Source of the DNA: a virus
Virus record (IMG/VR): IMGVR_UViG_3300033232_000039
Location: 10,277-74,276 of that record
Length of the DNA stretch: 64,000 nt
Direction: 5' to 3' (one strand)
Part shown: one piece after another, positions 1 to 64,000 of the stretch
How positions within the stretch are numbered: the first letter of the stretch is position 1
How the letters are laid out: each line of letters begins with the position of its first letter
Made by a program: the position numbers and the translations under genes
Notes under the pieces: generated by a model
What the model was told of the DNA's origin: nothing
Seen by the model: the letters and a program-made list of their open reading frames with translations, nothing else
The model's database searches: none

Positions 1-859
1 TCAGCCATACATCCATGATGGAGGCGAAGTCAGGGGTGATCTTGCTACGGTAGCCTAGGGAGCGAGTCTTGCAGTCCACTCCATAAGCAGCGGTATCCCA
101 GAAGAACTTATCCCCGTCGCGAACTGTGTAGATCACGTCGGAGAACAAGGTTGGGATTTCTGTCGCCAAGGCCTTGCCGATGGCTTTAATCATAACCTTG
201 GTGGACTGAGTAACCGGGTCTGTTTCCCTGTCCACGTGGGCAGTCATGACGAAGGGGCATTCTAGGCCCTGAGTGCAGAGGCGAAGGAAGTTCATCAGAT
301 TGGATTGAGCGATGCCGTAGTCACCTGGGGAGGCCATTGGGCGCGCGCCAATCTGCATCTTGAAGGCTGCGTTAGAAAGCTCGGTGAGGGAGTCAATCGC
401 AAAGATCCTGTTACGAGGAAAGGAGTCGACAGGGCCAAGTTCTTTTCCTGTTCGGTCATCTTTGAAGTTGGCGCAACTGTTCAAGATCTTCCAGAACGCA
501 TTATTATCTCCGCCTCGGTTGCTGTCCGTGGACTTGGCCAGGGCTTCGTAACTGAGCTTCCCTACGAGATCGGCGGCGTTGATTAGAGCTTTGAGGGAGA
601 TGGGTTTTGTTGCTTGCTGGTGCCAGTAAACGCAATCCGGGACTGGACGGTTGTGATCGCGATAGTAACCGAGCAGGGTTTCCAGCCCGTTCTCTGTGAA
701 CAGAACAGCGACTTCGAAGTTGTTCGCGGCCGCCCAGTCGCACAGGGTGCCGAGAGCGTAGGTTTTACCTGTGCCGCCAAGTCCCATAAGGCAGATCTTT
801 GGGCCAAAAAGTGACTGCTTGTCTTTCGTGACGAGCGTGTCAGGAGTAAGGGTTGTCAT
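1..859 (-). CDS. Sak4-like / AAA_24 P-loop ATPase, partial (3' end runs off the window; absent from the ORF track)
   Basis: Hand translation from ATG at 859: MTTLTPDTLVTKDKQSLFGPKICLMGLGGTGKT (Walker A)...IFAIDSLTELS (Walker B-like)...FVMTAHVDRE...LFSDVIYT; no stop before position 1; ATGA overlap with the stop of 856..1185. Confidence 0.8.
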   Translation of the reverse strand, partial: MTTLTPDTLVTKDKQSLFGPKICLMGLGGTGKTYALGTLCDWAAANNFEVAVLFTENGLETLLGYYRDHNRPVPDCVYWHQQATKPISLKALINAADLVGKLSYEALAKSTDSNRGGDNNAFWKILNSCANFKDDRTGKELGPVDSFPRNRIFAIDSLTELSNAAFKMQIGARPMASPGDYGIAQSNLMNFLRLCTQGLECPFVMTAHVDRETDPVTQSTKVMIKAIGKALATEIPTLFSDVIYTVRDGDKFFWDTAAYGVDCKTRSLGYRSKITPDFASIMDVWL

Positions 860-1185
860 AATAGTCTTTCGTAGTAAGCTAGATGTACGTCTAGTTCGTG
901 CTCAAGGACTTCTCGGGAGAGTTCGTTGAGGTTGTAGGTAAGCTCGTCTGCGAGCAGGGAGCCGGGGATTGACCAGAAGTCTGGGTGGTTTCGGCAGGCG
1001 ACTTCGATTGCGCGGAAGTAGAAGGGCTGGTCTTTCTTGTCAAGGACAATACGGCGCGCCCAGATTTCCCCGCAGTGCTTACAGAAGTAGGCCCGGGACA
1101 TCCAGCCCCAGGAGTCGGCGGCTTGGGTAGCGTAGCGGAACTCTCCGAGGTAACGGTCTTCGCAGATGATGTAGCCGTGCGGCAT
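856..1185 (-). CDS. Hypothetical phage protein with Cys pairs (possible Zn finger)
   Basis: 109 aa; CKHC and C-x2-H motifs; co-oriented and overlapping neighbours. Confidence 0.6.
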   Translation of the reverse strand: MPHGYIICEDRYLGEFRYATQAADSWGWMSRAYFCKHCGEIWARRIVLDKKDQPFYFRAIEVACRNHPDFWSIPGSLLADELTYNLNELSREVLEHELDVHLAYYERLL

Positions 1186-1231
1186 GGTAGCTCCTGTAGG
1201 TCAGGGACAAAGAACTTAGACGACCAGCGGT

Positions 1232-2149
1232 TCATTCGTCGTCCTCGATTAGCGTTTCTGTCCTTACTACCGGATCCCACTTGCGCCGCTGGAACTGTTG
1301 CCGCAGGAGGGGAGTTGGGTCGCGCATCTGGCAGCAGGAACGGAAGGGGCAGCCGCCGTACTCTGCGCAGGCGTGGTCAAGGTTGTAATCGAAGTAGCCA
1401 GACTCCCACGCTTGTATCATGCGCTTGGTGTCGAGGAGAAGTTGCTCGTACCACCGGTCTATGAGCCACTGGGGTCGATAGGTAATAGCCTCGAGGGTGT
1501 CGTACTTGGTTTTAAGGATAGACACTCCTCGGATAAGGAATCCATCAAGCTTAATGCCAGCTCTTCCGGCACCCCAGACATAACTAGTGAATTGGCTGCG
1601 TAAATCCCATTGGCGAGGCCAGCTTGCTCCAAGTTGGCTAGTAGTTTTGTCGTCTTCGCCGAGTGCCATCCCTTCATAGTTACACATCATGTCCATGCGA
1701 CCGCTGTAGAGGATAGGGTCACCTGTCTCTGGGTTTGCGATGTCGAGGGGCTCGAGGAAGTTGAACTCAATCCCTCGCTTGCCTCCGGGGAGGGTCATAG
1801 GGATGGCCTTGTCTTCCCCCAGGCGGTAGTGGGAGAAGTAGTACTCGAGAGCGCCTGCAGTACGCTCGGCAGACTTAGCGGACTCTGGAGGGCACTGGAA
1901 ATCTCCGTACTCTTTGAGTAAGACGCCAAGGCCCAGGGCTAAGGATTCATCAGGGGATTTTCCGTCGACGTAGTAAGCGATACGGGCGGCTTCGATGCCG
2001 GAGGCGTAACACTTTCCTGCATGAAGATGGATAGACTGCTCGCCGGGTTTCCAGTGCTGGAAGAACTCAAGGTTGGCTTTTTGGGGGCAGGACTTGAACG
2101 CGGCCATGAGGGAGGAGTCGAGGACGTGAGGGAATGGAGGGCGGGTCAT
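1232..2149 (-). CDS. PD-(D/E)XK Cas4-like exonuclease
   Basis: N-terminal FKSCP, GRMD...EDDKTT nuclease motifs, C-terminal CAEYGGCPFRSCC Fe-S-type cysteine cluster. Confidence 0.8.
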   Translation of the reverse strand: MTRPPFPHVLDSSLMAAFKSCPQKANLEFFQHWKPGEQSIHLHAGKCYASGIEAARIAYYVDGKSPDESLALGLGVLLKEYGDFQCPPESAKSAERTAGALEYYFSHYRLGEDKAIPMTLPGGKRGIEFNFLEPLDIANPETGDPILYSGRMDMMCNYEGMALGEDDKTTSQLGASWPRQWDLRSQFTSYVWGAGRAGIKLDGFLIRGVSILKTKYDTLEAITYRPQWLIDRWYEQLLLDTKRMIQAWESGYFDYNLDHACAEYGGCPFRSCCQMRDPTPLLRQQFQRRKWDPVVRTETLIEDDE

Positions 2150-2415
2150 GGCAGATCCTTTAAAATATGAGCTCTGGCGGCTTTGTTAAGAGTCGCGAGA
2201 GACTTGTGGATTACGAAGATGTTTCGTCGCTGGAAGTAGGATGTGCAGAAAACTTCGAGGATCTTCCGCTCGGGCGGAAGGGCGCCCGACAAACCGTCTT
2301 CGTCTCCACAAGCGTTGAAGATCCAGCAGTCGCCTTCTTCCCACAGGTCGCCCCAGAATTGATATGTAGGGGACAGGGACAGGCCGCAGCCTGTGATAAT
2401 GACCTTAGCCATCAC
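2146..2415 (-). CDS. Hypothetical protein
   Basis: 89-aa ORF with 4-bp overlaps on both sides. Confidence 0.55.
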   Translation of the reverse strand: MMAKVIITGCGLSLSPTYQFWGDLWEEGDCWIFNACGDEDGLSGALPPERKILEVFCTSYFQRRNIFVIHKSLATLNKAARAHILKDLP

Positions 2416-2702
2416 TCCTCCGAGTAGGTAAGCATCAGCAGATCATTCTTCCGCTGCGTTATGGCTCGGAGGTCTTCGTAAGCAGAGGCATTGATCTCTT
2501 CTTCACGTTCCTTGAGCTTCGCCAGAACGGGGGCAATACAGGCTTTTTTAAGCGGCATCGTGGCCTCGACTTCTACGAGCTTGATCGAGTTCTTCGGCGG
2601 CGAGTCAGTGTCCTCGCGGATAGTATAGTGCCAGCTGTACATGGTTTGGCCCAAGGCGTGAGCTTCAAGCCCCTCAGCATTGAGGTAGATACAAAGTTTC
2701 AT
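2412..2702 (-). CDS. Hypothetical protein
   Basis: 96-aa ORF, GGAGA-type RBS, overlaps the next gene. Confidence 0.6.
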   Translation of the reverse strand: MKLCIYLNAEGLEAHALGQTMYSWHYTIREDTDSPPKNSIKLVEVEATMPLKKACIAPVLAKLKEREEEINASAYEDLRAITQRKNDLLMLTYSEE

Positions 2703-2866
2703 TTCTCTTCTCCAGTTTACTCGACGGTGAACTGCACCGACAACAGGTATTAGGTAGGGGTGGCCAGTGCTGATCTCTGGCTTACCGTGGTCTTACTCTC
2801 ATAGCTACCGCGATAGTTAGCGTCTACAGTTCTTACGTATCAGCCTACGCACTCACCCCTGTACTC

Positions 2867-3100
2867 TTACAGACCCTCGAGTTCGCTTAACAAGTCATCC
2901 GAGTTAGCTATCACGGTTTTCTTAGCCCCGGCAGCCGAAGCGCGCTTGGTAGTACTAGCTGCAGCTGCTGCATTTCTCCTGCCGGCCCGAAGGTAGATGA
3001 TAGCTTCCTTCATCTCATCAAGGGTTAGCGTACCCTCAGTAGCGCGAAGTCTCCAGCCTGCGATTTTACTTTGTAGCTCGAGTGGGATAGGGGTGCTCAT
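2867..3100 (-). CDS. Hypothetical protein
   Basis: 77 aa; Ala/Lys-rich linker and acidic amphipathic C-terminus DDLLSELEGL. Confidence 0.6.
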   Translation of the reverse strand: MSTPIPLELQSKIAGWRLRATEGTLTLDEMKEAIIYLRAGRRNAAAAASTTKRASAAGAKKTVIANSDDLLSELEGL

Positions 3101-3213
3101 ATTAGCCTCATTGGTGTAGGGGTTGAAGGGAAGGCCTTGTGGAGGCGTTCAGCTATGTACAGGCCTGCTGCGAAGCAGAGGACTACGCAGGTGATAGCGA
3201 TCAGGACTCTCAT
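3097..3213 (-). CDS. Small membrane peptide (38 aa, not in the ORF track)
   Basis: MRVLIAITCVVLCFAAGLYIAERLHKAFPSTPTPMRLI; ATGA overlaps at both ends. Confidence 0.5.
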   Translation of the reverse strand: MRVLIAITCVVLCFAAGLYIAERLHKAFPSTPTPMRLI

Positions 3214-3506
3214 GATTGAAGTCGCAGGGTCAGAGCGCGAATAGCTTCAGGAGTGCCAGTAACTTGCAGCGTCCCTGGCTCTGAGCCGACGTAGGGGGCA
3301 AGGTCAAGAGCTTGCTCTGTGAAGTGAACTTGCAGCAGGTCTATCATGAAACGCGAGTAAGCGCCGTGAGGAACACGCCCCTCCAGGTCGGAGTACAGGG
3401 CGGAAGAGAGTTTAACCAGCAGCGGTAAAGGCAAAGCGACGTTAAGCGGCTTCGAAGGGATAAGATTAGGGGTTTTAGCCACGGTGAAATATCTCCTTAA
3501 GATCAC
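3210..3506 (-). CDS. Hypothetical protein, possibly ribbon-helix-helix DNA-binding
   Basis: KPLNVALPLPLLVKL...YSRFMIDLL pattern; true start may be a downstream GTG. Confidence 0.45.
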   Translation of the reverse strand: MILRRYFTVAKTPNLIPSKPLNVALPLPLLVKLSSALYSDLEGRVPHGAYSRFMIDLLQVHFTEQALDLAPYVGSEPGTLQVTGTPEAIRALTLRLQS

Positions 3507-3690
3507 TCGCCGCCGTGCCTGCGCTGCCTGCGAACAGGTACTGATACGCGGAGGCCTTGGCCATCTGTCGCTGCATCTTTGTCACGGTGTCTGGGCGGGT
3601 TGAGTATAATTCCGCTGCAACTTCGACGAAAGGGTCTTTCCCCTCCTTCACGGCCTCGCGGATAATAACTTCAGTTCTCGTCATTTTCAT
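3475..3690 (-). CDS. Stand-alone DNA polymerase A fingers/O-helix-like mini-protein (~70 aa)
   Basis: EGKDPFVEVAAELYSTRPDTVTKMQRQMAKASAYQYLF aligns without gaps to the Pol I segment [38 protein letters not shown]; GGAG RBS before ATG 3690. Confidence 0.6.
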   Translation of the reverse strand: MKMTRTEVIIREAVKEGKDPFVEVAAELYSTRPDTVTKMQRQMAKASAYQYLFAGSAGTAASDLKEIFHRG

Positions 3691-3874
3691 TCTCCCAGGG
3701 TGCGAGTGGGTCGGTGTCATCTTCATCTTCTAAGAGTACCTCGCAGCGGGTGCTGAGTAGATGCGCGGTGACGAGATTTGCAATGACTGCTTCGTCATCT
3801 CCTTCGATTTGAACGCGAGTCCAGAGTGCCGGAGGAAGCCAGAGGGCCTTTGGCCGGGTGAATAGTTCTATCAT
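3671..3874 (-). CDS. Hypothetical protein
   Basis: 67-aa ORF overlapping neighbours. Confidence 0.5.
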   Translation of the reverse strand: MIELFTRPKALWLPPALWTRVQIEGDDEAVIANLVTAHLLSTRCEVLLEDEDDTDPLAPWENENDEN

Positions 3875-4458
3875 GCTTGTCCTAGTTGGATGAGAATATC
3901 TTTGACCTGCACCGGAAGCATCCGCGAGAGGATGTCTGTGCCAGCCGGGAGGGTGAGGTACTGGCCGGGGGAGCGGAAGGTCGTGGTGACTACGAGTTCC
4001 ACGCGATCGAGGGTGCCTTCCCCGAAGCAGACGTCTAGCGGGACTTCAAGAGCTTCGAGGGAGAAGTCTAGGAGCTTGATACTCGCTACGCAAGGGAGGT
4101 CAGTTTTCCAAGGAAGCTTCTCTGACCGGACTGCAGGCGCCTCTGCTGGCCATCGGCCACTGAGGTATTCCACCTGACAGGGCTCAGCAGGGGCCTTGAG
4201 ATCAACCTCCCTGACAAGGCGGCGAGCATCTGGGACTGTCTTATGTTTCCACTCGACGAAGTAGCCAAGGAATGCTTGGGTTTCTTCGTGAAGGAGGGCG
4301 ATAACAGCGCCGCGTATCCAGTTCGCAGGGTTCGCGTAAAGACCCTCGGGAGAGGTGTCTTTGATCTCAGGGGGAGCCTTAGCCAGCTGAACCTTCTGAC
4401 CGCGCATTGCCGCCTTGGCCTCGCGGAAGAGGTCGTCGAGGGAGAGTTCTTGATTCAT
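3871..4458 (-). CDS. Hypothetical phage protein
   Basis: Track ORF 3871..4554; likely start MNQELSLDD at 4458 with GAGG RBS. Confidence 0.6.
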   Translation of the reverse strand: MNQELSLDDLFREAKAAMRGQKVQLAKAPPEIKDTSPEGLYANPANWIRGAVIALLHEETQAFLGYFVEWKHKTVPDARRLVREVDLKAPAEPCQVEYLSGRWPAEAPAVRSEKLPWKTDLPCVASIKLLDFSLEALEVPLDVCFGEGTLDRVELVVTTTFRSPGQYLTLPAGTDILSRMLPVQVKDILIQLGQA

Positions 4459-4566
4459 AATTGAGCCTCGCGGGAAGTTGTTGATGCTTGCGTGAATTAT
4501 CCCGTAATAATCCGCGCATATGTATTTGACACATCCTCGCGCAAATAGTTCCACAGGAATGTAAAT

Positions 4567-4965
4567 TTATTTTCTAGCTGGAGGTAGCGCGTCCACCGGT
4601 TCGTATGCTGGCTGCACAGCTCCTTTTAATTCTTCACATAGTTGTTCATTTTCGGCAATCAGTGCTTCAAGCTGTTCTGCAGCCGCGGCTATAGCCCTAC
4701 GGTCGCCATAATCGCGTAGCGCAGCCTCCGAATAACAGCGCACAGTGACTACTGGATTGCTGTCAATCATCAGGGCCTCCATAGCAGGCAAGGGTACGGT
4801 GCTAGTGTGAAACGCGGCACGCAGTCTATCTATTTCCCGCCGCAGTCGCGCGATCTTTCTGTGTAATATGTACTCGCGTTCTGAGCCCATGCTGTTCAGC
4901 CGCCGCTCTTCGTCAAGCTCGCGCTGTAATTGCGTCTCTTTTTCAGTTACTTGCAGGATGCTCAT
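4567..4965 (-). CDS. Hypothetical coiled-coil protein
   Basis: 132 aa; last gene of the AT-rich block before the composition shift. Confidence 0.55.
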   Translation of the reverse strand: MSILQVTEKETQLQRELDEERRLNSMGSEREYILHRKIARLRREIDRLRAAFHTSTVPLPAMEALMIDSNPVVTVRCYSEAALRDYGDRRAIAAAAEQLEALIAENEQLCEELKGAVQPAYEPVDALPPARK

Positions 4966-5174
4966 TTTGGTTCCTTTTGCTTACTGGCTTTTACAATGTG
5001 GTTACGACAGGCATCAACCTGCTGGCGAAGCCAAACAATATGACGACTATCTTCTGGCCTGAGGCTTACAAACCTACCCTCAGTCTCCATTTCGCCTATA
5101 GTTTTTGCGAAATAAACAGCTTTATCAAACATCTCTACTATGCAGTTATTCACCATGAATCCTGTCATCAGCAA
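4962..5174 (-). CDS. Hypothetical protein
   Basis: 70-aa ORF overlapping the next gene. Confidence 0.5.
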   Translation of the reverse strand: MLMTGFMVNNCIVEMFDKAVYFAKTIGEMETEGRFVSLRPEDSRHIVWLRQQVDACRNHIVKASKQKEPK

Positions 5175-5209
5175 TTGCCATAAGGATTTCTTTGTATTCC
5201 TGTTTCATA

Positions 5210-5533
5210 TTATTTTTCTTGCTGTTTAATAAAGTAATGTTTTGACAACATTCCTGAGCGAGGGCAGCGTACTACATTATGAGACACGTACCCATAACAC
5301 TCTAGTAACTTTAAATATTGATAAGCAGAAGGTGTATTAGCTAATACACGCATATTCATGGCAGAGACAGGAGAGGTTGTTTTTAGTACAGCCATGATTC
5401 GCTGTGCAATTACACTATTTTTAATATCAGTAAAGATGCCCTTGCGGGGTTTAGCTTTGCGCTTTGTTACCAAGTCTGCTTTACTATCTTTAGTACTTGG
5501 CTGATAAGAGGATTGCCAATGTGTTTGGATCAT
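5210..5533 (-). CDS. Hypothetical protein, possible winged-helix DNA-binding
   Basis: Basic N-terminus; helix pattern with YLKLLECYGYV and a wing-like C-terminus. Confidence 0.5.
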   Translation of the reverse strand: MIQTHWQSSYQPSTKDSKADLVTKRKAKPRKGIFTDIKNSVIAQRIMAVLKTTSPVSAMNMRVLANTPSAYQYLKLLECYGYVSHNVVRCPRSGMLSKHYFIKQQEK

Positions 5534-5877
5534 TGTTTACTCTCAAGCATAAGATTAAGCCTAGCTAATGCATTCCAGGCAGCTTGTGCTGCATGCATGG
5601 TGCCAGAATCAGGATCAATTTCTTCACCTGCTGCTTCTTTCATCAGATGTCGGTACATAGCATCTGTATAGCGGTTTACGCCATTAGGTACAGATTTCCA
5701 GCCATCTGGTGTGTATTTATTGGCACCAAAGGTACCTACCTTGCCTACTTCCTGTAGTGCAAGAGAGAACCCATTAAAGATCAAACCAAGACGGTTCTTA
5801 CCGTGATCTAACTTGGATCCGGGTTCATTAGCAGACTTGCCATTGGGATCAATTTCAATATTGGTTCTTGCATTCAT
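5530..5877 (-). CDS. dATP/dGTP diphosphohydrolase-like protein (DUF5664 family)
   Basis: GSKLDHGKNRLGL...VGTFGANKY..DGW...RYTDAMYRHL...GEEIDPDSG.MHAAQAAWN signature. Confidence 0.8.
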   Translation of the reverse strand: MNARTNIEIDPNGKSANEPGSKLDHGKNRLGLIFNGFSLALQEVGKVGTFGANKYTPDGWKSVPNGVNRYTDAMYRHLMKEAAGEEIDPDSGTMHAAQAAWNALARLNLMLESKQ

Positions 5878-5926
5878 TAATAAATCCTATTGTTAATCTA
5901 ACTTTAGTAGCTTTTATGGCAAGTGC

Positions 5927-6103
5927 TTAATCAAAGTAATTACCAGCAGGTGCTGGAGATACCACAGGCTCTTCCTGATTACGTTGATTGCGCCAAGCAG
6001 TACGAATAGCACGCTCCATACGATTCATCATGTACTTGCCTGCTTTTGTAGCCTTGCCCCGTTTGCAATGAGGACAGCTACATGATTTAGGTGTTTGTTT
6101 CAT
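5927..6103 (-). CDS. Small hypothetical protein with CxCxxC (58 aa, not in track)
   Basis: MKQTPKSCSCPHCKRGKATKAGK...; fits operon spacing. Confidence 0.5.
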   Translation of the reverse strand: MKQTPKSCSCPHCKRGKATKAGKYMMNRMERAIRTAWRNQRNQEEPVVSPAPAGNYFD

Positions 6104-6216
6104 TTCATATGTCCTTCCTCTTTGTCACAGAAACTACAACGGCGTTTCCAAAACCAAACGTATATAGCTTTGCACTCACAGCAGCGCATCTTAAACAGTG
6201 ATTTGAAGCCTTTCAT
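6100..6216 (-). CDS. Small Cys-rich peptide (38 aa, not in track)
   Basis: MKGFKSLFKMRCCECKAIYVWFWKRRCSFCDK...; 4-bp overlaps at both ends. Confidence 0.4.
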   Translation of the reverse strand: MKGFKSLFKMRCCECKAIYVWFWKRRCSFCDKEEGHMK

Positions 6217-6440
6217 GCTTGTTCCAATATTTCTGTTTCGATACGTTGAATATCATCATGTGTCATTTTTCTTTCCAACCAAGGGGCAGGACGCCACCTA
6301 AGATCACACACAATGAAATCAATATCTGGATACTCTGCTGGATAACAGTGATCAGGGGTTGTATCTGTTTTAGCCGGAGAATATTTACCAACAATTGTGT
6401 AGTCAATAAGACAAGGAATGCCATCTATATACGTTTTCAT
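6213..6440 (-). CDS. Hypothetical phage protein
   Basis: 75-aa ORF with AAGGA RBS. Confidence 0.6.
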   Translation of the reverse strand: MKTYIDGIPCLIDYTIVGKYSPAKTDTTPDHCYPAEYPDIDFIVCDLRWRPAPWLERKMTHDDIQRIETEILEQA

Positions 6441-6443
6441 GTT

Positions 6444-6647
6444 TTATCCTTTCAATGCCCAATACGGGCGACGAACCCCTGTGTGATCTAGACTGGGATG
6501 TTGTAGCGCATCTTCAGCCCCAGGTCGTAAAGGCTGAGGTGGGTTGTGTTTACTTGGTTTGTAATGTTCAGCAGGATAGCCAAGATTATTAACACCCACA
6601 CCTTTATGATGTGCATTTCGTTTGATACCATCAAAAGTTGTACTCAT
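6444..6647 (-). CDS. Hypothetical protein
   Basis: 67-aa ORF overlapping the upstream stop. Confidence 0.55.
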   Translation of the reverse strand: MSTTFDGIKRNAHHKGVGVNNLGYPAEHYKPSKHNPPQPLRPGAEDALQHPSLDHTGVRRPYWALKG

Positions 6648-6823
6648 GCTGCTGCGCTCACTGTTTCTTTCAGTTTGTCAAAATTAGTAAGTACAAACAA
6701 ATAATCCGGTTCGCTCAAGCCAGTAGCTCGACGCGCATTGGGATCAAACATGTTGTATTTACCTGTTACTTTGATTTTTTCATAAGCATGGAATGCTTTG
6801 ATGTCTTTTTCTGTAAATTTCAT
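6644..6823 (-). CDS. Hypothetical protein (DUF5049-like)
   Basis: YEKIKVTGKYNMFDP motif; start at 6823 overlaps the DNA polymerase stop. Confidence 0.5.
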   Translation of the reverse strand: MKFTEKDIKAFHAYEKIKVTGKYNMFDPNARRATGLSEPDYLFVLTNFDKLKETVSAAA

Positions 6824-9435
6824 TTGAGTTCTTTCAAGTGATTTTCTTTGGCGGTAGCGCATATATTGATGATTTCCTCTTTGGTTGCTGTTGTTGGTAA
6901 GGTAACTGAGTGTGCCCAGTCAGGCCAAAAGATATCCAATTGCGCACCTAACTTAACCCGGGGATGTTGAATCTCAGGGAGTTCCTGCCATGCCATTGCT
7001 TCGGTGATACCTTGGTTTGCAAAGTGCATTACATCAGCATCATCACGAATGAGGTAATAACCTGCATCATGAATCTGACCTACTGGAAGAATGTCTAAAC
7101 GATACTTGGATGCTCTTACTTTTTCCATAAAAGTATTCATGGCCCGATTGTTCAATAATCCATAGGATTGGCCTAGGGCGTTACCTGCGGTACGCCCTTC
7201 GGCTTTGGCTTCATAAGGAACGCTGTCGGTGCCAAATACCACTTGCTTAAGTAACGGTGTGCGTACACGTAAGCCAAAGGCAACTTCGACAAAACCATCT
7301 TTGGATGCTTGTTGTAGTCTATTTTGTACATATTGATCTGATTCCTCATAAAGTGCGTGATATCCCTTTTCAATGGCCTGAGCTTTATCTTTATCAAAAC
7401 CAAGGTTATTTACTAACGTATGCCACGTACCTTGGTAAGTAAGTGCAAATGTTGGCCCTTTGGATTCTTGACGAAGATCAGGATATAGTTTCTTTATGGA
7501 ATTGATGGATTCCACTGTATCAATGATGTCAGGACATTGATCACTAAAGTAACTAAAGGCTCGCAGACAGTGACCGCAATAACCATCTGTATAGACTTTG
7601 ATTTTGTTCCTGTCTTTGGTTGTCAAGGCAGAGATCATGTCTTCCAATGAATTGAAGTCAGCACCAACAAATAACCAGCCATCCGGGGCACTAAAGCAAC
7701 TTTTAACTAGCTTGCTAAAGGTGGACTTGGAGGGTAGGTTCTGCATGTTGGGTTCTGAACTACTCAAACGACCCGAGACTGTTCCACCTAAGTTAAAGCT
7801 ACCATGCAGATACTTGCGGCCATCTGCCTTGTCAAGCCCATGTTCAAAAGCAGGAATAAAAGTAGAAAGAATCTTGCTAACCTTGCCATAACTAATCAAC
7901 GCAGTCAGTAGCTCTTTGTAAGCAGGCTCCTTGGTATGATTGATAAGCTTCTCAATGGTTTCAGCACCTGTGGCTGGCTGTTTTGTATCGGTGTAATCCA
8001 GTACAGGTAAGCCCATTTGTTCATACAACAGGCGCTGTAATTGCGGCCCGCTGTTAGGGTTAAACGTCACATTACTGAATTTATCCAGTGGATGTTGTTT
8101 TACCTTTAACTTGGCATTGGCTGCTTCCATTGCACTGGTTTGTACCAACAGATTGAGCACCTTAATCAATGGACTATTCTTGATCAGTGCCAAGTGGATT
8201 TCCTGTTGGAGTTCCAGGTTCTTCTTGACTTCTTTGATCTTGGTTTTATCCATTGGCATCCCTGTCAACTCCATCTGAATGATGGTCTTGAGACTTGGTA
8301 GCATTAGTGTTCGGTACAGCTCTTCCTGCTTGTCCTGAACCATGATAGGGGTGTACTTGTTCTTGACAAACCAAGTACTCAGACAGTCCACCAAGTTGTA
8401 CTGAAGCAAGTCTTTCAAGCTAATCCTGCGAATGTCCTTGATGTCTTCTTGTGCCCAGTTGCCAGCAAACTCATGTGCAAGCGCCTTCAAACCAAGCACA
8501 TTACCCGCTGTGCTGTTGGTAGCAAGGTAAGCAATGATCTTGGTATCTTGAAATGCTCTGGTCATTATCTCTAAACCAGTGATGCAACTCATTGAATCTA
8601 AAAGGGATTCCATCCACAGGGTGTAGATAATAACTTTAATGTCATAAGTTGCGTTGTGGAAAGTAAGTTCACCTTGGTATTCCGTGAAGAAGTTGAGCAG
8701 CAGTGCCCGTACTTGTGAATTGACTACCTGACAGCCAAAGCCCTGATGCATCCCTGGATCTTTGGAAATGTAATCGCAGGCAAATGCCAAGCCATTATGT
8801 TGATCCCAGGCAAAGCCAATAGTGGCTATCCCAGCTTCATTAAAACGCAGGCTGAAGCCCTCAATATCACAGGTGAGTTCTTTGTACTGGTGCAAGGATT
8901 CAAGGGCAGCAGCGATGTCCTGAAGGCTTTCTGGATACTGTGCTGTATGGATGATTCCGGTACCAAGTGCAAGATAGTTGCCATTAAACTGATCGGCAAC
9001 TGTCTTTAGGCTCATGGTCAATTTATCCTGTAGAGCTGGGTTATAGATCAATGCTTGATAATTAACCCCCAATACCACATTCATATGTTCATAGCCCTTG
9101 ATGGCACAGGGTAATACATATCCATGATGTGGCTCTGCCTTGCTCTGTTTGGTCAGTGTCTTGAAATAGGCAGCATCTGTGACATAAAGCAATGTGATCC
9201 CTAGAGAATTCATTGCTGGAAGTAATTTGTCAAGATACTCTTTAATGAATTTGACAGAAGCTTTACCGTTATCACCATATCTCAGTGTAAAAGCAATGAG
9301 TGAGGCATTACTGATACCTAGTGTATTTAATGGACTCACATAATTAGCTTGAATGTCTTGCTTGTTGAAAGATGTGGCTTTCAGTAGCACAGCGATACGG
9401 TAGTTTTCAGACTGTGTGAATACAATGTGCTTCAT
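6820..9435 (-). CDS. N4 gp39-like family A DNA polymerase with 3'-5' exonuclease
   Basis: Exo motifs CDIEG, FHNATYD, YNLVDC; SGRLSSSEPNMQNLP; motif A GADFNSLE; motif B RQESKGPTFALTY; motif C IHDA; 871 aa. Confidence 0.95.
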   Translation of the reverse strand: MKHIVFTQSENYRIAVLLKATSFNKQDIQANYVSPLNTLGISNASLIAFTLRYGDNGKASVKFIKEYLDKLLPAMNSLGITLLYVTDAAYFKTLTKQSKAEPHHGYVLPCAIKGYEHMNVVLGVNYQALIYNPALQDKLTMSLKTVADQFNGNYLALGTGIIHTAQYPESLQDIAAALESLHQYKELTCDIEGFSLRFNEAGIATIGFAWDQHNGLAFACDYISKDPGMHQGFGCQVVNSQVRALLLNFFTEYQGELTFHNATYDIKVIIYTLWMESLLDSMSCITGLEIMTRAFQDTKIIAYLATNSTAGNVLGLKALAHEFAGNWAQEDIKDIRRISLKDLLQYNLVDCLSTWFVKNKYTPIMVQDKQEELYRTLMLPSLKTIIQMELTGMPMDKTKIKEVKKNLELQQEIHLALIKNSPLIKVLNLLVQTSAMEAANAKLKVKQHPLDKFSNVTFNPNSGPQLQRLLYEQMGLPVLDYTDTKQPATGAETIEKLINHTKEPAYKELLTALISYGKVSKILSTFIPAFEHGLDKADGRKYLHGSFNLGGTVSGRLSSSEPNMQNLPSKSTFSKLVKSCFSAPDGWLFVGADFNSLEDMISALTTKDRNKIKVYTDGYCGHCLRAFSYFSDQCPDIIDTVESINSIKKLYPDLRQESKGPTFALTYQGTWHTLVNNLGFDKDKAQAIEKGYHALYEESDQYVQNRLQQASKDGFVEVAFGLRVRTPLLKQVVFGTDSVPYEAKAEGRTAGNALGQSYGLLNNRAMNTFMEKVRASKYRLDILPVGQIHDAGYYLIRDDADVMHFANQGITEAMAWQELPEIQHPRVKLGAQLDIFWPDWAHSVTLPTTATKEEIINICATAKENHLKELK

Positions 9436-9442
9436 AATACTT

Positions 9443-9961
9443 TCAGATAAGTAAGTTTTTTACCATCCTCGCTTTCATGAGGTTAATAGGTAACTGATTT
9501 TTGGTTAGCATACTCAATATGTCTTCCTGAGTTAGTTTATGTGTCTTGCAAGGACATGAAGCAATTAGCTTCTCAATAGGTTGATGTACTGAAGGTGGCA
9601 GCACCATTAAGTAATCTGACAGGTCATTAGATGAATTCAATACTTGTCCAATAAATCCGAGTACATATGGTAACTCGTAATTATTAAGATTGATGATCTC
9701 TTTTAGATAATCATCCATGTAAACATGAAGACTTTTGTGAAGTCTGTTTACTCTGCGATGTATTACAGCACTGGGTGTACTATAAATCTCTGACTTGTAT
9801 ATGAATGCCATATCCGCATTACCGCAAAGAATAGAATTCTTTGTAATAAGTTTCTCCAGCTTGCGCTCAAAGTCTTTTAGTACTGGGTTGTACAAAAACG
9901 AATAAAGAGCATCCTTAATTTGCTGTTTAGTTCGTGGGTCATGAAGAAGATGGTCATTCAT
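9443..9961 (-). CDS. N4 gp38-like conserved protein
   Basis: 172 aa between helicase and DNA polymerase, as in N4 gene order (inference). Confidence 0.6.
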   Translation of the reverse strand: MNDHLLHDPRTKQQIKDALYSFLYNPVLKDFERKLEKLITKNSILCGNADMAFIYKSEIYSTPSAVIHRRVNRLHKSLHVYMDDYLKEIINLNNYELPYVLGFIGQVLNSSNDLSDYLMVLPPSVHQPIEKLIASCPCKTHKLTQEDILSMLTKNQLPINLMKARMVKNLLI

Positions 9962-9982
9962 ACTGTATTTCTTTTACATTGA

Positions 9983-11224
9983 CTAAGCAATGTCTCCTGT
10001 TAAATATACTTGATGTCTTGCGCGACTTACCCCTACATATAACATTCGTGCAATTTGATCACCTGAATTACATCGTTTAATGTCATCTAGATCAATAAAT
10101 ACACGGTCAAATGTACTTCCTTGCGCTTTATTAACAGTACAAGCATAAGCTGCACGTAAATCAACCCAACGGCTATCAATCTCTTCGACTACACTGAATT
10201 GTTCCAAAGCTTTAGCTTTTTTAAGTGCTGTAGTCTTATCAATAATAGATTTGGGGCCAAAAAGAGAAAGATAGTTATCTAACGTATAGTAGTTACCTAA
10301 AACACTATGCTGATGTATATCAGGGCCAATGTTGGTAATACGAACCAACTGATCTGTCTTGATAGACACTTTTCCTGCGTTGATGTATTTGTTACATACT
10401 GCGTAGTCATTTACCTGAAAGTTAGGACTGCCTGTGACATGACCATTCACAGCATGGTTATAGTTCACACTACATTTGTTAGTCCATGACAGGATTTTCG
10501 AATCCTGATAGCACCAATCAGTTCGAGTGAATTCTTGTTCAATGGCTTTATCAAAGTCAGTACGGGGAAGATACTGAATAACATAGCCGTCTGGTTTAAA
10601 ACTAAAGAATTCACCTGTATTGACTGTATTCCTGAACTTGGTAGATAAATCTACGATGGGATTACCCGCAGCTTGGCGTACTACCTGACTCAGATGTGCC
10701 CCTTTGTAGTGGGCAGAGAATACGGGTGTACCTGTTGCCTTAACAGGGGTCAATTGTGCAGGATCACCAATGAAAACAATTTTGCAATTGCAAGTAAGTT
10801 TGAAAATCAGATTCAATAGCTGTTTATCAATATAGCTGGCTTCGTCAATAAATAACAAATAGCCTTCTTTGGCTATGGTACTACGTGGAATAAGGGTGGT
10901 AACCCCTGTCTCATAGTTGGTCTGAACACGCAAGCCAAGAAAGGAATGAATGGTATTGGTCGTCATTCCTGTCAGTTGACTAAGATTCTCTGCAGCCTTA
11001 TTGGTAGTGGCTGTAAGCACAATTTCATACTCTTTGATTTTTGGGTCAATAAGTCGTGCAGCCTTAATGAAGTTAGGCGTATGCTCAATCAGACTCTTAG
11101 CTAAAGTGGACTTACCCGTACCTGAATAACCAGAGAGTAAAAAGACTTGTTCAATAGGGTCTGTAATGAAACGGCGAAACACTTCAAGTGCATTTTGTTG
11201 GTCTGGGGTAAGGGTAATGTTCAT
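9983..11224 (-). CDS. SF1 (Dda/RecD-like) DNA helicase, N4 gp37-like
   Basis: GYSGTGKS, ATTNKAA, FIDEASYI, GDPAQL, VVRQ, TVNKAQGSTF, YVGVSRAR motifs. Confidence 0.93.
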   Translation of the reverse strand: MNITLTPDQQNALEVFRRFITDPIEQVFLLSGYSGTGKSTLAKSLIEHTPNFIKAARLIDPKIKEYEIVLTATTNKAAENLSQLTGMTTNTIHSFLGLRVQTNYETGVTTLIPRSTIAKEGYLLFIDEASYIDKQLLNLIFKLTCNCKIVFIGDPAQLTPVKATGTPVFSAHYKGAHLSQVVRQAAGNPIVDLSTKFRNTVNTGEFFSFKPDGYVIQYLPRTDFDKAIEQEFTRTDWCYQDSKILSWTNKCSVNYNHAVNGHVTGSPNFQVNDYAVCNKYINAGKVSIKTDQLVRITNIGPDIHQHSVLGNYYTLDNYLSLFGPKSIIDKTTALKKAKALEQFSVVEEIDSRWVDLRAAYACTVNKAQGSTFDRVFIDLDDIKRCNSGDQIARMLYVGVSRARHQVYLTGDIA

Positions 11225-11229
11225 AGTAT

Positions 11230-11538
11230 TTACTGAATTGCCAAGCCTTGTTGTATAACCTCATCTACCGAGATATTGAGAATGGCAGCAATTTTGTAGC
11301 GTTCATACTCAATATAGCTCATAGGACTTACTACGATTTTTGATCGTTCTAGTTCACTAATGGTATGTGGCTTGTTATATGGATCATTAAACTGTTCTGC
11401 AGCATTAAGTGCGCCTAAAAAAGCAAGACCATCCTTGTGAGGTAATACGAGCGAAGTCTCATAACTAAGCTTGATAAGCATATAGTTATCTCGTGGTTTT
11501 GCTGTCTGTAACTTTTTAAGTGCTTCTCTGTAATCCAT
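11230..11538 (-). CDS. Hypothetical protein
   Basis: 102-aa ORF with GGAG RBS in a tight operon. Confidence 0.65.
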   Translation of the reverse strand: MDYREALKKLQTAKPRDNYMLIKLSYETSLVLPHKDGLAFLGALNAAEQFNDPYNKPHTISELERSKIVVSPMSYIEYERYKIAAILNISVDEVIQQGLAIQ

Positions 11539-11540
11539 GA

Positions 11541-12638
11541 TTACTCCGTAATTGTGTAGTGAATGACTTTGCCATAAGGTGCTTCAAACTGGTCATTGTT
11601 ATGAATTAACCAAACGACATCTTGCTTACTTTTATCTTTGTAAAAGCGGAAGTAGCCATCAGTAAATACCAATAGCACTTTGGGTTTATTCTCTTCTGCC
11701 CAAGCCATAACAGGTTCAATACTTGTACCCCCTCGGCCTGTGAAGACTACTTGGCTAAGATCATGAATGCTTTTAATATGATCTACAGAAATGATCTGTG
11801 TATCAAATTGAATGAGTGTCATTGTCTCGGGGCGTAGAGACTTGATGATTCCATTGGCTTCAGAAACAAAGCGTTTGAACTCAATATCACTCACCGAACC
11901 AGACGCATCAACTGCAATGGTTATGTCCATGAGACTGTCAGAAAACATGCTTGGCATGTGATACTTTGGGAAGTAGCGACGGTTGGGCCTGCGAAATGAA
12001 TAATCATTTTTGGTTAGTGTCTGCATGTACTTACGCAGAATCTTTTGCCAAGGTAACTTAGGATTGAGTAACTTATCCAGGAAAATACGAATTTCTCCAG
12101 CAATATTGCTGTAAGACTTGTCATCTTGCATCTTGGCTTGAATGGACGCAGAGATAATGATTTCTTCCAGTTCTTGCTCAAGTTCGTCTGTGCTAGTTGC
12201 TTCCTGAATATCCATGTCAACATCAGAGGTATCCTGATCAGGGAGTAGGGTATAGACTGCTTCAGTGCTCATATTTGAGTACTGGGAATCAGCGTATCCT
12301 CCTTTAGGCATGGTAAAACCTTGCTTGATCAACTGCAGATTAATTACGTGGTCAGCAGCTATATTGAATTTGGCTTTATTACGATCACCAACACGAAGCA
12401 TGTGCATGTAAGCAACGTGCATAGTTTCATGTAGCAATAAGAATACGCGCTCTTCTTGAGTAAGGCTCATAAAGAACTTGGGATTAAACAGTATTTGCTT
12501 ACCATTGGTAGCTGCAGTTCTGATACTGGTATCCCATTTGTGAACCAGCCTGAAACAGACACTGGTATAAAAAGTTGTGTCTGGTTTAGACATCAACTGG
12601 ATCTTGGCTTTACTAAGAGCCAGTACGTGTTCTTCCAT
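11541..12638 (-). CDS. Metallopeptidase + vWA domain protein (N4 gp25-like, DUF2201-type)
   Basis: HETMH zincin motif; C-terminal MIDAS DASGS...GRGGT...VFTDG. Confidence 0.85.
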   Translation of the reverse strand: MEEHVLALSKAKIQLMSKPDTTFYTSVCFRLVHKWDTSIRTAATNGKQILFNPKFFMSLTQEERVFLLLHETMHVAYMHMLRVGDRNKAKFNIAADHVINLQLIKQGFTMPKGGYADSQYSNMSTEAVYTLLPDQDTSDVDMDIQEATSTDELEQELEEIIISASIQAKMQDDKSYSNIAGEIRIFLDKLLNPKLPWQKILRKYMQTLTKNDYSFRRPNRRYFPKYHMPSMFSDSLMDITIAVDASGSVSDIEFKRFVSEANGIIKSLRPETMTLIQFDTQIISVDHIKSIHDLSQVVFTGRGGTSIEPVMAWAEENKPKVLLVFTDGYFRFYKDKSKQDVVWLIHNNDQFEAPYGKVIHYTITE

Positions 12639-12661
12639 AACTACTTTCTTTTAGAAAAAGG

Positions 12662-12687
12662 AAAAGCCTACACTGAGGTAGGCTTTT
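12662..12687. terminator. Intrinsic terminator hairpin
   Basis: AAAAGCCTAC-actgag-GTAGGCTTTT perfect stem with T-tracts on both strands. Confidence 0.6.
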
Positions 12688-12822
12688 GAGGTGCATGTTT
12701 ATCTAGTTTTGGTTCAGGCCGCATAAACATGCAAAACACCTGGTAGCACAACATATGCTACTGTTTTTGGTTTCTCACGCCAATCACAAATTTTTTAACC
12801 ACAGAGGCGCATGGAGTGCACC

Positions 12823-13005
12823 TTAAGCTTTCTTGATATAGGTACCCAAACGCATGACAGTTTCTGAGTAATATTCTGCAACCTTAGCGTTATAAGCTGC
12901 GGCAGTCTCATGCCTAAGAAATTGACGCTGTGCCTCTTCGAGCTCTGTTTGTGCCAATTGTTTGGCATTAGGTTTTTTGAATACCTCAATGAGTTGTTTC
13001 CACAT
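12823..13005 (-). CDS. Hypothetical protein
   Basis: 60-aa helical ORF. Confidence 0.55.
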   Translation of the reverse strand: MWKQLIEVFKKPNAKQLAQTELEEAQRQFLRHETAAAYNAKVAEYYSETVMRLGTYIKKA

Positions 13006-13104
13006 AATTTTTCCAAGAAAAAAGCCACTACTAAGAGTGGCTGGAGTTAATTAAGCTACTGCTTCTTTAATAGGTTTTTGTTTGGTTTTTTTTCTATTAA
13101 ATAT

Positions 13105-13180
13105 TGGTTCTCAGGACGGGACTTGAACCCACAACCAAAGAATTATGAGTTCTCTGCTCTACCAATTGAGCTACCTGAGA
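13105..13180 (-). tRNA. tRNA with CAT anticodon (elongator Met or lysidine-Ile2), 76 nt, encoded CCA
   Basis: Reverse strand TCTCAGG TA GCTC AATTGGTA GAGC A GAGAA CTCATAA TTCTT TGGTT GTGGG TTCAAGT CCCGT CCTGAGA A CCA folds as a full cloverleaf. Confidence 0.92.
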
Positions 13181-13309
13181 ATTGGTAAAAATATACTAAT
13201 GTATATCAGCTTAAGAGATATGTATTGATATCTTTAAGCATGCGTTCAATACGAACTTGTGCACGAAGTTCAGAAACAATTTGAGACATGCGTTTCATGG
13301 ATTTCCTTT

Positions 13310-14323
13310 TTAAAAAAGAGTTGCTGCACTGGAAGTGATCCAGTTTTGTACAGCAGGGTGTGATAACAAAGCTTTATTGCGGCGAATAGTACCTCGCAGG
13401 CAAACTACCTGGAATTCCGTTGGCATACGCAAAATAAACTTCATCAATTGAGCAAAATTAGCTTCTGTTGCATTATGACTAAGGGAACCTGTCAAAGCAT
13501 ACAAAATACTAGGCTCAATGGGTACACTGATTGTCTCTGGTGCAACTACAATCTGTGCAACCTTGGGAAGACTGTTTTCAATCTTGCAGAACCCAAGAAA
13601 TTCACGTGCAATGCCTTCTGAAATAGCTCCAGCCAGCATGGGAAGGGCATCTGTATCTTCAATAGCTTCATTTTGAAGAATCCTGTTTGTAAATTCCCAT
13701 GTTCGAGGGCAGGCATAGGTGTTATCTGTGTGGTCTGGCTTGAATGTATATACATTTCCTGGCTTGAAATCAAGGTAGCTAGAGATACGGTGATCAAAAC
13801 CCATTTCATTGGCATAGTTAATGAACTCTTGGGTATCTACTAGCAGTTCCATATGAACCAAGCGTGACTGCAATGCTGTACTCATAACCTCGACTGCAGC
13901 ATTGTCTGTATCCAGATTACCAGCACAGCAGATAGCGACATTCTTGTGAAGCTTATGGCTACCTACCATCTTGTCCAGTACCAACTTATACGCAGCTTTC
14001 TGTACAGAGATAGGAGCACCATTGAACTCATCAAGAAACAGCAACCAGCCGTTGTAGTCATTAGGAACTGGATCCCCTTCAATCGGGAATGTCTTCATGG
14101 GTACATAATCCGCTTTACTACCTGTGACTGTAGGGAAGCCCAGTAGATCAGTAGGATCACACTGGCTCAATCGAAGGTCGATTACTTGCAATTTGTACTC
14201 TTTGGCAATCTGATGAATGATGTCTGACTTGCCACAACCAGGACTGCCTACCAACATGGGTACGAGTCCTGCTTTTAGGTATTTAGGGATCATTCTGATC
14301 GCCTGAGAAATCTTAACTTGCAT
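13310..14323 (-). CDS. MoxR-like AAA+ ATPase (N4 gp24-like)
   Basis: GSPGCGKS, LFLDEFN, AGN, ALQSRL, CPRTWE. Confidence 0.88.
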   Translation of the reverse strand: MQVKISQAIRMIPKYLKAGLVPMLVGSPGCGKSDIIHQIAKEYKLQVIDLRLSQCDPTDLLGFPTVTGSKADYVPMKTFPIEGDPVPNDYNGWLLFLDEFNGAPISVQKAAYKLVLDKMVGSHKLHKNVAICCAGNLDTDNAAVEVMSTALQSRLVHMELLVDTQEFINYANEMGFDHRISSYLDFKPGNVYTFKPDHTDNTYACPRTWEFTNRILQNEAIEDTDALPMLAGAISEGIAREFLGFCKIENSLPKVAQIVVAPETISVPIEPSILYALTGSLSHNATEANFAQLMKFILRMPTEFQVVCLRGTIRRNKALLSHPAVQNWITSSAATLF

Positions 14324-14327
14324 ATTT

Positions 14328-14549
14328 TTATTCCTCGGTAATGATCAAGGAATCCTTTAAAAATGTATGAAATAGTGCAGCTTCAGTAAGTGATGCGAAA
14401 CGCAGGCTCGCTGTACCAGAGTAGTAAGAAAGCCAAGGACTATCTTTACTTTGGTCAGGACGATAAGTAACGCACCGGGTTCCCGAATAACTGCGAAAAG
14501 TGCGTGCCAAGTAGTACTCATTTGTACGGGGCATAGTGTGTTGGTTCAA
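14328..14549 (-). CDS. Hypothetical protein
   Basis: 73-aa ORF; start uncertain. Confidence 0.5.
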   Translation of the reverse strand: MNQHTMPRTNEYYLARTFRSYSGTRCVTYRPDQSKDSPWLSYYSGTASLRFASLTEAALFHTFLKDSLIITEE

Positions 14550-14754
14550 TAAGGTTTAGCGCCTTGACATAACTATCAATATCCTTGGATACGACAATTT
14601 TGCTAATCAGGCTAGCTACATCCATGCTAGCTTTATCTAGTTGCATGTGAACGCGGTCTTTAATTTTCTCCGGTGCGTTGTTTACTTTCCACTCTGCTAC
14701 AGCAGCAGAGATAACAGGCAATAGTTCATCCAAAGGATTAATGGTATTTTTCAT
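14518..14754 (-). CDS. Hypothetical protein
   Basis: 78-aa ORF. Confidence 0.5.
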   Translation of the reverse strand: MKNTINPLDELLPVISAAVAEWKVNNAPEKIKDRVHMQLDKASMDVASLISKIVVSKDIDSYVKALNLIEPTHYAPYK

Positions 14755-14758
14755 GTTC

Positions 14759-14944
14759 TTATTTTTCCAACTGTTTCAGTAAAGTATTCTGATATGTCAT
14801 AAGAAGACTTACCATGTCATTCTGGTGTACTACCGGGATTTTTGAGGTTGCCAAGTTGACAACTTCTTGAAGACTGTTCATGGTTGGGTAAAGACTCATG
14901 GGTACAGGCTTTAAAGAAGCTGTCATGTTGCGGTATTTGTTCAT
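14759..14944 (-). CDS. Conserved N4-like small protein (gp22-like)
   Basis: SLQEVVNLATSKIP...NDMVSLLMTYQNTLL pattern; likely start MNKYRN at 14944. Confidence 0.55.
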   Translation of the reverse strand: MNKYRNMTASLKPVPMSLYPTMNSLQEVVNLATSKIPVVHQNDMVSLLMTYQNTLLKQLEK

Positions 14945-14945
14945 A

Positions 14946-15266
14946 TTAGAAAGGGATATCCTCAAATTCTTCAAGAGGGTATCCATGATCTTCTTCAATC
15001 TCGTTCTTTCGAGAAATACCCAGAACAAGCAATGTACCCAATTCATCAATAGTTACATCATGTTTATTGAGAATTTGCATAACCCTGTAGGAATCACCAG
15101 AGCGTTTGGCTAGTGGTGTAACCACATTAGCACTAAGTAGAACTCGGGTAATGGTGCGTGGTGAGACACCATAAATATACGCAAACTCATTGATAGGCAT
15201 ACTGGAATTTTTGTACCAGGTAACAATATCCTGTTGTTCGTCTTTGGTAAGGCATTTGACTGTCAT
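14946..15266 (-). CDS. Helix-turn-helix protein
   Basis: INEFAYIYGVSPRTITRVL HTH; acidic EDIPF C-terminus. Confidence 0.7.
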   Translation of the reverse strand: MTVKCLTKDEQQDIVTWYKNSSMPINEFAYIYGVSPRTITRVLLSANVVTPLAKRSGDSYRVMQILNKHDVTIDELGTLLVLGISRKNEIEEDHGYPLEEFEDIPF

Positions 15267-15282
15267 GATGTTTCTTTCTTAT

Positions 15283-15495
15283 TTAATAAATACGGGTTAG
15301 CTTTTCAGCAATAGCGATATTTGCTTCATCTCTTTCAGATTTATCTGGATCATCAAGATCAACCAGAATTACTGCCATGTTTTTAGCTGCTTTTTTTGAA
15401 TTAGTAGATACATACTTAAGACAGCCCTGTTTAATAACAATATAAAGTTTTTTCATAATAAGTTTTCTATGAGTGTGTGTATCCGTCAAGTTCAA
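15283..15495 (-). CDS. Hypothetical protein
   Basis: ORF; probable start MKKLYI at 15456. Confidence 0.4.
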   Translation of the reverse strand: MNLTDTHTHRKLIMKKLYIVIKQGCLKYVSTNSKKAAKNMAVILVDLDDPDKSERDEANIAIAEKLTRIY

Positions 15496-15636
15496 TTCCT
15501 ACCCACATACCGGCATACTTGACCATAATGCTGCCTGAGCAGCTTGATTATTTATATGGTTAAGGCCTCGGTGTTACATAGTCAAAAAACAATTTTCTGA
15601 CAAGTTAGCATATCGGTAAGAAGTTTCAGAGAACTT

Positions 15637-16662
15637 CTAGATAGCTTGATTGAATACAGCAGTATTAAGCTGGTTTGTAAACCAAGACCGTGCCACTGTT
15701 GCAAGCGGCTTGCTTAACTGTTTATAGTCAATACCACTAGTTTGTAGGATGTCTGACTCTTCTTTGAGTACATCATGATATATCCAACGAATGAAGTCAC
15801 CCATACTTGTCATGTCAAATGGTTTCAGTTGTTCATTAATCAGGTTATGAAGCCCCTGTTCCAATCGCGCTTCCGTAACTGTCATTGCTACGAAGTCATT
15901 GATTTGATTTACTGTTGCAACATCTATAGATGCCAGAGTCTTCACTTTGGATACAGAATGTTTTTCACCTTTGACTTTGAACCAGTATTCAGAAGAAGGA
16001 TCACTTGTACAGCGCCACACAATGCCTTCACCAATACCCGTTACACCAAACGTTTTACCCACAGGACAGCAAGCTTCTACTTCATTAGTAAGCTCTTTAA
16101 GCTGGTTTTGTGAAAGCTCAGGATGTTTAAAATCAATCTCAATATCCCAAGTCTGAAACTGCTGAATATTGGTGATCTTAGCAAAGGTATCAACGGTATA
16201 GGGTGGAATGTCCACCCATTGGTTATTGACCAGGATTGCAAAGATAACAAACATCTTGGGTAGGCCATTAATAGCTACACCTTTTTGAATAGCGCCACCA
16301 CACCATTCACCATAGACAACAATAGTGTGATTCACACCTTTTAGTGCATTGGTTTTGGCAATGTATGCGCCTAAACCAGCAACAGTATCAAGATGCTGCT
16401 CCATGTGTGCCATAAAGCCTGCATTGTCTTGTGTTTGTGTCAATACACGCCCACGAGACTGATAGTAAATACCCTCTGGGCCATAAACAATAGCTGCATT
16501 GGTTCCATGCAACTTGCATGTCCCATTGAATGTAAGCTTAGGATATACAGGATTAGGGTTATAAATTGCCTTACCTTGTTCATCCAGCCCAATAAAAGAA
16601 GCTTTTGTACGGATATGTTTGACAATATCTCGAAATTGTTTAATAGATGGGAATGGGATCAT
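15637..16662 (-). CDS. RNA ligase, T4 Rnl2 family
   Basis: Motif I KLHGTN, YYQSR, motif III VYGEWCG, motif IV GEGIV, motif V FKVKG; 341 aa. Confidence 0.85.
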   Translation of the reverse strand: MIPFPSIKQFRDIVKHIRTKASFIGLDEQGKAIYNPNPVYPKLTFNGTCKLHGTNAAIVYGPEGIYYQSRGRVLTQTQDNAGFMAHMEQHLDTVAGLGAYIAKTNALKGVNHTIVVYGEWCGGAIQKGVAINGLPKMFVIFAILVNNQWVDIPPYTVDTFAKITNIQQFQTWDIEIDFKHPELSQNQLKELTNEVEACCPVGKTFGVTGIGEGIVWRCTSDPSSEYWFKVKGEKHSVSKVKTLASIDVATVNQINDFVAMTVTEARLEQGLHNLINEQLKPFDMTSMGDFIRWIYHDVLKEESDILQTSGIDYKQLSKPLATVARSWFTNQLNTAVFNQAI

Positions 16663-16680
16663 GTTTTATCTCTGGTTAAG

Positions 16681-16713
16681 TAAAAAAAAATGAACATACC
16701 CGTTAAGGTATGT
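16681..16713 (-). terminator. Intrinsic terminator closing the RNAP1-RNAP2-alphaCTD unit
   Basis: ACATACC-cgttaa-GGTATGT stem, followed on the minus strand by a long T-run. Confidence 0.7.
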
Positions 16714-16769
16714 CCACTCTTCAATCACAAAGCGCAGGGACTGCGCATGTTCTACTGTTTATCCACTAT

Positions 16770-17165
16770 TCACTTTGAATTCTCTGATAAGTGCCAACCA
16801 TTACCATGCAATATTTCTTTGATTTCATTCAAAGCTTTACGACCAAGGTTAGGGAATCTACGTAGGTTATTTTCACTGTATTGCAGTAATTCAGCGACAG
16901 TAGTAATATTCGCTGCTTTAAGGCAATCAATACTACGTTTTGATAACGAAAGGCTATTTATACCTCGATTCAAAACCTGTTTATTCCTAAAGTCTTCCCA
17001 TAGCTGCACAACTTCAATAACTCTTTGCGTGTCAGGCAGGTTGTTTTCTCTAATGAAAGAGTTGATACAACTTAGTCTGGTTAGATTGGCTTCATGTTTT
17101 TCTGCTTCCAAGGAAGAAGTAAACAACTTACCATCTGTGGTTTGGTATGCCATGATTGTTTCCAT
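16770..17165 (-). CDS. Protein with a C-terminal RNA polymerase alpha-CTD-like domain
   Basis: LSLSKRSIDCLKAANITTVAELLQYSENNLRRFPNLGRKALNEIKEIL matches RpoA CTD [48 protein letters not shown] without gaps; AGGAG RBS before ATG 17165. Confidence 0.85.
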   Translation of the reverse strand: METIMAYQTTDGKLFTSSLEAEKHEANLTRLSCINSFIRENNLPDTQRVIEVVQLWEDFRNKQVLNRGINSLSLSKRSIDCLKAANITTVAELLQYSENNLRRFPNLGRKALNEIKEILHGNGWHLSENSK

Positions 17166-17185
17166 ATTTATATCTCCTAAGTTAA

Positions 17186-18424
17186 TTAACACAAACCATA
17201 GTTACTATTCCTGATCAGACATGATAGGTTATTAGATAACTTTTGATATACCACGGGATATCCTAACAACTGACTCATAATGTCAGTAAGAATATTACTA
17301 TCAGCCAGTTCAGCCAGTACATTAATGTATTGTTGGCGTAGATAGTTCATATTATTGGCATGACAAGTAAACTCATCATGGATGGCGACAACCTCAAATG
17401 GGCTATAACTTAGCATACTTTCTACTATCTCAGACAATGCTTGTAGATGTTTTGTAGATAAGTAACCAATGTTTGTTATATCAAGGTATGGAAGTATGAC
17501 TACATCAGCCATATTACTGCGGGTATATTGTTCACAATAATACGGAATCATAGTATCTTTACTGTCACATAACCCGGAATATCCTAGGAGACGCTGTAGT
17601 AGTTCAATCTCGATAAGATTAGCTACATCCATGATCATTGTCAGATCATAGTTACATCTCCGGTGAATACATCTCAGTATGTATGCATCAATACTATGAA
17701 CTACATTTGCAACATTACTCACACCTTTCTGAGTACCAGTATTTTCATAGAACTCATAAGTAAATGTTGCATGATCAAGTTCATCTACTTCAATACGTGC
17801 TTCCTGTTTAGCCATTACTTTGATCTTTACATCAAAACCATCGGGTAGTTTCCATTCATGGGTTAATGCATATGGTTTCCAGGTACCTAGTAAATCTTGC
17901 AGTAACTCCCAAGCACCTGGTGCTGTTTGTTTACATGCTTCATAAAAGGCTGCCAATTCTGGCGTATCTTCACCAAACAGTTCTTTTGGTACTGCTTTGG
18001 AACCATACATGGAAGTCATCAAGGCACGCTTGGCATCAGCACGGGATATGTTGACCTTGCCACCCAGGATAGTTCCCATAGCTGCAGTGACTTCTGTATA
18101 GGCATCTGATCGCTTGTTAGGATTTACTAATCCGGTAGCAGTAGCACCAGCAACACAACCCGTAACCACGGACATGATCTGTACACCAGAGCACACAGCA
18201 TCAAAGCCTACCCTATGGCCTGTAGGAAGCCCTGCTTGGGCCTTTCTCAGGGCCATTACAGCCTTTTGATACAAGGGTGGCTTCTCTGCCTTGAAAGCCA
18301 AGGATTCAAGTTCTGAGAGGTTTTCAGTAGTCCACTGAATGCGTTCTTCAAACAGCAGCTTATCCAGTCCATACTGGTTAGCAATGTCAATGAGTAAATA
18401 CTCATAACCGGAAAAGCTTTTCAT
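17186..18424 (-). CDS. RNA polymerase II subunit 2 (N4 gp16-like; catalytic half of a split T7-like RNAP)
   Basis: Motif A GFDAVCSGVQ, motif B RADAKRALMTSMYGS, motif C AIHDEF. Confidence 0.93.
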   Translation of the reverse strand: MKSFSGYEYLLIDIANQYGLDKLLFEERIQWTTENLSELESLAFKAEKPPLYQKAVMALRKAQAGLPTGHRVGFDAVCSGVQIMSVVTGCVAGATATGLVNPNKRSDAYTEVTAAMGTILGGKVNISRADAKRALMTSMYGSKAVPKELFGEDTPELAAFYEACKQTAPGAWELLQDLLGTWKPYALTHEWKLPDGFDVKIKVMAKQEARIEVDELDHATFTYEFYENTGTQKGVSNVANVVHSIDAYILRCIHRRCNYDLTMIMDVANLIEIELLQRLLGYSGLCDSKDTMIPYYCEQYTRSNMADVVILPYLDITNIGYLSTKHLQALSEIVESMLSYSPFEVVAIHDEFTCHANNMNYLRQQYINVLAELADSNILTDIMSQLLGYPVVYQKLSNNLSCLIRNSNYGLC

Positions 18425-18437
18425 ATATATCCTTTAG

Positions 18438-19346
18438 TTAAGTTGGAACACCTGTAACAATAGCTTCTTTGGCAAGCTCGATACTTGCTTTCTTGAATGA
18501 GGTACCTTGCGTATTGACGTGATACCCTTGTGCATACATGCGACCACGTTTATCTACCTTATTGGTAAGATAGAACTCATTACCTTGACTATTCATGAGT
18601 GAATAGAAAGAGTAACTTTGCTTCTTGAAGCGTATCCAGTTATCTACTTTCTCTGGACTATCCAGATCAAAAGTAGGATCCTCTTCAACCTTTGATAGAA
18701 ACTGGGTATCCAGACGTAAAGCAATACTATTAATAATATTAAGTACGTCCAGACAGATATCACCATCATGATGATTACCTCTACCCAGAATAAGACTATC
18801 ATTGTGCGATAGATAACCACTTGAGTAGTTATTAAGTAACTCCAATGGCACACATACCATTGGTGGCAAGTAACTACAGTTCTCTACGAACTTAAGTAAT
18901 TCCTTACTCAGTGGAATACGTGATACCAACATAAGACTGGCTTGTTTGTTTGCTTTACTGATGTCATAAGCATCAGTACCACATAGAACAGCAATAATCT
19001 CAGCTACTATCTTGATTGCATCTGTTTTCTCACATAGATTCAATCTACTTGCCATTTGAGCAGTAACCGAAGTAAATAACTCAGGTCGTTGATAGTAAGC
19101 AATACCAATAAATAGATCATTAATGATCTTGGTAAGATCATGATTCTTTAATTGGTCAATGCGTGAATTCTTTGATTCATAGTATGTTTTGGACATATAC
19201 TCATCAAGCAATTGCACGCCAAGTAGTATCTTTTCTTGCATTACAGGACTATCCTCAATTTCCTGTGCAATATACTTATCAATATACTTGCGGTTATACC
19301 TCTTTTCATTTTCCTCTTGCATAACTATTTGCTTGATGTTATCCAT
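18438..19346 (-). CDS. RNA polymerase II subunit 1 (N4 gp15-like)
   Basis: DKRGRMYAQGYHVNTQG (T7 DWRGRVY equivalent); adjacent to subunit 2; likely start MDNIK at 19346. Confidence 0.9.
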   Translation of the reverse strand: MDNIKQIVMQEENEKRYNRKYIDKYIAQEIEDSPVMQEKILLGVQLLDEYMSKTYYESKNSRIDQLKNHDLTKIINDLFIGIAYYQRPELFTSVTAQMASRLNLCEKTDAIKIVAEIIAVLCGTDAYDISKANKQASLMLVSRIPLSKELLKFVENCSYLPPMVCVPLELLNNYSSGYLSHNDSLILGRGNHHDGDICLDVLNIINSIALRLDTQFLSKVEEDPTFDLDSPEKVDNWIRFKKQSYSFYSLMNSQGNEFYLTNKVDKRGRMYAQGYHVNTQGTSFKKASIELAKEAIVTGVPT

Positions 19347-19399
19347 GCTAGTCTCCAAAAAAGTTAAGTTATAGCAGTGTAGAATCCACTACTTTGTTT

Positions 19400-19906
19400 T
19401 TAGAAAGTACAAGCAATAAACCGATCATCTAAGATATCAGATACTAACGGTTTAATGTTTGTCCACAGTAATTCACCAGCACCACAACCAAAACGAGGAA
19501 CTAATATTGTTTCCCATTTATGGATATTTGCTAGATCAACTAATTTATGTGCTGATTCGATAATTAGTTTTGGTTCTGCTTTGGCGTAGAAACCTGGGAC
19601 ACTATCTCCAATATTAAATTGTTTCTGGGCATGGGCTACTATGTTTGTTCCATCATTAATTATTGTTTTTGGTTTAACAGGAAAACTAACTAAATCTATA
19701 TTTCTATGGGTCATTAATAGATAAGGTACATTACCCTTTTGTAGTTGCATACCCAATATATATTTAATATTCGGTATGTGATAACTTACTTGTTTTGCAA
19801 TACCCCTACCCATTACAGCTTCACCAGTGGTTTTAATAAAGCCATTGGTAGTAATAACTAAAGCATCGCAGTCCATAAGTAACATATTGCCTTTAAATTC
19901 AAGCAT
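19400..19906 (-). CDS. Macrodomain (ADP-ribose binding / glycohydrolase-like) protein
   Basis: DALVITTNG...VMGRGIAKQ, SFPVK, PRFGCGAGEL.W..IKP macro-fold signatures. Confidence 0.75.
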   Translation of the reverse strand: MLEFKGNMLLMDCDALVITTNGFIKTTGEAVMGRGIAKQVSYHIPNIKYILGMQLQKGNVPYLLMTHRNIDLVSFPVKPKTIINDGTNIVAHAQKQFNIGDSVPGFYAKAEPKLIIESAHKLVDLANIHKWETILVPRFGCGAGELLWTNIKPLVSDILDDRFIACTF

Positions 19907-19915
19907 TTAATACTC

Positions 19916-20278
19916 CTAATAGTGAATAACGGTTACTGGTTTATTGAGATTCTTCATAAGAGAAATCATATTACCTGTACCTTTACTTCCATTCCAAAAA
20001 GCCAATAAACCATCTGCAAACTGAGCCATTTCAGCATTGCGGATATAGCCAGCAGATTTACCATGAATATCCCATTTGGCAGGGAAGGAATATAGTTGAA
20101 CACCATTGGCAATAGCAAAGTCATAACCACACTTATCTGCACCTCTTGCCATACCACAGACAATACTAATATCTTTATCAGCATATTCATTATCTGACAT
20201 GGCAAAGAGTACGCGGCTAACTAACATATAGTCATTGAAATCGCGACCACCTGCTACTATTAATTTAAACTCTTTCAT
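19916..20278 (-). CDS. SLOG-superfamily protein (YspA-like / DUF2493)
   Basis: LIVAGGRDFNDY, IVCGMARGAD, AGYIRNAEM, LAFWNGSKGTGNM. Confidence 0.8.
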   Translation of the reverse strand: MKEFKLIVAGGRDFNDYMLVSRVLFAMSDNEYADKDISIVCGMARGADKCGYDFAIANGVQLYSFPAKWDIHGKSAGYIRNAEMAQFADGLLAFWNGSKGTGNMISLMKNLNKPVTVIHY

Positions 20279-20344
20279 TTGTACACCTCATGTTGTGAAT
20301 AATAACCACGTTTTTCATGATTAATTCCTTGGTTTGTTATTGAA

Positions 20345-20461
20345 TCATTTTCTTTCTGAAAGGGCTAACCAAACAAAGAAAATGATTGCAAAAGGTAATA
20401 TAACAAGTGCTTTGATAAGAGATACTACGAGATTAATAATCCCTAAAATGAATCTAATCAT
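20345..20461 (-). CDS. Small early membrane peptide (38 aa)
   Basis: MIRFILGIINLVVSLIKALVILPFAIIFFVWLALSERK, a hydrophobic segment. Confidence 0.5.
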   Translation of the reverse strand: MIRFILGIINLVVSLIKALVILPFAIIFFVWLALSERK

Positions 20462-20477
20462 TTCATACTCCGACGGT

Positions 20478-20648
20478 TTACAAGAAGTAAACAGTATTGA
20501 CAGTTGATAAGTCCTGCTCAATGCAGAATGCGAGTGTGTTTTCATTGAATGCTTCTTCAATGTTTGTATTTAATTCATCGTTTTGTTCAATATCTTCTTC
20601 AATGAAGAAATATTTACACGGGGAAGATACACAAGGATATGTAGTCAT
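20478..20648 (-). CDS. Small acidic early protein (56 aa, not in track)
   Basis: MTTYPCVSSPCKYFFIEEDIEQNDELNTNIEEAFNENTLAFCIEQDLSTVNTVYFL; directly downstream of the hairpin motif at 20685. Confidence 0.5.
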   Translation of the reverse strand: MTTYPCVSSPCKYFFIEEDIEQNDELNTNIEEAFNENTLAFCIEQDLSTVNTVYFL

Positions 20649-20684
20649 GATGTTTCCAGTAAGTAGTTGATATATGGGATATAG

Positions 20685-20704
20685 CCAACATTTCGCGGAA
20701 CGCG
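20685..20704 (-). promoter_or_regulatory. Putative virion-RNAP hairpin promoter (P4)
   Basis: Plus (template) strand CCAACATTT-CGCG-GAA-CGCG. Confidence 0.65.
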
Positions 20705-20805
20705 CTTACTAGATACATATTAAAAACAGCATTACCCTTTAATAAAGATACTACTGTTTACTTTGTGTGTGACTGTCTTGGGTAAGAGTTATAAGAAGTA
20801 ACTGA

Positions 20806-20851
20806 ATAAAAAAACAAGTCACCTACTATTTACATAGTAAGTGACCTTGTT
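20806..20851 (-). terminator. Early intrinsic terminator
   Basis: GTCAC/GTGAC and TACTA/TAGTA stem; A-run on plus = T-run on minus; just after ORF 20853. Confidence 0.55.
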
Positions 20852-20852
20852 G

Positions 20853-21122
20853 TTAAAGTGCGAAACCTGAACCAGTGGTAGCAATGGCCGACTGATATTC
20901 GATTTCAAGCTTTGCCAAGATGATTGAGACACGTGAAGGATCACTGTTCAACCAGGCAAGCATTTCTTTTTCGCTGGAACGGCTTTCTTTCAAGGGGATA
21001 GCACCCAATTTCTTACGCTTGCCACCATCAGCAGCAGGCAGGTAGAAATTCAGGAAGCCCTGAGCTTTCCAGGATTCGTTAGAGGAAGCTTGAACAGAAG
21101 AAGTGTTTGAAGTGAAGGCCAT
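20853..21122 (-). CDS. Early protein, possible N4 gp2/Drc-like ssDNA-binding RNAP II cofactor
   Basis: MAFT...WKAQGFLNFY...GAIPL resembles N4 gp2 (KAQFWLNIGY...TGIPL, recalled); AAGGAG RBS before ATG 21122; early position. Confidence 0.45.
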   Translation of the reverse strand: MAFTSNTSSVQASSNESWKAQGFLNFYLPAADGGKRKKLGAIPLKESRSSEKEMLAWLNSDPSRVSIILAKLEIEYQSAIATTGSGFAL

Positions 21123-21159
21123 GATAGGCTCCTTAGTTAAGTACATAGGCAGGATTTGC

Positions 21160-21180
21160 CCATAATTTGGCGGAACGCCA
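21160..21180 (-). promoter_or_regulatory. Putative virion-RNAP hairpin promoter (P3)
   Basis: Plus strand CCATAATT-TGGCG-GAA-CGCCA. Confidence 0.7.
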
Positions 21181-21308
21181 GCAAAATTCGTTTAAAAACG
21201 CGGTTTGAAAAAGCTATACAGAACGTACAGCCAAGAGCAGACAAAAGAGACTAAATTGATCTATGCCAAGCTGGAGTGTATCCAGAAATAGATCAGTAGT
21301 TGCTTATA

Positions 21309-21485
21309 TTAGTCAGTACATTGGTAAGCAGTGTATAGGCCAATAGCAAAGCTAACGATGAAGCCAAGTCCAGCTAAGTACGGATGAAGGCCATGACCTT
21401 CATAGACGTATTGAAGGCCCAGCATTGAGAATAGGCCCATAAGAACAAGGATGAGAAGCATTGTGAAAGCATAGAGATAGTTCAT
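21309..21485 (-). CDS. Small early membrane protein (58 aa, two hydrophobic segments; not in track)
   Basis: MNYLYAFTMLLILVLMGLFSMLGLQYVYEGHGLHPYLAGLGFIVSFAIGLYTAYQCTD; AAGGA RBS. Confidence 0.6.
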   Translation of the reverse strand: MNYLYAFTMLLILVLMGLFSMLGLQYVYEGHGLHPYLAGLGFIVSFAIGLYTAYQCTD

Positions 21486-21518
21486 GAGAAGTCCTTAAAA
21501 AGTAGAGTGGAAGACCCA

Positions 21519-21539
21519 CCTACATTTGTACGGAGTACA
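21519..21539 (-). promoter_or_regulatory. Putative virion-RNAP hairpin promoter (P2)
   Basis: Plus strand CCTACATT-TGTAC-GGA-GTACA; C(GGA)G triloop as in N4 P2. Confidence 0.7.
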
Positions 21540-21802
21540 TCTTTATATCGTCTATATATCGGTATCATTTAATATATGAATATAGTAAATAACAATAAAG
21601 TACTATTGGAAAACTTATATTAATAGTCTCTAACTATCTCTATCTGTCTCTACCCTATAAAAAATAGATGTACAATAAACTCAGTAGAGTTTTAATAGAG
21701 TTTAATGAATAGACTTTAGTTAATACTAGTAAGACTATACTATTTATATATATACCTATCTATAACTGACTATCTCTATAGTGTGTAATGTGTAAAGGAC
21801 TT

Positions 21803-21826
21803 ATGCTACCTCCGAAGAGATAGCAT
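21803..21826 (-). terminator. Early terminator hairpin with C(UUCG)G loop
   Basis: Minus strand ATGCTATCTC-TTCG-GAGGTAGCAT just after the stop of ORF 21834. Confidence 0.55.
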
Positions 21827-21833
21827 AGATTGA

Positions 21834-22019
21834 TTACTTAGCAGTAAGCTTGAGTTGCTTGTTAAGTTCAATAAGGCGTACTTGCCTAGTAGTACGTGCT
21901 TCGTCTTCAAAGGCTGCTGCTGATTCCTCAGCAACTTTAGCCATGTGACCACCAGCCAGTGCCAGATCATTCAGCATGGTGAAGAGCGTGGTAACAAAGG
22001 TAGAGAAAGATTTAAACAT
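21834..22019 (-). CDS. First early gene, hypothetical protein
   Basis: 61 aa; GGAG RBS; downstream of the hairpin at 22051. Confidence 0.7.
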   Translation of the reverse strand: MFKSFSTFVTTLFTMLNDLALAGGHMAKVAEESAAAFEDEARTTRQVRLIELNKQLKLTAK

Positions 22020-22050
22020 AGTAAGCTCCAGTTGATTGATGGGGGTAGTC

Positions 22051-22070
22051 CCTAAATTTATCTGAAAGAT
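22051..22070 (-). promoter_or_regulatory. Putative virion-RNAP hairpin promoter (P1)
   Basis: Plus strand CCTAAATTT-ATCT-GAA-AGAT. Confidence 0.6.
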
Positions 22071-22260
22071 TGTGTATGGGGGGGGGCTGTTTTGTATTTT
22101 GGAGTTCAGCCTATAAGCCCTGTACTCATACCCAGATTACAAAATTCCTGAAAACTTTGCTATTAATTTAATAGTGAATATTTTCAAAATTAAAATTATA
22201 AAAAAATTATAAAATCTTTTTACCCTATACTTGCCACTATATTCACCCGATAAGGTAACT

Positions 22261-22596
22261 ATGTTGGCTAATAACTTGTATAGGAAGAAGCCGGAGGTTG
22301 TAGAAGCAAACCAGTGGTTCAAGAATGGTGATCATCCCTTAGATAGGCTAGCTGATGATAAGCTGATACCTGCTGAATATGAGGGACGGGTTGTGAGGTA
22401 CTTCCGGGATCCTGCCCTTAGAGGTACTGGCTTGTGTGAGCTTTGTGGTGAACCAATGCACTTGCATGGTTGGGTTGAAGTACAGGTTAGTGGTTATGTT
22501 GTTTGTCCTGGTGATTGGGTGATTACTGGTTTGGATAACGGGTATGAGGTTTTGAAACCAAGTACATTCAAAGCACTTTATACAAAGGTTAAGTAA
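22261..22596 (+). CDS. Hypothetical phage protein (PGDW-motif family)
   Basis: YRKKPEVVEA.QW...VCPGDWVITG...KPSTF..LY; likely start at 22261. Confidence 0.65.
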   Translation: MLANNLYRKKPEVVEANQWFKNGDHPLDRLADDKLIPAEYEGRVVRYFRDPALRGTGLCELCGEPMHLHGWVEVQVSGYVVCPGDWVITGLDNGYEVLKPSTFKALYTKVK

Positions 22597-23288
22597 TGGG
22601 CGCACTTACTGTTGAACAGTTCAAACAATGTTTACCAGACAAGGTAAAGAAATCAGTTAATCAAGAATTGGTTGATCAGATCAACAATACACTGGCTGAT
22701 CCTGAGATGTATGAGGCTTACCGTGACAATCTGTTGAGCTATACGCGGGTTATGTCAGATGGTCGATTCAAGGTAGAAAGCTATATTGATGCTGTGCGCT
22801 ATGTCAGTCATAAGCTGATGGGATGTACCAATATTGACGCCTACATCAAGACATTTCCAGATAAGTACGCTAATTTTGTAGCACAAGGGGTAGCTTCAAA
22901 GGATATTGCCAGCTACGTTACGGCGTATAACAAAGGTAAGCTGGTCAATCTTATTTTTGAACAAACACTCATTCCCAGCTATGTGCTTAACCAGGATTTG
23001 TACCAGAAGGCACTGAATGTGCAGGCCGATCTGATGGTGTGTGCTCATAGTGAAAAGGTACGCTGTGATGCAGCCAATAGCTTGCTTACTCACCTGAAGA
23101 TGCCTGAGACACAGAAGGTGGAGCTTGATATTGGTATCAAGGAAGACAGTTCAATTTCCATACTGCGTCAAGCTACTTTGGAGCTTGCAAGACAGCAAAG
23201 GTTGTCTTTGGAGTCAGGCCAAATGAATGTTCTGGAGGTGGCGCATAGTAAGCTTGAAATTGTAGATGTACTAGCTAAGGAAATATAA
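22596..23288 (+). CDS. N4 gp69-like protein (putative terminase small subunit)
   Basis: 230 aa; AVRYVSHKLMG and SEKVRCDAANSLL patterns; upstream of TerL (synteny inference). Confidence 0.75.
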   Translation: MGALTVEQFKQCLPDKVKKSVNQELVDQINNTLADPEMYEAYRDNLLSYTRVMSDGRFKVESYIDAVRYVSHKLMGCTNIDAYIKTFPDKYANFVAQGVASKDIASYVTAYNKGKLVNLIFEQTLIPSYVLNQDLYQKALNVQADLMVCAHSEKVRCDAANSLLTHLKMPETQKVELDIGIKEDSSISILRQATLELARQQRLSLESGQMNVLEVAHSKLEIVDVLAKEI

Positions 23289-23290
23289 CC

Positions 23291-23470
23291 ATGTGGGGTA
23301 CCCTTGTTTACTTAGTTATCGCAGGCATTGAAGCGTTTCTCGTTGCACTGGTATTGGGGGCAATGGCATCTGTTATTCATGAAGATTTTGGCTGGATAGT
23401 ATTCATTGCTTTTTTTGGCTTTATCTTTACTAATCTGGTTGTAATGACTAAAGGTAGATGGAGGCAGTAA
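23291..23470 (+). CDS. Two-TM small membrane protein, holin-like (59 aa; not in track)
   Basis: MWGTLVYLVIAGIEAFLVALVLGAMASVIHEDFGWIVFIAFFGFIFTNLVVMTKGRWRQ: two hydrophobic helices and a basic tail, directly before the transglycosylase. Confidence 0.6.
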   Translation: MWGTLVYLVIAGIEAFLVALVLGAMASVIHEDFGWIVFIAFFGFIFTNLVVMTKGRWRQ

Positions 23471-23514
23471 TACCAATTACACTTGGGGTATATTATCCCA
23501 AGGAGTAATTAAGT

Positions 23515-24252
23515 ATGTCTAAGAATCTATTTGAGAAAGCCTTGGCTGCAGAGGGTGTATCAGGCCAATTAGCTGATGTTGCCAGAAGTATTTATCAGCA
23601 AGAAAGTAGCAGTGGTAAAAACACCAAAACCAGCAATGCTGGTGCACGGGGTGGTATGCAGATTATTCCCAGTACCTTTAAAAGTGTGGCTGATAAAGGA
23701 TGGGACATCAATGATCCTATACATAACTCTAGGGCAGGTATCCGGTATCTCAAAATGCTGGACAAGAAAAGTGGGGGTAATGCTGCACTGACTGCAGCAG
23801 GTTACTATGGTGGCCCGGGTGGTCTGGAGAAAGCCCGAAAGGGTATTGCAGTTAGCGATCCTCGTAATCCCAATGCACCTACAACTTTACAGTATGGTCA
23901 ACAAGTTGTCAGTCGTTTACCCGGGGGTAGCAAGACTACTGCCCAAGTAGCCCCAGTTCAGCTAGCTAAACAGATACAAGCAACGCCTCAGACGGCCCCT
24001 TTTCAGCCCGAAGCACCGCCACAGCTACCGTTGCCCCCAGCATTACAGCAAGCTGCTAAAAGCCTTCCTGCTGCACCTATGGCTGATCCTTGGGAGGAAT
24101 TTAATAAAGGTTTACAAAAACCTGTAGAAGTAGCAGATATAGCATATGGCACAGTACCTAAAGATGATGGTATGTTTGGCTTTGGTTTTGCTAACCCTAT
24201 TGCCAACTTTGCTGGTTTAGACCCTTTTGCTAATTTGAAAAATTGGAATTAA
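23515..24252 (+). CDS. Lytic transglycosylase (SLT domain) with Pro/Gln/Ala-rich C-terminal tail
   Basis: QQESS (catalytic Glu), GARGGMQIIPST, N.RAGIRYL, AGYYGGPG. Confidence 0.85.
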   Translation: MSKNLFEKALAAEGVSGQLADVARSIYQQESSSGKNTKTSNAGARGGMQIIPSTFKSVADKGWDINDPIHNSRAGIRYLKMLDKKSGGNAALTAAGYYGGPGGLEKARKGIAVSDPRNPNAPTTLQYGQQVVSRLPGGSKTTAQVAPVQLAKQIQATPQTAPFQPEAPPQLPLPPALQQAAKSLPAAPMADPWEEFNKGLQKPVEVADIAYGTVPKDDGMFGFGFANPIANFAGLDPFANLKNWN

Positions 24253-24256
24253 TTAT

Positions 24257-24466
24257 ATGAATCAATACTTTAGTGTAGAAAGTATTACTGCTGCTCGTAT
24301 CGAGGCTAAATATCCAACAACTGTACGTTTGGTGGTATATCCTGATGGCCGTGAAGTAATGCAAGGAGCATATCACTGGACTCAAGGATTTGATGGTGGT
24401 ATTACTTGGCGCGATATGCTGCCAATTACAGTTGATAGTAATGGCAGAGATATTCCACGTGGTTGA
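24257..24466 (+). CDS. Hypothetical protein
   Basis: 69-aa ORF. Confidence 0.5.
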   Translation: MNQYFSVESITAARIEAKYPTTVRLVVYPDGREVMQGAYHWTQGFDGGITWRDMLPITVDSNGRDIPRG

Positions 24467-26066
24467 TCATATTGCTGAAACTCAGGCTCCGTGGAAAGTA
24501 GAAGACTACCTTAACTGTACAAATTACAAACTAGATAACACGTATGTTCCTAGTGACTTTGCATTAGAGTTTGTAACTTTTATTAAGTTGGTTAATGGTG
24601 AGCAGGGCGAAGAACACAAGACACCTTTAGTTCATTATCAAATGCTGGATACCATTACTGATAATGGTAAACGGGTAATTAACCTATGTCATCGAGGTAT
24701 TGCCAAGACAACTTTGATGGGTGAGTATCTATTTTTGTATATTGCCACGTATGGCAGCATTCCTGGCTTTGGTAAGATTTCTCTGGCTTTGTATGTTTCT
24801 GATTCGATTGAGAATGGGGTCAAGAACATGCGTAAGAACTTGGAGTTTCGTTACGATAACTCAGACTTTCTGAAAAAGTACATACCTGATATCCGGTTTA
24901 CTGATATTCGCTGGGAGTTCAAGAATGCTGATGGCAACGTTTTCATTGTTAAAGGTTACGGGGCCAAAACGGGGGTTCGTGGTGCCAAAGAACTGGGAAC
25001 CCGGCCTCAGTTGGCCGTCCTTGATGACTTGATCTCGGATGAGGATGCCCGGTCAGCTACTGTGATCAGTGCTGTGGAAGACACTGTTTACAAAGCAGTA
25101 ACCTATGCGCTACACCCGACAAAGAACATGATCATTTGGTCAGGCACGCCTTTCAATGCAAAAGATCCTTTGTACAAAGGGGTTGAGTCCGGTGCCTGGG
25201 AAGTCAATGTATTTCCTGTTTGTGAGCAATTTCCTTGCACACGAGAAGAATTCAAAGGCAGTTGGCCGGATCGTTTTACATATGACTACGTTAAAGAACA
25301 GTATGACTCAGCTATCAAGCTGGGTAAGGTAGATACGTTTAACCAGGAGCTTATGTTACGTATTATGAGTGAAGAAGATCGAATGATTCAGGATAGTGAT
25401 ATTGGTTGGTACAAGCTTGATGCAGTAATGAAGAATAAAGGTAGGTTCAACTTTTATATCACATCTGACTTCGCAACCAGTGAGAAACAGAAGTCTGACT
25501 TCTCAGTAATCAGTGTATGGGCATACAACAATGTGGGTGATTGGTTATGGGTAGATGGTATCTGTAAGCGTCAGTTAATGGACGCTAATGTGAATGATTT
25601 ATTCAGGTTAGCCCAACAATATAAACCACAGTCTGTTGGTATTGAGGTTAATGGACAACAGGGTGGATTCATACAATGGATTCAAGGTGAAATGATGACT
25701 CGTAACATTTACTTCCCATTGGCTTCAGAAGGTAATGATACAAGGCCCGGTATTAGAACCAATACCAATAAATTAGTTAAGTTCAATACAATAGTTCCTT
25801 GGTTTAAAGCACGGAAGATATTCTTTCCTATTGAACGAAAAATGGAAGCTACTTTACAAGAAGGCTTAAATGAACTAAGTTTGGTATCTGTTTCTGGTTT
25901 CAGAAGCAAACATGATGACTTTATTGATACTATTTCTATGCTCTCTTCCCTGGTTCCTTGGAAACCTTCAGAAGAAGCACCAATGAAAGAATCAGATAAT
26001 GGTGGTATGTGGGAAATGGATGTTGAAGATAACACCATTGACCGTATAGGTTCGTATATTGTTTAA
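24441..26066 (+). CDS. terL: Terminase large subunit (N4 gp68-like)
   Basis: CHRGIAKTT Walker A, AVLDD Walker B, nuclease SDFATS...DFS and HDDFID; start uncertain (24390/24441/24459). Confidence 0.93.
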   Translation: MAEIFHVVDHIAETQAPWKVEDYLNCTNYKLDNTYVPSDFALEFVTFIKLVNGEQGEEHKTPLVHYQMLDTITDNGKRVINLCHRGIAKTTLMGEYLFLYIATYGSIPGFGKISLALYVSDSIENGVKNMRKNLEFRYDNSDFLKKYIPDIRFTDIRWEFKNADGNVFIVKGYGAKTGVRGAKELGTRPQLAVLDDLISDEDARSATVISAVEDTVYKAVTYALHPTKNMIIWSGTPFNAKDPLYKGVESGAWEVNVFPVCEQFPCTREEFKGSWPDRFTYDYVKEQYDSAIKLGKVDTFNQELMLRIMSEEDRMIQDSDIGWYKLDAVMKNKGRFNFYITSDFATSEKQKSDFSVISVWAYNNVGDWLWVDGICKRQLMDANVNDLFRLAQQYKPQSVGIEVNGQQGGFIQWIQGEMMTRNIYFPLASEGNDTRPGIRTNTNKLVKFNTIVPWFKARKIFFPIERKMEATLQEGLNELSLVSVSGFRSKHDDFIDTISMLSSLVPWKPSEEAPMKESDNGGMWEMDVEDNTIDRIGSYIV

Positions 26067-26075
26067 GGATTACTA

Positions 26076-26795
26076 ATGAAACTATCAGATATATTTACTC
26101 AGTTGGCTTATGGTGAGTTATCTCAAATGGGCGTTGTCAATGAAGAGGGTGATGGTATTTTGCCTACCAAGTATGGTCAATTGGTTGCCCATGTTAATCT
26201 GGGGTTAACTGCACTGTACAAACGCTTTCTGTTGAAGGAAGGTAGGGTGACAATCCAGTTGGTTCCCGGCAGGGCAACCTATCCCCTGGATACCAATGAA
26301 GATACTGTTTTCATTGAGAATGCTGATTCACCTGAATTTCTGGATGATGTATTCAAGATCGAACGTATCTACACGGCTGATGGTGTGGAGTTTGCATTGA
26401 ATGACGAATCAGATCCGTATTCCTGCTTTACGCCCAGTTTGTCAGTGTTGCGTGTACCGTATGCTGTAGCGGATAAGGCAATGGATGTGCCAGAATACCT
26501 GAAGACAGATACATTGCATGTGGTTTATCGGAGTAATCATCCTAATATCCTATACACAGGTGCCAGTTTTAATCCTAAACGCATTGACATCCTATTGCCG
26601 GTGAGTCATTTGGAACCTTTATTGTTGTATGTGGCTAGTCGCATGAATAATCCTGTTGGTATGACTAACGAATTCCATGCAGGTAATAGTTATGCAGCCA
26701 AATATGAGAAAGCATGTGAACACTTGGAGTTGCACAATATCCGCGTGGATCAGGGACGGCAGAATAGTCGTTTGGAAGCAAACGGTTGGGTTTAA
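26076..26795 (+). CDS. Virion structural protein (N4 gp67-like adaptor)
   Basis: 239 aa after TerL; NLGLTALYKRF and EPLLLYVASR patterns; synteny. Confidence 0.75.
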   Translation: MKLSDIFTQLAYGELSQMGVVNEEGDGILPTKYGQLVAHVNLGLTALYKRFLLKEGRVTIQLVPGRATYPLDTNEDTVFIENADSPEFLDDVFKIERIYTADGVEFALNDESDPYSCFTPSLSVLRVPYAVADKAMDVPEYLKTDTLHVVYRSNHPNILYTGASFNPKRIDILLPVSHLEPLLLYVASRMNNPVGMTNEFHAGNSYAAKYEKACEHLELHNIRVDQGRQNSRLEANGWV

Positions 26796-26825
26796 AAAAA
26801 GGCTCCTTATGGAGCCTTTCATTTA
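26794..26825. terminator. Bidirectional terminator between convergent genes
   Basis: AAAGGCTCC-ttat-GGAGCCTTT. Confidence 0.75.
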
Positions 26826-27242
26826 TTTACCAGATGATCCAAAACCATCAGACCCTCTTACCGTACTATCCAAAGCACTTACTAATGTCAAATATACATT
26901 AGCTACAGGTACAATAAGAAACTGAAGCAAACGATCCCCCTCTTTCCAATAAAGAGGTATATCGCTCTTAACTCTCAAGGCAGCTTTCCATTCACCCCGA
27001 TAATCTGAATCAATTACTCCACAGGTATTATTTAATTCAAGTCCATATTTAGCACCTGTACTGGAGCGTGGTAATAGTAATGCTACATGCCCAGTAGGTA
27101 CTGCAGCCGCGAAACCAAGTCCTATTAATTGACTGGTATTATTAGCACAACCAGCAATTGGCATATAAATATCAAATGCTCCTGAAAATTCAGAACCTTT
27201 TGTTGGCATAATGAAGCTTGTATGAATGGGTGTAATTTGCAT
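26823..27242 (-). CDS. dut: Trimeric dUTPase
   Basis: GAFDI, PRSSTG, GVIDSDYRGE, LLQF, RGSDGFGSSG motifs. Confidence 0.93.
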   Translation of the reverse strand: MQITPIHTSFIMPTKGSEFSGAFDIYMPIAGCANNTSQLIGLGFAAAVPTGHVALLLPRSSTGAKYGLELNNTCGVIDSDYRGEWKAALRVKSDIPLYWKEGDRLLQFLIVPVANVYLTLVSALDSTVRGSDGFGSSGK

Positions 27243-27295
27243 TTAATTTCCTTTTGGTGAGATTAATTTTACCTATCTCGGAGAAATAGACATAT

Positions 27296-29470
27296 ATGAT
27301 TGAAAAAACTGAAGCAAGCTTCTTGGATAGTACTACGGAAAGTACGCCACTTACTAATTGGAAGAAGGCCCCGACACTCCGTGAACTGAAGCAGGATCTA
27401 GAAGATGCCAAGCCAACACATGATAACCAAGTTATCAAGATTAATGAGTGGCTTGATAATCTTAATATAACCGGCAAAGCTAGGATAACTACTGCTAAAG
27501 GCAGTTCTAGTATTGTTCCTAAGTTAATTAGGAAACAAGCTGAATGGCGTTATGCTGCATTAAGTGAACCTTTTCTAAGTACAGATGATGTCTTCAATGT
27601 ACGTCCTGTAACATTTGAAGATCGGGATGCAGCCAAGCAAAACGAGTTATTGCTTAACTACCAGCTAAATACCCAGCTTGATAAAACACGCTTTATTGAT
27701 GAATTCGTGCGTACTGCGGTAGATGAAGGTACCGTCATTGTCAGAGTAGGCTGGGATTTTAAAGAAGAAGAATATACGGATACTTTTCCTGTGATTGAGT
27801 ATAGGGTTAATCCCGAAATGGCAGCATTGCACCAAGAACTTGCCCAGTTGAAGGAAGAATCTCCTAGCCAGTATGCTACAGATGTTCCTGAAGAACTAAA
27901 GATGGCACACGAACTGACCATTGAGAATGAGCAACCTATTGAGCCGGTAGTAATAGGTGAGCAGGAAGAAACGCGCACCCGTACCTTAAAGAATGTACCT
28001 ACACTAGAAGTATGTAATTACCGGAATGTGGTAATTGATCCTACGTGTATGGGTGATATCTCCAAAGCCAGCTTTGTTATCTATAGTTTTGAGACTTCAC
28101 TATCTGAACTTAAAAAAGATGGAAAGAAATATCAAAACCTAGATACTATCAATATAGAAGCCAACTCTATTCTTGCCCAGCCTGACAGTACCACCCCAAG
28201 TACCGGAGGTACTTTCAATTTTAGTGATAAATCACGCAAAAAATTTATAGCTTATGAATATTGGGGTTTCAGAGATATTGATGGTTCTGGTTTAGTAAAG
28301 TCTATTGTGGCGACTTGGGTAGGCGATACGTTGATTCGTATGGAAGAGAATCCTTTTCCAGATAAGGCTTTGCCTTTCATCTTGGAACAGTACCTACCTG
28401 TGCGTAAAAGTAACTATGGTGAGCCTGATGGTGCACTGTTGGAAGATAACCAGCGCATTATTGGTGCGGTAAGTCGAGGCATGATTGACATCATGGGTAA
28501 GTCTGCTAATGGGCAGACAGGTGTACGCAAAGATATGCTGGACACCACGAACCGTCGTAAGTTCGACAAAGGCCAAGACTACGAATACAACGCCAACATA
28601 GACCCCAGGCAAGGGGTATTCATGCATGTTTATCCTGAAATTCCCAATTCAGCCCAGTTTATGCTTCAGTTACAGAATATGGAAGCTGAGTCATTGACTG
28701 GTGTGCAATCTTGGTCACAAGGTGTATCCGGGGCTACTTTAGGCGATGTAGCTACAGGTGTACGTGGTGCACTGGATGCTGCATCCAAACGTGAGCTTGG
28801 AATTCTTCGGCGCTTGAGTAGCGCCATGATTAAGATCGGACGTAAATTTGTCAGTATGAATGCTGAGTTTCTATCTGATGAAGAGGTTGTTCGGGTGACT
28901 AATGAAGATTTTGTAAAAATTCGGCGGGATGACCTTGCAGGCAATTTTGATTTGAAGCTGTCTATCTCTACTGCAGAAGAAGATGACAATAAGGCACAGC
29001 AATTGGCGTTCTTGTTGCAAACTGTTGGCCCTAATACTGATCCAGAATTAGCCAAGATGATTCTGGCAGATATAGCCGTATTACGGAAGATGCCCGATTT
29101 AGCTAAAAAGATTGAATCTTTTGAACCAACGCCAGATCCTATTGCCCAAAAGAAAGCTGAATTGGAAATTCAGTTACTTCAAGCACAATTGGAAAATGAA
29201 CTGGCACAAGCAGCACAACGTAATGCACAAGCGCAATTGGATAGTGCACGTATTGGTACAGAAGGGGCTAAACAAACTAATTTGCAATCTAAATCTGATT
29301 TGCAGAATCTTGATTTTGTGGAACAAGAATCGGGTGTTAAACAAGAACGAGATTTACAACGGGTAGGTGAGCAAGCTAAAAGCCAAGGTAAATTAAAGAT
29401 GTTGGATCGTGAATATCAGAAGGCAGATCAACGCCATGAGCTATTAAAGGAGTATATTAAAAGTAATTAA
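27296..29470 (+). CDS. Portal protein (N4 gp59-like)
   Basis: 724 aa; IVPKLIRKQAEWRYAALSEPFLS, RTAVDEGT; position before gp58/57/MCP. Confidence 0.9.
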   Translation: MIEKTEASFLDSTTESTPLTNWKKAPTLRELKQDLEDAKPTHDNQVIKINEWLDNLNITGKARITTAKGSSSIVPKLIRKQAEWRYAALSEPFLSTDDVFNVRPVTFEDRDAAKQNELLLNYQLNTQLDKTRFIDEFVRTAVDEGTVIVRVGWDFKEEEYTDTFPVIEYRVNPEMAALHQELAQLKEESPSQYATDVPEELKMAHELTIENEQPIEPVVIGEQEETRTRTLKNVPTLEVCNYRNVVIDPTCMGDISKASFVIYSFETSLSELKKDGKKYQNLDTINIEANSILAQPDSTTPSTGGTFNFSDKSRKKFIAYEYWGFRDIDGSGLVKSIVATWVGDTLIRMEENPFPDKALPFILEQYLPVRKSNYGEPDGALLEDNQRIIGAVSRGMIDIMGKSANGQTGVRKDMLDTTNRRKFDKGQDYEYNANIDPRQGVFMHVYPEIPNSAQFMLQLQNMEAESLTGVQSWSQGVSGATLGDVATGVRGALDAASKRELGILRRLSSAMIKIGRKFVSMNAEFLSDEEVVRVTNEDFVKIRRDDLAGNFDLKLSISTAEEDDNKAQQLAFLLQTVGPNTDPELAKMILADIAVLRKMPDLAKKIESFEPTPDPIAQKKAELEIQLLQAQLENELAQAAQRNAQAQLDSARIGTEGAKQTNLQSKSDLQNLDFVEQESGVKQERDLQRVGEQAKSQGKLKMLDREYQKADQRHELLKEYIKSN

Positions 29471-29549
29471 CTGATATTGCGGTATAGTATCGAAATATTA
29501 CACAATTAAGTAATAGAATCTATTAACTGATGAAAGCACTGGTAGAAAC

Positions 29550-29897
29550 ATGACAATTAACCCGGTTAAAGCAATTGAACAGAATATTAAACAAGCCAAG
29601 TTGCTTGTTGATATGGGAACTTCTATGGCACGTCTGCGTAATAATGCAGATTTTAAAAAAGTAATCATGAATGGTTATTTTGAACAGGAAGCAATTCGAT
29701 TGGTTCATTTGAAAGCAGATATTAGTATGCAATCTGCTGATTGTCAGAAATCTATTGGTGTACAGATGGATGCAATTGGTTCATTTAGTCAGTATCTTAA
29801 TACTGTGCAGTACAAAGCTGATCTAGCAAGTAAAGCTATTAGTGCAGACGAAGAAACTCGAGATGAAATCCTGGCAGAGGAACTGAACAATGACTGA
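29550..29897 (+). CDS. N4 gp58-like protein
   Basis: 115 aa; FKKVIMNGYFEQEAIRLV; synteny. Confidence 0.65.
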   Translation: MTINPVKAIEQNIKQAKLLVDMGTSMARLRNNADFKKVIMNGYFEQEAIRLVHLKADISMQSADCQKSIGVQMDAIGSFSQYLNTVQYKADLASKAISADEETRDEILAEELNND

Positions 29898-31029
29898 TGA
29901 ACTGAATAAAGAAGAAGCACAGCCAGAATACCTTGGTATGTCTGATGCAGACCTGATGGCTGCACCAATGCCTGATTTTGACAAAACAGAGCCTGAAGCC
30001 GTTACTGTAGTTGTACCAGTAGAACCAGACGTGGATATACCTGCTGAGGTGAGCGAAGACGCTGATGAAGACACCGGCACGGTGTCTGAAGAAGCAGTCG
30101 AGAACACCGAAAGCGAGGAAGTATCCGAAGTAGCACAACCAGAAAATAAAGCAGAGGCTACTAAGGAAGTAGAAGAAGTCAAAGAAGAAATCCCTGCAAT
30201 TGATTATGAAGCAGAGTACCAACGAATTTTGGCCCCCTTCAAAGCCAATGGTAAGGATATTACAGTCACTTCAGTAGATGATGCCATTGCATTGATGCAG
30301 ATGGGTGCCAATTACAACAAGAAGATGGCTGGTTTGAAACCAAATTTGAAACTTATGAAGCTATTGGAAAACAATGGCTTGCTGAGTGAAAGCAAGATTA
30401 GCTTCTTGATTGAACTGGAAAAGAAAAATCCAGACGCAATCAATAAGCTGGTAAAGGACAGCGGAATAAATCCTATGGATTTTGACGCTGAAAAAGCTGG
30501 CGAGTATGAACCGAAAATTCACACTATTGATGATAAAGAAATGGAATTGGATGCGGTGCTTGATGATATTCAAGGCACACCAACATACAACCGAACTCTT
30601 GAAATTGTTAGTAAGTCGTGGGACGGTGCAAGTAAACAAGCAATTGCTGGATCACCTCAACTGTTGAAAGTTATTAATGACCATGTACAAAATGGTATTT
30701 ATGACTTGATCAGTAAAGAAGTTGAAAGTGAGCGCGTGTTTGGCCGCTTGAATGGTATGTCGGATATTGAAGCCTATCGTAAAGTGGGTGATGCAATTCA
30801 AGCTAAGGGCGGTTTTAATCATTTGGGTAGCTCCCAAGCAAAAACCCCAACAGCGCCTGTAGTTGTGACACCGAAACCGAAAAAGGTCAATGACGCTGTA
30901 CTGAATGAGAAAAGGCGAGCTGCAAGCTCCACAAAACCTGTTGTTTCTAGTCCACTGGCTAAGGACTTTAACCCCTTGGCTTTATCGGATGAAGAATTCA
31001 GCAAGTTATCTGATAGTAGGTTCCGTTAA
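29890..31029 (+). CDS. N4 gp57-like protein (acidic N-terminus; probable scaffold)
   Basis: 379 aa; E/D-rich first third, [14 protein letters not shown]; precedes MCP. Confidence 0.75.
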
Positions 31030-31049
31030 TAAACGTAAAGGATACTCAA

Positions 31050-32213
31050 ATGCAATTCAATGCCCCCCCGGTTACCCCTTCCAGCGTTGGCCCTCAAGCG
31101 GTCAATGAGTACTTTCAAAAGAAAGCCCTGATTGAGGCTGCGAAAGAGCAGTACTTCAGCCAACTGGCTGATGTGACCTCGATGCCCAAAAACATGGGTA
31201 AAAAAATCAAGCGATTCCACTATCTGCCTCTGCTTGATGATGCAAATATCAACGATCAAGGTATTGATGCTTCTGGCGCTACCATTACGGATGGTAATCT
31301 GTATGGTTCGTCTAAGGACATTGGTACCATCAGCGGTAAGCTGCCTACCCTGTCTGAGGCAGGTGGCCGTGTTAATCGTGTTGGTTTCAAGCGTAAAGAG
31401 ATCGAAGGTACGCTGGAGAAGTTTGGCTTCTTTGATGAGTACACCCAAGAGTCTCTGGACTTTGACTCGGATGCCGAGCTGTCACAGCATATCAACCGTG
31501 AGATGGTCATGGGTGCTAATGAGATGACTGAAGATGCTCTTCAAATTGACCTGATTAACGCTGCTGGCGTGATCAAGTATGCTGGTGATGCTACAACCAA
31601 TGGCACTCTTGGTTCTGCTGATCTGGTGAGCTACGGTGATCTGATGCGCCTGTCTATTGATCTGGACAACAATCGCACCCCCAAGCATACGACTGTGATC
31701 AGTGGTTCACGCATGGTTGATACCCGTACCATCCCTGCTGCTCGTGTTGCGTATATTGGCTCTGAACTGCTGCCTACTTTCCGTGCTATGAAAGATTTGC
31801 ATAACAATGCTGCTTTCATTCCCGTGGAAAAGTACGCAGCTGCTGGTACGGTTCTAACTGGTGAAGCAGGTTCGGTTGATGCCTTCCGCATCGTGGTTGT
31901 GCCTGAGATGATGAAGTGGGCAGGTGGTGGTGCTACTGTTGAGCTGGGTGATACCGCTAACTATGACAATGGTACGAACTATGACGTGTTCCCGATTCTG
32001 GTTGTAGGTAATGAATCGTTCACTACTATTGGTTTCCAAACCGATGGTAAAACCGTGAAGTTCAAGATTACCCACAAGGCACCTGGTGAAGCCACTGCAG
32101 ATCGTAATGATCCTTATGGTGAGACAGGCTTTATGTCGATCAAGTGGTACTACGGCTTTATGGCCCTGCGTCCTGAGCGTATTGCTCTGATCAAGACTGT
32201 TGCGCGTCTGTAA
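31050..32213 (+). CDS. Major capsid protein (N4 gp56-like)
   Basis: 387 aa; [42 protein letters not shown]; followed by a strong terminator. Confidence 0.92.
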
Positions 32214-32220
32214 GTAAATG

Positions 32221-32254
32221 AGGGGGATAGGGTCAAGCCTATCCCCTTCTTTTC
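32221..32254 (+). terminator. Intrinsic terminator after MCP
   Basis: GGGGATAGG-gtcaag-CCTATCCCC then T-run. Confidence 0.8.
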
Positions 32255-32276
32255 ATAAAAATTCAAGGAAATAGTA

Positions 32277-32843
32277 ATGACTGAGATTGATAATGATGAT
32301 GTTCTGGTTCAAGACGAGCTTTCTACTTTGAAGGCACGAGCTGACTTGCTGAATATTAGCTATCACCCGAGTATTGGCTTGGAAAAGCTACGTGACAAGA
32401 TTGCTGTAGCTACGTCAGATACAGCCAAAGCTGTATCCCAGGATACAAAAATGACTGAAGCTGTCAAAGAGACAGAATCAGAACGGCGTTTCCGACGCAA
32501 GCGGGAAGCTAATGCATTGGTTCGTATTCGTTTGAGTTGTATGAACCCAGCCAAGGCTGAATGGGATGGTGAAATCTTTACTACAGGCAATGCTCTTGTT
32601 GGTTCAATCAAGAAATATGTACCATTTAACGCAGAAGATGGGTGGCACGTACCACAAATCATCTATGAACAAATTATTCAGCGGCAATGCCAAATCTTTT
32701 ATGCTGCCCGGGATGTGCGGGGTAATGCAGTTCGTAAAGGTAAGCTGATCAAAGAATTTGCAGTTGAAGTACTTCCCCCTTTAACTGTTGATGAACTCAA
32801 AGAGTTGGCATTGCGCCAAGCTGCTACCAAAGCCATTGACTAA
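32277..32843 (+). CDS. N4 gp55-like protein
   Basis: 188 aa; LKARADLLNISYHPSIG, VRIRLSCMNP; synteny. Confidence 0.7.
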   Translation: MTEIDNDDVLVQDELSTLKARADLLNISYHPSIGLEKLRDKIAVATSDTAKAVSQDTKMTEAVKETESERRFRRKREANALVRIRLSCMNPAKAEWDGEIFTTGNALVGSIKKYVPFNAEDGWHVPQIIYEQIIQRQCQIFYAARDVRGNAVRKGKLIKEFAVEVLPPLTVDELKELALRQAATKAID

Positions 32844-32866
32844 TTACTGATTAACCTGGATAAACC

Positions 32867-33634
32867 ATGACTATTCTTACCATACCCGACCTTACTGAAG
32901 CCTCACTCACAGGTGAAGGGGTATTTGATGTTCTCATGCGTGCTAACAAAGCACACCTTGAGGCTGAATTTACCAAAGGCCGAATCAAGGGTTCAGAGTA
33001 TGCTACGGTTTATCTGGGTTCATTGGAGTCTGTTTTGCAGAACTCCATGTCTTTCCTGATTCAACGTGAACGTGTAGGTCTTGAAGCAGAGTTGCTGAAA
33101 CAACAAATTATTCTGGCTGAAATTGGAGTTCTCAAGGCCAATATTGAGCTTCAGATGATGAATGCCAGTCTTGCCAAGATTCCTGCTGAAATTGCCTTGC
33201 TTGAAAAGCAAGCTGAATTAACCAGTCAGCAAAAAGATAACCTTGTACTTACTGCCCTGAACATTCCTAAAGAAGGTTTAGTTTTGGATGGTCAGAAGTG
33301 TAAACTGGATGCTGAGTTTGATCTCTTGCAGAGTGAGAAACTCAAGTCTATCTCCGAGACTGCATTGCTAACTCAAAAGGGTGCTACTGAGCGTGCACAA
33401 ACTACTGCACTGGGTGTTGATGAAGATAGTGTAATTGGTAAACAGAAGTCTTTGTATGGTGCACAAACTGCTGGTTTTGCTCGTGATGCAGAACAGAAAG
33501 CAGCCAAACTACTTGCTGATACCTGGAGTGTGCGACGTACTACAGATGAAGGCACGGGTGCTAATGACGCTGGTTTGGGGGATGCTTCCATTGCAGCAGT
33601 TATCAGCAAGCTTCGTACAGGAATCGGTGCTTAA
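32867..33634 (+). CDS. N4 gp54-like structural protein
   Basis: 255 aa; GEGVFDVLM, GVIGKQKSLY-like C-terminal motif, FARDAEQKAAK; synteny. Confidence 0.72.
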   Translation: MTILTIPDLTEASLTGEGVFDVLMRANKAHLEAEFTKGRIKGSEYATVYLGSLESVLQNSMSFLIQRERVGLEAELLKQQIILAEIGVLKANIELQMMNASLAKIPAEIALLEKQAELTSQQKDNLVLTALNIPKEGLVLDGQKCKLDAEFDLLQSEKLKSISETALLTQKGATERAQTTALGVDEDSVIGKQKSLYGAQTAGFARDAEQKAAKLLADTWSVRRTTDEGTGANDAGLGDASIAAVISKLRTGIGA

Positions 33635-33655
33635 TATAATTGGCATGATCCTGCT

Positions 33656-33683
33656 AAAAAAGGGAGCCATGCTCCCTTTTTTT
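33656..33683 (+). terminator. Intrinsic terminator
   Basis: AAAAAAGGGAGC-cat-GCTCCCTTTTTT. Confidence 0.75.
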
Positions 33684-33699
33684 ATTTAAGGAGACAGTA

Positions 33700-36084
33700 A
33701 TGGGTTTATTTAGTAGTAAGTACAAGACTACTGTTGGTACAACAGTCTCCAGAACAATCCAAGATAGTACTATTATTTCATCTGTAAAAACAGGGGTAAT
33801 TACTGGACTATTCAGTGATAATTCAGATCAATTGGTGGAAAACATTATTGAAAGTACAATTAATGGTCTTGGTATTAAAGCTGAACGCATGTTCTCTTAT
33901 GCTAAACATAATTACCCATATGGATTACCGAGTGCTAAAGTGTCCACCACGGCTGATGGAAAATCTGTTGTTCTTGGTGTGATAGCGTCTCTGACTAATC
34001 AGAACATAGAAGAAGATTACTATCACTTTGGCCCATTGAACTCTTTACATGCTGGTTGGACAACGCTGTTCAACAGCTTTGGTTATAAATCTAATACTAA
34101 TGAAATTAGTACTTTATCTAACCAGATTGGTTATCCGGTTTATCTAAAAGACATGGTAGTAGTTGTCAAGGAAGATACTTTGACTATACGAGCCAAGGGT
34201 TCTTTAGATCTATGGGGAACAGCGGCAAGGGCAGGATATACGCCAGAACGTAAAACAATATCAAGTAGTGCACTTAAAAGTATGCTACCTACTCCAGTAC
34301 GTGTAGCACCAGATACTATTAATGATTATGTTGAAGTTACTTATGTTTGGGAAGTTCCGACAGTAATAGTAATTACTCCAGAAGTAACTACTGTTGTTAA
34401 TGGTGTATCCAGAATTACGCCTGCACAAACAGTTATCAGGAATGTAATTCATGAAGCCAGCATGAGTATCTTGTTGTCATCTTTCAATGCAGAACAGGAT
34501 TACTTTCATGTAAAGTACATAAACGGGAACCAAGAAGGTTATTGGCTTTATCAATTAGGTGAGGGAACTTACCCGGAGATTGATGTCATATTCAACGTAA
34601 CCCCCATACCAGAAGGCCAATTCTTTCCTGTAGTGTATTTCCGTAATGGTTCTAAATCTATGGCGAGTGATAAGGAGTCTGCAATCTATAAAGCATCCAA
34701 GCGTATGACCAAGATGCTGGGTATTAACTATCTGGACATCATTGATGCTATTCATCAAAATCCAGATATTGCTCAAATTGAGCAAGCCATGATGATGTTT
34801 GCAGTACCGGCAAATACAACAAACCAAATGGAACAACGCTACTTATTTGATTTCTTTAACAAACTGAATATTGCAGCAGGGGGTGTAGGTGTAGATCCTG
34901 GTTGGAACATTAGCAGGATACTACCAACTACAGAAGACTCGATTAACTTTAATACTTTACCTATGCAAATAGCATGGGGATATCTTGAAAATAAAAATAA
35001 AATAAGTAATATTCGTATTGAAATTGCTGATGCTGTATTCAATAAGGCACTTAGCTGTGAAGGTATTTTCAAGCGTAAAAAAGCAGGTGTTATTGCAGCA
35101 GTAGGAGACTATGCCAGTAGTTTTACAAAAGAAACAATAACTGGAAAATATACTACTCAAGAAAGAGTTTATGATAATTCAGGGGAAGATAGTAGCCTTA
35201 TTAATGTAGAACACACATACTCAGTTCCTATGGATGTCTTTATTTATAAACACCAGGTATCTGACGCTGTTTATGAAGAGATTATTGTTTATGACTTGAA
35301 AATGACCTATTACATGTGGGGGGGTTACTCTACAGTAGGCAATGATCTTGATGCCATTCTATTAATTCCTATTGATCATGCTATTACTAAAGAATATAGT
35401 ATTCAAGACAGAGAAGAACTTTTTGCAAGATCACTTCATTATATTTTTAATAGCAGAGTAGTTACTGAAGTTAAGTGGTATCAACAGGGTTGGTTCGCTG
35501 CTTTAATAACAGTTATTGCTGTAGTTATTACTGTTGTATCCTGGGGGGGTGCTTCTGGTATTTCAGCAGCGTTAGTTGCTGCTGTAGCGTCTATTGAAGC
35601 TTTTGTTATGTTTGTTGCTATGGGCTTACTCAATATGCTCATATTCGAGGTATTTAAACTATTTGTAGCAATGATCAGTCCAGAATTGGCTTTTATTATT
35701 GCTATTGTCGCTCTTGCATATGGCGCATACACAGGATTTCAAGCAGGTTCTATCAAGGGTGCACCTTGGGCAAAAGAATTGCTGGCAATATCAACTAATT
35801 TAACTAAAGCTATTCAAGCTAATATAGCTGAGTCTATGACTGGACTCAATAAAGAATATGACGAGTTTAAGTTGCTTGCTGCAAAGAAGTCAAAGTTACT
35901 GGAAGATAATAGTAAACTATTAGAGCAAAATAATTACTTAAGTCCGTTTGAGTTTGTGAAAGAAACCCCCACAGACTTATACAATAGGACTATACACTCC
36001 GGTAATGTTGGAGTTTTAAGTATTAGCGCAATTTCCTCATATGTGGATACCGCCCTCACATTGCCTGAACAGGTTCAATTCTAG
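33700..36084 (+). CDS. N4 gp53-like protein
   Basis: 794 aa; MGLFSSK start; hydrophobic C-terminal block after KWYQQGWF; synteny. Confidence 0.7.
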   Translation: MGLFSSKYKTTVGTTVSRTIQDSTIISSVKTGVITGLFSDNSDQLVENIIESTINGLGIKAERMFSYAKHNYPYGLPSAKVSTTADGKSVVLGVIASLTNQNIEEDYYHFGPLNSLHAGWTTLFNSFGYKSNTNEISTLSNQIGYPVYLKDMVVVVKEDTLTIRAKGSLDLWGTAARAGYTPERKTISSSALKSMLPTPVRVAPDTINDYVEVTYVWEVPTVIVITPEVTTVVNGVSRITPAQTVIRNVIHEASMSILLSSFNAEQDYFHVKYINGNQEGYWLYQLGEGTYPEIDVIFNVTPIPEGQFFPVVYFRNGSKSMASDKESAIYKASKRMTKMLGINYLDIIDAIHQNPDIAQIEQAMMMFAVPANTTNQMEQRYLFDFFNKLNIAAGGVGVDPGWNISRILPTTEDSINFNTLPMQIAWGYLENKNKISNIRIEIADAVFNKALSCEGIFKRKKAGVIAAVGDYASSFTKETITGKYTTQERVYDNSGEDSSLINVEHTYSVPMDVFIYKHQVSDAVYEEIIVYDLKMTYYMWGGYSTVGNDLDAILLIPIDHAITKEYSIQDREELFARSLHYIFNSRVVTEVKWYQQGWFAALITVIAVVITVVSWGGASGISAALVAAVASIEAFVMFVAMGLLNMLIFEVFKLFVAMISPELAFIIAIVALAYGAYTGFQAGSIKGAPWAKELLAISTNLTKAIQANIAESMTGLNKEYDEFKLLAAKKSKLLEDNSKLLEQNNYLSPFEFVKETPTDLYNRTIHSGNVGVLSISAISSYVDTALTLPEQVQF

Positions 36085-36093
36085 GAGAATCAT

Positions 36094-36579
36094 ATGAATT
36101 ATGCAGATTGGTTACGGTCACAACAACAACAGCTAGGTAGTCCAATGCTATCAGCAAATAATCTTGGTGCATTTAGTTCGATGGGCAATTACATGCAACA
36201 ACCCCAAGCACCAGAAATGTTCAGTAATGCCCCTGCAGCGATGGACTGGACTAAGGGTGCTTCAGCTAATATAGGAAAAGGGGGTTTCACTGGTGCGGGG
36301 CTTGCACCCAAAAGTATGTGGGATGGTTTTGGTGCTAACTCTATTCTGGATGGTTTGAAGTCTGGTGTTGGCGCATATCTTGCTTATGGACAACTTAAGA
36401 ATGCCAAGCAATCTCTTGCATTTCAAAAAGACGCTTTTAGCAAGAACTTTGCTATGCAAGGCGCTACGTTGGGTCGATCTATGCAGGATCGTATTGATTC
36501 ACGTAATAACAGTACAACGCAGGCAGGCTACCGTTCTCCTAAGGATTACATGGCTGGTTTTAACAAGGCAATGGGATGA
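36094..36579 (+). CDS. Putative ejection protein (N4 gp52-like)
   Basis: 161 aa; Gly/Ala/Gln-rich, no Cys; upstream of vRNAP. Confidence 0.65.
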   Translation: MNYADWLRSQQQQLGSPMLSANNLGAFSSMGNYMQQPQAPEMFSNAPAAMDWTKGASANIGKGGFTGAGLAPKSMWDGFGANSILDGLKSGVGAYLAYGQLKNAKQSLAFQKDAFSKNFAMQGATLGRSMQDRIDSRNNSTTQAGYRSPKDYMAGFNKAMG

Positions 36580-38021
36580 GTATTATTCGTTGGGACAATA
36601 TTGCCGCCCCACAATTAGGCAATCCTGGTATGGAAATGGCTTCTGCACGAGAAGGCTTTATGAAGTCTCTGGATACAGCAGGAAAAGTATTCACGGACAG
36701 AGATACTAAGCTGGCTGATCAAGCCAAGCAAAGCTATCTTGATGCAGTGGGTGGTGCCCAGACTCCTGAACAACTGGCAGAAATGCAGAAATCAGGTTTC
36801 CTGACACAGATATTCCAAAGTCTTGATCCTAAGACGCGTGGTTTGGTACGTGGTGCTGAAGAAGCCAAACTGGGATCATTGCAGCAGCAAGTTACTGCAG
36901 GTAATACCTATACAGATGCATTGGATAAGCGTGCTCAAGAACCCTTGGTTCAATCATTCAATGCCAAGCTTGCCGGTGGCAATTTTGCTGGGGCTGAGGC
37001 TGAGATTGGTGGTTTGAAAGATCAAGCTGCCGCCATTCTTGCTTTGAAACAGGCACGTGCTACAGAAACCGCAGAAGCTAATGCTGCAGCACTGGCTCCC
37101 GGTGCACAAGCCAATGCTGTGTTAAAACAACAACAGGAGACTTTGACATTAAATAATGCCAGAAAAGCGGCTACTGATAGTGCTGAAGTTGCTGATATAA
37201 CCTCTGTTATTGATAAACGACTCATTGATCATACGTCTCAAATAGAGCAAAGTAAGCTAGCACTCGGCAGTATGCTTGCTGAAAGCAATAAGTTTGCTGG
37301 TATTGCCGGGACTGCAGCCAAGATTCCATTGGATGCAGCAGGAATGCCTGACGTTGAAAACATGACAAATGCCCAGAAAACACAAGTTAATCTACAAGCT
37401 AAAGCTCAAGGACTTCCTTCACTGAATGAGCTATTTGAAGGGGACACTAAAGTCAGGAACAACCTGTATAAAGAATTGGTTACCTCTGGCGTATATTCTC
37501 CAGCCGCTTTGACTGCTGGTATGACACGGTTGAATACACTTAATACAGCTAATCAAGGTGCATCTATTGGTAATGATGCCACGATTAGTATGATTAATGA
37601 TGCCAAAGAGACAGTGGTTCAGGAAGAAGAAGCAAAAACAAACTGGTACACACCAGGAAGTTCTAATGCCATGACTGCCTACGATAGCTTATCAACCAAA
37701 GTTAGTAGTATGTTTAAAAATACTGACATGACTGAGGATGAGCCAGATATTCAAGCTATGCTCTATCGGATAGCTTCCGAAGGGGTGGAATATGCACCGG
37801 GAAAGTTTATTATGCCTTCTGAACAAGATATTATTGGTGCAATTCATGGGCAAATGGGAAAAAATAATTTGTTCAATAATTCTAGATCAGAGGATATTCT
37901 GTCAGATATCAAACGCATGTTGAATAAGCCTGCCATTCAGCGCAAGATTGCCAAGGCTGAGGATAATCAAGTGTATCAACGTAGAAAGGCATTAAAAGAC
38001 TTACTATCTCCTAAGAAGTAG
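36576..38021 (+). CDS. Putative ejection protein (N4 gp51-like)
   Basis: 481 aa; Ala/Gln-rich helical, no Cys; immediately upstream of vRNAP. Confidence 0.65.
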   Translation: MSIIRWDNIAAPQLGNPGMEMASAREGFMKSLDTAGKVFTDRDTKLADQAKQSYLDAVGGAQTPEQLAEMQKSGFLTQIFQSLDPKTRGLVRGAEEAKLGSLQQQVTAGNTYTDALDKRAQEPLVQSFNAKLAGGNFAGAEAEIGGLKDQAAAILALKQARATETAEANAAALAPGAQANAVLKQQQETLTLNNARKAATDSAEVADITSVIDKRLIDHTSQIEQSKLALGSMLAESNKFAGIAGTAAKIPLDAAGMPDVENMTNAQKTQVNLQAKAQGLPSLNELFEGDTKVRNNLYKELVTSGVYSPAALTAGMTRLNTLNTANQGASIGNDATISMINDAKETVVQEEEAKTNWYTPGSSNAMTAYDSLSTKVSSMFKNTDMTEDEPDIQAMLYRIASEGVEYAPGKFIMPSEQDIIGAIHGQMGKNNLFNNSRSEDILSDIKRMLNKPAIQRKIAKAEDNQVYQRRKALKDLLSPKK

Positions 38022-38104
38022 AATACAGTAATTAAATACTGGGAAGTAGTTAATTTAATTACTTCCCATTTATTATTGATGCTGTTGTTATTTGAAAGAG
38101 ATAC

Positions 38105-41100
38105 ATGACTACTGAATATCAAGATTACTTTGCTGCACGTATTGATCCAGCTAATGCTTACTGGAATCCGTTATCGGGTAATCAAAAATTTGCTGATCTA
38201 CAGCAAGCCAGTAAAGATAAAGCAAATGAATTACGCCTTATGGCTTCACAACGTGAAGCTGCCATCAAAGCACAACAAGCAGAACCAGATAGTCTGGTAG
38301 AGATGGTCGGGCTAGACCCGGAAGGTGTAACAGGTGGTGCAGTTAATCTTGCTGCTCGTGGTTTGGCGGGTTTCTCAAAGAATATCATCGGTCAGATTGC
38401 AGCGGCACCTACTGCTTTGTCTGCTGCTACTTATGCAGGTCAGTTTGATGATAAGTTTACCGAGGCTTATAAACGACATGTTAATAAACAAGCCACGCCA
38501 GAAGATACAGCATATCTAAACCAAAAAGGTACCAATAGTAATCCTGAAGACATGACTCGGCTAGAGGCATTTGGGAATTACACGCAACGATCTGATAATG
38601 CTCAGATGATCCGTAAGTTGTTTGATATTAACTATCTGACATACAAGGGTAATACGGATAAGCTGGATGAACAAATTGGTGCAGGTTTTGACAAACCCTG
38701 GGAACAGATGAAATCTGGCTGGTCTGCTCTGACCAAAGGTCAGGGTACTGATGCAGGGTTAAAAGATATTACAGTTGGTTTCGCTGAATTGTTATACAAC
38801 GGTGCAGAAGCTGCTGTAGATAACCCAATGGCTACGACAGAGTATGTCGTAGAAAACTTGCCTAACTTATTGCTAGGAGCATCCGGTAAAGCAGGCGCTG
38901 CATTACTGGGTGCTACTAATGTTGGCTATGCTGCTGACACGTATCAACAGGGTCTGGATAAGTACAAAGCAGACAATAACGGTGCCATCCCATCAACCGA
39001 AGTGCGTATGAGCATGGCTACTCATGCTGCTTCATTGGCTTTGGCAGAACAATTGGGTGAAGCCATTACAGTTGCCAAAATGTTTCCTGGCAAAGTTGCT
39101 GCAAAAATGGCAGGTAAGCCTGCCAAAGATATAGCAGCTACATCTGCTGAAACGGCAAAAAGAGTAGGCTTCAAAAAAGCACTATTGAACAGTGCTATTG
39201 CAACATCAGAATCTACTGCTGTAGAGGCAGCAACTGAGGGCTATCAAACCTATGCAGAAGGCGAAATCCTGGCTGACCCAGCCTCTGCCAAGGACATTTA
39301 TAAAAGCTCTGTAATTGGTGGTTTGGTGGGTGGTGGTTTGGTTAGTGCTACACGTACACCACAAGAACTGCTAAATGTAAGTCATGCTCCTAAGATTGCA
39401 CCTGTGGATGCAACAGAGGAATTCAAGACAGCGGTCACATCAGGAAACATTAAATCACTGTTGGATCCTAAAAGCAAAAGCTATGCACCAGGTCAGGCCG
39501 TTACTGCTTTGTATGAACATAGTAAACAAGCAGGTACTTCAGAAGAAGTTAAAGCTGATAACCTGACCCAGGCTAACAAAATTATTGTTGATCTGGAAAC
39601 CCGTAAGTCTGCCATTGAAGCAAGCTTGACTCCAGTGACCTCTGCAGCCGTTGTCGAGATGCAGACCCAAGTGGTTGATTTGAAGAAGCAAATAGCTGAT
39701 CCAGCCAACACTGACAAAGTTCCTGCCATGCAGGAAATGGTTGGTTTGCTAGAGGAAGAGATTGCTGCTGGGATTACAAATAAGCCTGCGTCACCAGCAT
39801 TACAAAAAGAATTGGTAACGCTTGACCAACAGCTTGATGAAGCACGTAAAAGCAAGACGTTGTTAACTCAATTGGTGACATCAAAGGTGTCTATAGATAA
39901 CCAAATTGCCATTATCAACACACCTGTTGCTAAAGACGATACCAAGGCTCAAGCTACAACCCATGCTGCTATAGCTTCATTGATTGCGCTGTCTATCAGT
40001 ACCCCAGAGCGTCTGGATCCTAAAGTGGCTATCCAGATAGCCAACGATACAAAAAACGCACTACAGCCCCAACAACGAGACTATCTAAGAGCATTCTCTG
40101 ACGCACGCCTTGCAGCTAACGCACTTGAGTCTGTGGAATCTGTTGGTGACATGATTGCCAATGGTTCTGCTGATGGAAAACATATGGGGATTTCTACATA
40201 CCGTAGAAATATGGCTGAAGCAGTACAAGCAAATAACGTAGTTATGGCGGATATGGATTTGGCAGATTTGAGAGCGTTTGCTGCCGATCATCAAGATAAG
40301 TGGGCTGTAGCTAAAGAAGCAGCCAAACGTGGCAAGAATACCGTGGTTGTAAAAGTTAAAGATGGTGGCTGGAAAATTGCAAGTGTTGATGATTTGAGTA
40401 ATCCTGATTTAAACAGGAATGGGTCATTCAAGACCAATTCAGCAGAATTCATCAACAAGATTGGTACTGAAGCTGCTGCACTTACAGCCACATTGAAAGA
40501 ACTTGAAGCAGTCTATGAACTGACCTTTAACCAAAAACCTGGAGTTACTGATGGCAAAGACGTATCGAAACCAACCGCAAGAGTTAAAGCATCTACACAA
40601 AGCACAGCAACCCCGCAAGCAAAAGGAGCTGGAACAACTGGAACTGTTCCCGCTGTATCAGGAGATGGAACAACTGGAACCCAGTCTGTTAAACCTGCTG
40701 CCAGCAACACAGAGAAAGCGGTTAGTGTAGTCAACACTCCCAAAGAACGTGTACAAAAAACAGAGAAATCTATACAGGTCGCACAGGCTGCTGCTCCTAT
40801 AGTAGAAGATCATCTCACAGCAACACCTGATGAGTATGAAGAAGCTGTGCGTGTTAGTGAATCTAACAACGAAGACGACTATGATAGTATTCCTGACCAT
40901 ATTGCTAAATTAGTTGTAGCACTGCGTGATGGTGTAAAGATCAATGTCATTTCCTCCAGAGAAAGCAAAGGAACAATCACTACTGAAAGTAAAACAGCAG
41001 TTGGCATTGTTGCGACTGAACCAAAAGTTGTTGGCAACCAAATCAGTACTGAAGAGACTCAAGATACGGATGGAAATCAGGAAGTTACAGAAGTAGCTGA

Positions 41101-44100
41101 GACTGGTGGCCTAACCAACATGGCTATCAAGTCAGAAGAAGGTGCTACTTACATCACAGCCAATTTGTTGGCAGATAACTTCACGCAGCGTACAGAGAAA
41201 GAATCTGATACTTCGGTAATGCCGTTAGTAGCAATTAAAAACTTCTACTCTTCATTTAAAGACAACATTGCTGGTGTTACTGCTTACTTAGCCAATAAAA
41301 CCATGACAGATGCACAGACTGCCGCTGTTACATCGTTCTTTAAGCATGTTGGTGACTGGTCTGCCACTATTCGGGGTAATTTGAAAGCGCAGGGCAATCA
41401 AGACTATAAGTACACTGACATGATGGGTTACTTGTTAGTAACCCATGAAGATGGTATGCCTGACTTAGATGAAAATGTCAAAGTTGCTATTGCCCATGCT
41501 GCTTATAGTTGGGCAGCAGGTGCTGTTACATCACCAAGATTCCTGAAAGACTCTGCTATTAATGCTCTTTTAGGCCGGGGTAAAGATACCCGAGTTGGTT
41601 ATGTAGCCAAAAGCAAAATGCGTGAATTGGGAACATCCCAGAACCAATTAGTTGAATCTTTGGGTGGTGTGGTGTTGGCAAGTCTTGGTTTGAAAGCTAA
41701 ACCGGATGCCTCACAAGAACAAGCAGCCAAACTTCAAATGGCTTTAGGTAGTCATGTACTCAAGTTGCTGGAAGACACGAATATGGTTCGACGTACCTCC
41801 TTGTCTGATCTGGATATGCGTAACTTCCGCGAAGAGGGTTTATCAGACACACAGATCATTGCAATTAATAAAAAGTTGGGGGTCAAGCCGCTAACTACAG
41901 ATACGCAGCGTACATCTGCCAAGAGAGCAATGAATGTATTTTTCTCTTTGCGGCGTGATGGTGAAGGCAACTTAACCCCTACTGTGCAAAATATCTTTGA
42001 TGCAGTCAAAGGTACACAGGGTATTTTGAACAAGATATTTCAGACTGAAAGTAGTATTAGCATTCCGTCACTGAAGCCAATTACTACAGTACAAAGTACT
42101 ACAGCAGGCACTAACCAAAATGTACCCAGTGTACTAAAGAAATCAATTCTGATTGCACAGTCCCGGCCTCGCCGGGTAGATACTGTCAAGCTGGCTTTGT
42201 TGGATACTTTCAGTGAAGCAGAACAACATGCCATGATTGGTGTGGAAGAAGAATCTAATGACTTGGTGCATAAGGTCAATCGCCATACCGTTGAAGCCAA
42301 GAATGCAGGATTGATTCGTGACTATAACAACTTCCTTGAATACGTAGGCGAGTACCTAGCAACCGGCCCAATGGGAATGGCTACAGAATTCTTTCTGAAG
42401 TATTCCCCCTGGAAAATGCAGCGTGTTGGTATCGAGACTCGGGCGGTTAATCCACAAACCAGTAAAACAGTGCGATTTTTGATTAATTCTCCTAAATGGG
42501 AAAGCAAGATCAAGAGTGATGATGCCAAGCTGATGAACAGCTTTTATCTGCGTGTAGCAGAAGGTATCAGTATGAAGACTGAGCGTGCTGATAACCAGGT
42601 ATCCATCGACTTGGTAATGCAAGCAATGACAGAACCTGTGTATGCCAAGGCAATTGCAGCTCTACGTAAGAGTATTATTGACAAGGCTGAATTGACTTCT
42701 GAAGAGAAAGCTAATGTACTTGCTGGTGTTAAGGCAGGTGGTGCTAACTTGCACACATTAGATGTGCTGGTTGGTATGGCTTATCAGCAAAATGCTGAAA
42801 CCAAGGCAGAAGGTCAAGTCTATGAGTTCACAGTCAATATGATGGGTGAAGTTGACGGGGTGGCTAATGGAACCATGCTAAATCATGTTTTATTGGGTGC
42901 TGGTAGCTCTCTTAAAGCTTTGCAAAGTTTCATGAACATGGGGGGTTTCTTTGAGAAAGGCAGTCCCTTTAGCCAGTACAACCAGTATCGAGGAACTGAG
43001 GGTAATCTTGATGTGTATGAGACAACAGCACGTCGTATCTATACTGCCATGACTGCCTGGTCAAGCAACAGCACCGAAAATGCAGGTACTGCTAATAGCA
43101 TCTGGGCTATTGCTGGTGACATATTTGACAAAACCAAGGGCACAGTAACCAAGGATGGGCGTAATCTTGTTAAAGATGCGCTTAATCCTCTTGGATTTGG
43201 TTCTTCCTTGGAGAACATTGTTAATGGTATGTCTGATGCCTTTCTTGCCAGTGTTTACAAGGGCATTGAAAAGATGTCCAAGCAGGGTGATCGGGTATCT
43301 CAAGCAGAGGTCAACGCCTACGTTGCCAATATCAATAACTTGATAAGTGAAAAGAACCAGATCCCTACGGATATGACCATCACTCAACTGATGGAATACA
43401 CCATACCTTCCCGAGCAGAGTCTGATATTAAAACGACATTTTCCAATACAGTTGGAAAACAGGTTATAGCTGTAGTAGAACAAGATTTTGCTATATTTAT
43501 TGAGCGCAGAGACGCGCTAACCAAGACTTCTCAGATTACTTTTGACTTGTATAACGCAGTCTATACAGGCATGCGTGAAGCATATCTTGAAGAACTCATT
43601 TCTGCTAAAGAAATCCCGCTCAATGCGAAGGGTGAGCGTATTGGTGATATGTCTAAAAAGCATGAAGCTGAGTTTGCCAAGCGTATAAAAAACATTGCAC
43701 CTGTCATCAATACGCATATGTCTAATCAAGACAATGACACAGATAGCGGCATGTTTATGGGCAAGTCTGTTAAATCTGTAAGTACAGACACGGTGTATCA
43801 GAATAGTACCAAGTTTGGTAAAGCACTTAAAACGGGTGCTGCATCCATGATGGTCAGAGGCTACATGAATAAGCTCATGAGTCCTGGTGTTGCCATGATG
43901 TCTGCTACAACACACTCGACTGATTCTTCTATTGTCAATAAGACACAGGAAGACTTGGATATCTTGGCAATCCATGATGCAGCAGGCAGTGGTGTGGCTA
44001 ATTTGGATGAGACAGCTACAGCCATGAACCGTAATACATGGGATTCCTTACTGAATTATTCCCCTTTGGGGGAAGTTTACTTGTCATTATCTCGTGTAAT

Positions 44101-47100
44101 GTCCGGTATTGATACCATGATGACTGAAGAAACCTTGTCACCACAAGCACTTGCTAATCTACAGGAATGGGCACGTAATCAAGCACGGGTTATGCAAAGC
44201 AAACCGGAAATGGTATTTACCACACTCTTGGGTAATGCCTTGGCAGCGGCTAATGAAGCTAATAACATGAAATATCAATTCATGGCTGCACTGGCTTCTC
44301 TTGATCAGTATGCATACCAAGGAGGTAATCATATTGTTACTGATGCCAATATCAAAGACGCACAAAAATTACTTGATGCTGGCCCAATTGTGCTGTCTGA
44401 GCAAGAGTCTGCTGTATTAAGTCGTCTTAGTGAGTTCAGCAAAGCTAAACATAAACAAACCAAAATAACGCAAGTAGCACAAGTAGAAGCTGAAGAAGAA
44501 ACCGTAAATGAAGCGATTGATGATTCTTATGACGAAATGGGTATGCCACCTGAAATGGACGATAGCTGGGATCTGGGTGATAACTACGGTACACCTACCA
44601 AGCCCCAATTTGGTGGCATAGGTGCATCTATTCATGGTGTCAAGAATGACAAGACCTTGATTGCTGCACTGGCAGCAAAGCCTGTTATGCCAGCCAAAGA
44701 AGCTCTGAAGCTAGCCTATGCGTCATTGGCTACTTCGGTCAAAGATCCGGTAATGCGTAAGTTCTATCAAGCCCTGATTACACGCATGACCCCGTTGTTG
44801 TCGCCAGAGACACGCGTTCACTATGTTACCCAAAATACACCCGAGGAAATTTTACAGAATTTGCCTGATGTTGTTGGTTTGGCAGCTTGGTATGACACAG
44901 GTTTGGACGATGTGTTTGTGGTTGGTGCTGAATATAAAGCCTCATTGATTGACGGTGAAACTATTGTGCATGAACTGTTGCACAGTATTCTGTCGCATAT
45001 TATTAGTGCTGAACAGGAAAAACAGAAGGGCAACCCCAAATACAAGAGTCCTGCACTTGATATGATCAATAATTTGGAGTCCTTGCGTACTGCGGCTAAT
45101 GAATATGCCCAGAACAATTTGACTGAAAAAGAACAACAAGACTTTGCACCTGGTTTGAGTGACCTGCATGAATTGCTATCATACGGTTTAACCAATGAAG
45201 CCTTTCAACAAAAAGTTTTGAGTAAAGTTCAAGTTAAGTCAAGCACGCTGGTTAACACCATCATCACTGGTTTGAAAGAGTTCTATGATGTTATTACTCA
45301 AATGGTATTCTCAGGAATACCGAAAGAACAAATAGCAGGCTATTCTTCTGGAATGGCTGTTCTGTTGGAAAGTAGTGCAGGTTTGTTTGATGCTTTGCAA
45401 AACAACCCAAAAGAGAACAAAGCAAAGCAATTGCTTTTGCCTATGATTCCTAGTAGTCCATTAGCTAAAGTTAATGAATATAGTACTTTGGATATATATA
45501 ACGCACTGAGTGATGGTGGCATATCAAAAGACTTTGATAACCATTTGCAAACAGTTTTAAGCACAATCACAAGCAAACTATTTGGTGCGTTCGATAGCTT
45601 TAAAGCTACATTACTCGAACAGCAAGCTTTATCGCCTACAGATGTCTGGGTTAAGGCACTAGATACAGGTATTGCACCTTTTGCTTCAGAAGCTTTGCTT
45701 TCAGGTTTTGATATCAACAAACAGGAAGCATTTGGTATTGAAATGATTGAAGCCACTGTACGTGCATCATTGGAAGACAATGAAGCACAGAGTAAGCTAA
45801 CTTATCGTGAATTGTCCAAGCTGTATGATGAAACCTACACTCGCTTGAAAGTTTCTGACTTTCATACAGATCCCGTTAAAGCGCAAAGCTTGTATGATTT
45901 TATTTTTAAAATCGAAACAGGAACAGAAAATAGTCGGCTTGACTATCTTGCTAGATTTGCTGCAATGGGTTTAGCGCATGAAGGTTTCAACAAGATGTTG
46001 AAAGTAGCCACCAAGATTGATGATTTTGGTTTAGATAAAGACATTACGATCACAGATCGTCTGTATAAGCTCTTTGAAAACATTGTGGAATTCTTCCATA
46101 ACAAAGTTACTGGTACCTATAAAGGCCAACAAGCTGATGCAAAGCTTAAAGCTTTAGTAGGTCTGCTGATTGATGTTGAAGCCAAGAAACGCTTTGAGAT
46201 TGCCCAAAAAGCTAACAGCAAAAGCATATTCGACCCATTGGAGAATGGAATAAAACTGGCTGTTGAGAAGATGAAAGCTACTGTCTTGGCAGTTACCGAT
46301 TCCAATATAGTGTCAAAAAGCAGCAATAAGACTGTGCGTGCTTTGGGTAGTATGACCAAATCTGTTGTGAATGATCAGGTTGGTTTAATGATGGAGGGTA
46401 TTTTGAATCTTCGAGATATTCACCATAAAGATGAATACGGCTTAATTGCTGGTACTCTTAATAATCTTAAAGGCCCGTTGGCCTCATTCCAGACATTATT
46501 GCGTGCTTCCAAGAAGAATGAGGGTGATCGTATGGACGTAATGACCACTTCGGCCAAGACCGTATTGGGTATGTTTGTTAACAAAGGTACCAAACTGTCC
46601 AAGGAAGCCAAAGAAAGCATTACTCGTGTGTTTATTCGTACTGGTGCACATAACCTAGTGGATTACTTCAGTATGGCAGAGATTGAAAAAGCTTTGACTG
46701 ATAAAGCTGTGATGTCTGCTGCACAAGCTAAGCTTGAAGATGAATTGACTAAATTTGGGAAGCTTAAACCTTACTTTATTGCACAAGCAAATGCTTTGGC
46801 TTATGTTGTAGCAACCGGTGCTGCACGTAAGGGACAAATCATGCTGAATGCACATAACATTGCCACTTTACACGGAACAGCATATACCAAGAAGATTACC
46901 CCAGCAGACAGCAAAAAAGCCGAACCCATTATTGCGGCGCTGGTTTCCTTGTATGCAATGGCTTACTCAGAGCCTTCAGTCATGGCTTTGGCAGCCAAGA
47001 CATTGAACGCAGAGAACGCACGACAAGACGGTAGTAATGGTGTGGAATTTGCGATGAAGCTCCATAGACATATGGAAGCAGAGTCTAAGGATAAGTTGTT

Positions 47101-48988
47101 TGGTAACAATGCTACCCTCATGATTCATGGCTACACAATGGACATGATCAATAGCGCAACAGATATCCAAACCGTGAATGAAGAAGACGGCAAGGAGCTA
47201 ATGAATCTTGGTTACAAGAAGAAAGGCCGTGTTGGCTTAGACCCTGCAGACCCAGATCGAGAAACAAAGCATGTTTATGTCATGCGGGATGGTGGTAGAA
47301 CACGCAGAGTTTCAGGAGCCTTTTCATTTACAAGTAAAAATTCCCGAGGTTCAGAAAAGCACAATGGCTATCTGAACCCCTACACCGTAGATGGATTGGA
47401 AAACGTACAACAAAATGCAGCCATTGCACAGCAACGACAAGCAGAAATTGCAAGCATGTTTGTAGCAGGCCCACGAGAAGACTTGTCTAAAGCTAAAGGC
47501 AATCACATGGTGCCTGTCCTGAATGAGTCAGGTAAGATTGTTAAATGGCGTTATTTGATGGCAGATATCACCAAGGACATTTATCTTGAACGGGATAATC
47601 GTTTTGATAAGGTATTGGGTACCCTGGCGGGATCAATTTACGATAAGCAATCCAGTAGAGTACAAAACGAACAAATCGTAATGGCTTTAAAAGAGCAAGC
47701 TAATATAGATTACAAGAATCGTCCAGCTTCGTATGTATCAATTGGCCCTAAAAGCCCTGATACCAAGATGCGTGAAATATGGGATCTATTACCACAAGAC
47801 ACAAAAGAGGATACTCGTAAAATCTGGGGTAGTGATGAAATGCTTGTGTCTAAAGATGCTTTGGATTTGCTGTTTGGCTACCGTAAACTATCCTTAGCAG
47901 ATATGTATCATAAAGATCCTGCAACAAGAAATATGATTGAAAAAATCATTATGCATGTCTTAGACTTCAACTTAGAAGTTTATGGCCGTATCCGGCATGG
48001 TTTGTCTCGTAAAGAAGCAAAAGATTACTCCAAACGTGCTGCTATTGCCATTACTCGTTCAGAACGTGCCTGGCAAGAACTTGTGTCTGAAACTAAAGAT
48101 ATTATTGTAGTGAAGTCGGGTCTGGTGATGTTTGGTAATATTTACAGCAACATGTCTTTGCTTTATGCAAATGGTGTGCCTATAAAAGATATATACCATC
48201 ATCACATCATTGCGTGGCGTGGTGCCAAAGCTTATGACATAGATTCAGCTAAACTGATGGAGCTTGAGATGACCTTGGCAACCAGTAGTCAAGTAAAAGT
48301 CATTGCTGATACTCAGAGACAAATAAAAATTGTTAAGGATGCTATAGCACGCAATCCAGTCAAAGAATTGATGGATGCTGGTTTGATGCCTACTATTGTG
48401 GAAGACCTAAACCCAGAAGATGATCTGTACTCTTATAAAAGTGCATTAGCTCGTAAATTTGAGAAGTACACCAGTAAGCTACCTACTTCTGTGATAAAGA
48501 CAGGTAAGTTTCTATATATGTCTCATGATAGTAAGCTATACCAGGGTTTGCGGGATGTTACCCAGCTATCCGATTTTGTTGCACGATATACACTGTATCA
48601 ACACCTAACCAATAAGAAAAACTCAATTACTAAGGCAGAAGCCATTCAGAAAGCAAGTGATAGCTTCATTAACTACGACATACCAATGCATCGTACTTTA
48701 CAGTACAGTGATGATATGGGCTTTACCATGTTTACCAAGTATTTCCTAGGTATTCAACGCGTGCTTGGTACATTGTTCCGTGAACATCCCGGACGTGTGC
48801 TGTCTATGATTGGTCTGGATCAAGTAATGAATATGGGTGCACTTGTCTTAGATGGTTCAGCATTGACTCGAATTGGTAATATCCCCTTTACAGAAGGTGC
48901 CTTCCGCTATCCATCTACGCTAGGTCAGTTAGCTACAGTAAATTCATCTGTTGGATTGATGAATATGCTTACTCCTATAGGTAACTAA
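38105..48988 (+). CDS. Virion-encapsidated RNA polymerase (N4 gp50-like vRNAP)
   Basis: 3,627 aa; no Cys seen; motif A EVDGVANG (D1584), motif B RNLVKDALNPLGFGS (K1690), motif C IHDA (D1958). Confidence 0.96.
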   Translation: MTTEYQDYFAARIDPANAYWNPLSGNQKFADLQQASKDKANELRLMASQREAAIKAQQAEPDSLVEMVGLDPEGVTGGAVNLAARGLAGFSKNIIGQIAAAPTALSAATYAGQFDDKFTEAYKRHVNKQATPEDTAYLNQKGTNSNPEDMTRLEAFGNYTQRSDNAQMIRKLFDINYLTYKGNTDKLDEQIGAGFDKPWEQMKSGWSALTKGQGTDAGLKDITVGFAELLYNGAEAAVDNPMATTEYVVENLPNLLLGASGKAGAALLGATNVGYAADTYQQGLDKYKADNNGAIPSTEVRMSMATHAASLALAEQLGEAITVAKMFPGKVAAKMAGKPAKDIAATSAETAKRVGFKKALLNSAIATSESTAVEAATEGYQTYAEGEILADPASAKDIYKSSVIGGLVGGGLVSATRTPQELLNVSHAPKIAPVDATEEFKTAVTSGNIKSLLDPKSKSYAPGQAVTALYEHSKQAGTSEEVKADNLTQANKIIVDLETRKSAIEASLTPVTSAAVVEMQTQVVDLKKQIADPANTDKVPAMQEMVGLLEEEIAAGITNKPASPALQKELVTLDQQLDEARKSKTLLTQLVTSKVSIDNQIAIINTPVAKDDTKAQATTHAAIASLIALSISTPERLDPKVAIQIANDTKNALQPQQRDYLRAFSDARLAANALESVESVGDMIANGSADGKHMGISTYRRNMAEAVQANNVVMADMDLADLRAFAADHQDKWAVAKEAAKRGKNTVVVKVKDGGWKIASVDDLSNPDLNRNGSFKTNSAEFINKIGTEAAALTATLKELEAVYELTFNQKPGVTDGKDVSKPTARVKASTQSTATPQAKGAGTTGTVPAVSGDGTTGTQSVKPAASNTEKAVSVVNTPKERVQKTEKSIQVAQAAAPIVEDHLTATPDEYEEAVRVSESNNEDDYDSIPDHIAKLVVALRDGVKINVISSRESKGTITTESKTAVGIVATEPKVVGNQISTEETQDTDGNQEVTEVAETGGLTNMAIKSEEGATYITANLLADNFTQRTEKESDTSVMPLVAIKNFYSSFKDNIAGVTAYLANKTMTDAQTAAVTSFFKHVGDWSATIRGNLKAQGNQDYKYTDMMGYLLVTHEDGMPDLDENVKVAIAHAAYSWAAGAVTSPRFLKDSAINALLGRGKDTRVGYVAKSKMRELGTSQNQLVESLGGVVLASLGLKAKPDASQEQAAKLQMALGSHVLKLLEDTNMVRRTSLSDLDMRNFREEGLSDTQIIAINKKLGVKPLTTDTQRTSAKRAMNVFFSLRRDGEGNLTPTVQNIFDAVKGTQGILNKIFQTESSISIPSLKPITTVQSTTAGTNQNVPSVLKKSILIAQSRPRRVDTVKLALLDTFSEAEQHAMIGVEEESNDLVHKVNRHTVEAKNAGLIRDYNNFLEYVGEYLATGPMGMATEFFLKYSPWKMQRVGIETRAVNPQTSKTVRFLINSPKWESKIKSDDAKLMNSFYLRVAEGISMKTERADNQVSIDLVMQAMTEPVYAKAIAALRKSIIDKAELTSEEKANVLAGVKAGGANLHTLDVLVGMAYQQNAETKAEGQVYEFTVNMMGEVDGVANGTMLNHVLLGAGSSLKALQSFMNMGGFFEKGSPFSQYNQYRGTEGNLDVYETTARRIYTAMTAWSSNSTENAGTANSIWAIAGDIFDKTKGTVTKDGRNLVKDALNPLGFGSSLENIVNGMSDAFLASVYKGIEKMSKQGDRVSQAEVNAYVANINNLISEKNQIPTDMTITQLMEYTIPSRAESDIKTTFSNTVGKQVIAVVEQDFAIFIERRDALTKTSQITFDLYNAVYTGMREAYLEELISAKEIPLNAKGERIGDMSKKHEAEFAKRIKNIAPVINTHMSNQDNDTDSGMFMGKSVKSVSTDTVYQNSTKFGKALKTGAASMMVRGYMNKLMSPGVAMMSATTHSTDSSIVNKTQEDLDILAIHDAAGSGVANLDETATAMNRNTWDSLLNYSPLGEVYLSLSRVMSGIDTMMTEETLSPQALANLQEWARNQARVMQSKPEMVFTTLLGNALAAANEANNMKYQFMAALASLDQYAYQGGNHIVTDANIKDAQKLLDAGPIVLSEQESAVLSRLSEFSKAKHKQTKITQVAQVEAEEETVNEAIDDSYDEMGMPPEMDDSWDLGDNYGTPTKPQFGGIGASIHGVKNDKTLIAALAAKPVMPAKEALKLAYASLATSVKDPVMRKFYQALITRMTPLLSPETRVHYVTQNTPEEILQNLPDVVGLAAWYDTGLDDVFVVGAEYKASLIDGETIVHELLHSILSHIISAEQEKQKGNPKYKSPALDMINNLESLRTAANEYAQNNLTEKEQQDFAPGLSDLHELLSYGLTNEAFQQKVLSKVQVKSSTLVNTIITGLKEFYDVITQMVFSGIPKEQIAGYSSGMAVLLESSAGLFDALQNNPKENKAKQLLLPMIPSSPLAKVNEYSTLDIYNALSDGGISKDFDNHLQTVLSTITSKLFGAFDSFKATLLEQQALSPTDVWVKALDTGIAPFASEALLSGFDINKQEAFGIEMIEATVRASLEDNEAQSKLTYRELSKLYDETYTRLKVSDFHTDPVKAQSLYDFIFKIETGTENSRLDYLARFAAMGLAHEGFNKMLKVATKIDDFGLDKDITITDRLYKLFENIVEFFHNKVTGTYKGQQADAKLKALVGLLIDVEAKKRFEIAQKANSKSIFDPLENGIKLAVEKMKATVLAVTDSNIVSKSSNKTVRALGSMTKSVVNDQVGLMMEGILNLRDIHHKDEYGLIAGTLNNLKGPLASFQTLLRASKKNEGDRMDVMTTSAKTVLGMFVNKGTKLSKEAKESITRVFIRTGAHNLVDYFSMAEIEKALTDKAVMSAAQAKLEDELTKFGKLKPYFIAQANALAYVVATGAARKGQIMLNAHNIATLHGTAYTKKITPADSKKAEPIIAALVSLYAMAYSEPSVMALAAKTLNAENARQDGSNGVEFAMKLHRHMEAESKDKLFGNNATLMIHGYTMDMINSATDIQTVNEEDGKELMNLGYKKKGRVGLDPADPDRETKHVYVMRDGGRTRRVSGAFSFTSKNSRGSEKHNGYLNPYTVDGLENVQQNAAIAQQRQAEIASMFVAGPREDLSKAKGNHMVPVLNESGKIVKWRYLMADITKDIYLERDNRFDKVLGTLAGSIYDKQSSRVQNEQIVMALKEQANIDYKNRPASYVSIGPKSPDTKMREIWDLLPQDTKEDTRKIWGSDEMLVSKDALDLLFGYRKLSLADMYHKDPATRNMIEKIIMHVLDFNLEVYGRIRHGLSRKEAKDYSKRAAIAITRSERAWQELVSETKDIIVVKSGLVMFGNIYSNMSLLYANGVPIKDIYHHHIIAWRGAKAYDIDSAKLMELEMTLATSSQVKVIADTQRQIKIVKDAIARNPVKELMDAGLMPTIVEDLNPEDDLYSYKSALARKFEKYTSKLPTSVIKTGKFLYMSHDSKLYQGLRDVTQLSDFVARYTLYQHLTNKKNSITKAEAIQKASDSFINYDIPMHRTLQYSDDMGFTMFTKYFLGIQRVLGTLFREHPGRVLSMIGLDQVMNMGALVLDGSALTRIGNIPFTEGAFRYPSTLGQLATVNSSVGLMNMLTPIGN

Positions 48989-49019
48989 TCTTTCATTTGG
49001 CTGCTTGAATAACATACAA

Positions 49020-49051
49020 AGGAAAAACACCCCATAATGGGGTGTTTACCT
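49020..49051. terminator. Bidirectional terminator between vRNAP and the convergent minus-strand block
   Basis: AAACACCCC-ataat-GGGGTGTTT. Confidence 0.7.
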
Positions 49052-49052
49052 G

Positions 49053-49253
49053 TTAATTCTTATCATCTTTGGAAGAATCAAAGTAAGTTCTAAGTGCTGA
49101 TGCTGTAAATATTACGGTGCTAACTAATGATAGTAATAGACCTGCCAGAATAGATAAACCAGCAATAATAGCAGCACCAGTCACAAGAACCGTGAGTACC
49201 ACAATGGCAGCAGCTATCCAGCCACTCCACTTTAGGATGCTCAAGGTTTTCAT
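49053..49253 (-). CDS. Small membrane protein
   Basis: 66 aa with a long hydrophobic stretch. Confidence 0.6.
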   Translation of the reverse strand: MKTLSILKWSGWIAAAIVVLTVLVTGAAIIAGLSILAGLLLSLVSTVIFTASALRTYFDSSKDDKN

Positions 49254-49255
49254 GA

Positions 49256-49561
49256 TTAACTAAAGAAGCTGACTTCCGGAGTAGGAATAGGGGGTGTGTT
49301 TACCACAGCCGTATTGATATCCGAATCAACTATAACGCTTGCTTCTTCAGCCAAGTTAAAGGGTTCGTCTATTACAAACTGTTCTGAATCAGTGTAGGAA
49401 TATACAGTATTTGTAATATCAATATCTGCAGATAAGCCTGTACCTTTACGACCAGAAGTGAATGAAATAGCTACATATTTGCTATCTAGGGCAATACCCT
49501 GACAAGCAATGTATTGTTTGATAGCCGACTCAATTTCGGCTTGCTTAAGTTGAATTTGCAT
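49256..49561 (-). CDS. Conserved N4-like hypothetical protein
   Basis: Likely start MQIQLKQAEIESAIKQYI at 49561 with AAGGA RBS. Confidence 0.6.
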   Translation of the reverse strand: MQIQLKQAEIESAIKQYIACQGIALDSKYVAISFTSGRKGTGLSADIDITNTVYSYTDSEQFVIDEPFNLAEEASVIVDSDINTAVVNTPPIPTPEVSFFS

Positions 49562-49571
49562 AATTTTCCTT

Positions 49572-50135
49572 TTACCTAAATATAGGCAACATTTGTTGAA
49601 ATTGATTACTGGCAATGCCAGCATATATTGCACCAAGAGAATCTGCCATGTGTTCTGCCTTGGCTTCACTAACACGAGAGATACCCTTTTGCCTGTACAT
49701 GGGCCAATTGGCTTCAGGATGTTTGTCCATCGCCCACTTGATCATGTTCTGTTTAGTTGCTGTCTTGGAACCATAGCCTGCCATCTTGACTTCTGTAGGC
49801 GTTACTTCAAAGAAGGGAACATCGGTTGCACGTAAGGCACCTAACACACCCACACAGATCCCGTAGGAGGCCATAGCTCTTGCAGACTGACTACCCACAG
49901 GAACTTCTACAAAGATTGCCTGTGCACCCGCTACACCCCTCAGTGTGCCGTCACATAGCTGCTTGGCAGATTCCAGGTCAAGACTATTTTGTCTGACCTG
50001 TTTTCCTGTGGGCAACTCAGGGGTAATGACTGCTAACGCCAAGACTGTCAACGTCTTGGTTTCCGTGTCGTAAATACCGGCAGACATACCCCAATTACGC
50101 AGTGATGGGTCTAACCCAGCTACTTTTATCAGCAT
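49572..50135 (-). CDS. RuvC-like Holliday junction resolvase
   Basis: VAGLDPSLRNWG, IFVEVP, VTPTEVK, HMADSLG RNase H-fold motifs. Confidence 0.82.
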   Translation of the reverse strand: MLIKVAGLDPSLRNWGMSAGIYDTETKTLTVLALAVITPELPTGKQVRQNSLDLESAKQLCDGTLRGVAGAQAIFVEVPVGSQSARAMASYGICVGVLGALRATDVPFFEVTPTEVKMAGYGSKTATKQNMIKWAMDKHPEANWPMYRQKGISRVSEAKAEHMADSLGAIYAGIASNQFQQMLPIFR

Positions 50136-50137
50136 CT

Positions 50138-50437
50138 TTAGTGAGAAGTTGCGTTACGTGCTTCTTCCAGTTCAGCTACAAAAGGTAGCGTACCCAATTC
50201 AGCAAGTGCCAAGGTAATTCCCAGGTCAAAACCTTTACGGAAGTCCCCTGTCATCCTGACAGCCTCAGCGTCACCAATAACAACTTCGGCTGTTTCAGGG
50301 ACTTCAAGCATATGTTTCATACGGCTAATACGGTTAGTATGCCATCGAGATAGCAACTCAATAAACTGGTGCATGTCCGTTACTTCTACTGTATCGAAAC
50401 TGGTTTCGACTTCTGAAAAATCAGTCTGTTGGTTCAT
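50138..50437 (-). CDS. Hypothetical protein
   Basis: 99 aa; ATGA overlap. Confidence 0.6.
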   Translation of the reverse strand: MNQQTDFSEVETSFDTVEVTDMHQFIELLSRWHTNRISRMKHMLEVPETAEVVIGDAEAVRMTGDFRKGFDLGITLALAELGTLPFVAELEEARNATSH

Positions 50438-50823
50438 TGCGTACCTTCATACAGTTTTTGCTTTAGCAGATAGCCCAGCAAAGGCCAGAGTTTCTGCTTG
50501 GCATTTTCATAAGCAATTTTCTGACCAACTTCAATATCAAAATTCTCAGGACTGGCACAGGCAGATTCTCCAGTAACTGTAAAACCATTGCGTAAAACCA
50601 GCACACAGAAAGTCAACAAAGAAAGTGAACCTTCATAGGTGCGGCGTGGACGCATGTTAATGAACTCTTCAGCATTAACACCATCCTCTGCTGTAAAAAA
50701 GTAACATGAAACGATTTCAGAGTTAATGTCTTCTGGCGTAACCCGGGCAGCATCCAAACCCTTGGCTTGAATCAGATGCTCAATGCCTTGATCATCAGTG
50801 CGCGGTGATGTGATGTTATTCAT
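50434..50823 (-). CDS. N4 gp49 / Sf6 gp66 family protein
   Basis: LTFCVLVLRNGFTVTGESACASPENFDIEVGQKIAYENA signature. Confidence 0.8.
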   Translation of the reverse strand: MNNITSPRTDDQGIEHLIQAKGLDAARVTPEDINSEIVSCYFFTAEDGVNAEEFINMRPRRTYEGSLSLLTFCVLVLRNGFTVTGESACASPENFDIEVGQKIAYENAKQKLWPLLGYLLKQKLYEGTQ

Positions 50824-50840
50824 ATATTCCTTTATAAAGA

Positions 50841-50860
50841 ATGCCCCAATGAAGGGGCAT
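50841..50860 (-). terminator. Terminator hairpin after SSB
   Basis: ATGCCCC-aatgaa-GGGGCAT. Confidence 0.55.
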
Positions 50861-50867
50861 CATATGA

Positions 50868-51599
50868 TTAAGCAAACAAACTATTTGCTGGCTTCTTGGT
50901 TCCTGTAGGCATCAGAGGCATACCTGCAACAGCACCACTGGCTGACGCGCCTTTGGCCTTATTGCGAGTCTTGCCTGACCAACGAGTTTCCCACGCCTGA
51001 GCAAAGCTTGCTTCAGGTGCTTGAGCACGAATCTCAGCCGTAGTCATGCGATCTGTTGCACGGAACAGCTTGTCGATCTCGTTTTCATCACGAGTCTCAC
51101 CAGTAGGCATGTAAAAGCCAGCATCATTTTTCTTGGTCTTGTCCACGGTTTGTTTAAGCAAACCAACCAGAATTTCTTGACCCAGGAGATCTGTCAGTAC
51201 TTCCACTTTGGTAGGTACTTCAGCTTTTTGTTCAGGGGAATACACCTTGACTACTTTGGTTTCAGTCTCCATCTGGGAAACTTCTTTACCTAGGGTCAAC
51301 AAGCACAAACCATTGGCATGATTAAAGCCTGGGAGAAAATGCTTTTCACCATCACGTTCATAGTAATTTTTACCGCCTTTTTGAGTGCCAGAGGTCATCC
51401 ACAAAGTTTGACGGACTTCATGCCCATCAGTTGCTTTGAGATTCAAGACCAAGCCTAGTGCACCACTAGCAGCCTTGTTAATGTAAGCCATGTTGACCTT
51501 GCAAGGGTATAGCCCGGATTCAAGGATTGAGGTACCACCTACTGAATCTTTTTCAATTGCAATAGAGGAATCGGTAGCGAGTGCGGAAAGAATTGACAT
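50868..51599 (-). CDS. Single-stranded DNA-binding protein (N4 gp45-like)
   Basis: 243 aa; LESGLYPCKVNMAY, YERDGEKHFLPG, basic/hydrophobic C-terminus KKPANSLFA; synteny. Confidence 0.85.
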   Translation of the reverse strand: MSILSALATDSSIAIEKDSVGGTSILESGLYPCKVNMAYINKAASGALGLVLNLKATDGHEVRQTLWMTSGTQKGGKNYYERDGEKHFLPGFNHANGLCLLTLGKEVSQMETETKVVKVYSPEQKAEVPTKVEVLTDLLGQEILVGLLKQTVDKTKKNDAGFYMPTGETRDENEIDKLFRATDRMTTAEIRAQAPEASFAQAWETRWSGKTRNKAKGASASGAVAGMPLMPTGTKKPANSLFA

Positions 51600-51619
51600 A
51601 GTTAGTCCTTTTGGTTTGG

Positions 51620-52345
51620 TTAAGCGTAATACTCTTTAAGTTTATTGAGTACTAATTGAATGTTATTGTCGATATAAGTTTCCTTGGTATCGAACAATCC
51701 CAGTGGCCCACGAAGACGCTCATTTACAGTGTCTTTTGTGAGCTTACATTGGAATACATATTTGAATCCCAATTCATTTTCTTCAGGAGTAATGTTCAGA
51801 GAGTCCGAACTATACTCTTTCAACGTCTTGAGTTGAACTTTTTTGGATGAAATCACCACAGAAAAGTAAGACTCAATACCATTGTTCTTCAACGAGCCTT
51901 TAACAGGAACTTTCGTTTCCATCAACATCTCGGACTCATTAAGAGTGTCCGATGTATGAGCAGTAAAAATAATAGCTTTGGTAGATTTGGCAACATATTG
52001 TTGCATCAGTACCTTGAAGTACTGTGCAAAATCACCCCATGCTTTCATGCCATTGGTAGATGGCAAGACATAAACAGATTCATACATATCTAGGAGATAT
52101 GTGAGACTATCTATAACAATGGTGTGGATATGTGGTTGTGTCTCAGCCCACTCAAACGCTTCATTAATTTGCAGAGGATCGGTGACTGTTTTTTGAATGA
52201 ACTTGGCTTTGAATGGTAGTCGTTTACCAGCCTCACAATTCAAATAAAGTACCCCTTCTGGATTATCCAGTTGCATCAGTGATGCTGATTTACCCGTGGC
52301 AGATTTACCGCACAGTAATACTAGGTTGTCATTGATTTGACTCAT
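51620..52345 (-). CDS. Sak4-like AAA ATPase (N4 gp44-like)
   Basis: GKSATGKS, YLNCEAGK, VIDSLT, IFTAH, IESYFSVV. Confidence 0.88.
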   Translation of the reverse strand: MSQINDNLVLLCGKSATGKSASLMQLDNPEGVLYLNCEAGKRLPFKAKFIQKTVTDPLQINEAFEWAETQPHIHTIVIDSLTYLLDMYESVYVLPSTNGMKAWGDFAQYFKVLMQQYVAKSTKAIIFTAHTSDTLNESEMLMETKVPVKGSLKNNGIESYFSVVISSKKVQLKTLKEYSSDSLNITPEENELGFKYVFQCKLTKDTVNERLRGPLGLFDTKETYIDNNIQLVLNKLKEYYA

Positions 52346-52392
52346 TGGTTTCCTTTATGGTTATCAAAAGAATGCCCCGGAGGGCATATCTA

Positions 52393-54537
52393 TTAAGGGC
52401 GTTTGCCGATAGCTTTCATGGTAGATACCATTACTGTTGACATTACCTCCATTTCTGAAAGCTTGTCAGGCATCTTGTCATTTAAGCCAAGAACTCTGGA
52501 ACGGATATTCTCGAAGTCAAAGCCTGCATCAACCAGAATCAAGGCATAACGTAACAACATGTTGTTACGGTTACCATCACCTGAGTTATTCAAGACCCAG
52601 CGTTCCAAGTTATCCATAGATTGCTGTGAATCAACGAGAATTTTTCTCTCTTCGTTCTTGCTGGTTTTGGGGATGAAAGGCAAGACATCCAGTACTTCCC
52701 CCTCGTTGTACTCATAGCTGCCATCATGTGACAACCATTTACGGGCACGCTGATTAGTAGCAGTATCCACATCAAACGGTAACCATGAATAAATGTTGCT
52801 CATGAACTCTTTATAGTCCTTGGGATCCATTTCCAATGTATAGTTAATTGGCAGAATGATCCTGAATCGGTTTTCATCTTCAGTATGGCGCTTGGTGGTG
52901 TACATCAAGTACTTGTAGTTCTTGAGTAGCATCTTGGCGGTGCTCATGGCTACGCCACCATCCACGTCAATAACAACCAGATTGAATCCAGGAATGCAAT
53001 TCTCTTCGTTTCTGTATCCACCAGATAAATGGTGTGCTGTCCAGTGGAGTCCTGGTGCTTGGGTCAACTTATGAAGTTTGTCAAAGGGTGCGTACTCATT
53101 TCTGTAGTCCGTGGTTATGTCTGTACTGTAAGCAATGACCATTTTTGTTAGGTCAGTTTCTTTTAGTGTTTCACCACGTAAAAACTCAATACCATCAGAA
53201 AAAGATTTCTTGATGATGATGTTGTTTTTATAACCATAAGCAATAGCCAGTGAAAGCATCTCTGCTTTCTGTGCAGTACCCCCTTTGTAAAAAGGCAAGT
53301 CTTGAACCATGTCAGCTTGGGTAATGTCACGTTTGATTGTGGCAATGTACTTAGCCAACTTGACCCAGTTACTATCACGGGTCAACATACGACCAAAGGC
53401 AGCACCAGATTCTTCAGCCAGTTTAATGGCATAGTACAAATGCTGTTCAGTTAATTCAGGTGAGTCATCAATAAATGCATAAGCACCTGCCAGTTTCAAA
53501 GCCTTGAAGTAACGGTGAGAAATTTCCGCCTTTTTCATTTCGTCATACTGGGTGTAATAGGAGGCTTCCTTTTCACATTTCAGTTTGTACTCAATGAGTA
53601 GCAGACTTGTTTCTTTGCTCATAATGAGCTTCTTGTTGACATTGATGATGTCAGCCAAGTTGCCCAAATGATCAGACAGTTCTTCCATAACAGTAGAACT
53701 ACTTTGATCTGTCAGCAAGTCATAGATTTCTTCTGGTGTACGGGTATTGTCGCCTTGCTGATGCTGGCTATAACCAAAGAAACAGCGCCGTGCATATCCT
53801 GTTTCCAGCAATGCATACAACTCTTCCTCAGTCTTACCACCGTTAAGCAAGCTTGCTGGTGTGCCAAATAACATCATGTTAGATGGTGTCTTACCAACGA
53901 TCTCTTCTTTGCGGGTGTTATCTGCCGTACTCAGCTTGAGCTTGTCTTCAACTAAGCCTACGTCATACAACTCCAGAAAGACACCCAAAGCATCTTTAGC
54001 TTCAGCTAAGTTCAAACCAATCTCATCAATTTGCAGATTAAGTGCACCTGCGTCACACATGAGTAGCTTATGCCGCAATACCTTGACTGCAGGTACGGTA
54101 GCCTGGTTAAAGCTGAACATTAATGGGCCAATGCTTTCAAACTCCTTGGTAACACGGATCAGTTCTTCATCTGGATCCGTGTTCTTGCGATTAGCTCGTT
54201 TAATAGCCAATTTAGGCAAGTTCTGTTCAGCCAGAGTTAAAAAGGTTTCATCCATAAACCGTTGACGGAACTGATTGATCACGTCATGTTTGATAATGTT
54301 AGTGGAGTAACCTTTACCAGAGCCTGATGTACTCAGGTTCAAGGCAAACATGTTAACGGGGATTTCACCCCGATCATGAGTCAAAATCTTACAGCGCATG
54401 GTTGAAGCTACAACACTGAAGTAATAACCCACCAATACTCGAAAGAAAAGCGGATTGTCGTTCTGTACTTTATCGCACAGAATTTTGACCAGTTTCTCCG
54501 AAGTAGGGTGGTAATCCATTTGGTCGAATGAAAGCAT
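52393..54537 (-). CDS. Primase/helicase-like replication protein (N4 gp43-like)
   Basis: 714 aa; STSGSGKG P-loop, IDEIG; C-terminal AEP-like VIDVDG, TTKRH, RFRIILP, GNRNNMLLRYA. Confidence 0.85.
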   Translation of the reverse strand: MLSFDQMDYHPTSEKLVKILCDKVQNDNPLFFRVLVGYYFSVVASTMRCKILTHDRGEIPVNMFALNLSTSGSGKGYSTNIIKHDVINQFRQRFMDETFLTLAEQNLPKLAIKRANRKNTDPDEELIRVTKEFESIGPLMFSFNQATVPAVKVLRHKLLMCDAGALNLQIDEIGLNLAEAKDALGVFLELYDVGLVEDKLKLSTADNTRKEEIVGKTPSNMMLFGTPASLLNGGKTEEELYALLETGYARRCFFGYSQHQQGDNTRTPEEIYDLLTDQSSSTVMEELSDHLGNLADIINVNKKLIMSKETSLLLIEYKLKCEKEASYYTQYDEMKKAEISHRYFKALKLAGAYAFIDDSPELTEQHLYYAIKLAEESGAAFGRMLTRDSNWVKLAKYIATIKRDITQADMVQDLPFYKGGTAQKAEMLSLAIAYGYKNNIIIKKSFSDGIEFLRGETLKETDLTKMVIAYSTDITTDYRNEYAPFDKLHKLTQAPGLHWTAHHLSGGYRNEENCIPGFNLVVIDVDGGVAMSTAKMLLKNYKYLMYTTKRHTEDENRFRIILPINYTLEMDPKDYKEFMSNIYSWLPFDVDTATNQRARKWLSHDGSYEYNEGEVLDVLPFIPKTSKNEERKILVDSQQSMDNLERWVLNNSGDGNRNNMLLRYALILVDAGFDFENIRSRVLGLNDKMPDKLSEMEVMSTVMVSTMKAIGKRP

Positions 54538-54546
54538 ATATTTCCT

Positions 54547-55521
54547 TTAGAGTATTAAATCACCTTGAGCAATCAAAGCATCTTTCTGTGAACAAACCGA
54601 GAACGCATTACAGTATTTGCAAGCAATTACCTGTCCTGGAACTTCTTTGACAATGCCTTTACCCCCTTCTTCTGCAAGACGGATATATGCTTCTTGTTTA
54701 GTAGTAAAGTTTTTGGTACTGCGTGCAGTTTTCTCTGGGTTCTTGTAGTATTTAAAGATTGGATCGCTGCGCCACAGATCTTCGTCGCTGCAATGAGGAA
54801 TACTCGATTCTTCCACACCCATGTAACGGTCAATTTGATCAAGCTTGGATTTAACATAATGGTCAGTGGCAGAAATGGGCATCAACTGCAATACCCGTTG
54901 CTGGATACGTTGTTGCGGGTAGTTTGGTTCAGCCCTTGCTCTGGCTGCAGACCAGTCAGTAAAGATGAACTGAATAGCCATATCATCACGGGTAATGATG
55001 GTTGGGTTCAACCAACGATAAATACTTCCTTGGAGAATGTACTTTTCATCATTAGTATTATTAACTGCGGTATATGTAGTTGTACTCTTAAAGTCTTCTA
55101 CTCGGCCATCACCTACAAAGTCAAACTTACCTGAGACAGTGTGCTTACCCACTTGTTTATATGCACGCTGTTCCAAATAGATAGGAATAGTGTCAGACGA
55201 CAAATCTTCTGGTTTTGGGTTGATACGTACTCGATTAATTACATTCTTGGGATAGCCAAGTAATGCCAGCGCTTTCTCGTGGTTTGTAACCCATGCACGT
55301 TCAATACCATCATGGATGGCTGTACCCATACGCGATGCCACCATATCGACTAAATCAACAGAAGATGCTGAGTTATCAACCCGGCTACTCAAGATAATTT
55401 GGCGTAACGGTTTAATCAGTGAGGTGGCAGAGATGGTCAAATCATCATGATCATAGTGGTCTGTTGCCAGAAACACTGCCATAGACAGGGGTACTGCGTT
55501 GGTATTTGAATAATTATTCAT
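54547..55521 (-). CDS. PD-(D/E)XK exonuclease (N4 gp42-like)
   Basis: SGKFDFV, VEDFKST, QGSIY, C-terminal ACKYCNAFSVC. Confidence 0.82.
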   Translation of the reverse strand: MNNYSNTNAVPLSMAVFLATDHYDHDDLTISATSLIKPLRQIILSSRVDNSASSVDLVDMVASRMGTAIHDGIERAWVTNHEKALALLGYPKNVINRVRINPKPEDLSSDTIPIYLEQRAYKQVGKHTVSGKFDFVGDGRVEDFKSTTTYTAVNNTNDEKYILQGSIYRWLNPTIITRDDMAIQFIFTDWSAARARAEPNYPQQRIQQRVLQLMPISATDHYVKSKLDQIDRYMGVEESSIPHCSDEDLWRSDPIFKYYKNPEKTARSTKNFTTKQEAYIRLAEEGGKGIVKEVPGQVIACKYCNAFSVCSQKDALIAQGDLIL

Positions 55522-55565
55522 ATAGATATCTTTGTGTTAAGTTCGTATAAGCGCAAGGATTGCGC

Positions 55566-55913
55566 CTATGATGCATCTTCAGAATTAAGTTCTAGCCAAC
55601 GAGTTAAGGTATCTCTGGCTTTAGTGATATTACTGATTGCGGCCTGTTTGTCTTTGTTTACTGCAGACATTAGTAGTCTTTTACTGGCAGACTGGATACA
55701 ACCAGATGAATCCTGGATGTTAAACATTTGGTGAATTGCATATACATCCAGTTCAGAATAACTACTGACATCCTTATAGAAGCCAGGATAGTTAATTCCT
55801 ATGGATTGGGGCGGTGTATATGCAATACTAGAGTGTGATTCACGACAAACAATACAAAAATCTTGATCGTCATTGATGGTCGTATCACAGGTGATTGATT
55901 TACATTGATTCAT
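55566..55913 (-). CDS. Hypothetical protein (DUF3310-related, degenerate)
   Basis: YKDV...LDVY...SGCIQSASKRLL...ARDTL pattern. Confidence 0.5.
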   Translation of the reverse strand: MNQCKSITCDTTINDDQDFCIVCRESHSSIAYTPPQSIGINYPGFYKDVSSYSELDVYAIHQMFNIQDSSGCIQSASKRLLMSAVNKDKQAAISNITKARDTLTRWLELNSEDAS

Positions 55914-55946
55914 TTACTTCCTTTGTTTCATTATTAATAGCGCATC

Positions 55947-55974
55947 AAAAAAACTCCCCGAAGGGAGTCTTTTT
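55947..55974. terminator. Terminator after nrdJ
   Basis: A-run ACTCCC-cgaa-GGGAGT T-run; minus strand has C(UUCG)G loop and T7. Confidence 0.75.
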
Positions 55975-56006
55975 ATTAAAGAAGCTGTATCAAGTACATA
56001 TTTGAT

Positions 56007-57947
56007 TTACAAATACTCACATACACCTGCTGTACAAGCAAGTTCTTTTGTATTTACGGTTGTATCATCTTTCTCAAAGTTACTTAGTGCTTGCCAGTCA
56101 AATTCAGGCATACGTTCCAGTAAGTCTGCATACTCTTTAGCTGTGCACTCTGTATATGGGGCTTGCCGATAAGTATGGTCGCTATGTGGTAGAAAACTAA
56201 CACCAGCAAGTTTGTCAAAGTTGGTGTAAACCCAGTCACCTACACCCATCCACTCATGGTCTTTAACATACACGGTGATAGAAACATTGTGTTCAGACCA
56301 GTATGTTTGGAACATCAGATAATGCTCTAACTGTTCAATAGCTGAACGGTCATTGCGGAATACAGCATGTTTCGGCCCCATGACGGGAAAGCTGAAGATG
56401 TCTGTACTTTCTGGCTTGCTTACACAATCTTCTACTGGAAAACCTTGCTGACGCATAAGCTTTGCAAGGGGATCCTTCTTATCCGCACGAACAGTACGAA
56501 TGTAGTACTCAGAGTACCTGGGATGAATACCACTTGCACTGTCAACGAGCTGGCTGACTGTCCCAGATGGTTTGACTGTAGTGACTGCTACTGATTGATT
56601 GATTCCCAGTTTTTCTGCCCATGCCATATTGGTTCGAATGGCTTCTGCTTTCATGGCTTTAAGCCAGTCTTTCGTGGTATCACTGGTATTACTCAGGATC
56701 GGATGATCCATAATACCTGTCAGCGATACACCCAGTAGGCGTTCTTCTTCCTGGTTCTTTTTCCACAATGGCCGGACATAGCGAAAGTCAGTCAACATGG
56801 CTTGATAAGTACCCATGATGGTTGCAACACGAACCTTTTGGCACAGAGTCTCTAGGGTGTCTTCAGCACGAATGACCACCTCAGATAGGTTACACAGCCC
56901 TGCAGAACGTAGCGTAATCTCGGCACAGGGGTTTACCCCAATAACCTTGGTGTGATCCCTACGGCCTGATTCGATGGCTTTGTTGATAGCTGCTTGACGA
57001 TTAAAGATGCCACGCTCACCGGACTTGGATTCGATCAGGCTCAACCACTCCTTCATGAACAGTTCCATATTAGGACGTTCGGTATAAGCTGCACTGTTAT
57101 TAGCCAGAGCACGCTGAGGTTCAATAGCCCACCATTGCCCTGACTTGGCAGTACGCATACGGTCATCAGACAGATTACTCAGACTGATCAAGGCACTACG
57201 ACGGACACCTCCTACTACCACGATGTCTGCAATTTTGCATACAAGGTCATGGCATTCAACACTATTAAGCTTGCGGCCTAGAGCACCTTTGAAGGTTTTT
57301 ACAGTGAAGTTGAACAGGTCAATGAGTGGTTGTGGGCCACTGGCTCGACCACCAAAAGTCTTGAGTTTCATGCCAGCAGCACGTACCTTACTGGTATCCC
57401 ACTGAGGTACATTGCCTGCATATAGGTGCATGAACAATTCACGGAATGCACTGGCCCAGCCACCTTTACTGTCTTTGACCTGAATCACCGTATCAATAGC
57501 AGTGAATTTCTCCACAGTCTTAATAGCGGGAATGCCTTCAGCATCTGCAATGATCTTGGCTCCGATGATGGGCAGGTTAGCAATGAACTGACGTTCAACA
57601 CTGAAGCCCATACCGGTACCACACATCAGGATGTACAGGATTTCATCAAAAGCACGGACATTATCAACGGCTACAAAAGCACAGTTGAAGCCTGCCATAG
57701 GATCACGTTCCAATGCTGGGCCTGAAGTCATCAGAGCACGCATGGAGGGCATCACATTAAGCTTTACGATACTGTCATAAATTTCTTGGCTCGGGTAATC
57801 AGGGAATTTATTTGAAAAATAAGTAACATAACGTGTTACTGTTTCTTCCCAGGTTTCTCTGCGTTCTTCTTTGTCAATCCAACGGGCATAACGGGATTTA
57901 TGAACATATTCCTGAAGTGGGGTAGGTAATTGCTGTGTTGTAGGCAT
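56007..57947 (-). CDS. nrdJ: Class II (adenosylcobalamin-dependent) ribonucleotide reductase
   Basis: FNCAF, GGVRRSALI, NPCAEI, GLCNLSE, TVKPSGTVS, C-terminal CTAGVC redox pair; no adjacent beta subunit; 646 aa. Confidence 0.9.
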   Translation of the reverse strand: MPTTQQLPTPLQEYVHKSRYARWIDKEERRETWEETVTRYVTYFSNKFPDYPSQEIYDSIVKLNVMPSMRALMTSGPALERDPMAGFNCAFVAVDNVRAFDEILYILMCGTGMGFSVERQFIANLPIIGAKIIADAEGIPAIKTVEKFTAIDTVIQVKDSKGGWASAFRELFMHLYAGNVPQWDTSKVRAAGMKLKTFGGRASGPQPLIDLFNFTVKTFKGALGRKLNSVECHDLVCKIADIVVVGGVRRSALISLSNLSDDRMRTAKSGQWWAIEPQRALANNSAAYTERPNMELFMKEWLSLIESKSGERGIFNRQAAINKAIESGRRDHTKVIGVNPCAEITLRSAGLCNLSEVVIRAEDTLETLCQKVRVATIMGTYQAMLTDFRYVRPLWKKNQEEERLLGVSLTGIMDHPILSNTSDTTKDWLKAMKAEAIRTNMAWAEKLGINQSVAVTTVKPSGTVSQLVDSASGIHPRYSEYYIRTVRADKKDPLAKLMRQQGFPVEDCVSKPESTDIFSFPVMGPKHAVFRNDRSAIEQLEHYLMFQTYWSEHNVSITVYVKDHEWMGVGDWVYTNFDKLAGVSFLPHSDHTYRQAPYTECTAKEYADLLERMPEFDWQALSNFEKDDTTVNTKELACTAGVCEYL

Positions 57948-58124
57948 CTTGATTTACATGGTTAAGATAAAAAAGGGCCACAAATCATTTATTAAATGAA
58001 AAGCGGCCCAACGATTCGCCATAGCAGGATTAATTCCTGCTACTACGGAACTTTGTAAATATCTGTGTGGGGTTGGGGTATGGAGTGTAGTACTAACTGA
58101 GTCGGTATGCTTTAACTACACAAT

Positions 58125-58871
58125 TTAATAATTACCCTCTGTAAGTGCAGACCATGAAACGGGAAATAAGGGTGCAATAATCTGATCTACTTGTTTTGCA
58201 AGTTCCTGAATCTCTGCTTGAGCATGAGAATCAGATCTTTGATTATAAAAGTTGGCAAATGCATATAGACTACCTGTCCATACCCAATTAACTTTACATC
58301 CTTGAGGCAGAATGAATCTGGCTTGTTCAGCACAGATACCATCTTTAATCATTGCTTCATATACCTCAATCATGGCACGACCATAATCCTCATAAGTAGC
58401 CAACCAACTTTCACTAGCAGGATGTTTACCTGCACTACCTTGCTTGACCGAAGCCGCAGCGGAGCGAAAGGCTTCGGGCATATAAAGCTCAGGAATGCTA
58501 TTTATATATCGCCGGGATTCTTCAGATTCCACAAAACCAATTTTATGTTTAAAACATTGAACGCGAATAGGTATAGGCGCTTTCATACGCAAGGTAATGT
58601 GAGGATGACCAAAAGGAACCCAATGTTCCGGGATACTACGACAGTAAACAGCTAGATCATGAGCTTCTTGCCTACTAAGTTGTACACCATCACTACTCAT
58701 CTTGTTAAGTAAGTTATCCCAATCTCCAGAAGCCATACCACGCGCAAGGAAGCGCACCAAGTTATTATTCTGGCTTTCTGTGAAGTTATCTGCCAAAGTA
58801 GCAAAGGATTGCCTTGCATAATTGGCTACATCTCTATCAGTAAGATAGTGGTTAAGGTAAACTGCTTTCAT
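58125..58871 (-). CDS. thyX: Flavin-dependent thymidylate synthase
   Basis: HWVPFGH, FKHKIGFVESEESRRY, EQARFILPQG, WVWTGSL, HAQAEI. Confidence 0.9.
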   Translation of the reverse strand: MKAVYLNHYLTDRDVANYARQSFATLADNFTESQNNNLVRFLARGMASGDWDNLLNKMSSDGVQLSRQEAHDLAVYCRSIPEHWVPFGHPHITLRMKAPIPIRVQCFKHKIGFVESEESRRYINSIPELYMPEAFRSAAASVKQGSAGKHPASESWLATYEDYGRAMIEVYEAMIKDGICAEQARFILPQGCKVNWVWTGSLYAFANFYNQRSDSHAQAEIQELAKQVDQIIAPLFPVSWSALTEGNY

Positions 58872-58923
58872 TTCATCTTTCTATAGTGGTTAAAATGGTA
58901 TTGCTAATTAATAGGAAGTAATT

Positions 58924-60066
58924 ATGACTGTATGTGGAACAGGTGGGTGGGTTGGCCCAAAGCCAGGTGATCCTGATAATAATGTTTTACTTAGTGCTAC
59001 TCCTGCATTTGGTGGGATTGATGTATCTTGGACATATCCAAAAGTTAATTCTCATGCAGTAGCACACATTATTCTTTACCGTGGATTTATTCCTGAATTC
59101 GTAGGTGCCATATATCACGGCACAGTAACCGGCAATATGTTTTATGATCGTACTACTGCCAGTACGATCATTGAGTATTTTTACTGGATTCAAATTGTTT
59201 CTGTAAACGGTACTGTTGGTGAATTGATAGGCCCTGCCTCTGCAGTAGCACGCCCTACTATCGAACAGACCCTTGAAATGTTAACAGGACAGATTGATGC
59301 AGGGATGTTGGCACAGGAATTAAAGCTTGAGCTAGGTAATATTAGTTTACTGGGTAATGATATTACCCAAGAAGTTAAAGATCGTATGACGGCAAATCTT
59401 GCTTTAGGTGAAACTATTGCAGGTTTGGAGGGTCAAGTAACAAATGCTATTACTATTGTTGATTCTGAAATCAATAAACGTATTACTGCAGATTCAGCTA
59501 TCGTAACTTCACTGGATTCTATGGCAGTAGGTTTTAATGAGTCTATTGCTGGTTTAGCAGAAGAAGTTATTCTCAAAACAGGGCCAACAAGTGCCCTAGC
59601 CCAGAAGATTACTACATTGGAAGCAACAGTAGATGGTGATACTGTTACTGGTCAAATTGGTTTGACTACTGAAGTAGATACTGTCACTAATACAGTTGCT
59701 GGGTTATATACTGCCAAAATTGATGTTAATGGCTTGGTAGGTGGTTTTGGTTTAGCCAATGATGGTGCTACTGTAGAAGCAGGGTTTGATGTAGATCGTT
59801 TCTGGGTAGGTCGTACAAATACTGATAAACGTAAACCATTCATTATTGAAAACGGTGAAGTGTTCATAAATAAAGCAGCTATTGCTGATGCTTCTATTAC
59901 TGCTGCCAAGATTGATTCAATCTCATTAATTGGCCCTAATAAGTTCAATGTCAAAGGATCAAATACATCCAACACATACATGCAAATTAACTCTCGCTCT
60001 ATAAAAGTATATGAAAATGGTATATTGCGTGTACATATTGGTGATTTGTCAGATACAGGGGTCTAA
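58924..60066 (+). CDS. Tail tip / host-specificity protein with Fn3-like N-terminus and gpJ-type C-terminus (DUF1983-like)
   Basis: GGIDVSWTYP; YTAKIDVNGLVGGFGL...DRFWVG...PFIIENGEVFINKAAIADASITAAKI; KVYENGILRVHIG. Confidence 0.75.
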   Translation: MTVCGTGGWVGPKPGDPDNNVLLSATPAFGGIDVSWTYPKVNSHAVAHIILYRGFIPEFVGAIYHGTVTGNMFYDRTTASTIIEYFYWIQIVSVNGTVGELIGPASAVARPTIEQTLEMLTGQIDAGMLAQELKLELGNISLLGNDITQEVKDRMTANLALGETIAGLEGQVTNAITIVDSEINKRITADSAIVTSLDSMAVGFNESIAGLAEEVILKTGPTSALAQKITTLEATVDGDTVTGQIGLTTEVDTVTNTVAGLYTAKIDVNGLVGGFGLANDGATVEAGFDVDRFWVGRTNTDKRKPFIIENGEVFINKAAIADASITAAKIDSISLIGPNKFNVKGSNTSNTYMQINSRSIKVYENGILRVHIGDLSDTGV

Positions 60067-60068
60067 CT

Positions 60069-60359
60069 ATGAGTTATGGGTGGTTACTAGATGGCTTTAA
60101 CTCTAATTCAGCAGGATTTTCTGTATTGGATTCTTTTACCGTAGCTGCGAGTATTTCAGTAAATAAAACATATACATCTGACGTACTTAAACATGCCAAT
60201 AGCATCAAACTTTTTATAGTTATTGCTGAAGGCTCTTCTGATCATACTTTGTATAGTTATCCTACTTTAACTACTTCATTTGATAAAATTAATGGGATAG
60301 CTAGAGTTACTGGTAATGGTGGCTCATACCCGTTCTTTGTTATGGTGTTTATTCAATGA
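60069..60359 (+). CDS. Putative tail accessory protein
   Basis: 96 aa; MSYG start, beta-rich, follows the J-like gene. Confidence 0.55.
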   Translation: MSYGWLLDGFNSNSAGFSVLDSFTVAASISVNKTYTSDVLKHANSIKLFIVIAEGSSDHTLYSYPTLTTSFDKINGIARVTGNGGSYPFFVMVFIQ

Positions 60360-61249
60360 CTTATGGTTTTATAGCTAAAAGTACTAATGGTGCCTTATTA
60401 GCTTCTAGTGATAGTGCTAACTATGAGCTATCACAGAGAATTTCTTCTGGTACACGTACAGGTAATGTGGTAGTTTATTACTTTACCCCTGTAGAGTTTC
60501 CCGTATTTTTTGTGGAAACTCCTATTGGCGGTACTGCTGGCATATTAGATTTCACTAATAATTCTGTGCGTATCATTTGTAATGGTAATTACCCAGTCAA
60601 TGTGTATAAGCGTGTTAGCAGTGTCAGTGGTTTTGGTATTGCTGCATATGATAGTAAAAGTAAATTAACCTTCAAGGCTAATACCAATATATTAAATGTA
60701 CTATCAGCAGGATATATGAATATTGGGGGAAATTTTACTGGCTTAGGTAATTCAGTAGCTTTTCCTGCAGTAGCTTCAACAACAACTTTAGTTGTGTCAG
60801 AAGCTAATGTTCCATACAGTACTTACCAAACTTCACAGACTGTATGGGTTACTTTTATAAGTGGCTATGACCAGTGGGGTTCACCCATTTATTCCAAAAC
60901 TACTACTACAGTTAGAACAACCTGGCAAGTTTATGCTCTTGTACGTACACACACTTGGGCAGTAAAACGAGCAGTTGCTCGTCGTTTACATAGTACTGGC
61001 TATAGCCAGGATTGGGAAGTGCACTCATCAGGTTTTTACAAAAAAGTTCTATCTTGGACTTCTAAACCAATTGGATCTGATCAGCCTTTGGAACAAATAG
61101 TACTGGGTTCAGGCTATTATCCACCTATACCCCCAACAACACCTGATTCTATAGTGAATGGTTTTAGTGGTGCTTTTACTCAAGACAATACGTTCCCATA
61201 CTCTAATGGACAGACTATCTCTGCTATAGCTACTATTTTGACGAGTTAA
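60356..61249 (+). CDS. Putative tail accessory / receptor-binding protein
   Basis: 297 aa; MTYGFIAK start, FGIAAYD repeat-like motif, Thr/Ser/Val-rich. Confidence 0.6.
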   Translation: MTYGFIAKSTNGALLASSDSANYELSQRISSGTRTGNVVVYYFTPVEFPVFFVETPIGGTAGILDFTNNSVRIICNGNYPVNVYKRVSSVSGFGIAAYDSKSKLTFKANTNILNVLSAGYMNIGGNFTGLGNSVAFPAVASTTTLVVSEANVPYSTYQTSQTVWVTFISGYDQWGSPIYSKTTTTVRTTWQVYALVRTHTWAVKRAVARRLHSTGYSQDWEVHSSGFYKKVLSWTSKPIGSDQPLEQIVLGSGYYPPIPPTTPDSIVNGFSGAFTQDNTFPYSNGQTISAIATILTS

Positions 61250-61948
61250 AGAAATTTAACTAAAAAAATAGTTATGAATAAAACTTGCTGTTGTGTGGTT
61301 AAGCATATGCCTACGGGTTCAATACAGCGAGTTGACTGCACAAGACATGCCACGAGGACTTGCTTGGTTTAAGGCTTGATCAATATAGCTAGATAGTGCT
61401 GGAAAGTGCGGTTTTCATACTGATTTACCCTTTTTTAGGGCTCCGTAACTTTTAGGAAGCAGGCACATTGCCTGACTTCTAATGAAGCCAGAAAACCAAG
61501 ATTTTACTTAAATTCAGAAGACTTTAAGACAAGATCTGACTTAACAGCTATCAGGAAACCTACCGGAGGTAGCTTTTATATTAAAAATAAATAAGTACTA
61601 TTGTTTATCAGTACTTATTAAACAGGGTATCATAGGCCCTGCAACAGTATTACTATCAATAACTATTGATTAGTAATATATGTTGGTAGTGTGTTGGATG
61701 ACTGGCTTACGCAGCAACTTCCTACTCAACCTGTAAAACTTATTTCAGTTTATTCTGAAATTAACTTGTTTGTTGTTGGAGTACGTTATGCTGTCTGTAA
61801 GAAGTATTGGTTTGGCTTATTCTACTAAGTCAAATTACATTCCTAAATCTATCTTCTAGAGTAGATTGGTACGTAGTAATTCTGCTACGGGCAGTTCTCT
61901 TGTCAGTTAACTATCTTTTCTTCCTTTTAATCTTTTAGGAGACTTACT
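61250..61948. ncRNA. Candidate large structured non-coding element
   Basis: ~700 nt with no ORF of 60 aa or more in the track, tiled by at least 9 stem-loops. Confidence 0.4.
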
Positions 61949-62374
61949 ATGTCACAATTTTCTAACTACACTGAGGCTAACATTGTTGAAACTACTTTGC
62001 GTGGTGCAGCTTTCCCTGTTCCCGCTAGTGTCTATGTAGCTATGTTCACTGCGGATCCTACGGATGCCAACGTGACTGCCAATGAAGTTCAAGTTAGTAA
62101 TTGGCCTGCTTATGCACGACAAGATGCTGCTAATGGTGGTCTGATTGCTACAGGTTGGACTGCACCTTCTAATGGTGTTTCAACCAATGCCAAAGTGATT
62201 ACTTTTCCGATCAATAACGGTACAGGCAATGTGACTGCTACCCACCTTGGTTTGTATGATGCTGCTAGTGGTGGTAACTTGATCTACCATGCTCCGCTGG
62301 TATCACCTAAGACGCTATTGCCTGGTGATGTGATTAGCTTCAGTATTGGCTCACTGACCGTTACTGTCGCGTAA
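61949..62374 (+). CDS. Small tail-fiber-associated structural protein
   Basis: SNYTE...VYVAMFTADP...YARQ...ITFP...HLGLYDAASGGNL...KTL..GD motif set; AGGAG RBS. Confidence 0.75.
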   Translation: MSQFSNYTEANIVETTLRGAAFPVPASVYVAMFTADPTDANVTANEVQVSNWPAYARQDAANGGLIATGWTAPSNGVSTNAKVITFPINNGTGNVTATHLGLYDAASGGNLIYHAPLVSPKTLLPGDVISFSIGSLTVTVA

Positions 62375-62396
62375 TATAACGTAGCTTGGCACAACC

Positions 62397-63791
62397 ATGA
62401 ACTTGTTCACACTGAACGGGAATACACTCAACGGATCTCGTTTAGTGGGGGTTGCTGCTGCTGCTACGTTTACGTGTGCAGCCACTATAGCTGCATCAGG
62501 TACGCGGATACAGGATGCTTTGGCTCCTGTATCTGGTGTAACCAGTTTTGTTGCTCAACCAACACATACACATAAAGGGCAAGTAAGTCCTTTGATGGGT
62601 GAAGCTCTTGTCTTTGTAACTGCTACACACAATCACAGTGTCAAAGCCAATATCAGTGCTTCTGCTGGTATTCAGGGCTTTGTGGCGCGCTATCAGACAG
62701 CTTCTGCTTTCATTACAGGCTCTGCTTCTGCCTTGATGATTCCAGCTTCTGTACTTGGGTCATCCAATATAAGTGGTAATAGCACACTTGTTGCTACTGG
62801 AACGCAGATTCTTCCAGGACACTCAGTTATTGGCACTGCTGCTTATGTAGTTGTGACAGGCTCCCCTACAGTGACAAGATATGTTACTGCTAATGCAGGA
62901 AGTGGTAGTGGCAGTTTACGCGCTGAACCTACTATTAATGGTATTGCATATTCATATGCCAACCTAGGTGGTTCAGCCGATATCTCTATCATAGAGTCGG
63001 GCCTTACAAAACGTATGGCATTTGCCAATATTAATGTTGCTGCAGTATCTAATGCAATAGCAACACATCGGCAAATGAGTTATGCTTTTTCTAAAGGCAT
63101 GTCTGCATTAGTAAATGCAGAACCATATATTACTGTAGGGAATGCATACTCTTTCTTAATTAACACAGCTTCCTTCGTTGCTGAAGGCTTGATTGGAAAG
63201 AGTGCAAGTGCACTCGTAAGTAGTGGAAGCACGGTATCTCCAAGAAGCTCTGTGAAGCATGGTTCAACCAAAGCTATGTTATCTGGTTCTGCAGATTTAA
63301 CTGTAACCAGTCTGGTTATTAGAGGGGTTGTGGGTAAACCCATAGTAGGTAAAGCCACAATGAACACAGTAGCAGCAGTAACGCGCTATTGTTTTATGGA
63401 CGCTATTGGCTCTGGTTTTGTACAAGCTTCTGCAGTTCGTAGGATTTACGGGGAAGCTTCACCGATTAAAGGCTCTTCTAGCTTCAGTGCACAACCGGAT
63501 ATTACTATACGGCAAGCATCTGCACCCGTAATGACATCTGCTACCTTCACTGCAGAGGGTTGGATTGTTCGTTATGCGATTAGTAATTTGATTGGTTCAA
63601 GTGACTTTGCTGTCAGTGCTGTTCGTACTGTGTATCCATCTGCTAATATTCTTGGTAGTATTTCAATTAATGCTGACACTATTGCAAACGGTGCAAGTTT
63701 TGATCCTCCTGAGCGTACTTTCTATAGCTTGTTAAGAGATATTGAGTATGTACGGCCATTTATAGAAACAGAATTCTGGAGATTAGCATGA
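62397..63791 (+). CDS. Ala/Ser/Thr-rich beta-repeat tail protein
   Basis: 464 aa; MNLFTLNGNTLNG start; recurrent ~20-aa A..I.GS/A.L.A segments. Confidence 0.65.
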   Translation: MNLFTLNGNTLNGSRLVGVAAAATFTCAATIAASGTRIQDALAPVSGVTSFVAQPTHTHKGQVSPLMGEALVFVTATHNHSVKANISASAGIQGFVARYQTASAFITGSASALMIPASVLGSSNISGNSTLVATGTQILPGHSVIGTAAYVVVTGSPTVTRYVTANAGSGSGSLRAEPTINGIAYSYANLGGSADISIIESGLTKRMAFANINVAAVSNAIATHRQMSYAFSKGMSALVNAEPYITVGNAYSFLINTASFVAEGLIGKSASALVSSGSTVSPRSSVKHGSTKAMLSGSADLTVTSLVIRGVVGKPIVGKATMNTVAAVTRYCFMDAIGSGFVQASAVRRIYGEASPIKGSSSFSAQPDITIRQASAPVMTSATFTAEGWIVRYAISNLIGSSDFAVSAVRTVYPSANILGSISINADTIANGASFDPPERTFYSLLRDIEYVRPFIETEFWRLA

Positions 63792-64000
63792 AATTAGGTA
63801 CAGTAACTAAACAGCCTATTGAACGGTTCAGCTACACAGTTAACTATGCTGATGCATTGACTATTGGTGACAATGTTCAGGAAACTTCCGTTAATGTAAC
63901 TCCTGAAGGTTTAACTATTGATAATGTTGGTGTCTATGACCCACGTGTAAAGTTTTGGGTTAAAGGTGGTACTAGTGGTGTTTCTTACAAGATCGAAGTA
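63788..64000 (+). CDS. Fiber-tail adaptor-like protein, partial
   Basis: ATG 63788: MKLGTVTKQPIERFSYTVNYADALTIGDNV...KFWVKGGTSGVSYKIEV; runs off the window. Confidence 0.65.
   Translation, partial: MKLGTVTKQPIERFSYTVNYADALTIGDNVQETSVNVTPEGLTIDNVGVYDPRVKFWVKGGTSGVSYKIEV

Follow-up and report, generated by a model that had tools for sequence, protein, structure and literature searches.

A two-domain protein with an RNA polymerase α C-terminal domain encoded behind the RNAP II genes of an uncultured N4-like phage

Why would an N4-like phage, in a setting that involves three polymerases, carry a free copy of the bacterial RNA polymerase α subunit's C-terminal domain (α-CTD)? It is this domain that mediates the action of UP elements and of most class I activators, and phages are known to act on host RNA polymerase subunits by modification, cleavage or binding. 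The question is raised by a short gene in the window analysed here, a 64,000-nucleotide stretch of DNA corresponding to positions 10,277–74,276 of the IMG/VR record IMGVR_UViG_3300033232_000039. The whole record is 75,482 bp long, is rated complete by CheckV in IMG/VR and encodes a virion RNA polymerase of 3,627 residues. A preliminary description of the sequence had read the gene product as an α-CTD mimic fused to an unrelated N-terminus, acting either as a decoy for host activators or NusA or as an adaptor for the phage RNAP II or single-stranded-DNA-binding protein (SSB). The identity of the domain stood up to closer analysis; the proposed functions fared less well.

Gene structure and genomic setting

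The coding sequence of the 131-residue protein (P0001) occupies 16773–17165 on the minus strand, with the stop codon at 16770–16772. ATG 17165 is taken as the start because homologues begin with ME(S/T)(I/V)MAY at the equivalent position and because a Shine–Dalgarno sequence, AGGAG (17174–17178, minus strand), lies 8 nt 5′ of it; a longer reading from GTG 17192 was ruled out by the same comparison with homologues. A precomputed match to PF26169 is listed for the protein.

Only 20 bp separate the gene from the stop codon (17186) of the RNAP II large subunit, the spacing given previously. This subunit (N4 gp16-like; 17186–18424, minus strand) matches the Pfam family RNA_pol at 2.8e-15 and is 50% identical to the LUZ7/LIT1-type RNAP2 of Pseudomonas phages. 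The presumed small subunit (N4 gp15-like; 18438–19358, minus strand) has no Pfam match and was assigned from its position upstream of the large subunit, as in LUZ7. Farther upstream lies a Drc-like early ORF of 97 residues (20853–21146, minus strand), which matches phrog_6271 (2.5e-5) and, weakly, in BLASTP, LUZ7 gp14 (Drc; 23% identity over 61 residues, E 1e-5); phrog_6271 contains LUZ7 gp14 and is labelled 'toxin', as is LUZ7 gp14 in its RefSeq record. Drc is a single-stranded-DNA-binding cofactor of RNAP II (PMC7145618), and, judged by these matches, the 97-residue ORF is likely to encode the RNAP II cofactor of the window phage. Genes for a macrodomain protein and a SLOG protein are also found upstream in the same direction.

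On its 3′ side the gene is followed by two terminator-like hairpins (16685–16746, minus strand), which close the operon: one spans 16746–16732 and the other has a 17-pair stem (16722–16685) that runs into T9. Their folding z-score of −4.2 bears out the terminator that had been placed at 16681–16713, and no terminator-like site was found on the minus strand between the α-CTD gene and 20.6 kb. Past the hairpins the replication block begins, with genes for an RNA ligase, an ATPase, a helicase and a DNA polymerase. The leftward block with the RNAP II genes thus ends with the α-CTD gene. This block is early in N4 and LUZ7 (PMC4496689, PMC9163698), and from its place in the block, ahead of the terminators, the α-CTD gene is probably early as well. 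It is a genuine gene of an uncultured N4-like phage.

Some further features of the surroundings may be recorded. The RNA ligase gene that follows (PF09414) lies at 15637–16662 on the minus strand, and the replication block contains a single tRNA-Met (CAT) gene (13105–13180, minus strand). A look-up of sequencing runs that contain the region returned none, from RNA or otherwise. The GC content is 51–58% over the initial ∼15.3 kb of the virus record and ∼40% over the remaining ∼60 kb; the shift takes place within ∼500 bp near window position 5000, the GC-rich part consisting of window positions 1–5000 together with L278 (record positions 1–10276). Either the genome is a recombinant mosaic or the assembly has joined two N4-like phages into a chimera. 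The α-CTD gene lies well inside the ∼40% GC part.

Domain architecture and conservation

Residues 63–131 (16773–16979, minus strand) constitute an RNA polymerase α-CTD equivalent to RpoA 251–319. The Pfam profile RNA_pol_A_CTD matches residues 61–120 over profile positions 7–66 of 67 (E 1e-20; 73.7 bits against a curated cut-off of 23.8 bits), and in a six-frame search of the whole genome with the same profile the gene scores 74.7 bits, so that the match is far beyond chance. The profiles RAD51D_N and HHH_5 also match, only weakly, at ∼1e-3 compared with 1e-20. BLASTP against Salmonella RpoA (329 residues, E. coli numbering) aligns residues 64–127 with 252–315 without gaps, with 27 of 64 positions identical; the alignment made by hand had given about 27 of 63 over 252–314. 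In a sequence search of the PDB, 46 distinct α-subunit sequences match the protein, the best being those of Caulobacter (54 bits) and Francisella α-1 (51 bits), with E. coli at 39–42 bits. An AlphaFold2 model of the protein has a pLDDT of 86.5. A Foldseek comparison of the modelled α-CTD with 8y5t_A2, 1z3e_B and 1lb2_E gave TM-scores of 0.93–0.95 (normalized by target) and r.m.s.d. values of 0.6–1.0 Å; the solved chains that were superposed include the E. coli and B. subtilis α-CTDs, for which the r.m.s.d. is 0.6–0.8 Å. The protein is not an RpoA, as it does not contain the N-terminal domain of ∼235 residues that serves dimerization and the assembly of β and β′, and no α-NTD match stands out for it in the PDB sequence search.

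The BLASTP alignment also settles which functional residues are retained, and here the preliminary reading was accurate throughout. R77, C81, N106, G108 and K110 correspond to RpoA R265, C269, N294, G296 and K298, so that the core of the 265 determinant (R265, N294, G296 and K298) is present. The DNA-contact positions N268 and S299 are changed, to D80 and A111, respectively. The 261 determinant contacts σ region 4 and the 287 determinant contacts CAP. The acidic patch of the former is neutralized, with N70, S71 and S73 at the positions of D258, D259 and E261, and the positions of the latter read S97, E98, N99 and N100. All of the acidic positions D258, D259, E261, E273 and E288 of RpoA are neutral in the phage protein, and residues 63–131 are net basic, with ten Lys or Arg and six Asp or Glu residues.

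A word-based search gave three full-length relatives with 36–51% identity. An exhaustive profile search returned 18,255 proteins with an α-CTD domain; among the best 150 of these, which were inspected, at least 18 representative clusters (at 50% identity; 127–164 residues) match the two-domain build over its full length. Ten residues are invariant in an alignment of 20 family members, namely D11, G12, F15, A21 and W56 in the N-terminal part and R77, L82, P105, N106 and G108 in the α-CTD. The DNA contacts form the best-kept surface: R265, N294 and G296 are present in all 20 members, C269 in 19 and K298 in 18, the other two having Arg. N268 is kept in 14 of the 20 and S299 in 13, and an acidic residue at 268 is peculiar to the window protein. 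The σ-contact positions 258, 259 and 261 and the CAP-contact positions 285–288 vary freely across the alignment. P293, N294 and G296 are also structural residues, so that their retention is by itself no proof of DNA binding; R265 is the informative position for DNA reading.

Among the profile matches there are also many long proteins with 3–13 tandem α-CTD-like stretches (for example, 12 stretches in 1031 residues), including P0005, P0006, P0009 and P0011. These tandem proteins score above every true RpoA against the family profile.

The tree of α-CTD segments (65 columns) is unresolved overall and supports no statement on a single capture or on a donor lineage, but the four proteins encoded next to RNAP II form a supported clade (96/98). 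The NLGRK.LNEIKE variant, formerly taken as pointing to a β- or α-proteobacterial host, is common to the whole phage family and, with the tree in this state, is of no use for host assignment. The slightly higher scores of the Caulobacter and Francisella α subunits identify no host either.

The N-terminal module (residues 1–62; 16980–17165, minus strand; AlphaFold2 pLDDT 86) is modelled as a β-hairpin with the motif A-Y-x-T-x-D-G-x-x-F followed by a long helix with E-A-x-x-H-E and a second helix that contains the invariant W56, the two helices forming a helical hairpin. As the preliminary description had it, this part is unrelated to RpoA, and residues 1–62 match no Pfam family. A fold search with the module alone against solved chains gave a best Z-score of 5.1 (helical hairpins, MarR and MOB-binding peptides), which is in the noise range for helical models, and the fold search of the AFDB clusters returned unnamed proteins only. 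A YebG look-alike found in the Atlas (TM-score 0.58) was not taken as kin. In BFVD the module matches a small uncharacterized phage protein (E 9e-4, 34% identity), and phrog_5109 matches it at E 0.0046.

A word-based search with residues 1–62 recovered the query alone. A pattern scan and a hidden Markov model of the N-modules showed that the module also exists as a stand-alone protein: the model matched 73 viral ORFs, mostly of 67–75 residues, at E-values of 1e-8 to 1e-19. The stand-alone family shares the motif A-(Y/F)-x-T-x-D-G-x-x-F ... P-Y ... W-E-x-W-K; examples among loci L175–L247 are L178 5001–5204 and L215 5001–5219. A tblastn search with a stand-alone N-module against cultured phages gave no match. 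In all seven of the stand-alone loci that were examined, the module gene lies directly 3′ of a gene for a protein of 220–257 residues; of the four such genes scanned, two encode a PD-(D/E)XK nuclease. These loci are replication modules, with DNA polymerase A and an SNF2 helicase in the neighbourhood, and not transcription modules. The occurrence of the module on its own in 73 viral contigs shows that the 131-residue protein joins a captured α-CTD to an independent phage module. Family members have insertions of 4–11 residues at the domain junction, which is for this reason considered to be linker-like.

Structure prediction suggests that the protein pairs through its N-module. The homodimer score of 0.44, with the best of three controls at 0.00, is barely above the mark of 0.42. 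In calibration, 20 of 30 proteins with a solved same-chain pair reached that mark, as did one of 23 solved as single chains; these counts are a rough guide here, as our own alignment was used. At least 75% of the contacts recur between runs, with a partner pLDDT of 82 or more. The predicted interface is formed by the helical hairpin (residues 33–63), including the invariant W56, and the conserved β-hairpin with its neighbouring residues (D11, G12, F15 and A21) lies outside it. The predicted assembly may be described as a 'mini-α dimer'.

Distribution among phages

In L001/L002 (large subunit 63% identical to that of the window phage) and in L010, an α-CTD gene of the same family follows the RNAP II large-subunit gene at a distance of 14–15 bp; it is these genes and that of the window that encode the four proteins of the supported clade. 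At the slot in L001 equivalent to that of the RNA ligase gene in the window (1781–2725) there is an ATP-dependent DNA ligase gene, preceded by an extra gene for a 137-residue protein. A survey of the same locus in other N4-like phages did not reveal a general association: 28 IMG/VR loci with a large subunit 57–69% identical have no α-CTD gene within 3 kb, ∼23 of them with at least 0.6 kb of downstream sequence, and LUZ7 has no such gene.

A different α-CTD protein, of 160 residues and with a different N-terminus before its C-terminal α-CTD, is encoded at L070 7713–8195 (plus strand), on the same contig as L254, by a gene that is convergent with the virion RNA polymerase gene. The contig is GC-rich and N4-like, with a virion polymerase 39% and an RNAP II large subunit 62% identical to those of the window phage. 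It may represent a second acquisition of an α-CTD in this phage group, at another locus, the domain tree being poorly resolved in this respect.

The P0004 branch of the family belongs to a non-N4 phage type. Its gene is the last of a block of small genes and lies 0.08–0.5 kb upstream of the genes for the terminase small subunit, the terminase large subunit and the portal protein. In one non-N4 contig (L005) the small-gene block with the P0004-type gene also encodes a protein with an H-NS domain (PF00816; 668–970).

A search of 50,697 cultured-phage records by tblastn with two α-CTD proteins found no recognisable cultured phage gene; the annotated matches are bacterial rpoA genes and the rest are unannotated and mostly fragmentary records. 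In IMG/VR two short patterns identified 209 stretches that encode an α-CTD; nearly all of the ORFs at the 80 loci that were kept are 83–273 residues long and join the domain to varied partners. A metagenome scan with the α-CTD pattern alone returned almost only bacterial rpoA genes and no further N4-linked copies. No study of a phage-encoded α-CTD was found in the papers searched, nor was a description of this protein found for cultured Schitoviridae, in line with the earlier remark that no N4-family system of this kind had been described. What is new in the 131-residue protein is the partner module, the predicted dimerization and the N4-like setting with its three polymerases.

Three observations, the ∼23 related loci that do not carry the gene, the occurrence of the family in non-N4 phages and the presence of a Drc-like cofactor gene in the window, identify the α-CTD gene as an optional accessory gene and make an obligate role in RNAP II transcription, or a place in the phage's own polymerase, unlikely.

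Possible function and relation to known systems

We propose, with a probability that we put at roughly 40%, that the product is a dimeric AT-rich-DNA-binding modulator of host RNA polymerase promoters that competes with the polymerase's own α-CTDs. The N-module would pair two chains and thereby display two captured α-CTDs on short linkers, an arrangement resembling that of the two α-CTDs of the α dimer but detached from the polymerase. Such a dimer would bind AT-rich UP-element-type DNA beside σ70-type promoters, its presumptive targets; DNA binding is inferred from the retention of the minor-groove contact residues and from the net basic charge of the domain. It would act in trans on the host RNA polymerase, most probably by occupying sites that the α-CTDs of the enzyme need, and strong UP-dependent host promoters might be damped early in infection, this being the presumed direction of the effect. 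Competition at host promoters is favoured here since the DNA-reading surface is conserved, the domain is basic and pairing is modelled. Since N4-like phages use the host σ70 RNA polymerase for their late genes (PMC9163698, PMC4496689), a factor aimed at this enzyme makes sense.

Several observations count against promoter competition. Asp at position 268 and Ala at position 299 replace residues that both contact DNA in E. coli, so that the affinity for DNA may be low or altered; the homodimer score is just over the mark; and the stand-alone N-module occurs in replication and not in transcription modules. A scan of the 64-kb window with the UP-element consensus gave no target site (0 matches, with 0.95 expected).

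The decoy function put forward in the preliminary description would have a free α-CTD soak up CRP-type or MarA/SoxS-type activators or NusA, with the result that activator-dependent host genes are turned off. MarA/SoxS-type factors also use the 265 surface of the α-CTD, which is conserved here on an intact fold, and an early accessory gene is typical of host takeover. A decoy of this sort thus keeps some plausibility, yet we regard it as rather unlikely, as the DNA contacts are conserved while the CAP (287) and σ (261) patches vary within the family and have in part disappeared from the window protein, and as a decoy would have no need of a second conserved module or of dimerization.

The conserved β-hairpin of the N-module could instead hold the host RNA polymerase while the α-CTD anchors the protein on phage DNA, making it a positive factor for weak late promoters. 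Such a role would suit the P0004 branch, the position of which just upstream of the terminase and portal genes is the usual one for late activators, as well as the placement of the most conserved residues of the N-module (D11, G12, F15 and A21) outside the predicted dimer interface; moreover, the late promoters of N4-like phages are weak σ70-like sites that need help (PMC9163698). It is nevertheless quite unlikely, given that the window gene lies in the early block and not beside late genes, that N4-type phages already use SSB as a late activator (PMC4496689), that no repeated site was found in the window and that stand-alone copies of the N-module lie in replication modules.

Replication modules would be the natural home of the protein if the α-CTD had been exapted outside transcription, as a generic helix–hairpin–helix DNA clamp on a replication or recombination accessory protein. 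In many viral contigs the stand-alone N-module comes directly after a PD-(D/E)XK nuclease gene, with DNA polymerase A and an SNF2 helicase close by; the window gene adjoins the replication block (ligase, ATPase, helicase and polymerase); weak matches to RAD51D_N and HHH_5 exist; and α-CTD arrays are found in many non-polymerase proteins. We consider a clamp improbable, however: the true α-CTD match is much stronger than those to other helix–hairpin–helix families (1e-20 versus 1e-3), the UP-element-reading residues R265, C269 and K298 are kept and the gene is on the transcription side of the terminators. An adaptor or subunit that tethers the two-subunit RNAP II, or Drc or SSB, to DNA or host factors, as suggested previously, is very improbable: although three independent contigs (the window, L001/L002 and L010) have the gene 14–20 bp behind the large subunit and the corresponding proteins form one clade, the gene is missing within 3 kb from all of the ∼23 N4-like loci with a related large subunit and from LUZ7, stands beside the virion polymerase gene instead in the L070/L254 relative, occurs as a family in phages that show no trace of RNAP II, in some of them beside terminase genes, and coexists in the window with a gene for a Drc-like cofactor.

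Competition at host promoters may also have a wider bearing. It is possible, if slightly less probable than the proposal for the window protein, that phages have repeatedly captured the host α-CTD on small pairing modules and that the resulting free 'mini-α dimers' compete for UP-type DNA or for α-CTD-directed regulators. If this is true, they would constitute an undescribed class of host-takeover factor that works by mimicry of a polymerase subunit domain, present here as an optional early gene. A free paired α-CTD would let a phage shift the relative use of promoters in trans by simple means, and for N4-like phages it would add an optional layer to the three-polymerase scheme. Such a class of regulators may have been missed, as uncultured phages commonly carry α-CTD genes (209 stretches in IMG/VR) whereas none was found in ∼50,000 cultured-phage records at the sensitivity used.

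Of the known systems, the α-CTD of bacterial RpoA (RpoA 249–329; PF03118) is the closest in fold (TM-scores of 0.93–0.95), sequence (42–46% identity), size and position, being C-terminal after a linker; examples of its structures are the E. coli α-CTD–CAP–DNA complexes (1LB2 and 3N4M) and the Caulobacter α-CTD on AT-rich DNA (9ZUM). Unlike RpoA, the 131-residue protein has no α-NTD and cannot assemble into RNA polymerase; its acidic σ patch is neutralized, it carries the N268D and S299A changes and a phage module is predicted to supply the dimerization that the α-NTD provides in the polymerase. The α-CTD ORFs of IMG/VR likewise carry a portable α-CTD outside RpoA, and it is the partner with the A-Y-x-T-x-D-G-x-x-F motif that sets the present protein apart from them.

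Phage T4 Alt and ModA ADP-ribosylate R265 of α. Rac of phiKMV brings about the cleavage of host α (PMC7552054). Like these factors, the 131-residue protein is proposed to be aimed at α-CTD-dependent promoter use, early in infection and in phages that also carry a polymerase of their own. Alt, ModA and Rac alter or cut the host subunit enzymatically, whereas the present protein copies a domain of it and has no enzyme domain. N4 gp2 and LUZ7 Drc offer another parallel, as they too are small early proteins from the block that holds RNAP II, and Drc is dimeric and binds DNA (PMC7145618, PMC4496689). They have no sequence or fold likeness to the 131-residue protein, however, and they bind single-stranded DNA and are conserved together with RNAP II. 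The α-CTD gene, absent from ∼23 related loci and from LUZ7, is not co-inherited with RNAP II in this way; it is sporadic, and it is built from a domain that reads the minor groove of double-stranded DNA.

Follow-up and report, generated by a model that had tools for sequence, protein, structure and literature searches.

In T7 RNA polymerase (RNAP), the hydroxyl of Y639 bonds the 2'-OH of the ribose, H784 and G542 also join in ribose discrimination, and with the H784A substitution transcription no longer terminates prematurely once a modified nucleotide has been incorporated (PMC4551944; PMC11617373). Discrimination is lowered in the engineered T7 Y639F and Syn5 Y564F enzymes, which accept 2'-deoxy or 2'-fluoro substrates (PMC4538805). 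The virion RNA polymerase (vRNAP) of coliphage N4, gp50, known from its mini-vRNAP (PDB 2PO4, 3C2P, 3C3L, 3C46, 3Q22 and others), has Tyr678 at the position of T7 Y639 and neither His nor Gln at the site equivalent to H784 (MTIGTGDGMM), and thus keeps two of the three residues of the T7 ribose gate, namely Tyr and Gly. A "Y678F substitution" was recorded in Pseudomonas N4-like phages by Ceyssens et al. 2010, Virology 405:26 (PMC3715699). The giant vRNAPs of LUZ7, LIT1 and PEV2 (Migulavirinae) and of Littlefix have Phe at the N4 Y678 position (motif B of LIT1, RNVIKKPLTAMMFGS; of LUZ7, RKVIKQPLTAMMFGS), and the Pseudomonas phage enzymes carry His where T7 has H784 (ATHAGDS, ATHALDS). The Phe-type LUZ7 produces abundant primary early transcripts in vivo and has nine early promoters, most with an N4-like hairpin (PMC9163698).

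The window, a stretch of 64,000 nucleotides of viral DNA, was found to encode an enzyme of the same kind, with the following features.

38105-48988, plus strand: vRNAP gene encoding 3627 amino acids, matched by phrog_2206, with 0 Cys.
41165-44377, plus strand: mini-vRNAP-like polymerase domain, residues about 1021-2091, delimited by AlphaFold2 and Foldseek.
42455-42475, plus strand: QTSKTVR, putative T/DxxGR-type motif (K1454, R1457), recognized by conservation.
42854-42871, plus strand: motif A, DGVANG (D1584, G1589), equivalents of T7 D537 and G542, by BLASTP and hhalign.
43160-43204, plus strand: motif B, RNLVKDALNPLGFGS, residues 1686-1700 (R1686, K1690, F1698), with the F1698 codon TTT at 43196-43198.
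43910-43930, plus strand: THSTDSS with H1937 (CAC, 43913-43915), equivalent of T7 H784 in VHSQDGS.
43973-43978, plus strand: motif C, H1957-D1958, equivalents of T7 H811-D812, by hhalign to T7 IHDS.
17186-18424, minus strand: RNAP II large subunit, phrog_2051 (E = 9.3e-155).
17999-18043, minus strand: motif B of that subunit, RADAKRALMTSMYGS.
18438-19358, minus strand: RNAP II small subunit, phrog_2166 "N4-like RNA polymerase" (E = 2.4e-96).
52393-54537: primase, phrog_2135.

Profile searches revealed that the phrog_2206 "virion RNA polymerase" family covers residues 91-3609 of the window protein (E = 0), a near end-to-end match for a single polypeptide of the giant size (~3500 aa) typical of this family, and a profile built on the window vRNAP in turn matched the full-length N4 vRNAP structures in three stretches (E = 5.5e-157). 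The absence of Cys, previously ascribed to N4 vRNAP (PMC3821669), extends over all 3627 residues of the window protein, as it does over N4 gp50, and 217 of 235 vRNAP homologues likewise contain none. An AlphaFold2 model of residues 1001-2200, run with 22 sequences, reached a mean pLDDT of 82.7 and a pTM of 0.81 and was confident across model residues 21 to about 1091. Its best PDB matches in Foldseek were all N4 mini-vRNAP/gp50 chains (3c46, 3c3l, 3c2p, 2po4; E = 7e-36 to 6e-34, TM 0.66-0.75, over about 1090 residues), followed by T7 RNAP (1cez_A, E = 1.3e-12) and by the mitochondrial RNAPs of yeast and human (E about 1e-11 to 1e-10), so that the right-hand fold common to T7 and mitochondrial RNAPs is present. 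The genome context is also of the N4 type, with genes for a two-subunit RNAP II, and with the portal gene (phrog_1216) and a phrog_2220 gene adjoining the vRNAP gene. The window gene is accordingly an N4-like (Schitoviridae) virion RNA polymerase, sharing with the N4 enzyme its architecture, its fold and, apart from the Tyr of motif B, its catalytic motifs, at a structure-based identity of about 15%.

Since a Pfam search of the vRNAP at E up to 1 returned only two weak unrelated matches, with PF00940 absent, its kinship to T7-like RNAPs is visible by structure and profile only. With the 1200-aa polymerase region as query, phmmer gave no match among PDB sequences, and BLASTP between the window vRNAP and N4 aligned motif A alone (EVDGVANG on EADGVTNG); homology of motif B was therefore established by profile alignment through intermediates. 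By hmmalign, N4 gp50 RGIAK(1667)NPLTITIY(1675)GS is matched to the window motif B in every column, and K1667 and Y1675, minus 997, are K670 and Y678 of the mini-vRNAP. In an hhalign comparison with a joint T7 RNAP and RNAP II profile, the window motif B falls on T7 RSVTKRSVMTLAYGS, pairing F1698 with Y639, and motif A falls on T7 FDGSCSG. A profile of the full-length vRNAP family gave a probability of only 0.06 against T7 RNAP, whereas sub-region profiles did align; the local alignment (E = 1.3e-3) had its top per-column confidence at the THSTDSS motif and HD, and the global run, of low overall probability, served solely to set motifs A and B in register.

The original prediction had read Phe1698 at the T7 Y639/N4 Y678 position, and this was confirmed by translation (cgt aat ctt gtt aaa gat gcg ctt aat cct ctt gga ttt ggt tct) as well as by both alignments. 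Equally sound were its observations that the Phe lies 8 residues after the catalytic Lys1690, a spacing shared with the N4 and T7 enzymes, and that the phage's own RNAP II keeps the Tyr. The distance from the motif A Asp to the motif B Lys is 106 residues in the window (D1584 to K1690) and 111 in N4 (D1556 to K1667), and relative to the N4-style motif B, R-x3-K-x7-Y-G, the window differs at one residue, Phe for Tyr, at a position that is polymorphic in the family. The residues R1457, D1584, R1686, K1690, G1699 and D1958, all present in the window, are invariant or nearly so among 256 relatives: the catalytic D1584, G1589, the motif B Arg and Lys, and R1457 occur in 256/256 and K1454 in 254/256, and in motif C, among the 250 aligned vRNAPs, Asp occurs in all and His in 245. 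The QTSKTVR stretch would correspond to T/DxxGR, judging by its position and conservation.

The implied rarity of Phe, by contrast, proved wrong. In the 256 vRNAPs compared, a sample biased towards relatives of the query (the search gave the best 150 of 685 hits), the position of F1698 is occupied by Phe in 204, Tyr in 52 and no other residue, and Phe is thus the majority state as well as that of LIT1, LUZ7 and Littlefix. The alignment of motif B across vRNAPs, which had been proposed as a check, therefore went largely against the supposition of an unusual enzyme. In the FastTree phylogeny, the window vRNAP falls in a subclade of 57 (support 92), every one of them with Phe, and the enclosing clade (support 96), which includes LIT1, LUZ7 and Littlefix, has 238 members, 204 of them with Phe. 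At least 13 changes between Phe and Tyr, each of a single base, are required by this tree, and Phe went back to Tyr about a dozen times within the 238-member clade. A further 80 IMG/VR loci, used for counts outside the tree and contributing few new switches, have Phe in 69. The Asp after the catalytic Lys, where N4 has Asn, was correctly noted by the original prediction; it carries no special meaning, as this position is highly variable (T 94, D 37, G 31, K 22, Q 17, N 16), and it was rejected as a compensating residue. The window Phe is consequently an inherited family trait and not a special adaptation of the window phage, of a kind known since 2010 and normal in a large branch of the family. 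New here are the at least 13 switches between Phe and Tyr, the constancy of Tyr in RNAP II, the coupling of Phe to His and the invariance of G1589.

Within the clade, the Pseudomonas phage vRNAPs belong to a different subclade from the window and have about 28-30% identity to it in the polymerase domain; their motif B is of the type K-K/Q-P-L-T-A-M, whereas that of the window is K-D-A-L-N-P-L, and these phages, unlike the uncultured phage of the window, are in culture and have known hosts. The engineered T7 Y639F and Syn5 Y564F carry the same substitution as the window at the homologous residue. They are, however, laboratory-made, 98-kDa, promoter-specific enzymes acting on double-stranded DNA templates, whereas the window vRNAP is a natural variant, a 3627-aa enzyme that is presumably injected and uses hairpin promoters, and the likeness to Y639F is an analogy.

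The column of H1937 was picked up when raw frequencies were scanned for residues enriched among Phe-type enzymes, its link to T7 H784 being made afterwards. Of the 204 Phe-type vRNAPs, 202 have His there, as against 15 of the 52 Tyr-type; the remaining enzymes are two with Phe and Gln (P0189 and P0207) and 37 with Tyr and a residue other than His. The additional IMG/VR loci comprise 67 with Phe and His, none with Phe and another residue, nine with Tyr and His, and two with Tyr and Gln. In a test that rests on parsimony and the FastTree topology, branches with a Phe background (108.8 length units) show two losses of His, and those with a Tyr or switching background (12.2 units) show five, the loss rate per unit length being about 20-fold greater in Tyr lineages (binomial tail 1.8e-4). 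His changed as well on five of the 13 switch branches, always concordantly. The conservative independent-pairs sign test for this coupling was not significant (median p 0.125, range 0.06-0.25; nine supported pairs, about four concordant and none discordant). A blind scan for compensating columns, covering 1095 columns and 13 Phe/Tyr contrasts, likewise yielded nothing beyond chance, its maximum of 8:0 being reached by 38% of random re-orientations, and its top columns, T1972, W1979 and E1949, were rejected as compensators for want of a clean pattern.

Of the three residues that form the T7 ribose gate (Tyr, His, Gly), the window keeps two, G1589 and H1937, with F1698 in place of Tyr. Judged from the aligned residues, the window vRNAP thus has, by natural descent, a sugar-gate genotype (Phe, His, Gly) identical to that of T7 Y639F. 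We consider it probable, taking the sugar-gate reading as a whole, that Phe is tolerated in the vRNAP family as long as the equivalents of H784 and G542 are kept. The aromatic ring would be the part under absolute constraint, with Phe or Tyr the only residues seen; it would stack on the nascent base pair and pack against the incoming nucleotide, and the hydroxyl, which in T7 forms a bond with the 2'-OH of an incoming rNTP, would be dispensable in the Phe branch while H1937 and G1589 are retained, H1937 being expected, by comparison with T7, to lie close to F1698. The earlier suggestion that the enzyme might use another sugar gate gains some support in this respect, as H1937 and G1589 are kept and His is near-obligatory with Phe. 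Much of the discrimination is lost in T7 Y639F although H784 is present, and His would therefore provide no more than a partial back-up. As rNTPs are in great excess over dNTPs in the cell, a normal early-gene RNA polymerase would be expected there. In vitro, a reduced sugar discrimination of the window vRNAP is plausible, with poorer rejection of dNTPs and small 2' substituents than by an F1698Y revertant, and bulky 2' groups would still be poorly handled because His is present.

A more specific proposal, which we advance tentatively and regard as somewhat doubtful, is that N4-like vRNAPs check the sugar with two sensors, either of which can be lost but not both: the hydroxyl of the motif B Tyr would act before insertion, and the His equivalent to H784 at or after insertion.

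The principal alternative is that constraint on the position is simply relaxed, the Tyr hydroxyl being irrelevant to an enzyme that transcribes a few short early operons in an rNTP-rich cytoplasm, so that TTY and TAY codons drift uncompensated and the association with His mostly reflects shared ancestry. The frequent single-base switches fit such drift, as do sister sequences that, this residue apart, can agree throughout the 15 residues of motif B (RNVVKTTLTPLMFGS and RNVVKTTLTPLMYGS), the chance-level result of the blind scan, the non-significant sign test and the normal transcription of Phe-type LUZ7. Uncompensated drift, on the other hand, is at odds with the near absence of Phe without His (2/204, and 0/67 in the new loci), with the much faster loss of His in Tyr lineages and with the concordance of all joint changes. 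It also sits poorly with RNAP II, where Tyr was never lost, being present in 120/120 sequences (that of the window and 119 among the matches listed), and the loss of the hydroxyl is therefore specific to the virion enzyme. We thus consider relaxed constraint unlikely, though it is the strongest of the competing ones.

Far less probable is an adaptive loss of specificity, in which Phe would have been selected for dNMP incorporation, giving mixed RNA/DNA products or replication primers. N4 replication in vivo requires vRNAP, and N4 Y678F gains dNTP use; the behaviour of the T7 and Syn5 mutants described above favours such a role by analogy. Selection of this kind is nevertheless difficult to reconcile with the repeated Phe to Tyr reversions within the clade, or with the retention, in 99% of Phe enzymes, of the His that limits extension by T7 RNAP after modified nucleotides. 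The phage moreover has primase, DNA polymerase and ribonucleotide reductase genes of its own, and the early products of LUZ7 act as ordinary 5'-triphosphate RNA (PMC9163698). The idea that the window enzyme makes mixed products for priming thus found no support. That the Phe is an artefact, from a TAT codon misread as TTT or from misalignment at the Y639 position, has a negligible probability, given its presence in 204 independent sequences, in 69/80 IMG/VR loci and in all 57 nearest relatives, which makes sequencing error very unlikely, together with an R-x3-K-x7-aromatic-G-S register that is ungapped against N4 and T7 and a motif B that contains no other Tyr.

For a single locus the substitution is a small matter, and at the level of the family it becomes a testable question: a change of the Y639F type is present in hundreds of natural vRNAPs and is almost never joined with loss of the His equivalent to H784, a pattern that fits ribose discrimination in single-subunit RNAPs through partly redundant sensors. 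If the two-sensor proposal is true, Phe and His lineages such as that of the window would be natural enzymes of the T7 Y639F type, N4, with Tyr and no His, would be a natural H784A type, and P0189 and P0207, with Phe and Gln, would represent naturally occurring double mutants that accept the widest range of substrates. The value that had been suggested for the window vRNAP as a biotechnology enzyme is reasonable in itself and not specific to this phage; in the same event, the vRNAP family would already provide a set of polymerases that differ by degrees in how well they tolerate 2'-modified nucleotides. The natural enzymes with Phe and His, with Tyr without His, and with Phe and Gln are directly comparable, and might serve for the synthesis of 2'-modified RNA on single-stranded templates.

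The phage to which the window belongs is N4-like. Its gene for the giant injected virion RNA polymerase (vRNAP) is accompanied by a portal gene and by the features listed here.

38105-48988, + strand: vRNAP ORF, 3627 aa
43196-43198, + strand: TTT codon of F1698, the motif B Phe of the vRNAP
17186-18424 and 18438-19358, - strand: the two subunits of RNAP II (N4-like gene content)
52393-54537, - strand: primase (phrog_2135, E 0)
56007-57947, - strand: ribonucleotide reductase (phrog_367)
6820-9435, - strand: family A DNA polymerase (phrog_17)
36576-38021, + strand: 481-aa ORF immediately preceding the vRNAP gene, without PHROG match at E 1e-5
33700-36084: ORF adjoining the 481-aa ORF (phrog_2220, function unknown)

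Judged by position, the products of the last two ORFs may be ejection proteins. Residues 91-3609 of the vRNAP align with the virion RNA polymerase family of PHROG (E = 0). The protein contains no cysteine, as is also the case for N4 gp50 and 217 of 235 homologues. Its closest metagenomic relatives share about 50% identity with it, and cultured phages reach about 30% at best over the polymerase domain. A Pfam scan of the whole protein returned two weak unrelated matches only; the precomputed table of the protein collection gives PF21867 for the window vRNAP and PF21624 or PF21894 for relatives. For some homologues, 3559-4632 aa long, the precomputed table gives additional Pfam domains, namely PF13538, PF05970, PF13604 and PF13245 (P0033, P0054, P0090), PF13532 (P0086) and PF18760 (P0061, P0068), which suggests that enzymatic modules are fused to the injected polymerase in these proteins.

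Bases 43160-43204 of the + strand (cgt aat ctt gtt aaa gat gcg ctt aat cct ctt gga ttt ggt tct) translate to RNLVKDALNPLGFGS, residues 1686-1700 of the ORF, and the original prediction had set the Phe of this motif B at the T7 Y639 / N4 Y678 position. Direct sequence searches are too weak to place it there (phmmer of the polymerase region against PDB sequences gave no match, and BLASTP against N4 aligned motif A alone), but profile methods do so. With an HMM from 120 relatives, N4 RGIAK-NPLTITI-Y-GS matches the window motif column by column, N4 residues 1667 and 1675 being the K and Y of mini-vRNAP K670 and Y678. Searching with the family profile recovered N4 vRNAP structures (E 5.5e-157), among them 2PO4, whose residues 327-717 match at E 1.4e-38; hhalign, with T7 RNAP plus RNAP II as the target profile, aligned the motif with T7 RSVTKRSVMTLAYGS. 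In the AlphaFold2 model of residues 1001-2200 (pLDDT 82.7, pTM 0.81) model residue 697, immediately ahead of the Phe, is the last of a helix; the top structural matches of this model are N4 mini-vRNAP chains (TM 0.66-0.75, E ~1e-35), followed by T7 and mitochondrial RNAPs. None of the catalytic residues R1457, D1584, R1686, K1690 and D1958 is missing, and the family shows practically no variation at them. The profile alignments in both the N4 and T7 registers, the fold and the intact catalytic residues therefore confirm the Phe observation.

Its implied rarity was not borne out. Motif B was compared across 256 vRNAPs (235 drawn from two large protein searches, the other 21 being those of named phages; a sample skewed to relatives of the query), and the majority have Phe (204, against 52 with Tyr and none with another residue). 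Phe is found in the cultured Pseudomonas phages LIT1, LUZ7 and Littlefix, and Tyr in N4, Delftia RG-2014, Stenotrophomonas C121, Rhizobium Y2_6, Erwinia S6, Ruegeria V13, Roseovarius RPP1, Shigella B2, six Vibrio or Pseudoalteromonas phages, Pectobacterium CB4, Klebsiella P184, and Acinetobacter XC38 and At2. On the FastTree phylogeny, computed from a 517-column region after the F/Y column had been taken out and rooted on N4 as a drawing choice, the Tyr genera make up a grade, 204 Phe and 34 Tyr enzymes are united in a 238-member clade (support 96), and the window vRNAP lies inside an all-Phe subclade of 57 (support 92); F/Y changes number at least 13, irrespective of the root. Phe at motif B is not unusual but an ordinary lineage trait already in the literature, Ceyssens et al. 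(2010, PMC3715699) having recorded a "Y678F substitution" in Pseudomonas N4-like phage vRNAPs; the first reading is supported in part. Phe-type LUZ7 makes abundant primary early transcripts from nine early promoters, mostly with an N4-like hairpin (PMC9163698), so that a Phe-type vRNAP is a competent RNA polymerase in vivo.

Besides Y639, two residues of T7 are implicated in ribose discrimination, H784 and G542; H784A has been combined with Y639F as a remedy for termination after modified nucleotides (PMC4551944; PMC11617373). The THSTDSS motif of the window vRNAP contains H1937, which precedes motif C (H1957-D1958) by 21 residues, and local profile-profile alignment (E 1.3e-3), with its highest per-column confidence at both motifs, pairs H1937 with T7 H784 (VHSQDGS) and D1958 with D812; G1589, the G542 equivalent, is invariant in the family. 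With Phe alongside H1937 and G1589, the sugar-gate genotype is therefore that of T7 Y639F, whereas N4, with Tyr and without His, represents the complementary natural type.

Residues at the two positions are combined very unevenly. Among the 256 vRNAPs, 202 combine Phe with His, 2 Phe with Gln, 15 Tyr with His and 37 Tyr with a non-His residue (Gln in 27; Gly or Ile in N4 and close kin); Tyr or His is thus kept in 254/256, and having neither is nearly excluded. In 80 further IMG/VR loci the corresponding counts are 67, 0, 9 and 2 (both Gln), two more Phe-type loci that end ahead of the His site being left out. The two Phe-Gln enzymes, P0189 and P0207, would by genotype be natural Y639F/H784-loss double variants; P0189, at just 1131 aa, is as long as a stand-alone polymerase domain, and a Cys adjoins its H784-equivalent site. 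By parsimony on one quick tree, on which this rate test depends, two losses of His fall on 108.8 branch-length units of Phe background and five on 12.2 units in which the background is Tyr or switching (binomial tail 1.8e-4). His also changes on 5 of the 13 F/Y switch branches, in the concordant direction in 5/5. A conservative independent-pairs test, which cannot reach significance, gave about 4 concordant and 0 discordant of 9 pairs (median p 0.125). The His column was picked out by a raw-frequency scan made with a conserved histidine already in view, its link to T7 H784 being seen only afterwards, and in a blind search for compensation no column rose above chance. Set against these results, F/Y drift without compensation is a minority possibility that retains some weight. 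The family-wide Phe-His coupling, as read from these alignments, appears to be the only part with some novelty.

As originally claimed, RNAP II of the window phage keeps Tyr at motif B, and the residue is lineage-wide, in 120/120 large subunits (that of the window phage and those of the 119 relatives among the matches listed); hydroxyl loss is therefore specific to the virion enzyme. In the window's large subunit, HSID at residue 243 (the T7 H784 equivalent) precedes the IHDEF motif C at residue 349 by 106 residues, compared with 28 in T7, and an insertion of ~80 residues may be present in its palm.

Selection for dNMP incorporation, for priming, is very improbable, as Phe reverted repeatedly to Tyr, His is retained, the phage has its own primase and the RNA made by LUZ7 is ordinary. 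That the Phe is an artefact can be practically dismissed. We consider it reasonably probable, by analogy, that F1698 acts through its ring in a T7 Y639F-like gate: the ring would fill a conserved structural role at the O-helix tip, and the Tyr hydroxyl would be dispensable because H1937 and G1589 remain. Everything said here on selectivity is inferred from T7, Syn5 and N4 Y678F. In vitro, dNTPs and small 2' groups would be expected to be less well discriminated than by an F1698Y revertant; in the cell, the window vRNAP would be expected to transcribe normally.

Follow-up and report, generated by a model that had tools for sequence, protein, structure and literature searches.

The 699-nt gene-free island at positions 61250-61948 is best explained, with a probability that we put at about 0.68, as a gene-loss scar combined with a regulatory spacer in a variable tail-fibre slot, and not as a dedicated large RNA gene. 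Most of the gap consists of the remains of accessory tail genes still present in relatives, accompanied by a promoter/leader spacer. The original prediction had proposed one large (~700 nt) structured RNA at this site. This proposal was not upheld: about one quarter of the island's length is recognisably a pseudogene fragment, the leader folds with a z-score of -0.9, and strong folding is limited to an orphan core of ~150 nt for which neither a relative nor an Rfam match was found. Comparison with syntenic relatives resolves most of the island into the pseudogene fragment and a degraded leader, and the orphan core is the only possible lead in it. The coordinates of all features are collected in Table 1.

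The window, i.e. the whole stretch of 64,000 nt that was analysed, comprises bases 10277-74276 of a 75.5-kb IMG/VR virus record. Since it encodes a virion RNA polymerase of 3627 aa and contains hairpin promoters of the N4 type, the phage was assigned as an N4-like, Schitoviridae-type podophage. The gap lies within a plus-strand tail-fibre cluster with the order 380-aa tail-fibre protein (PHROG 496; Pfam Phage_Tail_Tip was found in its relatives), 96-aa gene, 297-aa gene (p297), 699-nt gap, 141-aa protein (p141) and 464-aa protein (p464). Homologues of p297 have 297-327 aa and 43-75% identity, and weak homology (tblastn, E 3e-4) connects it to a 313-aa gene located upstream of the 400-aa gene of the related locus L004. 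The right-hand neighbour p141 belongs to Pfam PF23140 (E 1.1e-38), the family of Gp80, which is the monomer of chain-like fibres in podophage GP4 (PMC13730344). Similarity to two unrelated Gp80-type contigs (L002 and L082) begins at position 61925 in blastn, and the segment 61925-61948 is read as a ribosome-binding region conserved jointly with the Gp80-type fibre gene that follows it.

Table 1. Features of the island and of its bordering genes (positions are those of the window).
Feature	Position	Strand	Remark
p297, intact tail-cluster protein of no known family	60356-61249	+	left border of the slot
AT-rich 56 bases after the p297 stop	61250-61305		
Putative relic, last ~60 codons of a ~400-aa accessory gene family	61306-61485	+	Smith-Waterman, nucleotide profile (nhmmer), slot
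Hairpin H1, GGAAGCAGGCA/TGCCTGACTTCC	61452-61482		-14.7 kcal/mol
Orphan AT-rich core, 30% GC	61486-61680		strongest palindromes; no homologue found
Hairpin H2, inner stem CTACC-GGA-GGTAG, then CTTTTATATT	61546-61574	+	weak intrinsic-terminator-like site
Hairpin H3, perfect 10-bp AT-rich inverted repeat AATAAGTACT/AGTACTTATT	61590-61619		
Hairpin H4, CAGGG/CCCTG	61623-61641		
Hairpin H5, 19-bp bulged palindrome	61642-61685		-15.5 kcal/mol (+), -12.6 kcal/mol (-)
Probable leader homologue	61681-61790	+	conserved leader downstream of the relatives' 400-aa gene
Leader motif GGATGACTGG	61696-61705	+	part of leader homologue
Anti-SD arm GCAGCAACTTCC	61711-61722	+	part of leader homologue
Apical hairpin TTTCAG/CTGAAA	61743-61760	+	part of leader homologue
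SD GGAG	61778-61781	+	leader; followed by ATG at 61788
23-codon stub ORF	61788-61859	+	site of the relatives' 109-110-aa Ig-like gene
Remainder with CGTAG/CTACG and terminator-like CTGCTACGGGCAG+TTCTCTTGTC (61882-61894)	61860-61924		
Putative ribosome-binding region TTTTAATCTTTTAGGAGACTTACT	61925-61948	+	conserved with Gp80-type gene in unrelated contigs
p141, Gp80-type chain-fibre monomer	61949-62374	+	right border of the slot

The description of the gap in the original prediction was largely accurate. No ORF of more than 45 aa is present on either strand, the sole mini-ORF with a Shine-Dalgarno sequence (SD) being the 23 codons behind GGAG-N6-ATG at 61788, and all ten stems that had been listed were recovered at their positions and with their arms. 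That this is the longest gene-free gap is plausible; two longer ORF-poor stretches exist, both of which hold small ORFs or genes (5927-6862, chains of small abutting ORFs; 21147-22230, small early genes between promoters). The folding excess was confirmed as well. On the plus strand the 699 nt fold with -193.1 kcal/mol (z -3.55) and on the minus strand with -173.1 kcal/mol (z -5.33), and in both cases none of 20 shuffles was as good. Sliding windows of 150 nt gave z-scores of -2.4 to -3.9 across 61350-61900, compared to about 0 +/- 1 in the flanking genes. With a mean z of -2.35 (+) and -2.38 (-) the island is the lowest among nine intergenic stretches of the genome, the others ranging from +0.35 to -2.1.

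The G-U pairs and bulges had been taken to favour an RNA on the plus strand. This argument is weakened by a folding excess that is about equal on both strands; individual hairpins differ by 1-3 kcal/mol only between the strands, seven of the ten being slightly more stable on the plus strand, and all stems together contain about 2-3 G-U pairs. An excess that is nearly equal on both strands is explained by palindromes in the DNA just as readily as by an RNA.

Known RNA families are not represented, in agreement with the statement that no tRNA, tmRNA or group I/II core could be matched. At the gathering threshold, Rfam reported only a tRNA-Met (13108-13180) in the whole window; within 61100-62100 the best matches at E <= 10 reached 14-17 bits against gathering scores of 34-100 and are noise, and ARAGORN found neither tRNA nor tmRNA in the island.

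The syntenic relatives, which were gathered via the neighbouring proteins of the slot, account for a large part of the gap. Their cluster has the order tail-tip fibre, ~95-aa gene, ~300-aa gene, then a ~400-aa gene, a ~130-nt promoter/leader spacer and a ~109-aa Ig-like gene, followed by the Gp80-type monomer and its ~460-aa partner. What lies in the slot, from the ~300-aa gene to the Gp80-type gene, differs from one N4-like phage to another: the ~400-aa gene is carried by L004, L028, L005, L068, L069, L071, L077, L078, L079 and L081, a spacer of ~135-145 nt is all that is present in L006, L011 and L041, and other small genes occupy the slot in L057, L059 and L084. The ~400-aa family is uncharacterised and has 52 homologues; two members that were scanned against Pfam and PHROG gave no match. 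In the carrier group the gene is followed by a spacer of 105-190 nt, beyond which a gene of ~109-111 aa is located in L004, L028, L068, L069, L071 and L077. The spacers of L079 and L081 contain a canonical terminator and a long AT-rich palindrome, and a terminator/promoter boundary behind the 400-aa gene is apparently usual in this group. The relatives' promoter-like motif AATTTGAyy-N15-TATAGATTC is absent from the present genome. Conservation of the island among relatives, a check proposed along with the original prediction, was not observed: their slot contains genes or the 105-190-nt spacer and no island sequence.

Segment 61306-61485 is interpreted from its alignments and position as the dead 3' end of the ~400-aa gene that fills the slot in related N4-like phages. 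In a single frame, 61306-61479 aligns to the last ~60 residues of the 400-aa proteins, with in-frame stops at 61333, 61390 and 61453 and a 7-codon (21-nt) deletion, and it ends with ...LPDF followed by TAA TGA (61480-61485) in the same way as the intact genes. The Smith-Waterman score was 84 against the 400-aa protein of L004 (200 shuffles, 38.8 +/- 4.9, maximum 58) and 69 against that of L005 (200 shuffles, 38.6 +/- 4.5); 15 further family members scored 60-83, and every alignment that was inspected was C-terminal. On the DNA level, TTGCCTGACTTxTAAT is common to the relic and L068. When a nucleotide profile covering the end of the 400-aa gene, the spacer and the 109-aa gene of the relatives was searched with nhmmer, 61346-61483 was the top match in the 75-kb genome (E 9.4e-6; locally 1.4e-7). 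Protein profiles of the 400-aa family in HMMER placed the segment first with non-significant E-values of 0.12 and 0.43, as is expected for only 60 residues with X at the stops. Slot and orientation match the intact genes of L004, L028 and L005: like them, the relic, on the plus strand, lies between the ~300-aa and the Gp80-type gene. Hairpin H1 is formed from the last codons of the relic; at the same site the intact homologues have a partial hairpin (L005) or none (L004).

Further downstream, the leader signature of the relatives, consisting of GGATGACTG..GCAGGAACTTCC as anti-SD arm, an SD and an ATG, recurs in the island. Their conserved spacer motif GGATGRYTG..GCAGGAACTTCC has its counterpart at 61696-61724; the form GGATGRYTG..CAGGAACTTCC (anti-SD) was found at 61696-61722, with GGAG and a start codon ~52-58 nt further on (61778-61790). 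The segment 61696-61724 is the second-best genome-wide match of the nucleotide profile (E 0.3; locally 0.0044), collinear with the relic match and 213 nt downstream of it. A single-sequence nhmmer search of the right part of the island against ~870 kb of related loci had its top matches on the L004/L028 spacer, blastn matched the spacers of L004, L077 and L071 at the same place, and the exact 10-mer GGATGACTGG occurs once in the window. A spacer-only nhmmer profile from four sequences did not recover the leader genome-wide. On statistics alone the homology is thus weak; collinearity and the repeated matches from several relatives argue for it. A late 5' leader, one of the alternatives named in the original prediction, agrees with the right-hand third of the island, where 61681-61790 is homologous to the relatives' conserved promoter/leader cassette.

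In the relatives the leader motif forms the 5' arm of a long helix, and the SD that precedes the 109-aa gene lies in the 3' arm. This helix is stable, with -27.6 to -35.5 kcal/mol and z-scores of -2.4 to -4.9 for four relatives. The island leader shares the predicted topology and retains CTTCC (61718-61722), GGAG (61778-61781) and ATG (61788) at similar spacing; its fold is no better than chance (z -0.91), so that a stable anti-SD/SD helix is not predicted. Because no compensatory changes were found among six sequences, the leader helix is backed by conservation and stability only. The stub behind it has no protein similarity to the 109-aa family (Smith-Waterman 30, shuffles 33 +/- 4), and no protein trace of that family was detected in the island. 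A decayed leader followed by a stub would be expected if selection had relaxed once the downstream gene was lost.

Between relic and leader lies the orphan core, the 30% GC of which is typical of regulatory spacer DNA. The distance from the stop of the 400-aa gene to the leader motif is ~21-45 nt in the relatives and 210 nt here, and the core is ~175 nt longer than their equivalent stretch. Its four adjoining hairpins (61546-61685) give nearly all of the folding signal: for 61541-61690, z-scores of -4.30 (+) and -3.24 (-) were obtained with 200 shuffles, none of which was as good on the plus strand, where the core is 5.6 kcal/mol more stable than on the minus strand. This counts against the scar reading, as neutral decay alone would not make four adjacent hairpins; selection or insertion put them there (z -4.3). 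In the 3' arm of H5, a -10-like TAATAT (61674-61679) is located 16 nt upstream of GGATGA, and in L068 and L004 TGTAAT is equally far (16 nt) from the leader motif; by this position, the box is a candidate promoter element. The island contains two weak terminator-like sites with 5-bp stems (61560-61572 and 61882-61894), compared to 1.2 +/- 1.2 expected.

Searches for homologues were negative for the core in INPHARED, IMG/VR, metagenome contigs, genome contigs and ~80 related loci. With blastn no DNA homologue of the island was found in INPHARED, and blastn, nhmmer and tblastx of the related loci gave matches limited to the relic and the leader. Exact scans for the hairpin patterns in IMG/VR, metagenome and genome contigs yielded chance matches only, or none. 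A 'second leader copy' at 61540-61585, which had been read by eye, was no better than shuffles and was dropped, and the core is not detectable as a leader duplicate.

Taken as a gene-loss scar with a regulatory spacer, the island may have arisen as follows. The first ~1 kb of the 400-aa gene would have been lost by deletion, and the ~60 codons left at its end would subsequently have decayed (61306-61485). The spacer leader would have survived in a recognisable but weakened form (61681-61790), and the 109-aa gene would have been reduced to the 23-codon stub. An AT-rich piece of ~195 nt (61486-61680) between relic and leader supplies the four adjacent palindromic hairpins. Judged from sequence features, the region is now probably only a transcriptional boundary and a long 5' leader for the Gp80 fibre operon; H2 would be a weak terminator, the 3' arm of H5 would provide a -10-like box, and the anti-SD arm of the leader would pair with the SD. 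In this reading the palindromes would not form a free-standing RNA but would function in the DNA itself, or in the mRNA as hairpins for stability or processing.

Other explanations concern mainly the core. It is unlikely that the core (~61541-61690), maybe together with a part of the leader, is a functional plus-strand RNA, either as a free-standing ncRNA or as processing or stabiliser hairpins (RNase III-type) in the mRNA, with the upstream tail genes on one side and the Gp80 operon on the other. The plus-strand z-score of -4.30, reached by 0 of 200 shuffles, the stability difference of 5.6 kcal/mol and the slight plus-strand preference of 7 of 10 hairpins are in favour of such an RNA, and the co-oriented gene cluster around the core makes its transcription probable. 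However, the minus strand folds well too (z -3.24), and the z-score of the whole island is lower still on that strand; G-U pairs number about 2-3 in all, no Rfam match rises above noise at E <= 10, no homologue was present in any collection searched, and no convincing pair of promoter and terminator surrounds the core. There is a low probability that 61541-61690, lying between a dead gene and a decaying leader, is a newly acquired functional element, whether a small, structured RNA of the phage or a processing/stabiliser module of RNase III type by which the Gp80 fibre operon would be uncoupled from the tail genes ahead of it.

The core might also be a protein-binding region on the DNA level, with repeated AGTACT and AGTA(A/T)TACT half-sites serving as operators for a dimeric regulator, or it might be an insulator that overlaps the fibre-operon promoter. 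Perfect or near-perfect AT-rich inverted repeats with an equal folding excess on both strands would fit this function, as would the -10-like box within the 3' arm of H5, with TGTAAT at the corresponding place in L068 and L004, and the long palindrome, likewise AT-rich, that L079 and L081 have in the spacer behind their 400-aa gene. We nevertheless regard it as improbable: the candidate half-site motif was read by eye only, no regulator was identified, and the palindromes are not conserved among the relatives.

An inserted small mobile or recombination-derived element (MITE-like or a palindromic cassette) in the ancestral spacer would account for the ~175-195 extra bases, i.e. for the 210 nt found here in place of ~21-45 nt between stop and motif, and imperfect 17-nt inverted arms (61577-61593 and 61664-61680) are present. 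The chance of this is small, since neither this genome nor any collection searched contains a second copy and the piece has no visible target-site duplication. An origin of replication or other single-stranded-DNA structure, suggested in the original prediction and supported solely by the AT-rich palindromes, is highly improbable for a site inside the late structural cluster where the GC skew has no inflection and where, apart from two weak families of two copies each, neither iterons nor tandem repeats occur, the virion-RNAP hairpin promoters with their motif being located elsewhere (20685-22066).

These hairpin promoters can also be compared with the island. Like them, the island contains small DNA hairpins with 3-nt loops, and H2 (CTACC-GGA-GGTAG) is superficially similar; in contrast, the consensus of this phage, CCWWMATTT-stem-GRA-stem (CCWWMATTT-N4-GRA-N4), has its four exact sites in 20685-22066 and none in the island, even if one mismatch is allowed.

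Gene-loss scars are a known kind of feature, here found in an undescribed phage. The tfaD/tfaX 3'-end remnants in the DLP12 prophage of E. coli are gene remnants from the exchange of tail-fibre modules, and pseudogene fragments occur in hyperplastic regions of phages. By analogy, the island may share with the DLP12-type remnants a truncated, stop-riddled 3' end of an accessory tail gene, a slot that varies between relatives and a place beside receptor-binding genes. It differs from them in that the phage is lytic and N4-like, that the lost gene is of the uncharacterised ~400-aa family, and that an orphan insert rich in hairpins accompanies the relic. In N4-like phages the slot ahead of the Gp80 chain-fibre gene is a hot spot of gene gain and loss, and the ~400-aa family is dispensable. 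PeSL promoter/stem-loop cassettes reportedly flank mobile gene cassettes in T4-type phages. Short cassettes of promoter and hairpin at the borders of gene cassettes that are gained or lost between relatives would be a shared trait; unlike in the PeSL case, this genome yielded no family of repeated cassettes, and the likeness is one of analogy only.

For the leader, the early transcript of T4 gene e (lysozyme) provides a model, in which a stem-loop hides the ribosome-binding site. In a similar manner, the predicted spacer helix of the relatives pairs GCAGGAACTTCCGA with TCGGAGTTCCTGC and would bury the SD before the ATG, and the island retains the CTTCC/GGAG pairing and the topology. In contrast to gene e, the helix of the island is degraded (z -0.9) with a 23-codon stub behind it, and the control in the relatives is predicted. 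Their well-folded leader, with its predicted sequestration of the SD, could be a real cis-regulatory RNA. For compact phage genomes in general, the island calls for caution, as an ORF-free, hairpin-rich stretch with a good folding z-score can mimic a large ncRNA.

The closest relative, L056, has a p297 with 75% identity, and third codon positions are about 52% identical between the two phages. Its contig reaches 87 nt past the p297 stop, and this tail has no significant similarity to the island, including 61250-61305, or to the 400-aa family; a resemblance read by eye was not significant and was dropped. A 32-codon ATG ORF (61274-61372) that lacks an SD begins in the AT-rich 56 bases behind p297. 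On the right-hand side, 61800-61924 had no homologues in INPHARED, IMG/VR, metagenome/genome contigs or the ~80 related loci, and 61860-61924 contains a weak CUUUUAA/UUAGGAG helix that would occlude the SD adjoining the start of p141. A recent horizontal acquisition of p141-p464, suggested by 82% identity to a non-N4 contig and by GC content, was rejected because the Gp80 family is very conserved, p141 having hundreds of 141-aa homologues with 70-82% identity; the GC content of p141 and p464 equals the genome mean and counts against a recent acquisition as well.

A cassette of ~110-135 nt was found to be conserved 3′ of the 400-aa gene, an accessory gene of the tail cluster, in the related phages listed first in the table. 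The cassette contains a TGTAAT box that resembles a -10 element and carries the motif GGATGRYTG; in addition, GCAGGAACTTCCGA is paired with TCGGAGTTCCTGC in a long helix, and as a consequence of this pairing the SD of the next gene is buried. Folding energies of the cassettes ranged from -27.6 to -35.5 kcal/mol with z-scores between -2.4 and -4.9, and the element is regarded as a candidate cis-regulatory leader.

Immediately 5′ of the Gp80-type genes of other N4-like relatives, a second cassette type was observed. Here, a promoter-like AATTTGAyy-N15-TATAGATTC is followed by the hairpin ATCTCCAGCAACA...TGTTGCTGGAGAT, which likewise sequesters the SD; the promoter-like motif was not found in the genome of the phage studied here. 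In L079 and L081, the spacer 3′ of the 400-aa gene carries a canonical intrinsic terminator, AAACCTGCTTCGGCAGGTTTTTTAT, and then AACACAATATA...TATATTGTGTT, an AT-rich inverted repeat of 11 bp. This layout resembles that of the AT-rich palindromic core of the gene-free island, but the sequences are dissimilar.

Features of the window, its contig and related phages
Feature	Locus	Positions
Cassette after 400-aa gene	L068	1449-1591
Cassette after 400-aa gene	L069	3911-4054
Cassette after 400-aa gene	L071	5210-5351
Cassette after 400-aa gene	L004	11488-11618
Cassette after 400-aa gene	L077	3716-3833
Second cassette type	L006	10494-10630
Second cassette type	L011	10401-10547
Second cassette type	L041	10506-10641
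Second cassette type	L009	10034-10162
Spacer 3′ of 400-aa gene	L079	3677-3868
Spacer 3′ of 400-aa gene	L081	3671-3861
400-aa gene (example)	L004	10285-11487
p141, 464-aa and 92-aa genes	Window	61949-64066
Five small ORFs (-)	Window	5927-6862
GC-rich end, 5′ of window	C1	1-3500

Members of the ~400-aa family (alignment A2) are located mostly on contigs of 58-79 kb, an N4-like size, and the two members scanned had no match in Pfam or PHROG. The family consensus suggests an internal tandem duplication, with LCPxVxLWI..FFAxxS..VAxYYGLPYP...LKLYTYPK as first and LCPxVxFWLGRSWY..LFAV..VAxYYGLPVPY...LLLYTFxR as second repeat unit. Since the family is absent from this phage and from L006-type phages, it is dispensable.

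Directly downstream of the island, p141 encodes a Gp80-type chain-fibre monomer (PF23140) of a family strongly conserved over many phage types, always with 141 aa and 70-82% identity. Comparison of gene order with L082 and L084 indicates that the 464-aa gene that follows p141 probably encodes the fibre partner ('rope') and the 92-aa gene probably a Gp77-like collar protein; if both assignments are true, this would be an N4-like phage with a GP4-style chain-like fibre.

Over its initial ~3.5 kb, the record (75.5 kb in total) has a GC content of 50-63%, compared with ~42% in the remainder, and it has no terminal repeats. This GC-rich segment may reflect a chimeric join, or it may be a tail-spike segment recently acquired at the contig end. 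An apparent 940-nt gap in the list of long ORFs is occupied by a chain of five abutting or overlapping small ATG ORFs (58, 38, 75, 67 and 72 aa); these are probably genuine small genes of the middle or early class.
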